A stretch of 64,000 nucleotides of DNA from Rhynchobatus australiae (taxonomy: Eukaryota): contig JAUZTB010000107.1 of assembly GCA_034780895.1 (NCBI GenBank), positions 67,806,960-67,870,959 on the forward strand. Direction: 5' to 3'. The notes below the pieces were generated by a model. That model saw only the letters and a list, made by a program, of their open reading frames with translations. It made no database searches and was not told the DNA's origin. Shown here one piece after another: positions 1 to 64,000 of this stretch (position 1 is its first letter; each line of letters starts with the position of its first letter). The position numbers and the translations under genes are program-made.

Positions 1-1529
1 GAGAACAGGTCAAGGGATGACAATGATGGTGATGCATCATGGCTACTATGAAAAAAAATCATACTGCTTATAACTGAATATTGCAGGATTCTGATGGGGA
101 ACANNNNNNNNNNNNNNNNNNNNNNNNNNNNNNNNNNNNNNNNNNNNNNNNNNNNNNNNNNNNNNNNNNNNNNNNNNNNNNNNNNNNNNNNNNNNNNNNN
201 NNNCTTACGTATAAGGGCCTCAACCCTGGTGTCACCAGCAAAGAGGCCGAATGGAGCTAATGTGTGGGCTTTTATGGAGCTAGAGAGGGGCAGAGTTACC
301 CAGGTGACCTGGCCAGGCCAGTAGTCTGAGGTCAAGGACAAAGGTGAGTTCTCAGGGCCAATCCCCTAGGTGTATACTTGATGGTTGGGGGGAGCCCAAC
401 CTGTGATTGACAGTGAGCCTGACCCGTAATTGACAGTGATGTCACTTCCGACCAGGTGAACAATGGGTGTACACTGCTAGCCTAACACGTGGCACATGGT
501 AGCCCCATGCTTTTCCACAACACTAGCATCACTCAACAATAACCTGCTTGCTAAAGGATAGGCATTGCATACGTTTCTCTTGCTGTTCATTCTTTCAACC
601 TTCTGTGGATATGACTGCCATTTGGGTGACCTCTTCCTTGCCCTTCTAGTAGCTTGTGGTTTCTTTCTTCATACTCCCAGATATTTTTCTACTCCCAGAT
701 GCACTACTGCCAGAACAGTCATTTTAGAGACAGATCGCTTTTGAAGGAAGGATCAATAGCAGTGCAAGAGTAGCTAGAACACTTCTCTACAAACAAGCTA
801 AACTTTGAACAATGGCTGAGCAGGGAAAAAATGCCCTGAGCAACATTGTCAAGAACTCTTCATGCCAGTCAATGACACATTCCACTGAATGAATCAGCAC
901 ATGTCCAATTCACTATGGATTGCTAAAACAGCAATGGCACTTTGCAGGCACTGTTATACACGTATCCAGCTTATTTTCTCCATCATTTGCATATTGTAAG
1001 CCCTTACCTGTCCCTGCACCTTCAGTAGAATATTTTGGATGCCTGTTTAGGATCTTGAGTGGCACATAGATGCAATTTTCATAGTGTTTGGTCCAATTTA
1101 TAGACTAACTCCCATGAAAAATTGTAATGGTAGTATCTCTAAAAACTTAAAACATCCTTCTGAATAGGGCAATCAGGCTCCTGTCATGGTGTTTGTTTAT
1201 AACATAACAGCAACCATTTCTAGGAATCCATTCCATATGTTTAAGGATGGAAATCATGAGGACATGCATTTCTTAACCTGTAATTTAGTTTCACATCAAT
1301 GATTCTGTACTTGTGCTTGCTTACGCTCAAATTAAATAACTTTCTTCTTTCAAGTATACTTCTCACTTTTTAAAGTTTGTATCATCTCTCCATTTAAGGA
1401 CACAAAACTAAGGTACCCCATTCATCGCCTGAGAATGTTCTTCCATTCAATACTATCACTACTGATCTGCTTTATACTTCTACTTATCTGCCTTGGATCT
1501 GTAAATGTTACCACTTACGACATTTCAAT

Positions 1530-2440
1530 TCTTCTTCTTAGGCAGTTGCTATAGGACAAGGGTGATTTGCTTCCATTCCATGTCTGTGGGCCCCAAAGTG
1601 GCCGAGAATCATATGTAAAGGAGCCACATACTCTGCCATAGATGAACAGATGGTCCTGGCAAGGCAGATAGGCGGGTAGTTTGGGACAGTTTGCACTCCT
1701 TGCACTTGACCTTCATGCGCTCCCATTGCAGAGATGGAAAGTGCTCAGTGTCTCTCTGAATGCCTCTCCATTTTGAGTGGTCAGGGGCCAGAAATTTCAA
1801 TGAGTCGGTAAGGATGCTACATTTTCTCAAGGACACTTTGAGAATGTCCATGAATCATGTCCCTGGCCTCTTGGATATATCATCCCATGGTGGCACATAG
1901 GGTGGAGGAGATTTGTTTCAGGAGTAGCCTCAATGCTGGACCCATTGGTCTGGGAGAAGATGCTGAAATTGGTTGACCAATCCTACCAATTAATTCAAAG
2001 GACTTTGGGAATACAGCATTAATGGTACTTATCCAATGAGTTCAGGTACCCACTGTAGGTATTCCAAAAGTCCAAATTGCCCAGAAGAGCAGGGAATCGC
2101 TGCTGTTCAACAGACCATGAGTTTGGTACCAGGTTTAAGGTTTTGGTCTTTGAACACCCTCCTAATTAGTCGGCTGAAGGTTGTACTGACTCATTGGAGG
2201 AGGTAGCGGATTCTGCCAATCAATATCTGTCTTAGCTGAGATCAATGTTTTCGAGCTTTCCTCCTGGACTTTTATTGTCAGGGAGTGTGTTCCGCAGTGA
2301 GGCAGATTTGTTGAGGACATTTACCTTCTGGATATTTAATGCAATGTCTAATCTTTTGCATGCTTCATTGAAAGAGTCAAGAAAAATTTGGAGCTCAGTG
2401 CCTGAGTACACACATACACATGCACCATTAGCTGTAATTC
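1530..2440 (-). mobile_element. Decayed RTE-clade LINE, 3' part
   Basis: Minus-strand remnants resemble the RTE ORF C-terminus (DILKVSLRKCSI...LAPDHSKWR; RVFKDQNLKPGTKLMV) and a degenerate YADD region near 2400-2440. It ends in a (AAG)n-like tail at ~1530. Many stops and frameshifts; boundaries approximate. Confidence 0.75.
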
Positions 2441-3577
2441 AATAAGACCAAGTGATCTTGCTTATAGAATCGAAATGACAAAGCTTGAAGAGGTTCCTAC
2501 TCATCCTGTATATTAACTCCACTCCATCCAGAACATTGTAGTGAGAAAGATGAAGAAGTTCATTGAAGATATGACAAAGCCTTGCTTAATCTCTATTTGC
2601 ACAGGGTTGGATCATAGTGAATCCAATGGTTAGGATCACAGCTAGGTTAATTTTAATTAACATAGCTTCCATAGTTATTAGAATTTTCACAATTCTCCCT
2701 GCAAAGAAATGCTCCCCAGCATTACTCCTAAATGCCATTGCACTAATTTTAATTTATGTCTCCACTGCATTTCCTTTATGAAGTCTTTGTATCATTTTAT
2801 ACTGCTGAAAAAGATCACCACTTTATCCACATATTCACAGGAAAAAGAGACAAAGTAATGCAATCTGACCTCATAATTTGTTCTTCTATTGTTCTATTGG
2901 AACAATGCCAGGTCTCATCCCAAGGTAAATATATCATTCCTAAGGTGTGATGTCCAGAGTTGAATTTAATATCCTAAAAGTGGTCTTTCATATAACTAAT
3001 GCAAAACATTACTCTTGAAGTACCTAACATTCTATTAGTTTTTTCACTTTTTTATGTCTGCTAATTTGTTATGATCTCTAATGATTTAGCTGCAATATTA
3101 ATCATTCCAAGCATTACTTTGGTCCAATTTCCCATTTTCTTCTGCCCATTTCTGATCCCTGAATTCTTGCTGGGATACGTTTACACTGTCATCAATGGTT
3201 GCCTGCTGTNNNNNNNNNNNNNNNNNNNNNNNNNNNNNNNNNNNNNNNNNNNNNNNNNNNNNNNNNNNNNNNNNNNNNNNNNNNNNNNNNNNNNNNNNNN
3301 NNNNNNNNNNNNNNNNNNNNNNNNNNNNNNNNNNNNNNNNNNNNNNNNNNNNNNNNNNNNNNNNNNNNNNNNNNNNNNNNNNNNNNNNNNNNNNNNNNNN
3401 NNNNNNNNNNNNNNNNNNNNNNNNNNNNNNNNNNNNNNNNNNNNNNNNNNNNNNNNNNNNNNNNNNNNNNNNNNNNNNNNNNNNNNNNNNNNNNNNNNNN
3501 NNNNNNNNNNNNTAAGTTTGTAATCTAAATTCACCTCAATTAGGAGTAGAGTCGGAGAGAGAGGGGGATGAATGGCT

Positions 3578-3651
3578 TGTTTATCAAAGGCCTATTGTCT
3601 AGGGATGTTTCCCACGCTCCAGCTGATGCAATTGAGTCGCGTGTCCAGATG
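3578..3651. promoter_or_regulatory. Candidate enhancer: dense cluster of Fox/TCF/Sox/CSL/E-box/Hes motifs
   Basis: TGTTTAT 3578, ATCAAAG 3583, TATTGT 3593, TTTCCCACG 3608 (CSL/RBPJ, - strand), CAGCTG 3620, CGCGTG 3638 (class C Hes site), CAGATG 3646, all within 75 bp. Function is inferred only. Confidence 0.45.
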
Positions 3652-4439
3652 GTTCAACGGTACTTAAAAACATCAAATAGAAGAGCCAGACAAAGTTTGT
3701 CAACCAAGTAGCCTAGCGTAATATTTAACCATGTGAATTTCAATTAGTTTCTGTTAATTTTTAATAAGTATAAAATTCTTCCTAATGGACAATGATGCTG
3801 AGTTAAAACAAACATATCTCTTCTGCTCAAGATTTACAGGTTATAGGTTTTCTTTGACATGTTGTGAAGCTGACTAGTACTTTAACAGAACAACTTTTTG
3901 CTGGACATGGAAAAATGGCTGGGTTTTCTCCTTAATTCTTAATAAGCTTGGGGAATTCCTATAAACACTGTTGATCATCTTTACATTAATAATGTTACTC
4001 GTGACATCCAAATCTGTTTATTTTGAAGTTACTTTGGAATTCAAAATGATGTGTCACAAATCGAGAGATTCATTGGTGTAGCACCAAAGCCTCGAATATG
4101 GCAAGTAAGAAGAATGTGTTCACAACCCAAGAGTATATTGACAATGTTGGCACACGTTTCATAAAATAAAGATTAGGGTATTTATTTATGCTAATAAGTC
4201 CTGATGGTCCCTTCAAACTTTTAGGAAGCAGTGACTTCTTACAATTTAATTGAATTGGAATCAAGAAGTGGGAGTGCTCCTTCTGACCTCAAATGAAATT
4301 AATACAAGCTGTTGCCCGCCAACAATCTCCAGTGACCCCACCAGCCCATTGACCCTTGCCTCTGCTCTCCCTGATCCTGACCACTGCTTTATCCTCACAA
4401 ATCACCCTCCATACCCCTATCAACTTTCCTCTGACTTCT

Positions 4440-5240
4440 TCATCTTATTAGGCAGTCCCTTAGGATGAAGAATGACTTGCTTCCATTCCAATTCTGTAGG
4501 TTCTGAGGTTACTGGTGAGGTTAATGTGGCAACCACAGATTCTTCCACAGATGAGACAGAAGATAGGTGAATAGTTTGTCATAAGATTGTTCTTTCTGAT
4601 GTTTACGCAGGATTTCTGTGTGGTCCCGATTCATGGACTTGAGGTTAATCAATAACTTATCAAATGCTCCTTCTCTACTTTTAGTGGTCATGGGCCATGG
4701 ATTCCCAAGAGTCATGGGGATTTTGCATTTTTCAAAAAGGTTTTGAACATATCAGTAAATCTTTTGCTCTAACTGCCTGGTAATCTCTTCTCATGACAGA
4801 GCTCAGAATAGAATGTCTGTCTTGGGAGTCTGGTGTTGGATATTTCATTTAAATGATGTGGTTCACCCAATGGAACTAAACGAATGTAAGTAGAGTGGGG
4901 GCAGTAGCCTGGCAAAAGTACATTAATGTTGATGTTGATTCACTTAGCCTTACAGAACATTTGGAGAGTTTGTGGGGAAAGTGTTTTTCTAGTACCTTTC
5001 AAGTGCCTTGAGGTGCCTGCTGTAGGTAGTCCAGATCTCAGAAACATATAAGAGGACAAGGATCACTACTGCCCGATAGACCGAATTTTGTGCCGGGTCT
5101 GAGGTCTTGATCTTCAAGCATCCTTTTCATCAATCGATCAGTCAAATGTTGTGCTGGAAGTGTCATGGTTCTGAGTTCTGGCCCTCAATTTGGCTCCTTT
5201 AATGCCTCGTTGTCCAGCACATGGATTCCATGCTGGACTG
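4440..5240 (-). mobile_element. Decayed RTE-clade LINE, 3' part (same family as 1530-2440)
   Basis: Shares the terminus TTAGGCAGT...TGACTTGCTTCCATTCCA with the copy at 1538. The minus strand reads as RMLEDQDLRPGTK...YRAVVILVLLYVSEIWTTYSRHLKALE. Confidence 0.75.
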
Positions 5241-5399
5241 ANNNNNNNNNNNNNNNNNNNNNNNNNNNNNNNNNNNNNNNNNNNNNNNNNNNNNNNNNNN
5301 NNNNNNNNNNNNNNNNNNNNNNNNNNNNNNNNNNNNNNNNNTCCCGTGAACATTTATTGTCAGAGAGCAGTACTGCATACTTCTGCATATTGATGATAA

Positions 5400-6110
5400 A
5401 GTTTGGGTAGAGGCCTTATAGGTTGAGTGGTTTCCATTGGTCTGGTCCATTTCCTCCATTCCACAGAAACTCCTCAAGTGTGACTGTACTTGACTCTATT
5501 CCACTCCAAACACTCACTGTCACCTCAAACCAACAACAAGTTAGAAATCTGTTGCCGACATCAATATGCCAACTGAGAAATACAAAAACCTCAGGAACAG
5601 ATGGTATCCCTGCATCCATGTTCTAAACCTTAGCAGCAAAGAACTTCAGTCACAAATTCACCACTGTAGTTCCTATGATTGGGAAGAGAAAGGCATGCCA
5701 CGGGACCTCGGAGATGCTGTATGCCTATTTTCAAGAAAAGAGACAACTCCACTTGTGGTAACTACAGGTGGGTCTCTTTGCTTCTGCCATGGGGAAAGAC
5801 ATCAGTAGAGTTCTCCTCAGCGAATGTCTCTTGGTGGCCAATGAACTGCTCTCTGAATCCTAGTGTGGGTACTGTTCATCTAGCAGCACTTTGGACATGA
5901 TCTTCATGACATGAAAACTACATACTGCAGCATCAACCATGATATGTGACTTTTTATTGACCTCTGTCAATCAAGAAGAACTGTGAAGTACCCTTCTCAA
6001 AATTAACTCTGCAGTAATTTCTCTACATTATGCTTGCTATCTGATGGCATGCAAGCCGTAACCTTAATCAACAGACCCAGTCTCAATACAAACTGGTCTC
6101 AAGCAACAGA
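5400..6110 (+). mobile_element. RTE-clade LINE reverse transcriptase N-terminal fragment
   Basis: Frameshifted peptides WEEKGMPRDLGDAV / IFKKRDNSTCGNYRWVSLL and ...IQTGLKQ match non-LTR RT motifs (KKGDxxxCxNYRxISLL, TGVKQG). Confidence 0.75.
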
Positions 6111-9100
6111 GGTGAAAGGAAGCATGCTGATAAGAAAGTGGCCAGTGCAATCAGTACAAATGGGTTAACTCAGCAATATTAGCAGTAAGATTGTAATGGT
6201 AAGAAATTTAACTGCTTTCANNNNNNNNNNNNNNNNNNNNNNNNNNNNNNNNNNNNNNNNNNNNNNNNNNNNNNNNNNNNNNNNNNNNNNNNNNNNNNNN
6301 NNNNNNNNNNNNNNNNNNNNNNNNNNNNNNNNNNNNNNNNNNNNNNNNNNNNNNNNNNNNNNNNNNNNNNNNNNNNNNNNNNNNNNNNNNNNNNNNNNNN
6401 NNNNNNNNNNNNNNNNNNNNNNNNNNNNNNATAGTGTACAGTTGACTGTGAAAACACATTGGTGAACAACAAACATGAATCTTTTTGGGTAGAGTGTTTG
6501 CAGCAACATACTGGATAGTTTACATTGTGATGTAATCATGGCATACTGGTGATAAACTCACACACACAATAAAACACTGTAATGAAATGGCATAATTTGA
6601 TGGAGCCCCACTGTGGGGTGTTACTGACTGATACGATCAGGTTATGTAGTGTAATTCACCACTTGGCAGTTTCACAATCTAGATGTGAGGAAATGCTAAG
6701 GGCAAGTTTGATGTTTCCAGTGGGAAAGTAAAGAAGTCTGTGAGTTCACTGCAGTGAGCAAGACAGACATAATGGTGGTAAAGCTTATAAATGCCACAAA
6801 TCAGATACACTAAATGGATTTATGGCAATAATTCAAACTTGAGGTTTCCAAGTATGGTTTGTTGCAGTTTATGTCATACTTAATTGAAGTATTGTCCCTT
6901 TATTTTTTATAAAAATGCAAGAAACATTATCTTGTGAACAGAACTGAAAAAGTGTTGATGCTGCTCTGTTATACAAATCATTATACAAACTCAAAACTGT
7001 TTACACAAATCTCTTAGTATTAAGCTTTCATTTAATTTCAGAAGTTTTAAATGTGAAGCAATATTTAAATTATAATTCTATGGCTATGATTCAAATCCAA
7101 AAGGTAACCATTGCATTTTTTGTTTACATGAGATTATTTTGTACAGCCCCCGGGGATACTATACTGCATGTGTTGCACTGGTCAACAGCTTATACTGACT
7201 CCAATTTCACCACAACTCTTGCTCAACCTAACTCCAAGGATAACCAAGCTACACAGAGTTCCACCCACCAGCACTGAACTTGAAGAAGTTTGTCTGCTAG
7301 TGTTTAAATACCAGGTGCTTTTAGAAATGTTCTCAGATGGTTTGGGAACAGTTAGCACAGGTTTGTAAAGGAGTAGACCACACAGGTGTTAAATTTCCAC
7401 CTGAAGATCAGTTAATATCACTTAGCTGAATGTACCTTCAGTAATTTCAAACTGAAACTGCTTCACATGGATGAAGACTACATGATGAAACCAGCAGATT
7501 AAACAACATCATTTCCGCAGGGATTCCCCACTGGAACATCAACAAGCTCACCCTCTCCCCACCCTGGGTGATGGTCTAATGGCTAAAAATAGCTGTCAAT
7601 GTCACTCCAAGATTTCCTCTGATGTTACATTGGAGATTGGAAGAATCCCATGAGCACAATACTTTTGTATAATATCCACCTGTGTGGGGATTTCCTAGAA
7701 TTGTCATATCAATGTCTTGATGTGTAGAGTTGTTATATGTAACAACTAGTATTTTAAGAAATATAATTTGTCAAATGAATTAGATCTTATTTTGGTTATT
7801 AAAATTTAATGTGAGCATATGAATTAATTAACATCAGGTTCACAAAGTAATCTGAAATTAAAAACATCTGTGTAAAATTGCAGGTTTGAAATCACTCCCT
7901 ATCATTAACATAATATATTCTGTATAACTTTGTTAATTTTATACAACATTTAAGATTGTGTTTTAATTGTAGACACATATATACATATGTTTGTAGCTTT
8001 TCCACACTGACTAAGATCACTGTCTGTTCCAATTAGAATGAAAAATTGTAGTTATATAATCTAAAATGATGTTGGGGGTGGATACCTGTTTGAAACTTTA
8101 TCGTTTAAGTTTCTGTACAAAAATGCCGTAAAGAATAATTATGAAAATGCAAACAAAATCATAATTTTACAATCCAGCCATTGTAATCAGATGTAAACAT
8201 TTGTTCACTTCCACCTTCATTCCATTTGTTTCTGTCTGCTGCTATATTTTGCACCAGCTGATTGTGAGAGATGAGTTTGATTAAACTGCCAGAGCCCTGG
8301 GAGTTAACTTGCAGCAGACATATATAAAACAGGATAAGNNNNNNNNNNNNNNNNNNNNNNNNNNNNNNNNNNNNNNNNNNNNNNNNNNNNNNNNNNNNNN
8401 NNNNNNNNNNNNNNNNNNNNNNNNNNNNNNNNNNNNNNGACTCTGCAGACTCGTAAATAAAAGGTTTTCTTGTTTCCACGACTTTGTCTCTGGCATGGTG
8501 ATTGTGAGCACGGATTATATCTCACATGATGCAGAAATATCTTTCCAACTTCTTGTAAACTTGGTGATGAGAATTTCGCATTGTCGAAAATCTGAAAATT
8601 TTCATTCCTATTGAAATCAAATTTATTTTAAATTCAAGCATTCACAGCTACAGAATTAAGTCACTTTAATGACGCAGGAAACGCGGCAGGGAATTCATGC
8701 ACAGCAGGCTGTCAAAAAGGCCTCTTTGCTGAAGCAAGATAATCTGTAAATTGATGTTTATTGTGGAATAGATATTGACCTTGACACCAAGAATAACCCC
8801 TGTCTTCCTCAAAACATTGCATGGAATAGTGGGATCGCTTATCCTCTGCTAGGAAGGAAACGTGACCTCAGTTTGGAATCTCATCCAACATGTCTTTGTT
8901 ATTTGCGTTTACATATTTAATGTGTTTTTGAACCCAAAAAAAGTATTACAAATTAATTTAAGGGAGGGGGCGAATGAAATCTCTGGGCACGTGCGGAACA
9001 GCCCTGGTCAGGTGGAACGAACGAATCCATCATAAAGGCGACAGAGTTCTCTCTCTAATCGTGATGTTCAGTCTTGTGCCGGCCGTTATGGTAACTAAAT

Positions 9101-9499
9101 GAGTTCCAATTCATTGAAAATGAGCGTTAACCCGTTTGGAAAGGACCTGCAGTGTACCCTTCAGTTTCCGGGCGTGGGAAGGATTTTGAACAATGCCAGG
9201 TCATGAGATGTGGCACAACACAATCCCACCGCCTAAATAGGGTTTTGGTGCACGTTCCCTGCACTGGCTTTTAAAGCACATCGCGCATTCTATGTGGGAA
9301 TGGCTGAAATCTCCTGCGACAGATGGGAAGGGGGCGGATTGCTTCAAGGCACTGGGTCAGAATGAACCCAAGGTATCCTGACCACGTTGAATTCAGAGGA
9401 CATTTGATCTCTTTTTAGCAGATGCATTAAATGCGTTGGAGCTTCTGAATAACAAAATCAACATATGGCCAGAGACGTCTTAAATTGTGAATCTGGCCA

Positions 9500-9775
9500 T
9501 TTAAGAGGGAAATCAGGAGGCATTCGTACATCCAAATAACAATAATCCTACTTGTGTTACAAGGGCTGGTATAAAACTGAAGTTCCCTCTTTCCTCAAAA
9601 GGATATAAATGCTAAGATAGTTGGAGTTTTCAAGAATATTATTTGTCGGATAAGTGTGTCAGGGGACATGGGGCTAGGGTGTGCAATATGAGTTGAGGTA
9701 CAAATCAGTCATGAGGTAATTGACAGGGGCGCAGGCTCGATGGGCCGAACGGACCACTCCTGTCGCCCTTGTCCC
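9500..9775 (+). mobile_element. Decayed CR1 LINE 3' end
   Basis: AAGAGGGAAATCAGGAGG...GATAGTTGGAGTTTTCAAG...GGCTCGATGGGCCGAACGGACCACTCCTG resembles the typical chondrichthyan CR1 3' terminus. Boundaries approximate. Confidence 0.55.
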
Positions 9776-10593
9776 CTTGTCCCACCTCAGTCGATACTGG
9801 ACAAAATGATGGGTGACTTCACTTTTTTCTTGAAGAAAACAGTGACCCTAGACCTAAGAGGGAGGTATTGCTGATATCCCGTGAATTAAGAAACAAAAAT
9901 CATCGAATAAAACATTTAGAATTAAATAAGTGGATTATATGAGTAAATTCAAAAAGTCGTTGTCTGGACCTGGAGTGGTGCATATGTGTCCCGGTTGTCA
10001 TGGTGATTAAACTGATGTCACGCCATCTGAAAGGATTCACCTTATGGTCTACATCCACTCTCTGCACAGCTCTGCCTCCGCAGTTAATCTGGAAGGTTGT
10101 TAGGAAATATCGTGAAAGGGGGTTATTGTTCGGAAGAATTTCCCACGTTCGTTTCTGCGCCTGGCAGTCGCGTGTCTTAAGGCAAACAGAGCCGCTGCGG
10201 TGAATTCGTAAAAAAAAGAGAAACGTTGCCGTGAATGAATGGACATCTGCTTCAGGATCTTGTGTTTTTTTTAAAAAAGAGTTTGCGTTTTAAAAACATA
10301 GGCGAGAGAGATTTACAGTCCTGTGAATCATCAGGCCAACATTCTGTTCTTAGGAGCTGCACCTGTTAAAGGAGACCACGAATATGGAAATGGCATTTAA
10401 TTCTAGATCACGTTGCAGATTTGTGATTTAAATCTAAATATTGGTTTGATATTCATAAAGTTGAAAATATTTTCGAATAACGTAAAGATTTGAAGATGCG
10501 TCGTGCATAGTTCAGTTCTTACACAGTTACTCCTTATAATCGAGTTACATGAGTTAAGAAAGGACAAGTCCTAACCTCCCCTCCCCCTCTCCA

Positions 10594-10594
<1 letters not shown>

Positions 10595-10627
<33 letters not shown>
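10595..10627. repeat. (CA)n microsatellite, ~16 units
   Basis: Read directly from the sequence. Confidence 0.95.
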
Positions 10628-10630
<3 letters not shown>

Positions 10631-11374
10631 CAAAATGTTGCGTTAATGATCTGATGGAAATAGAAAAAATATAGAGTGCGCTGTATTGGATCATTTTCTG
10701 TATTTGCATAAAACAAAGGCGATTGTTGGATTAACTGCAAATTGGATCCTGTCACAAGAAATATATCACAGATCTATTTTGTGCCTTTTAACACAAGGAT
10801 GCAGATAAAAATACAAGGTGAACTATGCGGAATATGGCTGTGTGTGATTTTATCAATCGCCAATTAAAACAGGTTATCATTATTTTACACTGCTTTTTTG
10901 CGGGAGCTTGCTGTGCGTAAATAGACTGCCGCCTTTCTTACATTTCAACATTTAACANNNNNNNNNNNNNNNNNCTTCATGGGTGTAAAGCGCTTTGTGA
11001 TATCCCGAGGTCGTTAAAGGTGCTACGTTTTATCAGCGTTCTGCGACAACAGGGCGGCGGTTATTTAATATACGGTATAATTATACTTGTTATTACAAAT
11101 CCCTTTCAAGTGGAGCGTCGTTTTCCCACAAGGATACAAAACCTAACAGTTCTTGTCAATGAAAAATTGTATTTTAAAATAAAAACATAAATTACAGGAT
11201 ATAATTTTTTAAATTGAGAGTCACGCATTGTTTTGTTTCCATCTCACTTCGGCCCAGTTTAAAGAGCTTGCCCTCAGAATCGCAGAACTACCAATGACAG
11301 AGTTCCGAGGGAACAAGTCCATAGGGCGCGACCTCTTGGTACAGAACACCATGCAAAACCAGTTCCTAACGTAA

Positions 11375-11551
11375 ACGCAACGCACACAAAATGCTGGAGG
11401 AACTCAGCGGGTCAGGCAGCATCTATAGAGGGAAATAAACCATCGACGTTTCGGTTCGAGGCCCTTTATCAGGTGTTGATGACTCGACCCGCTGAGTGGC
11501 CTCCGGCATTTTGCTGCTCCAGATTCCAGCATCTGCAGAATCTGTGTCTCC
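11375..11551. mobile_element. Palindromic Penelope-derived non-autonomous element
   Basis: AAAATGCTGGAGGAACTCAGCGGGTC ... GACCCGCTGAGTGGCCTCCGGCATTTT inverted arms. It carries a degenerate hammerhead-like core on the - strand (CTGATAA...GAAACGTC). Same family as 36776-37009. Confidence 0.65.
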
Positions 11552-12491
11552 CTAACGTAAACGGGCGTCAACTGCAGCACAATAAAAGACACACCTTGGC
11601 CGGAGCGCTAGCTGTTTGTCAATACGATGCATTCTACACAAAAAGTGAGAAAATTAACTGGATGCAAAATGTGGAAAAGACTAATTTCTGGCGATAAATT
11701 GTTAAATCAAAAATTGAAAAAGCAGTATTTTCACATCAGCACTGATACCCAGCTGAAGTGTACCCTGTACCTGAGTCCATCTCATTCGCTCGTTCAATGA
11801 GTAATTAACGATAATTAGATGCGGCACTCAGTATCCTTCAAAATNNNNNNNNNNNNNNNNNNNNNNNNNNNNNNNNNNNNNNNNNNNNNNNNNNNNNNNN
11901 NNNNNNNNNNNNNNNNNNNNNNNNNNNNNNNNNNNNNNNNNNNNNNNNNNNNNNNNNNNNNNNNNNNNNNNNNNNNNNNNNNNNNNNNNNNNNNNNNNNN
12001 NNNNNNNNNNNNNGATCTCTCGTTGTTAAAAGGAAATTCATAAATTATTTCAAAAGCATGATACAGTAACGTTCAAGAAAATGCAAATAATACGGCAGTG
12101 TATTCCGTTTCATAATGAACAGAGAGAACCCTTGACAATGTAACGAGGAAAATGATCCAAGCTTCAAAAAGAACTCAACCCAACAGCTGTGAATGGGACT
12201 GGGCGGATTCATTTCGTGTTTTTGCGGTTGCAAAATTGACACCATTCATCGCAGTGAAAGGGGACGGAGTTCCCAGGTGTAACTGGAGTAACACCATGTC
12301 TTTTCTCACCACTAACCAAATCCATGGGAATGTAGAGCGGGGCGGTTTGAAGAGCCATGCGAACTGCTTGGAGTGCTGAGGGAAAGATAAGATTCGGCTG
12401 GAAGAGATTCCTGGCCCCGGCCATCTGTCGCTCTTTGGGCGGTCAGCCTGGCCATTGAGTGGGAGCACTGAGCTGTCACTGTTGATTGATG

Positions 12492-12583
12492 GACACTCGC
12501 CTCTGGCCGCGACCCCAAGTGTGGGAAAGTGGCTGAGCGCAGGAACTCACGCATTCACATGCTAATTCGTGGATATAAATAGA
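12492..12583 (+). promoter_or_regulatory. Proximal promoter of the her8.2-like gene (CSL site + TATA box)
   Basis: TGTGGGAA at 12520-12527 and TATAAATAGA at 12574-12583, about 100 bp upstream of the ATG at 12673, in a CpG-rich context. Confidence 0.7.
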
Positions 12584-12672
12584 AGTTCGGCAGAGAGCAA
12601 GAAGACATCACAGCCTCAGTCTGAAACCAGCGAGCATCTAGCAGCAATTCTCTCTTCCAGATCGGTGGAAAC

Positions 12673-13869
12673 ATGACTGCCACAACCTTCAGCAACAACG
12701 TGGAAAAACTCTCAAGTGCCAAAGAGGAGCGCAAGGTAAGAAAAATGATGCTGTCAGCGATGTTGGGTTTTGGAAGCGTGCAAATAAAACTTAACTTAAG
12801 TTACCACCGTGGCACGTGCTTACCCTGTGCACTTCTGTCCTGCAGTTAAGAAAACCTCTTATCGAAAGAAAACGGCGAGAGCGGATCAACAACTGCCTCG
12901 ACCAACTGAAAGAAACAGTGGTCAGCGCCTTTCGCCTCGATGTAAGTGGAGTGCCCGCGCTCTGCCCTTGCGTTTTGCACTAAATACATGCACTCTGCTG
13001 ATTTTTACTGAAACTGATTGGGAGTCGAGCATGACAACAGTTTTTCATTATTTTCTAGCAATCAAAACTGGAAAAAGCAGATATCCTCGAGATGACAGTG
13101 AAACATCTTCAGAATGTTCAAAACAGCAGGATGATGGGTGAGTTTCAGTTCAGTGATATTAGGAGCAATAACGTATAACAACGATACCAAGTCAATTTTA
13201 TGAATCTATGTCAAACTACAATGTATTCGATTTAATCTAAGCAACCTTGAGGTAATTGTTAGCTTTTAAAAACTTTATTTTAATGCCTGAAATTCGATTG
13301 CTTGTAAACACGCACGATTATAATTAGGAAATTGAAAGAAGCAATTCATTTTCTTCTAATATATGCCTATTCCTTGTTTTGTTTCAGCTGATACTAAAAT
13401 TGGACTCGAGGCTCAGCAGAGATATAGTGCTGGCTACATCCAGTGTATGCATGAAGTGCACAACCTACTATTAACATGTGATTGGATGGACAAAACTGTA
13501 GGAGCGCGCTTGTTGAACCACTTACTCAAGTCGCTGCCTCGATCCAGCGAAGATTCGCGCCAGCCCAGCCTGAAGACACCAGCCGTTAACCCCCAAACCT
13601 CAAAGAGTCAGCTCCCTTCGGTGACCCAGGGGAATATTCCTGCAGTTCACGCCGCTTCCTCGGGAGCTGTGGATCCATCTCCTCGCTCATCTCCTGACCG
13701 ACACTGCAATCCTGGGTTTAAAGTGTGCGGGAAAAATGTCGATCCATTTCCAAATCCTCCTGCAAACATGCACCTACCCGCCAGCTCTCCCACCCAACAG
13801 CTCCAAGAAGACTTGGCCTTAATGCATAATTCGCCTGTTGCATCGTCAGGCGTGTGGAGACCCTGGTGA
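12673..13869 (+). CDS. her8.2: Hes6-subfamily bHLH-Orange-WRPW repressor, her8.2/Hes6-2-like, 239 aa; join(12673..12735,12846..12941,13059..13137,13388..13869)
   Basis: Four exons with GT-AG junctions give one open frame of 720 nt: MTATTFSNNVEKLSSAKEERK/LRKPLIERKRRERINNCLDQLKETVVSAFRLD/QSKLEKADILEMTVKHLQNVQNSRMM/ADTKIGLEAQQRYSAGYIQCMHEVHNLLL...RLLNHLLKSLP...VWRPW. It has the basic-region Pro, the Orange domain and WRPW. AATAAA at 14134. Family is certain; the exact orthologue name (her8.2 vs her8a) is from recalled similarity. Confidence 0.93.
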
Positions 13870-16800
13870 AGAGATTGTGTGGCTTTACTAAAGATTAGAC
13901 TGTCCTTATGTATCTCATAGATATGCTTCTCGAAACACTGCTGGGCAAAAAAATGTCCCTTATGTGTGCTAAAATCAGGGTACTTCACGCTGAAGGGTGC
14001 TTATCCGTAGCCTATATTGTAGAAGGCGTTTACAATGTTGTATTCAATGAAATACATCTAATTTATTTGATAGAATGCTTGCGGGCTTTTAATTCCTCAT
14101 ATGTTATGTTTATATTTCAATTAACGACTTATTAATAAACATTGAAAATCACTGTGTCGCATTCTGCTAGTCTATTGATGCGTTAGATTTTAATGGTAGA
14201 GTCATGTGACCTAAGTATCGTAAGAAAACTGCTTTTCGCATTGCTGTCACTTTAACAACACTTAAAATAATAGAAAAGTTGTGCTATTTTACAAACTATG
14301 TTTACTTCTATGCATCACTGAGTTAACTTGAGCGTTCTGATATGAAAGGTTAAGTTCACCGTATTTGAACTTACAAATATATCAGCACAAAGGCAGGGAG
14401 GATGTTCCTTATATCTGCATTATTCATTTCCAAAGGGATCTTATCGTCCATTTCAATCGAAGATTAAAAATCAACCAATTATTTCAGAACCCGTCCGAAA
14501 TAAAACGATTAACGAAAGGTGATAGGGATAGTTAAACTAGTCTGTGTCCGGAAACTTAACAATAATGATCTCTTTGAGAAAAAGGATGAGGCGCGAAACT
14601 GCTTAGTTAAAACACGGAGCTGGGTTGTAACTTGTAAAAATGGAAGGGGAAGAAAAGGAACCGATTGTCACTCATAAAGCAAACATCACTCAAGTGCTAA
14701 TGGCGACTTCAGAAGTTTTTCCAATCCCCAATGGAAATCGTTGTGTTTTCTGTGATCTCTGGAGAGTGAAAGCTGTCGCTTTTAACACCAGAGTCCAGCC
14801 AAGCTTTGCTTTCATCTGGAAACGCCAAGTTTCCCACGGTCTTCAGGAGGCTAACGATCGAGCCATAAAACAGATCATTTGTGAATGTATTTAAGATTGC
14901 GAGCCCTGTTTTGCATTCGATCACAGTAGGACTCTTTCATGCAGCAAGCCCGACATGGAATTAGCCTAAATCAACACTTACTTCACAAAAACAAATCCTA
15001 ATTTTCGGTGCCCACCCTACCCCGTGCCATGAACATGAGCAGCGGGCAGCGGCAGAGACTACGTGGCATGGTGTGCCACGACCAGCATCATCAGCAGAGT
15101 GTTCCTCGGAGTGGAGCTCGACTCCTAACCACCAACTTAAAAGATCAGGGAGAACAGTGCGAGGTGAGAGCGTTCGCCTCATGGTACACATGAAAGAAGC
15201 GTTTTCCTGGAGACGTTTAATAATTCAGGTTACTGTGTATAGCGATCTGAGAAATTCAGCGAAATTATTTTATTCCCTAGTTGCACGGCATTTCCTTAAA
15301 GGCGATAAACGACTGTTATTGTACCCTGTAGTTTTAAAGTTCAACATTTTCAAGGGGTTGCAAGTATTTTCTCACGACATTTGCAATCCCCAAAGACACG
15401 AAATAAAAGGTGATATATCTGCTTTTAAATAAACTATACTGAGCATCTTAATATTGGAAGTCTGATTACTGAGATGATATCCGGCAGTTGAGCTTGAAAC
15501 CAGGCTGTTAAATTTAGATTTGGGGGTGGTGTGGACCGCTTTTGCAGGAGAAGAAGACTTACGCCAAAGGATCAAAATCAAGTTTAACTTGGCAACACTT
15601 GCCTCGTTCCTATGAGATTTATACGCCACTGCAGATCGGTGCAGGAAACTTCTAGAGTGTAAAGCTCTAACTCTGTCACTAAAGGAAATATTTATCTAAT
15701 TAAAACAATGAGCGACAGCGAAACAATTCCAGTTGCTTCATTACTTTACACAAACTTTAGTGAAAGCCCTTGACGGAGGGTTACACTGAATAATATAATC
15801 ACTTCCTTTGAAATTAAAAGCTGAATGATTACATGGCAAGTATTAAACAAATATGAAACACTTATATTTAACTTTGGTAAGATACTGTACAAATGTTTGT
15901 ATTTATATAGTACCTCTGATAAAGTTACAATGCCTCAAACCAATTAAGTATACTGTTGTAAAATGGGAAAATAGGAAACAGCAGCTAATTTAACACAACA
16001 GTCTCTCACGAATTACATTGTGAATCTCACGAATTGCAGCTGAGCTGGATTCAGTTTGCCACCTGGGGTTGCTGCCCACCACAATCTCTGCCCTTCTGCA
16101 CATACCTAGCCTGGAGATGGAGGCCTGATCTTGCTATCCCTCTGCATCCTCAAGGGCAGTGAGGTCTCAGCAATGACCAGGCCATGGGCAGCACAGTTCC
16201 CAGAACACCCCTCGACTAAGTTACCAGAGGGCAAAACTGGGGCAGAGCTTTAGCTTCTGTCGTAGCCTGCAATGGACTTAAAGAGTTTTTGAACGACTTT
16301 GACAATTTAGTGACATTTGAAAAACATTAAAAGTAACATTTTAAAATAAATAAGTCATTTAAACAACTTGAAAAAATAAATAATGAAGCAGATTAAACTA
16401 AGTAAAATAGTGTTTAAAAAACTTATTTTCCTCTTTGTCTCCTGATTCTGATCTGACTGGTGTAGGACTGGACAGGCAATTCTCCAATGTAACACCAGGG
16501 AATCTCACCCAAACTGCACTCCACCACCAGATTCCACATGGAGTCCAGTGATGGAGCACGGTGACATATACGGTGCCATCCATCTTGGATTTAGTGGATC
16601 AATGCAATTCTGGATCTTATTTTTTTTTGGAATTTCTTCCTCGCAGCAGTTCTCTTCAAAACTTGCCACAGCTGGGAAGTTCCTCCCCAGTGATGGTGAT
16701 AGCCAATTGCAGTGATGTTGGTTGGAGCCATGGGTGAGGCATGTGTCTGCTGAATTTGCCTTTCAAATGAGAATGATGAAGATAGCTCCATAAATTTTCA

Positions 16801-17859
16801 ATTCCAATAGAAGATAACTTCTACTCAAGCACATTTGATTTTTACAATTAATCTGACCAATGCTTTAATGCAAATAATAAACAATCATGTTTCATTTTCT
16901 TAATCAAAAATGAAACTGGTGTAATTTTATTTCTTAAAGCAGAATGGTAAATTAACTGTTCTAAACAATTGGAAAAATCATGTATATAACAAGATTATCT
17001 TTCATTTCTCATTTATTATTAAGTCTGGAAGNNNNNNNNNNNNNNNNNNNNNNNNNNNNNNNNNNNNNNNNNNNNNNNNNNNNNNNNNNNNNNNNNNNNN
17101 NNNNNNNNNNNNNNNNNNNNNNNNNNNNNNNNNNNNNNNNNNNNNNNNNNNNNNNNNNNNNNNNNNNNNNNNNNNNNNNNNNNNNNNNNNNNNNNNNNNN
17201 NNNNNNNNNNNNNNNNNNNNNNNNNNNNNNNNNNNNNNNNNNNNNNNNNNNNNNNNNNNNNNNNNNNNNNNNNNNNNNNNNNNNNNNNNNNNNNNNNNNN
17301 NNNNNNNNNNNNNNNNNNNNNNNNNNNNNNNNNNNNNNNNNNNNNNNNNNNNNNNNNNNNNNNNNNNNNNNNNNNNNNNNNNNNNNNNNNNNNNNNNNNN
17401 NNNNNNNNNNNNNNNNNNNNNNNNNNNNNNNNNNNNNNNNNNNNNNNNNNNNNNNNNNNNNNNNNNNNNNNNNNNNNNNNNNNNNNNNNNNNNNNNNNNN
17501 NNNNNNNNNNNNNNNNNNNNNNNNNNNNNNNNNNNNNNNNNNNNNNNNNNNNNNNNNNNNNNNNNNNNNNNNNNNNNNNNNNNNNNNNNNNNNNNNNNNN
17601 NNNNNNNNNNNNNNNNNNNNNNNNNNNNNNNNNNNNNNNNNNNNNNNNNNNNNNNNNNNNNNNNNNNNNNNNNNNNNNNNNNNNNNNNNNNNNNNNNNNN
17701 NNNNNNNNNNNNNNNNNNNNNNNNNNNNNNNNNNNNNNNNNNNNNNNNNNNNNNNNNNNNNNNNNNNNNNTCTGTCTCCAGCACACGAGCACACTTTCCC
17801 ATAGTGAGTTTCAGACCTCCACTGGGATGTTTTTAGAAAATCCAGGGGGAAGATGGAGG

Positions 17860-19120
17860 GAGTAGCATAATATAATCTCTATTACTGGAGAAAAAGGGCC
17901 AAACAAACTAATGGGACTATAGATTGACAGGTGTCTTGGACCTTATGGCCTGAATAGATAGTGGGTGCTTTGGAAGTGATCGTTCAAATTTCCCTCAATT
18001 CTGCAAAAATACCAGCAGATTGGAAAATGGAAAAGGTAATGCCCTTAATCAAGAAAAGAGGGAGAGGGAAAACAGAAAGGATAGGCTAGATTATCTGACA
18101 AATGTCACTGGGAATATCCTGGAATCTAATTTCAAGGAAACAGTAATTGGACATGTAGTAATTGTAATGTAATCAAATCATGCTACTATGAAAGGGAAAA
18201 TGGCAAATTTATTAGTCCTTTGAGGATATAACTGGCACAATTGATAAAGAAGAAACAGTATATTTCCAAAATGCATTTGATGAGGTGCCAAATATAAGGT
18301 TACTGCACAAGATAGGACCACATAGCATTAAGGGCAAGATACTGGGAATTAGTTAACCAACAAGAAACAGAGTCAGGATAAAAGGGACATCTTCAGAGTT
18401 GAAAGGCTTTAACTAGAAGGGTTCCACAGGAATCAGTGCTGGGGCCTTAGCTATTTGCAACTTATAATGGTGACTTAGATGAAGGGCCAGATTTACTCAG
18501 GATAAAATAAAGGTGAGAAACAAAATTTGAGGAAGACACAGAGGGGCTGCAAAGGAATATGGACATGTTAAGTGAATAGACAAAAACGGCAGATGGAGTA
18601 TAATGTGGAAAATTGTGAGGTTATCCGCATTGGCAGAGGAGAAAAGCTAAAGGATCTGAATGAACATGAAATATAAAACATTGACATGGAGATCCAGCAA
18701 GAAATTAGGAAGGCCAATGGAATGTTGGCCTTTGTTGCAAAAGGAATGGAGTATAAAAGAGGGGATGTCTAGCTATAGGTGTGCAGGGTGCAGCTGGAAT
18801 ACTATATACAGCTCTTGTCTTCTTATTTAAGAAGGGTTATATTTGCATTGGAGGAAGTTCAAAGAAGGTTCTTCATATGAAGAAGTTATTTCATGTGGAT
18901 AGGTCAAGCAGGCAGGGCTTATACTCCTTGGAGTTTAGAAGAATGTGAAATGACCTTATTAAAACCTGTAAAGCTCTCGACAGGATAGATGCTGAGAAAA
19001 TAATTTCCCTCAAGGACCAGGTAGCAGAGCTTCAGAACTAGGCTTTGTCCCACTAAGACAAAGGTGAAAAGAAATTTCTTAGGGGAATGTGAATCTTTAG
19101 AATTCTTTATCACAGAGATG
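17860..19120 (+). mobile_element. Decayed CR1 LINE, RT to 3' region
   Basis: Degenerate CR1 ORF2 motifs (IPADWKMEKVMPLIKKRGR, FQNAFDEVP, GVPQESVLGP, WQMEYNVENCEVI, GLYSLEFRR) with many frameshifts. Confidence 0.8.
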
Positions 19121-19149
19121 ACTATTTCTCCTATTTCTTATGTTCCAAG

Positions 19150-19620
19150 TGCTATGTCCAATTAACCAGACTATTGATAATTCCCTGCATCTTAAAACTT
19201 CCTAGTACACTATTAACCACATTGGTAAAGTTGGTATCACTGGCAAACACTCTTTAATGGCCCCTACATTAAAATCCACATTATTAAGTACCACAAAGAA
19301 CCAGGGACCTAGTATGTGACCCTACCAAACCCACTGAAACTCTCATTGACTTTCACTCTTTGTTTTTAAACAAATTTGCTTTTGAACAAATTTTTAACCA
19401 AGTTGTTATTGTTTTTCCTTGTATCCCAATCTGCCAAATGGGACTTGGTGGAATGCTTTCCTGAAGTCCATATAGATTACATCAAATGTATTTCCCTCAT
19501 GGGTCCTTCTTGTTACCTCTTCAAAAAAAAACTTCAATCCAATTAGTCAGAGACAACCTCCCCTGAACAAATCCATGCTATCTCTCTTTGATTAACCTGC
19601 ACTTCTGGAGATATGGTTTA
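19150..19620 (-). mobile_element. Decayed CR1 LINE RT fragment (opposite strand)
   Basis: Minus strand gives LIKER-HGFVQG and DVIYMDFRKAF-like remnants. Confidence 0.55.
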
Positions 19621-20689
19621 TGCCATCCTTCCATTTTCCCCATTACTTTTCTCCACTAATTATAGTTTCCCTTTTCATTAACTGGAGGTTATCCAAGCTA
19701 CAATCTTTCCTCTTTTCCTTCTTAGGCAAAGCTACCACAAAAGCCAATAGTTCTCCCACACCACACCTTATAGTCAAAGTGAATTGGAAAATTATATCCA
19801 AAGCTTGAGTTGTTTTTTACGTTGCCTCTGGGAGCCTGGAATACATTTGGTGATTACCCATTGCCTGGCGGGCATATTAATATGTCTTCTGAAACCTTCA
19901 GCCCAACAGCATTAGCCGTCTCAGAAATATTATGTGCGATCAAAACATCAGTGTCCACATGTATGCCGATGAATGAGGACATGCGTGGGACTTTAAATCT
20001 GACGGCTATGGGCGCACTGTATCCTTACATTACGCCGTTGGAGATGATTTTGACGGGTGGGGAGGAGGGAGTATGCTCCTGTTTACTCTTACAATGCACA
20101 CACAGACGGAAGACCATTAAAATTATTCAAAATAATTTTATTAAATCAAATAAGAAGCTCTCCCCTCCTTTCCCCCNNNNNNNNNNTCACTTCATTCTAA
20201 TGGAGTCTCTGTAACCCCCACCCCTTCTTCCCCCCAACCCCCACCCCAGAGCAGAGTAATCTGCGGAAGTTGACGCTGCTCCCTTGGACTCCGTGAGGAA
20301 TCTCTGGCTGATGCAGCTCTGGTGTCATTGTCACCCTCTGGTCGGGAATAGCCCAGCTGCAGGTGTAATTGCTCGCAAATCCAGGTGGACCTTGGCAGAA
20401 GATTTACCCCATTTCCTTCGGACCCCATCACAAACTTGTCACTAACCTTACGCTTGTCCTTGGCATTTGTCTGAAAATGAAGCAGCCTGTTGAAATGAAC
20501 AATATTTGATCAGGTGTTGAGGTTGGGACGACTTTCTCACCAAGACCTCTTATTTCTACGTCAGTAACTTCAGCCGGCTCCACTCCGTCTGAGCTCATTT
20601 TTATTAATATCTTTGCCACCTCTTCGTATGGCTTTTCTAATATGACTCCGCTGTTATAAAGAAGTCAGGTCACACAAACCTGCTGCCCA

Positions 20690-21060
20690 TATCCGAACTT
20701 GCACTGTATCCTGTTCACCCAACACCTCTGTGCTGAACCAATGACTCCTGATTAGACAGTGCCTCGATTTTAAAATCCCCACCTTTGCTTTCCAAACCCT
20801 GCGGGGCCTTCCGACTCTCTACCACCGTAAACACTTTAACCCCTTTAATTCCCCGGGATACCGTGGCCCTCAAATTCTGGCCTCTTATTTACTGCTGAAT
20901 ATGATTAATTTCCTGTTGGCGACGATCCTTCAGCGGCCCGGGCACCAAGTTCCGCCACAATATTCTCTCTCCATCCTGTTACTTCTCCTTCCTCCTTTAT
21001 GCGACTCCTTGTAACCTGCATCTTTGACGAACATTTTGGCCATCTGCTCCTTTCGCCTCT
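20690..21060 (+). mobile_element. Decayed L2-clade LINE 3' end
   Basis: TGACTCCTGATTAGACAGTGCCTCGATTTTAAAATCCCCACCTTTGCTTTCCAAACCCTGCGGGGCCTT resembles the L2 C-terminal LHWLPVxQRIDFKILxLxFKxLHGL motif. Confidence 0.55.
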
Positions 21061-23772
21061 CCTGTAGCTCGAGTTCAAATCTTGCTCTGCGATCAAAGAG
21101 CTCTGCGATATTTTGCTACGCTAGAAGTGCAGTACATATACAAGTTGCTCTTGTCCTTTTAAAGTTTGGAATCACTCTAAAACTCATGCAAACCACGGCT
21201 TTTCACTGAACGAGGCTATTCTCGTATTCTCTGTTCTTTTGCATCGAATGAGATACCTTAGATATTCCAGAACTGCGCTGAATTATAGACTGCACTTCAG
21301 ATCTCATTTATCTAGTACGGTTTTATTTTCTTGAAGCGATATTGTGGTGCCCGCGGATTAAATAGAATGAGGGCCAAGTCCAGATAAATGGGCTGAATCT
21401 TTTGGTAAATTTAGCCCATAACGACTGCACACACTACGTGTGTGAATGAGAGCTAGACAGGCAGTCAATGGCCTTGGCCTTGCCCCGCCCTTCCCGTTAT
21501 ACGATGCTATTGTTCCTTACTCATTGTGCATAGCAGTGGTTGGAAAATAACAATTGCTTGCTCGACGTTGCGATCCTTTGTCACTGTTGTCAGACTGGTC
21601 TTATCAAAATANNNNNNNNNNNNNNNNNNACTACAACTGAAGCTACTCCTTTGCATCATTTATATTTTAAGCCAGTGCTTCCACATCACAAATATCTTTG
21701 GTATTTGGTTCAAGATTTATCCATAAACACTCTTTGTTATTTTGCAGCAAAATAAATCTGTTGCAAGTGTATAGGCATTTGGGGTTTCTTTTACCCATTC
21801 GATTGAATTTTTCAGCGACTGTCTGGTACCTCCCCACATACCGCCCCAACATAATTTAAAAATTCACACAATTCCCAAAAGAAATTCAGGGTTCAGTATA
21901 CAAATAGATTGACTAAAACATCAGGAATCATTCTGTTATGATCCCCCTGCCATCTCTGCCAAGTGTTTGAAAATCATTTAGAGGCACAAAATTCGCAGGC
22001 AACCCCCGAAACGTATTCGGTGGGAGGCACATAGTCCTCTCTATTATCAGAATTATTTTCCAAGCCAACCATTCTTGAATACTGATGAAATATATTGAAA
22101 ACGAGAATCGGGTACGCCTGCTCGACCTAAACAAAAGGTTTCAACGACAGCTGCAAGATCCGCTGACCAGGTTGCATAATGACTGAGCCCAATTACGTTC
22201 ATGGCAAGGAGCCAATCTTTCCAAAGAGAGAAGAGAGAGAGAAAAAAAAATTAAAGCTCTGAATTGTAATCTTCATGTTGGTTGTGGAATTTACCTCATC
22301 ACCAACTGTCTGAATTATCCACTGAAAGTCCATAAAATTGCTTACCACTCCAAGCATTTTATAGTTTCTCTCCAAGCAATGCCTAAACGTGAACTAATTC
22401 ACTTTTTGTTATCTGAGAATAATATTTACATAAGAAACGTCTCACGTTAATCTTTCTGCTTTGGGGTGTGTGTTACTGTTCATTTATCGGGGACCTGTGC
22501 GTGTGAAACACATATTCGCGTACCAACCTTTTAGTGTTTGTTTCTTTTTATACACACCGTGGTTAAGAAACGGACAAAGACTTTCACTCCAACGTTCAAC
22601 GTGCAAAATGAACACGCACTTAAACCGTACACAGCAGGAAGACATCATGCTACTGGGAATGCGGTGCCCTCCCAGGATATATATTAAAAATGGAACTGAA
22701 ACTATACTCGATTGGTATAGCAAGCCTTTAAATCTCACCAACTACCAGCCACGACGTAAACCGCAGTGTTAAAAGAGGCTGCACGGGAGAAGCACCAAGT
22801 GAATATGCAGCAGAATCTGAGCGAATGCAAAGACATTTCTATTGTATTCCAGTAGCACATTTCCAAACAACTTGTAGAGTCACTTTTGAGGTCCTTTCCA
22901 TAGGATGCAAAACACTTTTTCTTTGCTTTCAGGCATGTTCTTTAGAGTGGGAATGCTGGACAATATTGCGTGTTTACTGTTCCAATAAAACTGGATAAGT
23001 GGTAGTTAAAAGGGGCCGATTTACATAATTGATCTGACAAGAGTGTAATCTTTAAAATAGCGGGTAAATGACTTATGCTGATTTTGTACCCAGCAAATCA
23101 CTTTTGCAGAAATCAGTGCAGGAAGAGGCGCAGGATGGATGTAGTTTGGATATAATAAATATGACAGATACATGGCACTGGAAGTAAAAGACGAAAACAA
23201 ATGAAACGAGAGCTAACACCTGTCGCTTGCTGCTTAGAGATAGGCTAATGCTCTTATTTGTTTCATTCTGGCGAAAGACTGCAGCTGCTAACTGTCAGCA
23301 TCATGTTACATTTCACCTACATACCCAGAAATAGATTCTTCTCCGAATGCAGAGGAATGAACTATTTTTTGTTTTGTTTTCCTTAATTTTCACAGTCGGT
23401 CTCATCTTTTCTGAAAAAAAAAGTTATTAAAATTAACCCTCTCAAATCAAGATACACAATTTGGTTATTTTTAATTCCCTTATACCTATTCAGCTGGAGA
23501 AATGCGTTGATATTTAAAGTGGTTTCGTTTCCCGAGACTTCATTGAAGTGTGAAGGCATAATAAACAATTCCTGTCCGAAGTTCCACCATCTTATACCGT
23601 AAACAGTGAAGCCAATTGTTTCCTAATTGTGGCTGTAAGGAACTGGCCTGCAATTGATAGCTAACGTTTTGGAATGCGAGGACAGGATGGTGTAGTGTTT
23701 GGTTCCAAAAAAAAATGTACAGTTCTGTTGTGTCGAATTGCATAACAAATAACTTTAAAAGTCCCATTTACT

Positions 23773-23926
23773 CACGTGGCTCGCCAGAGCCTGACAGCAG
23801 GCAGAGCGCAGTATTGAGCCCCACACAAAGCATTGCACTCCCATTGGATAAGCTAATAACCTTTAGGCGTCCTCGGGACGCGCCGCTCCCCGGCTATTGA
23901 AATGCAAACGAGCGGGTATAAATAGA
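23773..23926 (+). promoter_or_regulatory. hes6 proximal promoter (E-box, inverted CCAAT, TATA)
   Basis: CACGTG 23773-23778, ATTGG 23843-23847, TATAAATAGA 23917-23926, about 150 bp upstream of the ATG at 24071. CpG-rich. Confidence 0.65.
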
Positions 23927-24070
23927 GAGATTGCCAACGGCAGGGTACAGTGAATAAAAAGGAGATTGTACGCGTACCAGCTGCTAGCGAAACGTGCTTT
24001 TTGGTGGGAGGATTTTTTTTTATTTTTTTTAAAAGAAATATTTGGGAAGGTTGTTGGAATCCTAAACAAT

Positions 24071-25139
24071 ATGGCTCCAGCCTGCAAACCAGGATCTGTC
24101 AGGGATGAAGGAGACTTTTATGCAGTGAAAGAAGATCGGAAGGTAAGATCGCACATTTAAAAAGGGCAACTCCGAGTCCGGCGGCTGTGCATGAAAAATG
24201 TCATTCTAACTCCGGGCGTTTCTTTATGCGGTTGCAGACTCGCAAGCCACTGATCGAGAAGAAGAGGCGAGCCCGCATTAACGAAAGCTTGCAAGAACTA
24301 AGGCTGATCTTGGCGGATACGGAAGTGAGTTTTAAGTTGTACTGATGGGAAAAAAAATCCTTCAGATTTCAGTTATGATTTTTAAAAAAGAAATTTAAAA
24401 TGTGCTAAATATTCTCAGCTGCAGTCGAAAATGGAGAACGCGGAGGTGCTGGAGATGACGGTGAAACGNNNNNNNAACCTACTTTGCAACAGAAATGTTG
24501 GTGAGTAGTTTATAAGGCAGAAATAAAAGATTGGAAGTTAATAGGATTTGGAAATCCATTGCAAATATCATCGCATTGCATAGCCTTTGTAGAAAGCGAG
24601 CTGTAAATTTTAATGGCAATTGTTGCGATAGGAAGCTATTTCTTTTTAAAAAGGAAAAATTCTCCCTTCTCTCCCTGTTGGCAGAAAAGGAGAGGTTTAA
24701 CGAGGAAGCGAATGAGAGGTTTGCAGCTGGCTACATCCAGTGCATGCACGAGGTCCACACTTTCGTTTCAAACTGTCCGGGGATCGACTCTGGAGTAGCC
24801 GCCGATTTACTGAATCATCTACTGGAGTCTATGCCACTGAGCGAAGATCACTTTCAGGATTTACTGGGTGAATTAATGGCCGAAACGAGCCCCAGTATGT
24901 GGCCTGGGCCCGACGATGTGTGCCTTGTATTGGCGTCCCCCGCAGGTAGAGACCAGCTCAGCTCCTCTGCACTGTCTCCTGTATCCACTGCCTCCACCGA
25001 TGATGTGTACTCCGATCTCGATGACGCGGATTCATCTACTGCAGGGCAGAGCCCCTTGTTGCAAGAGAAAGTAGATAACTGTAGGACAGAAAACACCTCC
25101 CCTGCAATGTACTCAAAGTCGGTCTGGAGGCCGTGGTAA
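24071..25139 (+). CDS. hes6: Transcription cofactor HES-6, 231 aa; join(24071..24142,24238..24324,24419..24500,24685..25139)
   Basis: GT-AG exons give 696 nt in frame; the 7 N at 24469-24475 preserve the frame: MAPACKPGSVRDEGDFYAVKEDRK/TRKPLIEKKRRARINESLQELRLILADTE/LQSKMENAEVLEMTVKR..NLLCNRNV/EKERFNEEANERFAAGYIQCMHEVHTFVS...LLNHLLESMPL...DDVYSDLDD...VWRPW. The short HLH loop, KMENAEVLE, RFAAGYIQCMHEVHTFVS and the acidic SDLD motif are diagnostic of Hes6. AATAAA at 25510 and 25870. Confidence 0.95.
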
Positions 25140-28100
25140 TCGAATGGACCAGGACCGAAGAGATGTAACAAAGCTGCCTTGTTTAGGGGTGGACATTGGT
25201 TCTCCGTTTCGGAGCCAGTAGCATGTCATCACTGCCTTCAATGAACAATATTGACCCAATAGCAAATGCAGTAATATGATTTGAATGAGGAGATATGCTT
25301 AAAGAAACTGAACAAAAATAGCACTGGGAGTAATACAATACAGTTGGCCAATACCCTCTGTTAAAGCTTAGCTGTGTTAGATACTATCATGAATTTCTAA
25401 TTGCGTCTCTGGGTAAAGAGGTATTCGGGTTTCTTAGTAACAGAAAAGTGAAACAAAGCGCTTCTACAAAGCACAACATTTAACCTTTTTTTTTACATTA
25501 TTGAGGGGAAATAAAATCGTGCACACATGATTAAACATGTAAACACTCTAATTCTAGTGGTTTAAAAAATGTTATAATCCCTTAAAGGGATTGTTTTGGA
25601 GTTAGTTTTTACTGGTAACAGGGTCGACAGTATCTACCTTCAGTGAAGGAGGACTGAATTAGAATTGTGCAGGAAAACAAGGTTAGATGTATATGTACTT
25701 ATTGATCCTAGGAGAATGTCTTTTGGAAACTTGTGTACTGATTCCCCCATGCTTCTGTTCACAGTTACATTTGAAATGTTCTGCTAGCACATTAATGTTT
25801 CTTTTAATTGTGTGTGTATATTTGTCAGTGATGTAAGTTTGACTATTGTTGAGTTTTGTCTTTCTTTTGAATAAACTTTTACCACTTTTAAATGACTGTC
25901 TACTAAATTATACACTATGCCACCTTCCTGCACCATTAAATGTTACAGAGGTCCAGTACTACTTCAGTTTATGGCAATAGAGCACCTTTTTAACATTAAA
26001 AAAGATTCCAAGGTGTTTCACCAGCAACATTAGCAGGCAATATTTGACACCGGCCTCTGAAGGAAATATTGAGGCTACTGACCAAAAATCTTGGCCGGAG
26101 AAGTAAGTTTTAATAAACATCTTAAGGGAGGTAATTCCAGGGTTGACTTTGCTAAATTAGTGGGAGCTATACCTTGTAGTTGTGTATTCTTCACAGCATG
26201 TATTGGTACAAAATGTATCAGATGAGAGAAGACTTGAATTTCTCATGGTTCTCAAGCCAAGATGCTACACCTGAACCATTGTGTGATACCATGATGGAAG
26301 TAGTTCTCTATATGTTCTAACAAGATAACCTGTTCATATTTTACTGGATGTAACATGAGTAAAAGTAATACAGGGCCTGAATATGTGGGTAACCAAATTA
26401 CTAGGTCCTAAAATCTACTATAACATTTCCCAAATAAGTCCTTCAAGAACTGTGATGCTTATTCAAATGAAGCCAGAGTCGGAAATGGGGAAATAATCAA
26501 AATATAATGTCATTCATACTAGTAAGTTGTAAAAACCTATTGTCTGAATTAGCTGTGACTTATGTGACATTATTTGGAAGAAATAACACTGCAATTTATT
26601 AGTGTGTGTGTGTACACTGTTACAGAATGCAATAGAATTGTTACTTTTGCCTCCATTTTCCAAGGTTTGCATATGCATTGTCACGAAATTTGTGTCAGCT
26701 CTACAATCAAGCCCTAATCTCACGACTGTATTCAGTGTAATCAACAGTGTAAGACTTCTCAGAGATTATTTGATATTAGTTTAAAAGAGGAAGAATTTAA
26801 AAGCAAAGCTGTATTTCAAAGGTTTTGGGAAGTTTTGTTTTGGCTAAACTTCAAACATACTTCATTGGCTGTAAAGCACTTGGGAAGACCAAAGGCCATG
26901 ATTGGCATTATATGAATGCAAGTCCATTTCCTGGATTACTCATGCAATTTGTATCAGTGTTTTGTATGTTTGAATGCTCAGTGAAAATAAAGAGTCATAC
27001 CTGCTCTCTTTGTTGTCCATGAGTATAGCTCTGACAATAGTGGTTCCTGGATATTTTTCTGAGGGTCCTTGGTGTGATTTGGAGTTGGCAGTACAAGTAT
27101 AATATGTTGTTTGCACATTACACTTCATGAATAGTTGGTAACTGGAGTACCACCATGGCCTTAAGAAGGTAAATAGATTTGGTAGGGTAGAATGCAAAGC
27201 TTCAGTGCGATACATATTTGTTCTATACCAGAAAGTACTTTCTTTAAATTGTATGCATGTTTTTACATTTTGAAACTTGCATCTGATGCTATTGCAATTT
27301 GCCATATAAACACAATTCCAAGCATATATGAATAATACAATGATATCAAGGGTAGCAATTGGGGATTGGTAGAGAAAACCCTGCGTTATAACTCTGGCCA
27401 GGAAGAAATGTTATTCTCATTGACACTCAAACTGGTTACATTTTGACAAAATATAATGTACATGGTAGTTAATTCTCTGTTAAATTTAAATAGATTAAGA
27501 ATAAAAAAAACTTCTATATTTATAATGGCAACATCTCTAATTTGAAACCAGAAAAAGGTCTCAAGGCTGTTCATTTCCATTGCTGAAGTTTGAATCTAAT
27601 GGCTTTACGACTGAATTACACCTTTGCATAAATGCGCAGCCAGAGTCACATATATGAGTACAACTGGTCTTGAAAAATGTGACGAATATTTAGTGTTTTG
27701 ATTTTTAGAATTTATTTTAATAGAGGGCTGACAAAAGTGATTAACACAGCTAGCCAGATATTTTGGAGTTCTTGTCCTTTGGGATAGGGATGCGCTTGAC
27801 AGAATTTCCACTATGGAGGCCACAGAGCAGAATGAGCTTGGGTGTAATAAGACAAAGTGTTTTCGTCCTCGCATTCCAACTTCATACACATTTTAGCAAA
27901 GTAAATACCTAAATTAATATTCTAAAAGCTTATGCATATTTGGTCAGCATTTATAACAGGAGGGTGTAGCTGTAGTATAATAAGAAGGGTACTATTACAG
28001 TTGTACAGATTTAGATTATAGATGTCAACATATGAATCAAAAGGAATCCAAAGTGAACAATATGCACAACTTTAAAATAGCAACTACGTTATATCTGCCT

Positions 28101-28305
28101 GCACTGATTCAGTTACCCCTTAGCCATTGGTTTGTTGTGGAATATCACAGGAGATTGACAATGTAGTAGATAATTGTGATAAATAATCTAAAATGCTGAG
28201 GAAAGAGATCTTTGGAGTTTCTATTCCTAATGACCAGCATTTGAAATGATCTGATTGACTCAACCAGCTGTTATGCCTAAATTCCTAAAGGACCTCAATA
28301 AACAT

Positions 28306-28530
28306 AGATTTTATAAGAGAAATAGCGAGCGAGGGCTTGGTAACAAAGATAGCTAAATTAACACCATGAGTTAGTCAATGCAGTTTTTAAAAATTCTGTG
28401 TTGCAAAATGAAAAAGGATCATGAAAAATACAGATTTTGCAAGAGAAATAGTGAGGGTTCAATAACTAAGATAGCTAAATCAACATTGTGATTTAGTCAA
28501 TGGAGATTTAAAAATTTCCATGCTACAAAT
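28306..28530. repeat. Diverged tandem duplication, period ~126 bp
   Basis: AGATTTT..AAGAGAAATAG...AAGATAGCTAAAT.AACA...TTAGTCAATG.AG.TTT.AAAATT occurs starting at 28306 and again at 28432. Confidence 0.75.
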
Positions 28531-30060
28531 CTTGACCTAGTTTCGTACGAACATCAACTTAGAAAATATCAACATAAAATGTTCTTGTTCATATCCCTTT
28601 ATCCCAGAATAAAAGCATTTGACTGGCTTGCATCAAAATCTTTTCTTCAGCTATTTTTGCCCAACCTTGAATATATGTCCTCCCTAGAAGTAGGGGTCTT
28701 AGTTCATTTTAAAGAGAAACTTACAACATTTTATAAACATGTAAAACTGTGCTATTTAATAAGTAGAACTTATTTCAATCAAGCCTTTGAAATGTTTTCA
28801 ATAGATTTGGCCAATATGTAATACTCCAGACACCACAATAAATTGTACTTACATACATAATAAAATGTCCCTATGGTCTCCACGTTAGAATTCTGAATTA
28901 ATATTTGATATTTAATTACTGAAGGAGGTATTATTGTAGGTGAATAAAAAGCTTGGTCAGAAAGACAGGTTTTGATAATTAAGAGTAGGAGAGGTTGAGA
29001 GACAAGGAGACTTAAGGTAGAACTTGAGAGCTTATGATGTAGGCAACTGAAGCCATAGCCACCGATGACAGAATGATGAAAATAGGGAAAAACTGGTTGA
29101 GCTCAGAGGAGTGGAGAAAGTTATAGAGGTAGAGGAAGATGAGGACATAGAACAATGTTTAATGTTTTTTTTAAATCAAGGTATTATCAAACAGGAAGCC
29201 AGTATAAGTTTGTAAGCACCAGGATGGTGGGTAAACAGAACTTGATGACAGTAATCCTTTGCTGTCAGATCACCACAGGCCTGTTTTAATGATTGCTCTT
29301 TACAGCAGTTCTGAAATAAATAGAATGGATTTTGACTGTTGATTGTTTTAAAAGAGTAATAGCCAATTTCCAAACTTTGATATTTCATCAAATTCTGATG
29401 CATTTGATGAAATAAACATCACTGGCAGCATTTCATGTTGCCTATTCTTTTTGCTCTCAAAGGCACCATTTTATTCAACTCTTATTCCTTGAGATGACTG
29501 TACCCCTATGATGATGTTGGGTAGGTAAGTTTGAGATGGCTTTTATGGTATCAAAAGAACACATGCAATTCAGAATAGTGCTGACAGTTTCTTGCCAGTG
29601 ATGGAGGTCTCAGCTTGGAGAGGAGGGGAGCAGTCAAAGTGGGCTCAGCTAGCTGGTGGAGTAAATCCTAGACATTGATGCAGTGCAGCTTGGTGGCAGA
29701 GGAGGCTGTTGATCAAGCAGGAATCTTTTATCATGGATGGTGGCTGAAGATTACTATTGTTTGATACATGATGGAGATAAAAAAGGATGGTGCACAACAC
29801 GTAGACTGGCACAGTGTTGATAAGGGCTGGTGGAGTTATATTTTCAAATTATAATGACCACTTCATAAAATATTTCAAATCCAAATTGTTTTAGGATTTT
29901 GTCACAAATTCTTACTCCTTCATTGGTAACAACACCTTTACTTTACACTAATAATAACTGTAACTATTGTATGCTCAGAAAATATATATAATTGTAATAC
30001 TAGAATGCCATTTTTAAAATTACCTTCATATTATATTGTTTAAAATTCTTCCCTATTTAA

Positions 30061-30325
30061 ATCATAGAGTCATAGAGTGTGGGAGCAAGCCCTTCAGCCC
30101 ATTGCATCTGTGCCAGCCATCAAGTAGCCACTCATCTAAACCAGTGCCACTTAACCTACCAGCCTACACATCTTTGACATGTGGGAAGAAACCAGAGCAC
30201 CCAGGGGAAATCCATGCTGTCACAGGGAGCATATGCAAAGTCCACACAGACTGCACCCAAGGTCAAGGTCAAAACTTGGGCTCTGGAGCTGTGAGGCAGC
30301 ACTGTTAACTGCAATGCCATTGTGG
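30061..30325 (-). mobile_element. HE1/V-SINE-like tRNA-derived SINE with CR1-type tail
   Basis: On the minus strand: head ...TGCTGCCTCACAGCTCCAGAGCCC..., V-domain-like GGATTTCCCCTGGGTGCTCTGGTTTCTTCCCACAT, tail CTCTATGACTCTATGAT. Confidence 0.8.
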
Positions 30326-33300
30326 CAGTCAGCAGTTTGAATTCATATTCAGATATTGCTTAGTACTCATTATTTGTAATTTGACAATTAATCATCGCTC
30401 AAATGTTCCTTTATAAAAGTAAGTAAGAGAATAATTAAATGCATAAAGAAGTACAAGATCACAAGGCAAATACGGGGATTGACACTGTATCAAGAAAGCA
30501 CAGAGAGAATCAGAATCAGGTTTATTATCACTGACATATGTTGTGAAATTTCTTGTTTTGCTGCAGCAGTGCAGTGCAAGACATTAAAAATTATTATAAG
30601 TTCCCCAAAAATAAGTTGTTTTAAGACTTTGTCACAAATTCTTCATTAAAGTGGAATAATGAGGTAGAACTTATGGGTTCANNNNNNNNNNNNNNNNNNN
30701 NNNNNNNNNNNNNNNNNNNNNNNNNNNNNNNNNNNNNNNTGGGTCTTCAGGCTCCTGTACCTCCTCCCTGATGGTAGTAATGAGAAGAGGGCATGTCCCA
30801 GATGGTGAGGGTCCTTATTATTTATTCTATGGACTGATTTCTTTGCTCATTCTTTATGACAGTTGAGACAATCTGAGCAGAACATCATAGAAGCATTAAA
30901 TATACTTGAGACAATTGCATAATTTCTACAAAGTTCTGTAACAAACAGTGCCAAGGAAAGTTTCTGATGGCCAAAATAAATGCCGTGTCCTGAGAAGTTA
31001 CTTTGAAATGAGCCATTTAAAGTTGAATGCAAATACAGGGAAAGATGAGTGTGATCTGTGAAAGGTCAGCTCTCTATTTAGATGAATTGTTGTTTTTACA
31101 TCAAAGCTCCTACTCCAATTCATTGCATAAAAGAACCTCTTCACCCTATCCTTTGTAAAGCTATCACCTTATCTTGTCCTTGAAACAATGTGCCAATATT
31201 GACACCAATTCAGAAACAACAACTGTTAAAGAGACAGCAGAGAAAGGATAAATTATCCTGCCAGGATTCTGTTGAGCAGACAAGGGCCTTATAAGTTCTC
31301 TATTTCATCCGCAGGAAATAATTCCTTAAATATTTAAAAAAGAACTTTCCTGTATCCAACTCACTTTTTCTGAAGAAAAAAAAGACACACATCATTGTTC
31401 CCATTTCTGTTTTCTAGACACTTGGCTGAAACCTGGAGCAGGGGGAAGATTTTGATCCAGTGACTTAGAGGAAGGCATTTTGAGTTGGGTTCACAAGAGG
31501 AGAAATAGATGACATCCCCTCCCCCTCCCCATTTCTGTGGCCATTTATAAAAAGAGTGAAATTCTGTTATTTTTATTCCACCCATTCCCTTCAAAGTCAT
31601 TTCAATCTGACTGCGGTAAACAGATGTCCCTTTTGTGTTAGTTGCACCATAAATTTCTAAGAATTGATGAAAAAAGGGCTCTTCAGCTTTCCAATGCAAT
31701 ACTTTGCCACTGTTATATATTAAAACAATCTCTCCCTGCTGTCTGACTTACTGCAGCTTCAGCTCAGTATGATTTTACAAACTAACCATTTTTAACTATT
31801 GCTATAAAGGAACTCTTGGGCTAGATTGTTCTTGCTTATCCAGAAAAGTCAGACCTGTTACTGAAATTGTGGCTACTTGGAACTCCTGACAGTATGATTC
31901 TGATAACCTTTAATGAAAGTACAGTAGCCAATTAGACCAAATATAGCAGCCAGTTATAACCATTAATTATTTCTTCTCCAGCAGTTAAGACACCACTTAA
32001 CTCATCCTATTATTGAAAGTATCAGCAGCTCAGCTGTGAAGATAATTTTAAGAAAAAGCAAGCTATACAAAATTCAGGAGAGTTGATTTACTGATGAGAT
32101 TCTGCCTACATTGGTATTGTTAGATATAGACCAATAACCAATGCATTTATTACTTGGGGACATTTGTCAAATTTGATGGTGGAACAAGGAAAACGTGATA
32201 TCACCAGTAGCACATTCACTGCCATAATCTCAGAAGTATGGAAGTAGGTCTGACTTTACTGACTATGACATACATAAGAACACAAAGGTTGCAAACAAAA
32301 TATGACTGCAACATCTGTACCTGGAACATACTAATTGTTTGGCACACAGCATATTGCAACAACAGAAAGAAGTATCAGAATGTATCCAGTAAGAAAGAAG
32401 TATAACAGGATTATAGAACATGTATTAGAAGTTCCATGATGAGAAAATAAATATTTTGCAGAAAATTATTTATTTTGGTTAAACTATTCTGTTAGAGTTC
32501 TCTTAGTTGTTACTTTTAATGGTAACATTAACATGTAGCAATGTGGAAGAATTGCCTGATCAGCTCTGGAAACCCAAACCAATTTCTGTCACCTTTACCT
32601 AACTTCCACAAAACTGCATCCTTTCCACTGTCAAAAACCTTGGGGTCTTGTTGTGTTACCTGTAAAACCACTTAGCCAAATGGGGTAGCTGATGGTTAAA
32701 TATGTTCCTGTCAAAGTATTTATTGGCATAGAAAATACTCAACTAATTTAATTCAATTAAAGTATTTCACAACTGTTATATTACTTATTGTAATATATTT
32801 ATAGCTTTCCACACCTCTGTGATATCATAAACATTCACAGTCCTAACATGGTATCTTCCCATCACTTTGATTCCCAATTCTTGCTTTTGGCATTTTCTCT
32901 TCTCCCTTAATCACAACATAAGTGGATGAGACTTTAGTCACTCTCTCCCTAAGGCCTTCTATCCTACTTTTCCCTCCTTTGAAAATCTTGACCTGAACAC
33001 AACCTTTCAGCCATTTGCTATCTTTTCCCAATTTCCCTTTATGCTTGATATCTATTGCTTTGCTTTATTTTCCATTCCCCTCATTTTTGAATATTTTGTA
33101 TGTTAAAGATGCAAGATCAGTGCAAGTTGTTTAACACATGTATTCACTCCTACTGGGCTCCTGAGATTGATCCATGATGATTTATCTATAAAACATTCTT
33201 GGAAATGAATACCAATATTATTGATAAAGTTTGTAAGAAGTAGGTTAGATCAGCAGTCTGCTATTATCTTCCAATTTGCTAGCCAGACAAAACTGACAAT

Positions 33301-33782
33301 TGAGTGAAGAAAACCTCTAAAGATGAACACAGTGAAAGTCATGAAATGCATAAGCGGAACAAAAATAGTATAACATTTNNNNNNNNNNNNNNNNNNNNNN
33401 NNNNNNNNNNNNNNNNNNNNNNNNNNNNNNNNNNNNNNNNNNNNNNNNNNNNNNNNNNNNNNNNNNNNNNNNNNNNNNGGGGAGAACGTACAAACTCCTT
33501 ACAGACAGTGGCCGGAATTGAACCCAGGTCGCTAACCGCTATACTACTGTCTTAATTGGGTATTTAAATTTATATACTTGCTGCAATGGCTGTACAAGCA
33601 CTTATTATCAGAGCACTCAATTTTCTTGGGGTTTTGCTATTTGGAAGAGATGAAATCATTCTTGTAGAATTATCAGGAAATGCTTTACATGTAGGAGTAC
33701 CAAGTAATTGCAAATTGGCTTAAAGCAGGCTGTCACTGAGTGATGAAGTAGTGAATTGAGCTCATTGAATTAAAGCAAAGTA

Positions 33783-34166
33783 CAGGAGGACTTCAATAAT
33801 CTGACATCTGGAAATCCTGATTGTTCAGCACCTGGTGCACTCATTGATCTGCAGTGTGAGCTGGGGGTCTGGAGTGTGGCTGGAGCTGGGGTTGGGGTTT
33901 TGGCCTGGCTATGCAGCCTGAGCCTGGTTTGGGGTCTGGGAACACCAGGAGTCAGGCTAGGTTTGTGGCCAGAGAGCCAGGATTTGGAGTACCTGCTCCC
34001 TTTAAACTCACTGGGCTCACTCAAAAATTTATTAACCTGCTGAGTAGCATGTTAACAAAAGTGAAATAAAAGTGTGTTTGAGTATTAGTAGGAGTAACAT
34101 CAATTAGTTTGGAACATCTGCTAGTCCAGAAATACCCCAAATTGCCAGATAATTGGAGCTTTACTG
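33783..34166. mobile_element. Tc1/mariner-pogo (Tigger-like) MITE
   Basis: Degenerate TIRs CAGGAGGACTTCAATAATCTG / CAGATAATTGGAGCTTTACTG with TA on both sides. Internal sequence is shared with 47261-47627. Confidence 0.6.
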
Positions 34167-34730
34167 TACTGCAAATATTAGAAACCTGAAATAACAACAC
34201 TTACTGCTCAAATTCTCAAAGCAGACAGCACTTTTGAGAAAAAAACAGAGTTACTGTTTATGATTAATGATCTTCCATCAAAATCAATCTCATGACTTCG
34301 CTGATCTGAATTTTGTAAAAGGACAGTCTAGGAAGTTTATAATAATTAATTAACAGGATACCAAAATGCTGATGTTTAATGCTCTGGCTCCGACAGTGGC
34401 TTGGTAAGTTTATGCAATGAGGCACTGAACTTTGGTGAACAAGGCTCCAGGTACAATTCCAACTTTGTTCCGTGTTATGTGAGATCAAACCTGGATACAC
34501 AGAGGATCTGTAATTACTGTCAGTACATACATTTAGAGGATCAACCAAGTTACTGATTACTTCCGAGCAGCTGTGGCTGAAAAATACACATGGGAGTACA
34601 CTGGGTGAGGAAACAATTACATTTAACCTGTGACGTGGTTACGGACACGTTCTTTTTCAAGAATATAGTGTATGTTGTGGACGCGTTTTCAGTAACTCTT
34701 CAGCACACCTTGTTCAAGAAAGGCTCTAAG

Positions 34731-36006
34731 AATGGCTTTGTGTGTGGTAGGTCATGTCTAACCAATCTTATAGAGTTCTTCGAGGAGGTTACCAAGAAGG
34801 TCGATGAGGGAAAGGCCGTGGATATGGTCTACATGGACTTTCGCAAGGCCTTTGACAAAGTTCCATATGGGAGGCTGCTCCAGAAGGTTAAGTCACTTGA
34901 CAGTAAGGATCAAGTAGCCAATTGGATTCAACATTGGCTTACTAGGAGAAGCCAGAGAGTGGTGGTAGATGGTTGTCTCTCTGACTGGAGACCTGTGACT
35001 AGTGGTGTGCTGCAGGAATCGGGGCTGGGTCTGTTGTCGTTTATCATCTATATTAATGATTTAGATGATAATGTGGAAACTGGATCAGCAAAGTTGTGGA
35101 TGACACCAGGATTGGGGGCGTAGTGGATAGCGAGGAAGGCTATCAAAGCTTGTGGCGTGATCTTGACCGGCTAGGAAAATGGGCTGAAAAATGACGGTTC
35201 AAATTTAATGCAGACAAGTGTGAGGTGACGCACTTTGGGAAGACAAACCAGGGTAAGACTTGCACAGTGAATGGTAGAGCTCTGAAGTGTGCAGTAGAAC
35301 GAAGGGACCAGGGAATACAAGTCCATAGTTCCTTTAAGGTGGCATCACAGGTAGATAGGGTCATAAAGAGAGCTTTTGGCACTTTGGCCTTCATAAATCA
35401 GGGCATTGAGTATAGAAGTTGAGATGTTATGTTGAAGTTGTACAAGATGTTGGTGAGGCCGTATTTGGAATATTGTGTGCATTCTGGTCACATAACTACA
35501 GGAAAGATATCAATAAGGTTGAAAGAGCGCAGAGAAAATATACAAGGATGTTGCCACAACTTGAGGACCTGAGTTATAGGGAAAAGTTGAATAGGTTAGG
35601 ACTTTATTCCCTGGAGCACAGGAGAATGAGAGGAGATCTTATAGAGGTATACAGAATTATGAGGGGTATACATTTGGTGAATGTATGCAGGCTTTTTCCC
35701 CTAAGGTTGGGTGAGTCTAGAACTAGAGGTCATAGATTTCCAGTGAAAGGTGAAATACTTAAGGGGAATCTGAGGGGAACTTCTTCACTCAGAAGGTGGT
35801 GCGAGTGTGGAACGAGCTACCTGTGGAAGTGGTAGATATAGGTTCAATTGTAAGATTTAAAAGAAGTTTAGATAGGTACGTGATGGGAGGGGTTGGGAGG
35901 GAAATGGTCTGGGTGCAGGCAGATGGGATGAGGCAGAAGATCAGGTCAGTATGGATTAGATGGGCAGATGGGCCTGTTTCTGTGCTGTAGTACTCTATGA
36001 CTCTAC
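34731..36006 (+). mobile_element. 5'-truncated, relatively young CR1 LINE (RT domain to 3' tail)
   Basis: GFVCGRSCLTNLIEFFEEVTKKVDEGKAVDMVYMDFRKAFDKVP...WRPVTSGVLQESGLG...IYINDLD, then HFGKTNQGK, RLGLYSLEHRRMRGDLIEVYRIMRG. It ends in TACTCTATGACTCTA. Frameshifts and stops are present. Confidence 0.93.
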
Positions 36007-36184
36007 AATGATTGACAACATTTAAAACTTTTATACTTCTGCTACTTATTCAACTAATTTTAAGCAAATATTTTGAACATTTATATGAACTTTTAGCTGG
36101 AAGATATATAACTGGAAAACTGATGTACGAAACAAATACATTGAAATTCAGAGTAAAAGAGAGAATTCAACCCTCAGACTTATA

Positions 36185-36318
36185 AAACTGGAGCACCTGA
36201 GGAAACCCATGTGGTCATGGAGAAAATGTGCAACCTCTGTACAGACAGCACCCAAGGTTAGGATCAATCCCAGGTCTCTGGAGCTGTGAGGCAGCAGCAC
36301 TAACCGCTGCACCACTGT
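36185..36318 (-). mobile_element. HE1/V-SINE 5' part (tRNA-derived head)
   Basis: The minus strand CAGTGGTGCAGCGGTTAGTGCTGCTGCCTCACAGCTCCAGAGACCTGGGATTGATCC carries A-box and B-box-like motifs, followed by GGGTTTCCTCAGGTGCTCCAGTTT. Confidence 0.8.
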
Positions 36319-36775
36319 TCCACTCACCTTAAGTCAATACCAACCGGATTAATAGTACATCTACTCCAATAAAAATGTTACTATCTTTGTACTACCTCTA
36401 ACTACCCTGTGGTATGGGTGAAAGACTTCTGTACACAACATTTGAGTTTCTTGTTCTAGTTTCCTCCCTCTTCTCCCCTCTGCCTCTAACAATATTTCCC
36501 CAAATGGAAATACAATTCCATAGTACACTTCCAAGTGTCCATTCTTCACGTGAAAAGGGAACATCTATCAGGATTTTTAATTGTGACTTGGGTGACTTTA
36601 ATCCTGACTCCTTGGTGTTGGTGAGGGTGGAGGATAAATGATTTTAATCTCCTGGTTTTCTTAGTGTGAATATACACAACAAAAAAAAACCAGGTGATTA
36701 ATACTCAGAATTATGTTTAGAGACATGTTATTTAAATGCAAGATCATATATTAACAACAGATATAGATTTTGTTG

Positions 36776-37009
36776 ACACAAGAGAGACTGCAGATGCTGG
36801 AATCTGGAGCAACACACACAAAGTGCTGGAGGAACTCAGCAAGTCAGTCAGCATCTATGGAGGGAAATAAACAGTCGATATTTCAGGACGAGACCCTTCC
36901 TCAGGACTTAATATGATGAAGGGTCTCGGTTCAAAACATTGACTGTTCATTTCTCTTTATAGATGCTGCCTGACCCGCTGTGTTCCTCTAGCACTTTTGT
37001 GTGTGTTGC
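36776..37009. mobile_element. Palindromic Penelope-derived non-autonomous element carrying hammerhead motifs
   Basis: Inverted arms of ~95 bp (GCAACACACACAAAGTGCTGGAGGAACTCAGC... / ...GCTGTGTTCCTCTAGCACTTTTGTGTGTGTTGC) centred near 36908. Related fragments lie at ~11375, 42041, 43790, 51340, 53410, 58420 and 59190. Confidence 0.75.
36873..36908 (-). ncRNA. Minimal type I hammerhead ribozyme-like motif
   Basis: Minus strand AGTC-CTGAGGA-AGGG-TCTCG-TCCT-GAAA-TA-TC-GACT: 4-bp stem I, CUGANGA, stem II AGGG/UCCU, GAAA, palindromic mini-helix III (AUAU) and an AUC cleavage triplet. Activity not shown. Confidence 0.5.
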
Positions 37010-40000
37010 CGCATATAGTTTCAAAAACTGTAAAGCAACAAGATCTATAAGATTCTCAATATATCCAGTAATGTTCCAACTTGGATATTGTGAGGCTGAC
37101 TTTTGAACTCTCAGGGATACTGTCAGAATCTTTGTCATGTCTTGGGCCTCTGTCAATTATGTAAATGCTACAATATGCTTTAAAACATTAAAGCCTGAAA
37201 ATTTCTTGCCCTGTTCAGATATTTAGAATACTTATTTCAAAAGACTCTCTCCTGTCTTCACAGACCAGTTTATGCCTCCTCATTGACATTTTGTTAATAA
37301 CCAGGATTTAGCATTTTCCTGTCAACTCAAACGATTATTTCTTTACCGCCTGTGTCAAGATTCTCACTTTCTTTCAAAGGACTGGAAGAGGTGAAAATTT
37401 CACAAGATGAAAAGTGAGAATTCATTAATTTATGAGGCCGTTGAAGGGAGCTCTGCTGCCTAAAATAGTTGCTCTATGTCTTTGAAGTAGAAAGCAATGG
37501 CAATTCTTTTCTGACTCATAGCTTCCTTTCTTAAGTTCCCCACAAGACATTGACTGCTACAAAATTACTTAATTTTTAGGCAATAGCCATTTTTAGTTAA
37601 AATAAATGTGATGTATCTGAAAAGTAAAGCATTGCTTTTGCTGCAGTTCATCTTTCTGATTCCCATATAATTTGATTGACAATGATCAGTCAAATAAATG
37701 GAATAGAAGTGAAATCAGAGAGGAACGGAGATATTACTGGGCAAAAGAACACTGTGTCAACTACATAAGTATTCATTTAGTAGGCACTATCACTTGTTCT
37801 ATTCAGTGATGTGCTTTTCCATGTTCTGTGCATTATGTGTACATTATTCCATATTTTGCAATTTATTATAGATTTATATAACCAAATCAGGATATAGAAG
37901 TACCACTGAATAATTAAATGGAAACAATTCTTTTAGTTCTCTGAGTGTTTGTATAATTAACTTACAATCTGTGTGATTAACTGCATATAAGGTTCAATTC
38001 AAAAATGCGACGGCAACAGGATAGGGCTCTTGCATTCTATCACTCAGGTCTACTCTTTTAAAGCACGCCAACAATACAAATTACAGTAACCACTATATCA
38101 ATTATAAATATAAAATAGTTGTATGGATTCCATATTTTTCTAATTCTGAATATAAAAAAATATCAACAAATACCAATGGCTTTGTTTTATTCAGCTGAAT
38201 TACAATAATTACTATTATTTTGACATAAGTATTGCACATTCATTGCAAAGAAATGGCACAATTCTTAAAGCTGTTTTCTTTCTGATATTTATCTTACTAT
38301 TGAACATAGTACAATATTTCCGAATGACAAAATGCCTATTTGATATCATTGCGCTATTGGGTAATGTCCACTTGGTCTTATGTGAGGTAACGCAAATTTA
38401 AATAAAATGGTAACCATTAAAAAATAATTCCCTTCAAAGAATAAAGTGATTTCGAGAAGCACAAAGTAGTTCACAAAGAACTTTCTTTAGAATATCTTTA
38501 GTCAGTGACTTCCTGAACATTTGGAGGCTTTTGACTCTATTGACCCACGACAGTTCTGAAGACATAGTGACAAAGACACTGACATCAGTCTAACGAGGAA
38601 AACTTCATAGTTTGGCTAATTGCCACATAAATCAGGAAAGAAGGACTGAGAAAGAGCTACTTTTCACACTGAAATAAGACTAAAGAAGTCTGTTATAAAC
38701 ATTTATGGGAGCCCGCACACATAGTCAAGCCTATTATCCAGTCAAATACATGGCAGACAGCTCTATTGATACTCTTAATAATAGACCCTTTGCTAAAATG
38801 TGGGTCCAAACAGTTATTCATGTTTACTTGAAGATCTAAAATAATTGTGTATTGATTATATAAAACAAGTAAAAACTGCTTTAAAAATGGGCAATTTGTA
38901 TGGTATGCTATATTTACATCGTTTGCTTACAACTTATTTGCTATTTACTGAACAGAATATCTAGTTTTAATATATTTGAACTTTCACTCTCATGTTATAC
39001 GAACAAATGGATGTGGAAAGTGCAGAAATGGGTGGAAAGTTTAAGCCTATGATCTTGCAGATTAAATTTAAAATTAATTTCATACCTCTACCGCAGATGA
39101 ACATTGAGGTCAATGCATTTTTTTTTGGTGGGGTTGGTGTGGTCAGTATCACTTAGGGCAATGAGATGATGTTGCAATTGAAACAAAATAATCTAGTAAG
39201 GACTAATAAAAGTTGTGGAAAAGAAACCTTTCTGCATTCTCTTTTTACATGATCAGTATGTTCTATTGTCCAAATGTTGGGCTGATTAATGTTGTCAGAA
39301 CCTGGGATACTAAAAAGGGTATTGAGATCAGGTCATGTCAAGTAATAAGTTTTCAATAACAAAGCTACGAAACTGCTCATCAGTTTTGACATTACGGCGA
39401 AAAAAGGANNNNNNNNNNNNNNNNNNNNNNNNNNNNNNNNNNNNNNNNNNNNNNNNNNNNNNNNNNNNNNNNNNNNNNNNNNNNNNNNNNNNNNNNNNNN
39501 NNNNNNNNNNNNNNNNNNNNNNNNNNNNNNNNNNNNNNNNNNNNNNNNNNNNNNNNNNNNNNNNNNNNNNNNNNNNNNNNNNNNNNNNNNNNNNNNNNNN
39601 NNNNNNNNNNNNNNNNNNNNNNNNNNNNNNNNNNNNNNNNNNNNNNNNNNNNNNNNNNNNNNNNNNNNNNNNNNNNNNNNNNNNNNNNNNNNNNNNNNNN
39701 GTGAACTCATGACAGTATTTCAATCCAGAAAATAATGTTTTTTTTAAAGAAAGCACTTACTATTTAGTTTGCTTGCAACCTATTTACTGTTTACTATATG
39801 GAATATCTAGTTTAATGATTTTCAGATTTTTTTTATCATGTCCTGAGTCCCAATGCTATATGCTTCCTCCAAGTGTTTAACTTTCATTTACAAGCCTAGT
39901 TTGCAACAAGGGAACATTCACATACATTCAGTCACAGAGTCTGGGCTAGAGGTGGTACTGGTTGAAACTCTTTAGTCCTGCATTCTGAGGTCTGTCAACT

Positions 40001-42139
40001 CCCTTGGTCCAGTATGTTTTGAGTACGTAGTGCAGATCTATCAGAATTAACTAATTCTAAATAAGATTTAAAATGAACTAAGATATGTACTAATCTTTAG
40101 CTAATTAACCTACCAGTACAACTTTTGTGATCTCAGCCAACAATGTTTCTGATTTACGGATACTTCAGATTACAGACGGTTCTTGGAACCTTTACGTGAC
40201 CTGTGGAATGTCAGTTTTCCTGCGCAAAGGAGGATGATCAGTGGGGGCAATTTCTGTGGTTTGGATTTTCTGTGGTCTGGCACCAGTGAGGCCCAGGGTG
40301 CCGGACTAGAGAGTTTCAACCTGTACACCATCTGAGGGGGCAGTTAAAGTGGAATAATGCAAAGGGCTTGCACTAGTTTTGTGCTAAAACACACTCAGCA
40401 GCAAAATCCTAATATACACATGGCTCAAAGTGCTGCTGTGATAGAGTGCAAAAAATAGTTCGCTCTTGTCATTGTGGAACCAGTAAACCAGAGGAAATTA
40501 ACTGGACTGCAGAGTGTGGTGCAGTGTGTGAAAAGGAATAGGTAGGGATTGTGTTGGCAGGATGGGCTGAGATTCTTCAGTCAGTCAGAGGATCAGGCTG
40601 AGGCTGGAGTCATGAACAATGAGGCTTTGGGATAAGATGGGAGTCGGATGGAGAGGATCAGGGGTCCTGAGAACATCAACAAAGAGGGAGCAAACAGTAA
40701 GAGAACCACTTAAAACAGGACCTTCCTGGGAGGATACTGTTTGATTTGGACTGCTTGGCATGGGACACAGTGAATGCCCTTTAAGAATTGCTGCTTCAAC
40801 CTTCTAATTAAGACATGTTTCGATATGCAAGGCCTCTACTGGTTGTGGGCTTCATACACCAGCAACAATTTTGCTCATAATGTGTATCGTCACTTCATGT
40901 GCCCAGCAGCCTCTATGCACATGTGCATCACACATATGGGAGGGCTTGCATTTAATTTAAGGAAGTATGATACTGGTTTGCTAAATACCAGGTTACCTTT
41001 AGCAATTAGGATTTTGATAAAGTTCAGTCAAGTAGTGCATAACAGAGCTTTGATAAATGATAGAGCTGACAAGTATTTATTATCAGAGTGTTTTAGTTAA
41101 ATTATTCAGAACTTTCCCACCCAAATTTTTAACTGGCATTATCTTAAGGTCCCACACGGAAGCATAGACATCAGATAATCCAGCTGAGGACAACCTATTC
41201 CAAACAACTGTAGCTTAAAGTGGAGGAAATCCCTTTATTCTTAATGTGGCAAAGAAATAAATACTCTAACAATGCCATTGATAAAACCGTAAAGGATTAT
41301 CTGCCATACAGTGTCAAACTGAGTCTTTAAATGGAAAGGATCCTTATGACAACACTGATGTTAAGGTATGTCAAATAGTCAGGCAAAACCTGATTTCTTG
41401 AGAAGAAAATAATGCTCTGGGAGATTACCATTCCTTTTCACTGAAATGACTGAAGAACTACATCGTTTTACCACATACGTTATTGACAAAATTAATAACA
41501 ACATCAAAAGAGTAGTGGATACTATGGGAAGATGGTTCCTACGCAAAACATTTAAAAGTCACTGCTATCACAGAATTTGCCCTATTTATTCTTAATCCCT
41601 ACTCCATCATCAGATAACATAAGGATGTAGTAAAGTTGCACAGAATGAAGCAAGGTTACTTCAATGGACAGAAAATCTCATTAAAGTTGTAAGTTTGGGA
41701 ACTGTCATGGTAGGTGTGCAGGTCAATTATAGATGAGTAGAAATTATCACAAATGCATGTGGTTTGTGCATGGGGGGTTGTGGAGGGGGGGGGTGGCAGT
41801 ACCTCCACACATATTTGGACTGCATCAAAAATCTTTCCTCAAGAGTATACGGATTGCCATTGATTGCTTTGCCTTTGCTGTGAGGTATACTTTTTGGAAG
41901 AAGGCCATGACTAAGTATAACTTTTACCAGAAAAAAAATCACATCTTTGTAATGCAAGAAACATGTTAATGGAGGTAAAGAGTGTCTACACCACTGGCCC
42001 CAAACTACTGTAACTAAAACAGCAAAATATTACGGACATTGGAAATCTAAAATAAAAACAGAGTATGTTGGAAATACTCAGTAGGTCAGGCAGCATTTGG
42101 GGAGAGAGATACAGAATCATTCTTTTAGGTCATTGCATC

Positions 42140-43785
42140 ACAGTATCCAACAACACAGAAACAGATTCTTTGGNNNNNNNNNNNNNNNNNNNNNNAACTA
42201 TATATTAATCCCATTAGTAACACTTTGTAGCCTTCCATGCATTAATAATTCATGTGCTTGTCGAGATACTTAAAGTTTCACATTCCAACCATTCTCTGGG
42301 TGAAATGGTTCTTCCTCATATCCACTCTAAGCCTCTTTCCTTAAACCTATGCCATTTAGTTGTAGATAACTCTACATGGGGAAGAGCTTCCTCCTATCTA
42401 CCCTATTTATGCCCCTTATGAGTTTGTTTCCCTCCCTCAGGATCCCCATCAGCCTCCTCTGCTCCAAGGAAGACAAAATCAGCCCATCCAATTTCTCCTC
42501 ATAACTGAGATGCTCCATCTCAAGTAACGTCCTGGTGAACATCATTTACACTCTCTCTAGTGTAATCATATCCTTCCTATAGTGTGAAAACCAGAACTGT
42601 ACACATTATCTAGATGTGGCCTAACCTATATTTTATAAACTTGTACTTCAGTCTTTTGGCTTTTATTTATGCCCTGGCAAATGAAGGCAAGTATCTCATA
42701 TGCTTTTTTCACCACCTTAGCCACCTGTGCCACCATCTTCAGAGATCCTTGGATTTGTACACAGTGGTCCTCTGTTCCTTAATAGTCCCTTTGGCTCTAA
42801 TGTTCAATGGGTATGTCCAATCCTTAATAGTCCTTCCAAAGTGCATCACCTCACACCTTTCAAATTAAATTTTATCTGCCATTGCTCTACCCATCTAACA
42901 AACTGATCAATATCATTCTGTAGCCTGCGATGACTGATTTTTGTATCACCTGCAAACTCCTCCATTCATATCAAACCATTAATATATATAATAAACAGTA
43001 AAGATCCCAGAACTAATCTTTGTGGAACACCACTGATCACAGGCTTCCAATCACAAAATCTCCCCTTCACCATCACCCTCTGCCTCCCATTACCAAGCCA
43101 ACTTTAGATCTAATTTGCAAACCTGGATCTCATGGGATCTAACCTTTGGACTGCTCTCCCATATGGTGGTGGTGATGCTTGAATGTTTGCTTGTCTATGA
43201 TCAATAACTTCCAGCATTCTTTTATTTTAAAGTCTTAAAGTTTAAAGGTTTCCTTAAAGTTTGTATGATTGTATTTTCTGGTTTAAAGTGTGAATGATCT
43301 GCAAGTTAAAATGTTGCAATGACACGAGGCAAATTGTGAGTTCATTTGATTTGCACGAGAAAGAGATAGAGCACATGTGAGCGAATAAGTGAAAAGACTG
43401 TTACACATGTTAAATCTGTGTTGGGAAGATGTTTAAATATTAATCCTNNNNNNNNNNGCCATTTGCCCACAAGCAAAATGTTTAAGTTGAAATTGTATTT
43501 AAATCATGCCAATATCTTTGTTTAAAGTGTATAAATCCTCTATGTACATTGAGTTCAGTGAGATTCTTCAAGAGATTCTGCCAGAATACCTGATTCTTGT
43601 GCTGAATAAAGACTTTTTATATCTACAGCTCTAGTCTCTATGGCTCATTCACAGAAACAACAGTGGGACCTTGTCAAATGCCTTACTGAAGTCCATCAAC
43701 TACCCTCATCAATACATTTTGTTACCTTTTTGAAAAATTCCATCAAATTTGACAGGATCTCCCGCTAACAAAACCTTGCTGACCA
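42140..43785 (-). mobile_element. Decayed CR1 LINE, interrupted by a solo LTR at 43167-43662
   Basis: Plus strand shows CR1 reverse-complement hallmarks (CCAAAGTGCATCACCTCACA, TGTGGAACACCACTGATCACAGG, GGGACCTTGTCAAATGCCTTACTGAAGTCCAT = MDFSKAFDKVP). The sequence is continuous across the insertion. Confidence 0.8.
43167..43662 (+). mobile_element. Probable solo LTR (496 bp, Gypsy/ERV-like)
   Basis: Starts TG and ends AACAACA, flanked by ATGG/GTGG (imperfect 4-bp TSD) inside the CR1. CCAAT 43509, TATAAAT 43530 and AATAAA 43605 are in LTR order. Confidence 0.6.
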
Positions 43786-43949
43786 TTGGCCTTTGATCAG
43801 AGTTGAAATGTTAACTCTGATTCTCTCAATACAGATGCTGAACATTTCCAGCATTCCGTGATTTTATTACTGTACATAACGTTTCAATGGTTCCACCACA
43901 ATCTGTAACATGGGACAGGTGTATCTTCATTCTACCACCAAAATGAAAC

Positions 43950-45530
43950 CAGGGGATCAACTCTGGTTCAATAAGGTGTGCCAGGAGCAGCAGAGGATGT
44001 ACCTGAAAATGAGGAGACTAACCTGGTGAAACTGGAAGAAGTGTGTGCATGCTCCATAGTGAAACAAATACAATAGACAGAGATAAGCATTCCAACACCA
44101 ACNNNNNNNNNNNNNNNNNNNNNNNNNNNNNNCATTTAGTTGTGGTGGTGGATAATTAAATAAACAGCTGATGAGACATTTCCAAACATTCACACCCTCA
44201 GTAATGGAGGGACCCAGAACATGTGCCAAACTTAAGGATGATGCATTAACAACCAAGATTGGCCAGAAGTACACAGTGTATGATTTGTCTCAGTTTTTCC
44301 TCAGATCAACACCATCTCTATTGCATTAGAAAACATCCTGCATTGGACTCGTCACACCTCCAGTCAAACTGTTCCAGCACAGTTGCAAACTGCCATCTGC
44401 TCGACAATGTCTAGATTTCATCATGGCCTTCGTCTAAATGTAAACCATAGAGCTGAGTGTCAGAGGTGAGGTGTCAGTTGCTGCCCTTGACAACTGTCTC
44501 CTCACCTCTGAAACTCAGCTCTATGGCGAAGCATGACAACAGAGATCCCTATTAAAATTGAAGTCAATGGGCATCAGGTGGAAATCACTCCAGTGGTTGG
44601 AGTCACATCTCACGTAAAGGATCACACATAAAAGATGTTATGATTATAGGAGGTCAATCATGCCAGCCCCAGGATATTTCACAGCAGCAGATTCTCAGGG
44701 CCCAACCATCTTCAGCTGCTTCATCAGAGACCTTCCTTCCATCAGTTCAGAAGTGGGGATGTTTGCTGATGCACAATATTCAATTCCATTCCCATCTGCT
44801 CTGAAATGAAGAAATCCAAACTACGTGCAGCAAAACCAAGGCAACATTCAGGCATAGGCTAATAAATAGCAAGTAATATTCACATACATAGCAGGGAGAA
44901 GGGTAGAGTCTAACCTTCTACCCTTAACATTCATTGGCATCATCATCACTGAGTCCCACATTATTGACATCTTGCCCAGGGTATATAAATACTGTGCCTA
45001 CAAAAGAAGGACAAATGGCTGGATATCCTACAGTGAGTGACTCCCTCCTGACAGACTTACCAGGCACAAGTTGGGAGTGTGACGGGATACTCTTTACTTG
45101 CCATCATGAGTACAGCTCCAACAATGTTCCAGAAGTTCAACACCATCCAGGATGAAGGAGCTTACTTGATTGGCACCACCATCCAAAACATCCATTCCAT
45201 TAGTACTGGCACACTGCGGCTACATTTAGCACCGATAACAAAATGCATTGCAGTTATATGCTTAGCCAACTCGGGCAGTACCTCCCAAAGCTGCAACGTC
45301 TACCCTCAAGGAAAAGGGTAGTAGATGCATGGGACCATCACCACTTGCTGGTTCCCCTCGAAGGTCGCACACCATGCTAACCCAGAAATAGGTCACCATT
45401 CTTTTACGCTGCTTCATCAATATTCTGAACTCTCTACCCACCATCATTGTGGGAGTCTTCAACAGAAAGATTGCAGCAGTTCATGGCAACAGATCACTAT
45501 CATCTTCTCAATGGCAAGAAATGTTGACCA
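43950..45530 (+). mobile_element. Decayed CR1-group LINE (RT to 3' region)
   Basis: KLKSMGIRWKSLQWLESHL...GGQSCQPQDI...GPTIFSCFIRDLPSISSEVGMFAD remnants, plus C-terminal APTMFQKFNTIQDEGAYLIG. Confidence 0.75.
44445..44526. repeat. Inverted repeat / hairpin, 36-bp arms (33/36 complementary), 10-nt loop
   Basis: CCATAGAGCTGAGTGTCAGAGGTGAGGTGTCAGTTG - CTGCCCTTGA - CAACTGTCTCCTCACCTCTGAAACTCAGCTCTATGG. Confidence 0.92.
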
Positions 45531-45619
45531 TGAATATCAGGTATATATGTTTGCTTTTGTAACCTTTAAAAAGCTTGATCAAACAAAATAGCTGTTTCTT
45601 CAACTGTAACTAATATTTT

Positions 45620-45740
45620 AGAACATAAGAAAATAGCAGGAGTAGGCCAGTTGGCCCCTCAAGTCTGGCCCGCCATTCAACATGACATGGCTGATCAGCC
45701 CCAGGCCTCAGCTCCCCTTCTGTGCCAGTTTCTTATAACC
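45620..45740 (-). mobile_element. CR1 3' terminal fragment
   Basis: AGAACATAAGAAAATAGCAGGAGTAGGCCAGTTGGCCCCTCAAGTCTG...ATGGCTGATC is the reverse complement of a CR1 3' end. Confidence 0.65.
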
Positions 45741-47260
45741 CATCTTGAGCCAAGAAGTTTGCTAATCTGATAATATTCTGAGCATGTTGTTCTGATCATT
45801 GTNNNNNNNNNNNNNNNNNNACTAGGGGACTATTAGATTAGAACAGCCTGCTTATGCCAAAATTGGAAAGGTAAACTTGCTGGATTATTTCCAAATTTGG
45901 TCATCACCATCCAAGATCTGTTTAAGCACGAGACTTGCATCATAGTGCACGTTATTTTTACCATAGTTAGGCCCTTTCCAAGCTTCAAATGTGATAATAC
46001 AATAAACTAAAAGTAAAACAGCTTAATGATAAGAAGTTTATTTATAAACATGGTATTTGCAATACAAAACATAATTATCAAAGAACGGTGCAACATTGCC
46101 TTCTACTTAATACATTAAAAGTGACCAAAAGTGTATACAGTTCCTATTTTTTTTTACAAATTCTTCAACATACTGAAGGTGCTACAGCTTTGGCTGGAAA
46201 GCAACCAAAACAACAAATTACATAATTATTCAGGAAAGATTCTGGATTTAAGTAATGAAATCTTACTCTCCATTTCACATTAAAATCTGGGAATAAATAT
46301 CTTCGGATAGATGAGGATTTCTTCAATTGGAAGCCATGTCCAGAATTTACAGTTTACCACTAGGAATGAAAATGTTTCATTTCACATACTCTATAGACTA
46401 TAGATGACAGCAATTCAATATCAAGATTTCTGCTTTCCCTTAAAAAAATGCTTTAGCAAGATTAACTGTGGACACAATATAATCCTAAAAGGATAAACAA
46501 ATTAAAGCTACAAGTTTGGACTCCTCAGCCATTTTGTTTAAAAGGAAAAATATCATAGTTAAGGTGATCTTGAAAAATCTCACATCCTTTGTTAAACAGT
46601 GGAATGATGATATGTATACTGGCTTGGATGAGCTCCCAGCACAATGCTATCTTTTGACTATGTACAATTAGTATTAAATAACTCTTGGGTAAACAATCTT
46701 TGATGTCAATACTACTTTGCACTGTCTTGTATGCTTGATATCACCATCAAGCCAGATTATCAATGAAGTTATCAGCATTCATTGTTCAAAAGAATATCTT
46801 GGGACTACTAACAAATAGGATTTGTGAAGATTACAGCCCATGTAGAAATATTAAAATTGAACACTTCAAAATCAAATTAATCCCTTGGAAAAGGATGTCC
46901 CACACAATGGACATGGATAAGATTGATCTCTGTTGTACCTACTGCACTTCCATTTTCTCAGCATCTAGAAAACCAGGGCACTGTTGGTAATTCATGTTAA
47001 AATGGCAAATTATTGAAATCTTTGAATGAGTTTGACTAATACTAAATGAATCTCAAAAATTATAGTAAAAATTTCAATAACTGGATCCATTGTAGTTTAG
47101 AAACTCATGCAGAGCCCAACAATGCACTGTAGGAACCTATCTACTGTATAGCAATGTAATAGGGCATTTGTGTTTGCAGATATGATTCTCAAAGATTAGG
47201 AAAGGCTAAATAGAAATAAGGCACTTCACACAAGGGATGTAGGCACTCCCATTCCTTTTA

Positions 47261-47627
47261 CAGTAAACTCCAATAATCCAGCATTCGATTATTCAGAAAT
47301 CCCAATGCTTCAGCATTTGGCTCCCTCATTATTCCAGAATTTGAGCCAAGGGTCAGGAGTGCAAGTGGGGAGTGTGCCCCAAGCCAGGCGTCCGAAGCAT
47401 GGGCCATATACCCTGCAGCTGAAGCCAGGTAGGGAACATCAGGCTCTATTTCCTGCTCCCTTTAAACTCACAGGGTTCACAGAGATTTAGCATGCCATTG
47501 CATAACATGTAACAAAAGGGAAATAAAAGTGTGTTGGGGAACTAATGGGAGAAACATCCAATTGTCTGGAAAATCTGACAGTCTGGCACCAAAAGTCTAA
47601 GGGTGCCGGATTATTGGAGTTTCGTTG
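47261..47627. mobile_element. Tc1/mariner-pogo (Tigger-like) MITE
   Basis: TIRs CAGTAAACTCCAATAATCCAGCA / TGCCGGATTATTGGAGTTTCGTTG, with TA on both sides. Confidence 0.7.
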
Positions 47628-48663
47628 TAATTCTAAAAATTCAAATTGCTGCTCTAATTGTGGGAACTAATTAGAGCGAGGACAAACCATTAACATTGAT
47701 TGTACCTGCTAATAACAGATCCATAACACAAGTTGGCAACGCAAAAGATAAAAATGTTGCATTACCAGCCTTTAATTTAATAATTACATTGCTAATATAC
47801 CACTATTATTAATATAATTATAATAATATAATTAGCAATAAGAATGCTAATTTATTCTTTAGTGATTCCAATCAACTCAATGGTAAAACACCCTCCAGCA
47901 ATTCCTGCTCAAGAGCTCTTATCATTATAGGCACTTGCTGCAGGAAAAATCCAATCAGCCTGTTTGTATTGATCATTTATTGAGCATCACAAGCAAAACC
48001 AAGGGAAAGGCCATCAACCTGAAGAAGTGTTTGATTCAATCCTTTCCAAGCCAACAAATCCTTAATATCCAGGTACAAAACAGCAATTGTAGACACTGAA
48101 GCTCAAGTCCAGATACAAAATATTAAAAGCAACATTTTCTGGATGAGAAAATAAGGATGGCCCATTTACAGTATGCTGCAAGAGTTGGAAATCTGAAAGG
48201 AAAACAAAGTTACGGAAATACTCAGCTGGTCAGGAAGCGCCTGCAGGGAGAGGACCAGAATCAATGGGCTGGATTGTGTTCGATCCAGCTTGCAATTTAC
48301 ACTCACCCCAAGGACTCCAAGGAAATTTTATGATTGGGTGGTTCCATTTGAGCCGAAGGCCTTGTTGCCACGGCCAACCCACAGAGTCGACCAGTCCATC
48401 TGTGGCAACTCGGCTCAAGTGGCGAGTTCTGTGGCTCCACCCATTGACTCCCTTGAAGTCCTCTTGACAGCTCGCTGCAACGAAGAGCCTTTTCACTGTC
48501 TGATTATCAGAGATAGTTAAAAATAATCAAAATAGATTTTTTAATTTTCTTCATCAGATGTATTTTTAAATAAAAATTCAATTAACTAATTTAAATTGAT
48601 AATATTAAATAAAATTAGAATATATAAATTAACCTTTTCCATCCAGATCAGAGACTCCATTCA

Positions 48664-48721
48664 AGTGACCGAATCAGTGCCAAATTCAGTGACTGAATCA
48701 GTGCCAAATTCAGTGACTGAA
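48664..48721. repeat. 24-bp tandem repeat, ~2.4 copies
   Basis: Unit CAGTGACTGAATCAGTGCCAAATT; GAATCAGTGC recurs at 48671 and 48695. Confidence 0.85.
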
Positions 48722-50558
48722 TCTCCACAGGCACAGAAGTCAGGAATTTAGTGAAGTGCAAAAAATGATTTCACTGGTAGTTTTCTTGAGAACTGCCAGT
48801 AAAATGTCTTGCAGCCCATTGTTTTGGACAATGATTCAACCTCAACATGAAATCATTACTCTTTCTTCCCCAGTTGCTATCTGGCCTACTGAATAGTTCC
48901 ACCAGTTTTTGTTTTTGTTCTGGTGTTTTGGGCATGCCCCATCTCGTCATTCCCCACATCTCATGGTTCTCTCTCTCTCTCTTCACATTTCCACACTTCC
49001 ATCGTGTTTGTCTGTTCAGGACTTAGAACCAGTGGTGAAATGAGAATTCCTTTTACACAGCTATCTATGTCAATCTAGAATGCATTGGCAAATTCAAAGC
49101 CATATTTCAAAAGGAAATTGATAACACATTTGAAGGAAAACATTTGGTAAAGATATTTCTTTGNNNNNNNNNNNNNNNNNNNNNNNNNNNNNNNNNNNNN
49201 NNNNNNNNNNNNNNNNNNNNNNNNNNNNNNNNNNNNNNNNNNNNNNNNNNNNNNNNNNNNNNNGCAGTTAATATAGGCACAATTGTTGTCTCCTTCAGTG
49301 GTGGTAGATTCCATGATTCTAGAACAATACATACTCTTGGCTTCCTCATGTATGGGAGCATAAATTAACATTCAAATTCCTGAATGTGATTCTCCATATC
49401 AAATAAGGCAAATAGTAAATTAAGTTATGTTTGTAATGTTATTAAATTTCACATCACATTGGCAAAAACTTGAGATAACTTACCATATTCACTATGTTGG
49501 GTATTTTGAATGTGTAAGCTTTTAAGTTTCACAGGTCTGACAAACAGTGTGGTCTATGAACACAAGTGTTTTGTTATTTTAAAAACAAGTTCAGAAGTTA
49601 AGAAATTGCTGACACTGTGTATTTTGTCAAGTGACACTGTGCAGATTCAAGCCCTGTGTTATTTTACCTCGGATACATGACAGTTGCATCATGCCCCTTT
49701 TGCACAAGCTGAAGGGGAAAGGATTTAATGAAGTGTGGACCTTAGGAGCACTCTAAAAGTTGGGGAAAAATATCTCTAATCATCTCTTTTGTTCATTTTA
49801 GCAACGTTTGTGCTCCATATTTATTGCCTTAGTCCAAAATCACAAAGAATAGTTTTTTTCTTCGGAGTTTATGTTTCTGGAATTTGGATCTCATTGGAAT
49901 ACACCAACAATGTTAAAATTTCAAATTCAGCATATATTCCAATTCGTGTACAGNNNNNNNNNNNNNNNNNNNNNNNNNNNNNNGAAAATCTTGGTCCAGG
50001 AATCGGTATGTACTCTGCCAAAGTTATAATTGTTATACCTCATTGAAAGTATTTCTGTGTTCATCCTGCTCAATGGAACATTCTGCTAAAATGTTTGTTC
50101 CAATGGAAGCTTCCCCAATGTAATAAAATTATACTGGCAGTTAAAAGACTTTGTAGATTAGATTATGAACTTCCACAAGGATATTTATCTATAAGCTGAA
50201 AGGAACACAAACATTGACTATAAAATTAATTTTATGGCTAGATCAAAAACCACCAATTCATTTACAACAGACATTGATACTTAAAAATTATCCAACTAAT
50301 ATCAGATACAATAACACCAAACTTCATGAACATATACGTTAAAAACTGTAGATACAGTCAGAAGTAATTCAACTTGAAGCAACACAATTTATGCTATTTA
50401 ATAACATGAGCTTTTTCAAAAAAAAAAGCTTTAAAAAAACCTGTATTTCCTCAGCTTTTACATTTAAGGTGAGATGCAAGTACTATAAACTCTCAAAAAA
50501 GAGCTCTGTGCATTCATACCTAGAAAGCATGTGTCCATTTGCACACTTTAAAAGATCT

Positions 50559-53500
50559 TCAACTTGTAGAGTTTCCAAATGCATTTGTTGCTACTTCCAG
50601 GTTAGAGGCTGCAATCTCTGAAGGCTTTTGCTCTTCATTTATAAAGTTCGAGATCTGAAAGCCAACATCGTGGCCTGGCTCCAGCAGTCCATTGAACTCC
50701 AGATTATGGATTTCCACATCAAATGTTGGTGAAATGTTCTGTGCTGCATTTTTCTCACAGAAAATTTTATCCTAATTTAAGAAGAAGGGTTACAATCCAA
50801 CATAAATTCAAATGCAAATTTCACACCTTTTCCATCTTCACACCATCAAGAGCACAAGCAATGCCATTTAAAATATCAGTTCTGTTTTTATTTTGTCATT
50901 GTACACTTTTAATAGTTATAGGGAACACAATCCCCAAAATTAGTTCATACAAAACAAGTCTGAATGCTATCAGGTTTATTGCAGTTGCAGAACAAACTTG
51001 TGGCTTTTTTTTTTAAATGGATCAATTAAAATTGACATGACATGTTTTTTTCTCCCCATTCATAATGGCAGAAGTTGCACACTGNNNNNNNNNNNNNNNN
51101 NNNNNNNNNNNNNNNNNNNNNNNNNNNNNNNNNNNNNNNNNNNNNNNNNNNNNNNNNNNNNNNNNNNNNNNNNNNNNNNNNNNNTTCATACTGGCAGAAG
51201 TTGCACACTGGTTTGGTTCAAATTAAGTTTTGATATTGCAGCTGAAGCTTTCAAATTGTGGGGAAAATTATTCCTTCACAGCTTTCACATAAGCAGATCC
51301 AAACACCTTTGTCAATTTTCTATGATTTAGTACCAAATAAGAAATGTTGGAAACACCCAGCATTTAGGCAGCATCAATGGAGAGAGCAAAACAGAAGCAA
51401 TATTTTAGGCTACCAACTGTTCATCAGACCTTTTAGGAACAGATTTAATAGTCCTTGAAATAAGTGCAGAACAAGGGAATACATGCAAGGGGAGGGGAGA
51501 ACCTTAGGGCAGGCAGTAGGGGTGAAATATGTGATCGTGGAGCCGGCAGGATTGTTAAAGCCCCAACATGTTCCAGTCTGGTGGAAACAACATTGACCTA
51601 AAGTACAAACACTTATTTATCTCTCCACAAACCCTTGGACTGGGGGTTTCTAAAATTTTCTCCTTTCATTCAGATGATTTCTAGCATCTACAGTGCTCTG
51701 CTTTTCTGAAAGTTTGTGAATATGCAAATAAGATCACTTTTCATGCTTTGCATATCGTCTAAAGAATGGATTTCTACAAATTGCGTCATTTACTTCATTT
51801 GCAGTTTATTTGCGAGGGATAAGGAAAAGAACAGATGATTTTTAATCACACTATACTTTAGTATGGGAGAATGCCCTGGGGTCAGAGTTTGTGCCGCTAT
51901 GAAAAAACTGTAGAACCAGCAGGTTCCATTTCTGAAATTTAATCCCCAGGTTTGAGTAATGATGAAATATTGTATTAAAACTTGGCACAATAATAAAACT
52001 GAGAGATTAAATTTTCCATCAGGCCTTTTNNNNNNNNNNNNNNNNNNNNNNNNNNNNNNNNNNNNNNNNNNNNNNNNNNNNNNNNNNNNNNNNNNNNNNN
52101 NNNNNNNNNNNNNNNNNNNNNNNNNNNNNTTTTACAGTTGATATTCACTCTAGATATTTTGTTTGCTGCTTAAGGTGGTGTAAACATGAAACAAATCTGG
52201 AGAACTGCAGCAGTGCCTAAATGTAAAAATTAGCATTAAAATTAACCCCAATGTTGGCAATCTAGCACAAGATTGATAAAGGCTGGTTGATCATGGAGCC
52301 ATTAAAATTCCCATAGCGCAGTCAAAGATGCCCAAGAAATTGGATTGAGGGTATGCTATTGGGACATTGAATGCAGGTCACTAAATGGATAAGGATTTAA
52401 CCATGAAAATTTAAATAGATTTCTACTGCCAAAACAAATTAAGGAAACTTGAAACAAAACTTACCATGATATCTATGGTCTTTGGCACTGCATTTGTTTT
52501 AAACCAGGGAAAGACTTCAGCAAGTTCCTTTTTTTGCTTCTCAGTGAACTTAGGTTGGTTTCTCTGCATCAGTTTCAGCTTCTCTCTATCCTCCTTCAGA
52601 ACTGTTTCAATGTCCCTGAATTGTAACAACAATAGGCATGCTGATTACTCTGCACTTTGGGAGAAACTTGAGTAACAAGGTATTAAAAATAAATTCCATC
52701 AGCATAATTGTACTCGACTTATGAATCATAGAAGTCTCTTAAGGTAGCTGGTATCAATGAATGAAAAAAAAATCACTCAACACCAACATTTCACTGTGCA
52801 ATCCATGTTGGCGATTAATCTTCAGTTTATTCATTTGCCAATTTTAACATTTGTGTGACCTATTTGAAACAATCAGTTAATGCTCCAGATAAACTAAAAA
52901 CAATTGCAGGTGAACATATTAATTGTTCAAAATCTGGAAGCTCACATATGCACTCGAATAGGATGCTTTGGTGTTGTAATTCCACAATGATTTCCTAAAT
53001 TTTTGAAGCATTCAGTGAGAGCAATAATCTTTTATAAATTTTCCACTTACAGTATCACATCGTTGAGGTTGGACTGAACTATCTGAATAACTTTAATCCT
53101 TGCAATGAAGAGTCTACCAGGAGTGGAATAAATGTGTGCAGGGAATTACCACAGTACCAGAAACTTGATTGGGGGTGTTTTTGAATATGTCCCAGCAATT
53201 ACAGATAGATATATATAGAATCTGAGACAAAGATGATAATCATCTGTTGGTTGTAACGTAATAAAGAACTTAAAACATGCAAGCTAAAAACAAAATAAAG
53301 TTCATCATCCNNNNNNNNNNNNNNNNNNNNNNNNNNNNNNNNNNNNNNNNNNNNNNNNNNNNNNNNNNNNNNNNNNNNNNNNNNNNNNNNNNNNNNNNNN
53401 NNNNNNNNNNGAAATCTGAAATTTAAAAAAAAAATCAACCTGAAATGCTAATACTGTTTCTCTCTTCACAGATGCTGCCTGACTTGCTGGGGATTTCCAA

Positions 53501-56500
53501 CACCTACTGTTCTATTAAAAATTGTAAGGGTTTGGATAAAACTTAATTCAATGCAGATTAATTCTGCTGTAGTACCTGTTATATTTATCAAATTGTTTAA
53601 AAAGAAAAACTTCTATTCTGCAAAGGAACAAAATAAGTCCCAAGATACTTCACAAGCAAACAGAAACAGACACAAAGCCACAGAGAATGAAAGATTAGGC
53701 CCAGTGTCCAGAAGCTTGATTGAGGCGATACAATTCAAGTGTATTTGTAAACTCAAAAGGGAAGTTTCAGAAAAACAATCCAGGGCACAGGGGGGGTCTT
53801 GGCAGCTGAAAACATGGCCACAACCAGTGTTGCAATTGTATGAAAAGCAATAACAGAGATAGGGAACGCCAGAGGCACAGAGGTATTTGAAAACATGCAT
53901 GAAGTCTTTAAAGTGGTGATGTTGTTTAACTGGAAGCCAGTTTAGGTCATTGAGTAGAGGGTGAAGGATGATTGGAAGTAGATGCTAGCTACGAGGTGGC
54001 ACCGGAGTTCTGGGAGATCTGTTTAGAAAGAGTCAAGAGAGAAATAACAACATTTAAAAGACATTTGGATAAGCACATGGATAGGAAAGGTTCAGAAAGA
54101 TATGGGCCAAATGCAGGCAAATGGAACTTGCTTAGATAGGCATCATGGTCAGGATGGACAAGTTGGGTCAAAGGGCCTGTTTCCATACTGTATTACTCCA
54201 TAACTAAGAAGGCTGCCAAGATGACGTAGGAAAAGTCATTCGGAGGCTACCACAACATGGAAGAGAGTTTCAGTAACAGGTGAACTGTACTTAGAGCAGG
54301 GTCAGGTGATGTTAAAGAGCTGGAAACTAGGTAGTCTTACTGAAGGCACAGATATGTGATCCAAGGATCAAGTTCCAGATGAAGTTTACCTTTCNNNNNN
54401 NNNNNNNTCCATTTCACAGACTAAAGATTGTGGTAGCAACTGTAATGGTTCATGTTGTCAGAAAAGTAGAGCAGAAATCAGAAACGCAGTTACAGTACAC
54501 TTAAGTCACTATGAAATAGAAAGTAGGAAATAATTCTCTCTAGGTTCAGGGGGTTATCAATTATTTAATGTTATGCTAGAGCTTTGTATTATCTGAAAAT
54601 CAAAGATTAGATTACAACCTTGCAATTAGATTATTACCTTGTAGATACAGTTAGACATCTTTTATTATTCAGACAAAACTGCACTCAGGGATCAATTAAA
54701 TTATTTAATCAGTGCCAGGAATAGAAATCTCGTAAGCATCCCTAACAGATTAGTATTACTGACGCAAACCTTGAACCTTAAGAGAATTAGTTGATGTCAC
54801 CCAGGGCAAAGACTGAAGCACCACAAATGTGGGCAGCACCTGGAGTGCAACGAAATAATATTTTTTAAATAGTTCAAGGATACATCCACCAGTTGCCATT
54901 GGGTGAACATGGACTTTAATGTGGACATATTGGATGAAAACTAGNNNNNNNNNNNNNNNNNNNNNNNNNNNNNNNNNNNNNNNNNNNNNNNNNNNNNNNN
55001 NNNNNNNNNNNNNNNNNNNNNNNNNNNNNNNNNNNNNNNNNNNNCCCAATCATTTGGCTTGCGACTCACTGGGCCCTGTTTCCCCACACTCCATTTATAC
55101 TCACTGGCCTTTTATCCCCCCCATTCTCCCTTTATACTCCCTGGGTCCTGTTTCCTACACTGTCTTTACATTCACCAGTTTCCCACACTCCCTTTATGCT
55201 CACGGTCCTATTTCCCATGCTCCTTTTAAAAATTTACTAGGTTTACTGGAAAACATATTATGCCACCAAGTAACACCTTAAAAAAAGTGAACTAAAAGCA
55301 TGTTAATATAATAATTTGCAATGCTATCCAATAGTCTGGAAAATCTACCCATCCAGCACCACCCAAGTCCTAACTGTGCCATAATAGTGGAGTTTTACTC
55401 CATTAGGAGCACTGCTCAGCAAACATGAAACTGAGCTTATACTGTAACAAAGTTCTTTCTGACCTATGCAATTCCAATTCTCATACCCTCAAAATAAAAA
55501 TGATCCTTGCTGATGTTTCTCCCAGCAATAATCTAAATCTGTTGTTCTTCTTCCCCTTCTGTAGGATGATGTTGATCTTCAAATTCCCACCCAACAGGAA
55601 AATTGGCCTTGCTGATTGCCTGCCTGCTTGCCTGTTATTGTATAGGCCTTACTTCTGTTTCTGTAAAGCCAGAAATGAAAAGCAACCAACCATGTGAACC
55701 AAGCATAGACCTAGGCAAAGAGTTAAAAATTTTCCCCGTTTTGTGAGAGCTGTTTGATCTTATCTAACCTCCTGACCTCTGCACATAACTAGAAGAAGAA
55801 AAATGAGGATGGCTGTTAAGTCCAGCTGGTTCAGATTCGCTTGTACAGGTTACACAGACAGTCTTTTTCTCCCCCCACAAGACTCGGGAGAGAGGTAGGG
55901 AAAAATTGTAAACTTTCAAAATAATCAAAATCCTAACTGGCTATAAAGAAGAGGGATCTATTCATCCTGCACTCGTCAATCTCAACAATTTTATGCTTAA
56001 AAATTACCAACTGAAGGCAGCTTTGTGGCAAAAAAAAGCATTTCCCTTCAAGTGCTTTACAATATAATAAACAACCACCATATTTATGCAGTGGGTTAAA
56101 AGAGTAGAATTTCAGATTATCAGGGCAGTAAATTTCAACACAAAACATCATTATTGAGGCAAGCCCCAAAGTTTAAGAATGGTGGATACAGAAAATATGG
56201 ATTAATGCAATGATAATTTTAAGTGAAAACTAAATGAACTCAATAGTTAGCACAGTTGCTGGCTGCATCAGGCATAGTGAAATAGAATGGAGAGCTTCTA
56301 AAGCTCCACTCAACAAAATTTCCACTTGAACTTACCTCACTGGTAGTTGATAGGTCATCATTGTTCTCTCATCTGCATTTGCCATTTCAAGCCAGATAGG
56401 GTCTTGGCGCACATACTTATTGCTCTGGCCTATTTTCTCATTCTCAGAGTCACTGCTTCCAAAATATTTGCTGGTGTTTAAGTAGCTACTCCCTAATAAT

Positions 56501-59500
56501 GATATAAAAAAAAGAAAACATAATCAGCCAGTGGCTTGACGAAGTAACAAAGAAATGACAAGAAAACAGAATCAACAAAGACTACACTTTTATTCATTCA
56601 CAGGATCTGGCTTTGCTGGCAAGACCAGCATTTATTGCCCAACCCTAATTGACCTTGAAAAGGAGGCAGTGGGCCACCTTCTAGACCTGCTGCTGTCCTT
56701 TTGGTGAAAGTACTTTTATGGTGTTGTTGTGGTTGGAGATCCATTCTGCTAATCAGGTTTACTCCTTCCAGAGGAATGGATGAGCTGACCTAAACTGGAG
56801 TTTATTCCTGTTCATCACCCAATATCAAGTTATAAAGCTTCTTTGGACAATTCAAAGCAAAAGAAGCCCACCAGTTACCTTGCACGAGCTCCAAAGCAAA
56901 GAAACCCATAGGCTCTATTGATTTTTTTTTGATGAGGGACAGTTAGTTCTTACTATGCCATGGGTTTGGTCAGATAAATAGACATTGTAAGGGGTGGGTG
57001 TTGGACAACAAAGATCTCAAAATGCTGATGTTCTGATGAAAGGTCACTAATTCCACTNNNNNNNNNNNNNNNNNNNNNNNNNNNNNNNNNNNNNNNNNNN
57101 NNNNNNNNNNNNNNNNNNNNNNNNNNNNNNNNNNNNNNNNNNNNNNNNNNNNNNNNNATTGCCTGAGTTGCTGAGTATTTAAGGCGTTCAAGAATTCCCA
57201 AACATCACCTCTTGTACTGCTGTAAATATGCCTCTGTTGAACTGCCCTTTGTGTCTTCACAGTGCCTGTAGTTACACCCAAACACAATTATTTAACTGCT
57301 TGAATCCCATCAGACTCTGATACTATTTGGATGTTGGATGCATCAACGACTAAAAAAGCAGTCTAAAATGCCAATTTCCCCACAACAATCAAGAAAAAAC
57401 ACTCTCTTCCCTTGCTTATATCCCCTCAAATGAACACAATAGTGAGCTACCATCTTTGCTTGCATTAACTTGATTTGTAGGGTGACAACTGGTGGGGAAA
57501 ATGTGCAATGGAAGGACATGCTTCTAGTTTGTGGCCATTTTCTAACCTTTGATAAAGCAAAATTGTACATCTCTGTGAAATGTTACTCGCATTAAGTCAC
57601 CTGTGTCAGTTCCTGACATTCCACACCCGTTGGACGGAGAGCCTGAAGAGCCAGAGGCCGATGATCCCACGCTCCCCGAGCCTGCAGATCTGGTGTCTGA
57701 CTGTAGTAACAGGTCCAGTATGTCAGTAGAAGTGGAGTGAGCATCACTGTTCTGGGCTTCAGCAGGGGATTCGGCCTTTAGAAAAACAAACACAAGTGTT
57801 TAGACCACAGGCAGGTAATATTGTATTAATTAAAAATTCAAACTGCTGCACAAACAGAAATTTTAAAAAATACAGCAGATGTTTTGAACATGGAATAGAA
57901 CACCATGTTTACTGAGCAATAATTAACAGGAAGTCTTGGGTACAATCAGGAGAATGTGGGCTCATTATAGACAGTCCAAGAGATGATATGATGGACATCA
58001 AGCTAATGGCAAATGTGTTAAATTACTGCTTGGCATCTTTTTACAGTAAGGCACCAAAGGTGTAACCTACTACATTTAATATAATTCAAACACAGTACAG
58101 GTGGTTGCATCTCCAAATCTACTTAAGGGTGTAAAAGAAATAGGTGAGGAAAACAGATGTAATACTGAATTATCCAACTTTAGGGAACTCACTCTTTCTT
58201 CCTTAGAACTAGTTATTTTTTCCTGTCATCATTTTTGTTCAGTTTTTCCTATTCTATTCATATGGCTTGTTCTGCTAGCCATGTTCCACAGCCTAGCTAT
58301 GAACAACACATTACACACACAAAGACATAATATACTTGTAACTACCCACATTAGCCCATTTGGTCTCACCCTATCAGACATATTCCCTTTGTTCTACCCA
58401 TAATTTCACTACCTTCTTTGCTACTGGCTCTCTTTCCCAGTTCTGATGAAGGGTCCCAGATTGGAAATGTTAACTGTTTCTCTTGCCACTGATGCTGACT
58501 CACTTGCTGAGTGTTTTCAGAATTTGAGTTTTTAATAATATAGGAGAACTGTGGCAGTGTTAGTCTCAGGATTTCAACATCTGGAATTGTACCTATGCAT
58601 TGGAAACTTANNNNNNNNNNNNNNNNNNNNNNNNNNNNNNNNNNNNNNNNNNNNNNNNNNNNNNNNNNNNNNNNNNNNNNNNNNNNNNNNNNNNNNNNNN
58701 NNNNNNNNNNNNNNNNNNNNNNNNNNNNNNNNNNNNNNNNNNNNNNNNNNNNNNNNNNNNNNNNNNNNNNNNNNNNNNNNNCAGTTGCAGTGAAATTACT
58801 GAAATCCATTAGCTGAGAGAGATGTCCAGTGCTTTGATCAATAGAAACCTAACAAAAGAGTTGGCACAACTTTGTGAAAGGCAGTTTACGCCCAGACGAA
58901 ATTTCAGATGAATTTGCGACATGGCAGACACAATGGTTGTCCGTATGGACTTAAAAATGTTATTGATAAGGTTCTGCACAAGAGAGTATAAAAGAGAAAC
59001 ACACTACAAATTGGAGATGGGTTTCTGACATGTGATGGAAGGTAGGAGTTAGCTTTGTGGGCACATCCTTTCAAGGGCCTTTAGGAGAAAAGTGTAGGTA
59101 GAATTTCCAGTGCAGTGCTGCACAGGTAGGGGTACTGTCTTTTGGATGACATTTAAACTCCATTGGACAACAAAGATCTCAAAATGCTGATATTCGGATG
59201 AAAAGTCACCAATGTGAAATGTTAGTTCTACTTTTCTCTTCATAGATATTGCTGAGTATTTCTAGCATTTCCTCTATTTCAGATTTCCAGCATCTGCAGT
59301 TTTTTTTGTTCAATATTGCTTTCCGCCCCCAGAATTACAGTACATTTATTTTCGATGAACTACAGAATCTTACTAAACACTTTTGCTAACACTGCACTTT
59401 CAATGCCATTTTTGTATTTAATCCCCGCACTGTAGAAGTGTGCTCTCCAATTTAGGTTTTATAAACTATTCTAGCTACAGGAATAAATCAACGTACTCAT

Positions 59501-62500
59501 TCACATTGCAAATCTTAAATAAAAGGTAAATTTCAAATCTTTGTCACATTTAATACCCTTTCAGATATAATGCCTTTTCTATCCCTTATTTTCTCGAGAT
59601 GAGAGTTCAGATCAGATTAGTTTATTGTCATAACACCACAGTGCAATAAAGTTCCTTGCTCGTGTGAAGCTCAGTGTGTAAACTGCGTATCTGGTAATAA
59701 TAAATACGGCAATGAGTGCAAAACAACAGAATGGTGCAAATAATGTAATCTGAAGTAGTTCAAAAGGAAATGCATAAGTGACAATAACGGAATAACAGAG
59801 AGGTAGAATTAAGAGTCCAGGAATGTGGCAGCACCACCGGTAAGGGGATGTGATAGAGGTGGCTGGTTCACAAGTTTGGGATGAAGAGCTTTAGAGACTG
59901 GGCAAGAGGTATGTTACTCCATCGCAGTCAGTCTGGAAGTGGTGACCAGGCACACAGTCCATGCCACTGCGCACACTTGGGCTCCTCCATGCACCAGTGT
60001 GTCAGATGCAGGGAGGACTCAAGAAGGAAAATCACAGACTTTATGCAACTCACACCNNNNNNNNNNNNNNNNNNNNNNNNNNNNNNNNNNNNNNNNNNNN
60101 NNNNNNNNNNNNNNNNNNNNNNNNNNNNNNNNNNNNNNNNNNNNNNNNNNNNNNNNCCACATCCCCAATTTTCTCTCCGATGTATTTTTCACAGAAACTG
60201 AATCACGCAAGTCAATCCAACTTCGAGGAATTATTAGTTTTAATTTATAAGCTACTCACAAGTTCTGCTTCATCCTTTGCAATAGTGTCTGCATTTGTAA
60301 CGTTGGCAGTGGTGCCCATTGCTCCTCCGTCCACCATTAATCCAGTGGCACCTACACATCCGACTGCTTCCGAAGATGGGGGCACCTCGTCCAGCAGGTT
60401 CAGCTGCAAAGGTGAACTGGACCTGGAATGGAATAACGGAGTGGGAGTGTGGACTTGTGGTCCCGGACAGGACGTGACACCTCGAGATTCTGCTGCAGGC
60501 AGCTTCTCCCTTTCTGCTGGCTGATCATGATGTTGTGATGCAAAGTCCGGCTGAGAATGGAATGAATTCCGTCCAGCCATGAAGTCCGGCTGTGAAGGGA
60601 ATGGCGGCTGAAATATTGGCTGGTGCACAGTCTCGGTCACCTGAGGCATTACATAATTAGGCCACACTACTGCCACCAATGGAGGCACTAGGGGTGCAGG
60701 AAATGGTGGAGACTGAGGGTTGCAGTGAACAGCAGGAGCACTCTCAAAGCTGCTCAGAGATGGGTCTGTTACAAAAGGCATGCCGCCAGGGGCCGAAAAC
60801 ATTGGTAGCTGGTAGGTAGGTATGACTGCTGTAATCGGTAATGATGGATATATGTGCTGTGAGGGAGCAGATGGGGACCAAGGGGGGAGTCTATGATTGG
60901 TGGTGCGACTTGCAGCACTGTCAGATGATCCCTGCTGTTTGATGCGTTTTGACTCAAGCTTCCTATTCTTCCCACTTTTTTTGTGCGCATGTTCTCCACG
61001 ATTCCCTGAAGGTTTAAATCCTCGAGAGCCTAAACAAGAAAACAGGTGGGACAGTTGTAAGCATTTGTTTCAAACCTTATTCTGGATGTTTTTACACTGA
61101 GAAATAAGGGGACTGAAGGGTGACAAAAGGTATGGCACGAATACCAGTGTCATAGCAATGGGAGATAGGACACCAGCAAATCTTCCAAGAAGCAAACCTA
61201 TAAAAAGTTCTATTAAGGTAACTCTGGAATGGCTACGAAAACAGGCAAGGCTTCATGAGATTTTTAAAAAATGTATTCACTGATGGGATCCATTGGCATT
61301 TATTGCCTCTCAAATTGCTTCTGAATTAAGGTAATTAAAAAAGTCAACCACATTGGTAAACAGGAGTCACATAAAGGCCAGTTCAGGTAGGGACAGCAGA
61401 TTTCCTTTCCTGAAGGCTATTAGTGAATCAGGAAGTACCAGTAATTCTGTGGTTACCAATACTGACACCAGTCTTCTTTGCTTTCAATTATTTGAACTTA
61501 AGATCTTCTGGCAGCCATGGATGTGTTCAAATCAATGGTAAATTAACTCGTTTTAGTCTCCAAAATGATCAAGAATAACAAATCATCTGGTTTGATATCC
61601 CCAAATTGTAATCTCCAAAAATCACACAGACACAGGATTCAAGATAACACAGTGGTTTGTTGTCATCCATTCTTTCACGCACTCAATAGACACAAGTGCC
61701 TGGACCCAACAAATGTTACTCCATAAAACTATGTCCAGTCAACACTCAAGTGGTAAACCAGCAGATGTCTGATTTAATACCAGAGGCAAATTCAAATGAT
61801 GGTAGCCAATAGTTAGGCCCATTATCCCAGGTTAAAGGCGGCTTCCAAACATATAAAGTATTATCAGCACTGCTTCTATTTAGAGAAAGTTTTTCCCTCT
61901 TACTAAAAAACAGAAAATAAACAGAGCAGTACAGGAGACTTGAGATACGAGGTCATTTGAATCAAATTTGTCTTTGCAAGTGTTCCAAATATTATTTAAC
62001 ACTGCAAAGTGCTACACAAATAGAGCAAATTCCATCCATTAATCCAAACTTTCATGATCTAAGAGTAGAAACACTTTTTCTCCCCCCAAAATTTGATTTA
62101 TAAGGTGGTAGCTATCAATTGTTTGTTGAATCAGAGCAACATTTAGCCAGAAATGCAACATAGTACATTGATCCTCAACAGCCCCTTCTCAGAGATATTG
62201 CACAGCAATACACTTTGCACTCTTAGAACTAACAGGAATATAAAGGAGACCCATTTATGAAAAATCTTACCACGATCTGCTGAAAATTCCTTGCGTTGAT
62301 ATGGAAAAGAAGATTTGTAAGTAGGTTCGAATGGTTTTAATTTACTCAGCTCCTTGAACTTGCTCAAAAATATCTGTTCTTCTTTTTGCGTATGAGCAGC
62401 TAAAACTTCTTTGGTGAGGCCAAGTTTCTTATATGGTTCCTTTTCCAGGTTCACAGAAGATGCTGTGGTGACCAGCACAGGAGGTGTCATGTTCTCTGCT

Positions 62501-62537
62501 GGATCAGCAATGCCAAGTCCATCCTCCAATAGGATTT
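50559..62537 (-). CDS. per2: Period circadian protein 2, last six coding exons (5' part lies outside the window); complement(join(50559..50771,52465..52615,56336..56492,57601..57775,60260..61029,62271..62537))
   Basis: All exons have AG/GT boundaries and compatible phases (1-1, 1-0, 0-1, 1-2, 2-0, 0-stop). Peptides: EKEPYKKLGLTKEVLAAHTQKEEQ (PER2-type); NLS KKSGKNRKLESKRIK; FPAPLVPPLVAVVWPNY; SRSSSPLQLNLL; NSDAHSTSTDILDLLL; NTSKYFGS...QDPIW...MMTYQLP; RDIETVLKEDREKLKLMQRNQPKFTEKQKKEL; last exon DKIFCEK...FDVEIHNLEFN...NSTS*. Adjacency to hes6 matches known HES6-PER2 synteny. Confidence 0.93.
54040..54205 (+). mobile_element. CR1 3' terminal fragment in a per2 intron
   Basis: ACATTTAAAAGACATTTGGATAAGCACATGGATAGGAAAGG...GGGCCAAATGCAGGCAAATGG...GGGCCTGTTTCCATACTGTATTACTCCATAACT. 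Confidence 0.75.
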
Positions 62538-63049
62538 CTGTCAAGATTTTAGTTTTTAAAAAAATGCAGTGCAAGAGAGCTTTTGTTTTGCATTAAGATA
62601 CGTGTATCAAATATGACTGTTACAATAACTCCCTTAATATATAAGTGTTTGGGTTGGTCAGCTATGTTGGTCAGGCATAGTCTTTTCATCTTGACCTTAG
62701 CCAGGGTCATAGTAGGGTTGCTGGAATTAGCATCCACTCTCCTGGGCAAAGCAAGAGAGGGAAACCCGATACATGTGCTGCATATGCATCAATCAGATCT
62801 ATTGTTGAATAGCCTGTGGAATTATACTGTTGAAAAAAAATATTGTTTCTTTAGAAGATCCCAGCAATGGAGGAATGGATTTTAAACTAAATGTCACAGT
62901 AACTTACATTTATACCATAAATCACCCCAAGGAACACAGGGTAATAAACAAAACAAGGAATTGAGGATTGCTCACTTTCTCAATTTTGATCTCGACTGTC
63001 CACTTGAATGGAAGCTGGGGTCTATTGATTTAAACATGCACTGAGAGAG

Positions 63050-63440
63050 TTGGCTGGATCACATAAAGCATTACTGTACTGTGCTGGCAAGATCAAAGAG
63101 TTCTGGACAAGCTCCTCCCATTGTGATATTTGACCCTACCACAGTGATAAAACAACTCTAAACAATGTTATTATGTCTATATGATTGTGACAAGGATAAT
63201 CAATCCCTCCTCATCCTTTACAATCTATCTGCAGACCTTGTCACAATTGACGATGCCTATGCTTATCCAACAGATCTCCACTGTCACCCAGCTGGAAAGG
63301 GCTGGCTTTACCATAAGCAGAGTATCATGAATAATGGCCCCTCTCGTTTCTGGAGTTCCTGAAGGATCGAACCTTGACTACTTATTTCTCATCTACATGT
63401 TGCTCTTTGACAACATTATACAAAAACATCGCTGTTAAGA
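63050..63440 (+). mobile_element. Decayed L2-like LINE RT fragment
   Basis: LCLYDCDKDNQSLLILYNLSADLVTID resembles the L2 RT motif SxLxLLDLSAAFDTID. Confidence 0.5.
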
Positions 63441-63464
63441 TTGCTTGGCTGACACCTAATAATC

Positions 63465-64000
63465 TTAGGGTGGTTCAGGAGGGTTTAAATTAGTTTGTGG
63501 CAGGGATGGGAACCAGCGGGGTAGGTCAGAGGAAGAAGTGGATGTCGAAAAGTCAGATCCAACATGCAGAGAGTCTTTGAGGAAGGAGAAGCAGAGTACA
63601 GGGTATAAAAATAGAAAAGGTGGATGGGCTAAAGTGCACTTACTTAAATGCACAAAGTATCAGGAATAAGGGTGATGGACTGAGATCTTAGATAAGTACA
63701 TGGGACTATGATACTGTGGCTCTTGCAGAGAATTGGCTGTCACCATGGCAGGAATAGATATTGAATATTCCTGGATTTCAGTCTTTTAAAAAGGGATGGT
63801 GGGGTGGGGGAGAGGNNNNNNNNNNNNNNNNNNNNNNNNNNNNNNNNNNNNNNNNNNNNNNNNNNNNNNNNNNNNNNNNNNNNNNNNNNNNNNNNNNNNN
63901 NNNNNNNNNNNNNNNGAGGGTTGTGGTAGAGGGAGTGCATTCAGATTGGAGGGCTGTGACTAGTGGTGCCCGACGAGAATCAGTTCTGGGACCTCTACTT
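63465..64000 (+). mobile_element. CR1 LINE (ORF1 end / ORF2 endonuclease start, gap, RT fragment)
   Basis: GAGGGTTTAAATTAG (ORF1 end), then LKCTYLNAQSIRNKGDGLRS-ISTWDYDTVAL. After the gap it reads RVVVEGVHSDWRAVTSGARRESVLGPLL. Confidence 0.8.

Follow-up and report, generated by a model that had tools for sequence, protein, structure and literature searches.

The region upstream of the nerve-development gene hes6.2/her8 of Rhynchobatus australiae raises the question of why two stretches of otherwise dissimilar DNA, 6.5 kb apart, carry the same three putative transcription factor sites at exactly the same distances. Here we analyse this arrangement in a window of 64,000 nucleotides (contig JAUZTB010000107.1) and consider how it arose and what it might do.

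The gene downstream of the modules

12673..13869, plus strand: hes6.2/her8 coding region, with exons 12673-12735, 12846-12941, 13059-13137 and 13388-13869
24071..25139, plus strand: hes6.1, tandem paralogue of hes6.2
52465..57751, minus strand: Period_C exons of a Period gene, synteny marker

The preliminary description called the downstream gene her8.2-like, and its orthology to her8/hes6.2 is borne out. The four exons encode a product of 239 amino acids ending in WRPW, and the gene lies in tandem with hes6.1 near the Period gene, which is a mark of the Hes6.2/her8 subgroup (PMC2996300, PMC3125270). Its bHLH loop is two residues longer than that of hes6.1 and three shorter than that of hes1 (counted by eye on the translations), and its EKADIL keeps a lysine where the ENAEVL of Hes6.1 has asparagine. 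Judged from sequence and synteny, the gene is hes6.2/her8. A Pfam search with two reading frames at 60-62.6 kb found no family.

Two identically spaced copies of a three-motif module

3593..3645, plus strand: module copy 1, with Sox-type site 3593-3598, CSL site 3608-3616 and Hes class C-type 11-mer 3635-3645 (motif matches)
10124..10176, plus strand: module copy 2, with Sox-type site 10124-10129, CSL site 10139-10147 and Hes class C-type 11-mer 10166-10176 (motif matches)

Inspection of the sequence confirmed that the pattern TATTGT-N9-TTTCCCACG-N18-AGTCGCGTGTC stands at both copies in one orientation, as first described. On the ungapped diagonal the copies agree at all 26 motif bases (6/6, 9/9 and 11/11) and at only 5 of 27 spacer bases (1/9 and 4/18), while the flanks match at 22/80 and 48/155 positions; gapped alignments of the flanks were not better than shuffles. 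The AAAGG said to precede both copies is present at each, but at different offsets. Three runs of N intervene, so that only this assembly vouches for the separation of 6.5 kb and for copy 1 being linked to the gene. The chance of such a pair was estimated blind, for any two places in bases 1-12672, by Markov simulation. When only matched bases were scored, 45 of 2541 simulations reached the observed value (p ~0.02); when bases were weighted by rarity, none of 1038 reached the observed 54.9 bits, the best attaining 53.5. The 11-mer alone occurs 47 times in 2.23 Gb.

Sox sites have an ATTGT core with an A/T flank, a consensus to which TATTGTC and TATTGTT of the two copies conform; this match is weak by itself, because the core occurs 236 times in the window. 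The CSL/Su(H) consensus YGTGDGAA (PMC3390367) is fitted by CGTGGGAA in both distal copies. Both also contain CACGCG, the core of the Hes/Hey class C site (PMC1950541), which is found nowhere else in the window, and the 10-mer of the module matches the Hes1 ChIP motif GGCACGCGCC (10.1101/336305) at 8 of 10 positions. The 11-mer recurs, base for base, within a Neurogenin leader, where it has an N-box beside it and follows the TATA box by about 75 bases, a placement with a chance of ~0.005; this points to a Hes protein as the probable reader of the third motif. Pax, T-box, NKX and Smad/Schnurri sites are, we assume, a poorer fit to the 11-mer. The sequence TCGCGTG at 3637 and 10168 fits, as sequence, the AhR:ARNT site, (T/G)NGC plus GTG (PMC8431614). 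A literature search with the exact 10-mer matched 32 papers, and among the 20 titles listed none concerned a Hes or Notch enhancer. The Sox, CSL and Hes factors named here are candidates assigned by motif match.

Conservation in relatives

3565..3679: conserved block around copy 1 (relative runs X12 and X16; limits set from the data)
10015..10186: conserved block around copy 2, within a CpG-rich domain at ~8.5-16 kb (limits set from the data)

The relatives are about 90% alike overall and represent few lineages, X12 and X19 having equal change counts. In the two runs most distant for copy 1, its block carries 0/115 changes against 11/76 outside (X12) and 3/115 against 10/70 (X16), and in 4/4 runs the module has no motif change and no indel. 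Around copy 2, positions 10093-10186 show 1/94 changes against 13/143 and 14/143 in the flanks, and the module itself a single change across four runs, in a spacer at 10150 (both among the 40 of 78 difference rows listed). No indel is listed inside either module (for copy 2, among 12 of 18 indel rows listed). Motifs and spacing are thus kept in relatives, as far as the listed rows go, and both blocks qualify, for relatives at ~90% overall identity, as conserved non-coding elements with fewer changes than their flanks; the Fisher values for the blocks are optimistic, because the limits were picked after the data had been viewed. The preliminary description went further and suggested that only the functional bases had survived. 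This is unsupported at the sampled distance, because the spacers of a given copy have changed about as little as its motifs; all three core changes of copy 1 fall outside the motifs, which has a chance probability of 0.46. The copy 1 block also contains what we take to be a TCF-type ATCAAAG (3583), a Fox-type TGTTTAT (3578) and the E-boxes CAGCTG (3620) and CAGATG (3646).

Partial copies and the promoter

9173..9195, minus strand: partial inverted copy, Sox-type CATTGT plus CGTGGGAA
12492..12528, minus strand: partial inverted promoter copy, CSL site plus a 9/11 variant of the 11-mer
12520..12551, plus strand: candidate cryptic paired CSL site TGTGGGAA-N16-AACTCACG, upstream of TATAAA at 12574

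The copy at 9173..9195, missed in the preliminary description, has a Sox-CSL gap of 9 instead of 10 and lacks the Hes site (chance ~0.06). The promoter copy was found as reported, with 9 of 11 bases of the 11-mer and a spacer of 17, one base shorter than in the modules (chance ~0.006). The loss of one base from the gap in each of the two argues for some slack in the spacing. The core of the promoter 11-mer variant reads CACTCG, which is not class C, and this broken core counts against the explanation that we favour below.

In a paired CSL site (SPS) a second CSL site stands head to head with the first across a spacer of 15-17 bases; hes1 and hes4 of this genome have such a second site at 8/8. 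The second site of the hes6.2 promoter scores 6/8 at a spacer of 16, a level reached by 3.8% of background places; its last six bases are those of the hes5-cluster modules, and these exact six bases occur at a spacer of 15-17 in 0.16% of background places. Positions 12520..12551 may therefore form a cryptic paired CSL site. The distal modules were dismissed as paired sites, their best second position scoring 3/8 and 4/8 against the 8/8 of hes1 and hes4.

Uniqueness of the arrangement in the genome

The CSL site plus 11-mer has two matches in 2.23 Gb, both at the hes6.2 locus, and a looser pattern derived from the three local copies matches just those three (control, 0). Each conserved block is single-copy in a DNA search that may miss common words. 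These searches rule out the dispersed repeat family that the preliminary description had set as a possible refutation. No further module copy was found in the 30 kb farther upstream.

The same description offered a rigid enhancer grammar as one of two readings. Sox-CSL gaps of 8 to 12 bases occur 21, 20, 24, 22 and 13 times genome-wide (100 of 109 matches listed), and it is because this distribution is flat and the CSL site with the 11-mer is confined to hes6.2 that the general grammar finds no support; we dismissed it, the one outside pattern match being on C69. At other Hes/Hey genes, 50 CSL sites from 20 stretches were inspected, and none was accompanied by the Sox site or by a class C site at the position seen in the modules; in a pool that included hes5, hes2-like and hes7-like loci, 1 of 89 CSL sites had the Sox site (chance 0.14). 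One hes5 gene shows, at C57:5758267, the Sox-CSL gap and orientation of the modules, which is suggestive only. The hes5 cluster of this genome also contains duplicated modules with kept motif spacing and drifted spacers.

Other candidates were set aside: two Sox-CSL matches on C72 near 15.65 Mb, without a Hes site, one of them adjoining what is presumably a glycolipid-transfer-like reading frame, and an 11-mer with a Sox-CSL match about 10 kb away on C1 and on C71, both 11-mers being in repeat-like sequence. Among 24 matches to vertebrate DNA in metagenomes, none was similar to hes6.2 or its upstream region.

Origin and possible function of the modules

The explanation we favour, with moderate confidence, is that the modules are anciently duplicated enhancers, kept in motifs and spacing by selection, in which activation by SoxB1 and Notch is damped by Hes/Hey. 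The preliminary description offered rigid grammar and ancient duplication as alternatives, which they are not; the best fit is a duplication after which selection acted on the spacing. Of its interpretation, the orthologue, the non-repeat nature and the conservation stood, and the general grammar and the survival of functional bases alone did not. The duplication is inferred rather than seen, because no homology is left outside the motifs. It would have been local, perhaps from an element akin to the promoter, which carries, inverted, a CSL-to-Hes-like geometry agreeing within one base; substitution would then have wiped out the common spacers and flanks, selection retaining all three sites and the length of each spacer. 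In neutral trials with a shared ancestor and diverged spacers, both lengths were kept in 1-4% (a rough model with indel rates from the relatives). In neural progenitors, activation would come jointly from CSL/NICD at CGTGGGAA and from a SoxB1 protein 10 bases off; on the opposite side of CSL, at a distance of 21 bases, GACACGCGAC would be bound by Hes5, Hes1, Hey or Hes6.2 itself, which would recruit a co-repressor. Because Notch also induces the Hes/Hey repressors, the module would behave as an incoherent feed-forward loop, giving Notch-dependent yet moderate or transient expression.

Such damped activation is what zebrafish her8a would lead one to expect: the gene requires SoxB factors and NICD induces it (PMC3125270), and its SoxB dependence and Notch response are described more widely (PMC3125270, PMC3082574, PMC10112928). 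Expression of her8a and her8.2 disappears when Notch is missing, yet NICD raises it only moderately (PMC10112928), and chick Hes6-2 is given as Notch-repressed (PMC3082574, citing other work). Against the damped-enhancer explanation count the location of copy 1 outside the CpG-rich domain and beyond the N runs, and two observations of Webb et al. (PMC3125270), namely that her8a showed no cross-regulation in morphants for other Her factors and that its early expression is Notch-independent.

The other explanations differ in what they make of the spacing and of the third site. Duplicated enhancers with the same three inputs might merely have inherited a spacing of no consequence, which we consider rather unlikely. 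Hes/Groucho repression is not known to require exact spacing, and the flat Sox-CSL distribution (100 of 109 matches listed) and the shorter partial copies favour such indifference, as does the tolerance of some Notch enhancers, such as ASE5, to rearrangement (PMC3390367); it is opposed by the rarity of unchanged spacer lengths at chance-level spacer divergence in the rough neutral model, and by the lack of listed indels inside either module in relatives. It is also conceivable, though very unlikely, that the copies arose independently, a rigid three-factor complex dictating the sequence and spacing of both. The missing flank and spacer homology and the hes5 gene with the same gap and orientation would agree with this; however, the full arrangement is nowhere else in the genome, the single Sox site among 89 CSL sites is within chance, and the identity of the copies reaches bases beyond the motif cores.

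A different doubt concerns the third factor. Real enhancers might be read there by AhR:ARNT, an activator, or by a protein with the consensus GACACNCGNCT, resulting in three activators or another logic. TCGCGTG does fit (T/G)NGC joined to an ARNT half-site (PMC8431614), the class C core is altered in the promoter variant although its flanks are retained, and related 10-mers with other centre bases occur at Neurogenin, hes1 and hes5 loci. But the Neurogenin leader and the Hes1 ChIP motif point to Hes, the AhR match does not extend to the promoter variant, and the five such 10-mers outside hes6.2 are about the number estimated by chance, so that we hold this decidedly unlikely. Finally, a chance match, repeat remnant or assembly artefact is largely refuted and has hardly any probability left: the unweighted test and a fragmented assembly speak for it, and the weighted test, the single-copy blocks (within the limits of that search), their conservation in relatives, each in one contig, and a divergence between copies too great for haplotigs speak against it.

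The Sox site lies 10 bases from the high-affinity CSL site, at about the place where a paired CSL site would start its second half. A bolder reading, which we think unlikely, is a heterotypic Sox-CSL paired site, on which SoxB1 and the Notch complex would cooperate at fixed spacing with a Hes brake at fixed distance, and of which hes6.2 would have two or three instances and hes5 one; if true, it would be a direct DNA code for Notch reading in neural progenitors. Whichever reading holds, hes6.2/her8a is an odd Notch target, SoxB-dependent and later Notch-dependent, with a weak or negative response to excess Notch, and we found no enhancer in the literature that accounts for this. The modules are 53-base candidates with all three predicted inputs. 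Agreeing in sites and spacing only, the copies amount to a natural saturation mutagenesis that marks the bases to test, and the twin modules make the importance of Sox-CSL-Hes spacing directly testable. Mammalian screens could not have found them, because the gene was lost in marsupials and placentals (PMC3125270). New here are the 11-mer in the Neurogenin leader, the hes5 Sox-CSL spacing (suggestive only) and the candidate cryptic paired CSL site of the promoter.

Comparison with known systems

Upstream of deuterostome Hes genes, Rebeiz et al. (2012) reportedly described a conserved architecture of three motifs that includes a paired Su(H) site, said to be a fixed combination of CSL site and Hes repressor site. 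The hes6.2 promoter resembles it, with a Hes-like site followed by the candidate cryptic paired site; the distal modules differ in that each has a single, unpaired CSL site and, in place of a partner for it, a Sox-type site.

The 'Su(H) plus local activator' codes (Liu and Posakony 2012, PMC3390367) likewise combine CSL with a tissue-specific activator site, and for the m-alpha S+E pair strict conservation of both sequence and spacing is described. These codes are, however, from Drosophila, use a proneural or POU activator and not Sox, and have neither a Hes site at fixed distance nor a duplicated pair at one gene. The SFZE syntax of brachyury (PMC12292651) is similar in its gene-specific order and orientation of sites, Su(H) included, amid diverging adjacent sequence, and in its presence in two modules at zebrafish tbxtb; it differs in using Foxh1, Zic and Ets, in keeping order and closeness and not base-exact spacing, and in being reporter-tested and shown across phyla.

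Zebrafish her8a is orthologous and has SoxB and Su(H) input (PMC3125270, PMC3082574, PMC10112928); the accessible text of these reports describes promoter scans of at most 1 kb and, within them, no distal module or class C site. Its Su(H) site lies about 200 bases before the start codon, and that of Rhynchobatus hes6.2 at 153-145. Of shadow enhancer sets, 18.3% in fly and 33.9% in mouse show signs of duplication (PMC13345019), and enhancers born in this way resemble the hes6.2 pair in having two modules per gene with common site content; what sets the hes6.2 modules apart from those described there is that they share sites and spacing only.

Arrangement of the two copies

The preliminary description had placed two copies of one module (Sox site-N9-CSL site-N18-Hes class C-type 11-mer) upstream of a her8.2-like gene. 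Its coordinates were correct at both places, as was its claim of identical motifs amid dissimilar sequence: 6/6, 9/9 and 11/11 motif bases are shared, against 1/9 and 4/18 spacer bases, and flank identity along a single diagonal alignment is 22/80 and 48/155. In gapped alignments of the flanks and the long spacer, shuffles scored equally well.

Features of the hes6.2 region (window coordinates)
3593-3645: module copy 1
9173-9195: third Sox-CSL match upstream of hes6.2, gap 9 (chance about 0.06)
10124-10176: module copy 2
24071-25139: second Hes6-type gene (hes6.1), downstream of hes6.2
52465-57751: Period_C exons

A blind search of bases 1-12672 for any multi-block match showed the twin match to be moderately unusual by length alone, since 45 of 2541 order-3 Markov simulations reached its matched-base count; its rarity-weighted score (54.9 bits), the highest of the region, was reached by 0/1038. 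Three N runs separate the copies, so the distance between them is only as reliable as the assembly. Copy 2 lies within a CpG-rich domain (~8.5-16 kb) and copy 1 outside it. TGATGCAAT, at 3624-3632 in the copy 1 spacer and absent from copy 2, matches the C/EBP-ATF composite site, and a SINE-like element at 11375-11545 is similar to ray repeats.

The downstream gene has four exons encoding a 239-residue bHLH-Orange-WRPW protein. It displays the hallmarks reported for Hes6.2/her8, namely a tandem Hes6.2-Hes6.1 arrangement close to a Period gene (Period2 in those reports), the intermediate loop and the retained lysine (PMC2996300, PMC3125270), and by gene marks and synteny it is hes6.2/her8, as had been proposed. 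Eight of the 12 CSL-consensus sites in the window, and all four occurrences of CGTGGGAA, flank it (3609-15376). No such site was found around hes6.1 (15.4-30 kb of the window), in line with the report that Notch does not target Hes6-1 directly in the chick spinal cord (PMC2996300).

Uniqueness and conservation

Throughout the 2.23-Gb R. australiae genome, TTTCCCACG-N18-AGTCGCGTGTC matched twice, both times at the hes6.2 locus; TTCCCACR-N21-CGCGTG matched three times (control pattern, 2), and a looser pattern, designed to include an inverted partial copy in the promoter, found only three local copies (control, 0). Each 250-base block resembled only itself genome-wide, which speaks against the dispersed repeat family that the preliminary description had considered. 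ATTGT-N8..12-TTCCCACG gave 109 matches, three of them upstream of hes6.2; among the 100 listed, gaps 8, 9, 10, 11 and 12 occurred 21, 20, 24, 22 and 13 times, so gap 10 is not favoured. The 20 stretches around seven other Hes/Hey genes contain 50 CSL sites; none is preceded by ATTGT in the 30 bases upstream, and none has a class C site where the module has it. The even gap counts and the confinement of the CSL-11-mer pair to this locus led us to reject the suggested rigid grammar as a genome-wide code.

A public-run search returned 24 rows, six of which were compared in detail, picked for distance. Copy 1 was compared in X12, X16, X4 and X22 (stretch within one contig per run). The changes listed (3552, 3553, 3557, 3559, 3564, 3601, 3618 and 3668) include no motif base and two spacer bases, both in one run, and the three indels listed all fall at 3557-3562; from our reading of the listing rule, the other 17/27 differences apparently lie within ~30 bases of the stretch ends. 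On that reading, and with limits chosen post hoc, X12 has 0/115 changes in 3565-3679 vs 11/76 outside (Fisher 2e-5), and X16 3/115 vs 10/70 (Fisher 0.005); the two closer runs were uninformative for this contrast. Copy 2 was compared in X10, X12, X16 and X19, which are about 90% alike and effectively two lineages. Among the 40 of 78 differences listed (12 of 18 indels), where single-run motif changes are possible in the remainder, 10093-10186 shows one change (10150, spacer, 4/4 runs) and the flanks 13/143 and 14/143. Motif conservation, on which the earlier reading depended, thus extends to near relatives, with no motif change listed for copy 1 or, among those 40 differences, copy 2. Within each copy, spacers are roughly as conserved as motifs in relatives ~90% alike, and the idea that only functional bases survived is not supported at this distance. 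None of the 24 matches in a metagenome scan resembled the hes6.2 locus.

Candidate factors and related loci

GGCACGCGAC is the Hairy site of achaete. CGTGGGAA conforms to the consensus that PMC3390367 gives for Su(H), and the class C site is given as CACGCG (PMC1950541). Between GACACGCGAC and the Hes1 ChIP motif GGCACGCGCC, 8/10 positions agree (10.1101/336305). The Sox assignment rests on a frequently occurring core and on zebrafish genetics. The 11-mer has 45 further genomic copies, one of them 621 bases from a bHLH match. This copy lies in the leader of a Neurogenin gene (L067:3813-3823; G000:C87:25243813), ~75 bases past the TATA box (chance about 0.005), in what is likely a non-coding first exon; GGCACACGAC and an N-box lie <70 bases from it, and GGCACGCG is located upstream at a distance of about 300 bases.

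In the hes6.2 promoter, a Hes-like site is followed after 20 bases by a CSL site and, after another 16, by a cryptic second CSL site. This second site, AACTCACG (spacer 16), likely forms a cryptic paired CSL site at 12520-12551 resembling the hes5-cluster modules, and GGCCATTG lies 62 bases upstream. Seen in inverted orientation, the distal copies have a CSL site 21 bases after the Hes site and a Sox site a further 10 bases on; they were rejected as paired CSL sites.

Upstream of a hes5-like gene, 1.2 kb from the bHLH exon, ATTGT and TTTCCCACG have the gap of 10 and the orientation that they have in the modules; the Sox-type site and CGTGGGAAA of this gene occupy L068:5267-5289 (G000:C57:5758267), and CACGTG overlaps the CSL site. 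Among 89 CSL sites (40 stretches, other Hes/Hey loci), only this one has ATTGT within 30 bases. Because one match at gap 10 has a chance of 0.14, it is a lead only. A cooperative Sox-CSL site of fixed spacing, shared with hes5, would be a bold and improbable reading. The hes5 cluster (G000:C57:5736118-5802802; L085-L088, L069) holds five ATTGG-N8/9-TGTGRGAA-N15-cryptic second site modules, four of them preceded by GCYATTG at a distance of 30-31 bases. Pattern searches of 135 kb, of which 24 kb is N, revealed just two hes5-like coding regions; the additional modules might represent orphan promoters or else distal copies. At a hey1-like gene (L034:1500-1700; G000:C135) the first bHLH exon is present on both sides of an N run, probably through assembly duplication.

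Discussion

The hes6.2 pair represents real, locus-specific, conserved candidate enhancer modules. On balance, we favour a history in which local duplication gave rise to both copies and selection then held the spacing between sites, with SoxB1 and NICD/CSL predicted to activate hes6.2 and Notch-induced Hes/Hey to repress it. That 26 bases should have become identical independently at this locus, and at no other, is hardly credible, which argues for duplication and makes convergence of the copies quite improbable; an artefact is very improbable. From the 5/27 spacer identity, 1.5 or more substitutions per site can be deduced. Since neutral trials with spacers so diverged left both lengths unchanged in 1-4% of cases (a rough model, with indel rates from relatives), selection on spacing would be the better account; spacing that was merely inherited is possible but unlikely.

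The third site might be read by another factor: its TCGCGTG also fits the AhR:ARNT site as defined in PMC8431614, and in the promoter variant the core of the 11-mer is altered to CACTCG. However, proneural genes count among the standard targets of Hes (PMC2996300), and the 11-mer shared with the Neurogenin leader favours Hes/Hey as the predicted reader; a different one is improbable. The proposed logic would fit zebrafish, where her8a is lowered by knock-down of five SoxB genes and induced by NICD (PMC3125270) and where her8a and her8.2 vanish without Notch, NICD raising both only moderately (PMC10112928), and also chick, where Notch reportedly represses Hes6-2 (PMC3082574, citing Fior and Henrique). 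It would fit less well that her8a is independent of Notch early on and that morphants for other Her factors show no cross-regulation of it (PMC3125270).

In the literature searched, which covered few subscription papers, we found no description of a distal hes6.2/her8 enhancer or, as the preliminary description had held, of this architecture. The work of Rebeiz et al. 2012 could bear on the module's novelty. The arrangement, confined to the hes6.2 locus, is not a general code; the candidate modules would be a variant of the known enhancers that combine CSL with a local activator and a repressor. The hes5 cluster, like the hes6.2 pair, shows fixed motif spacing with drifting spacers, in its case from evident duplication.
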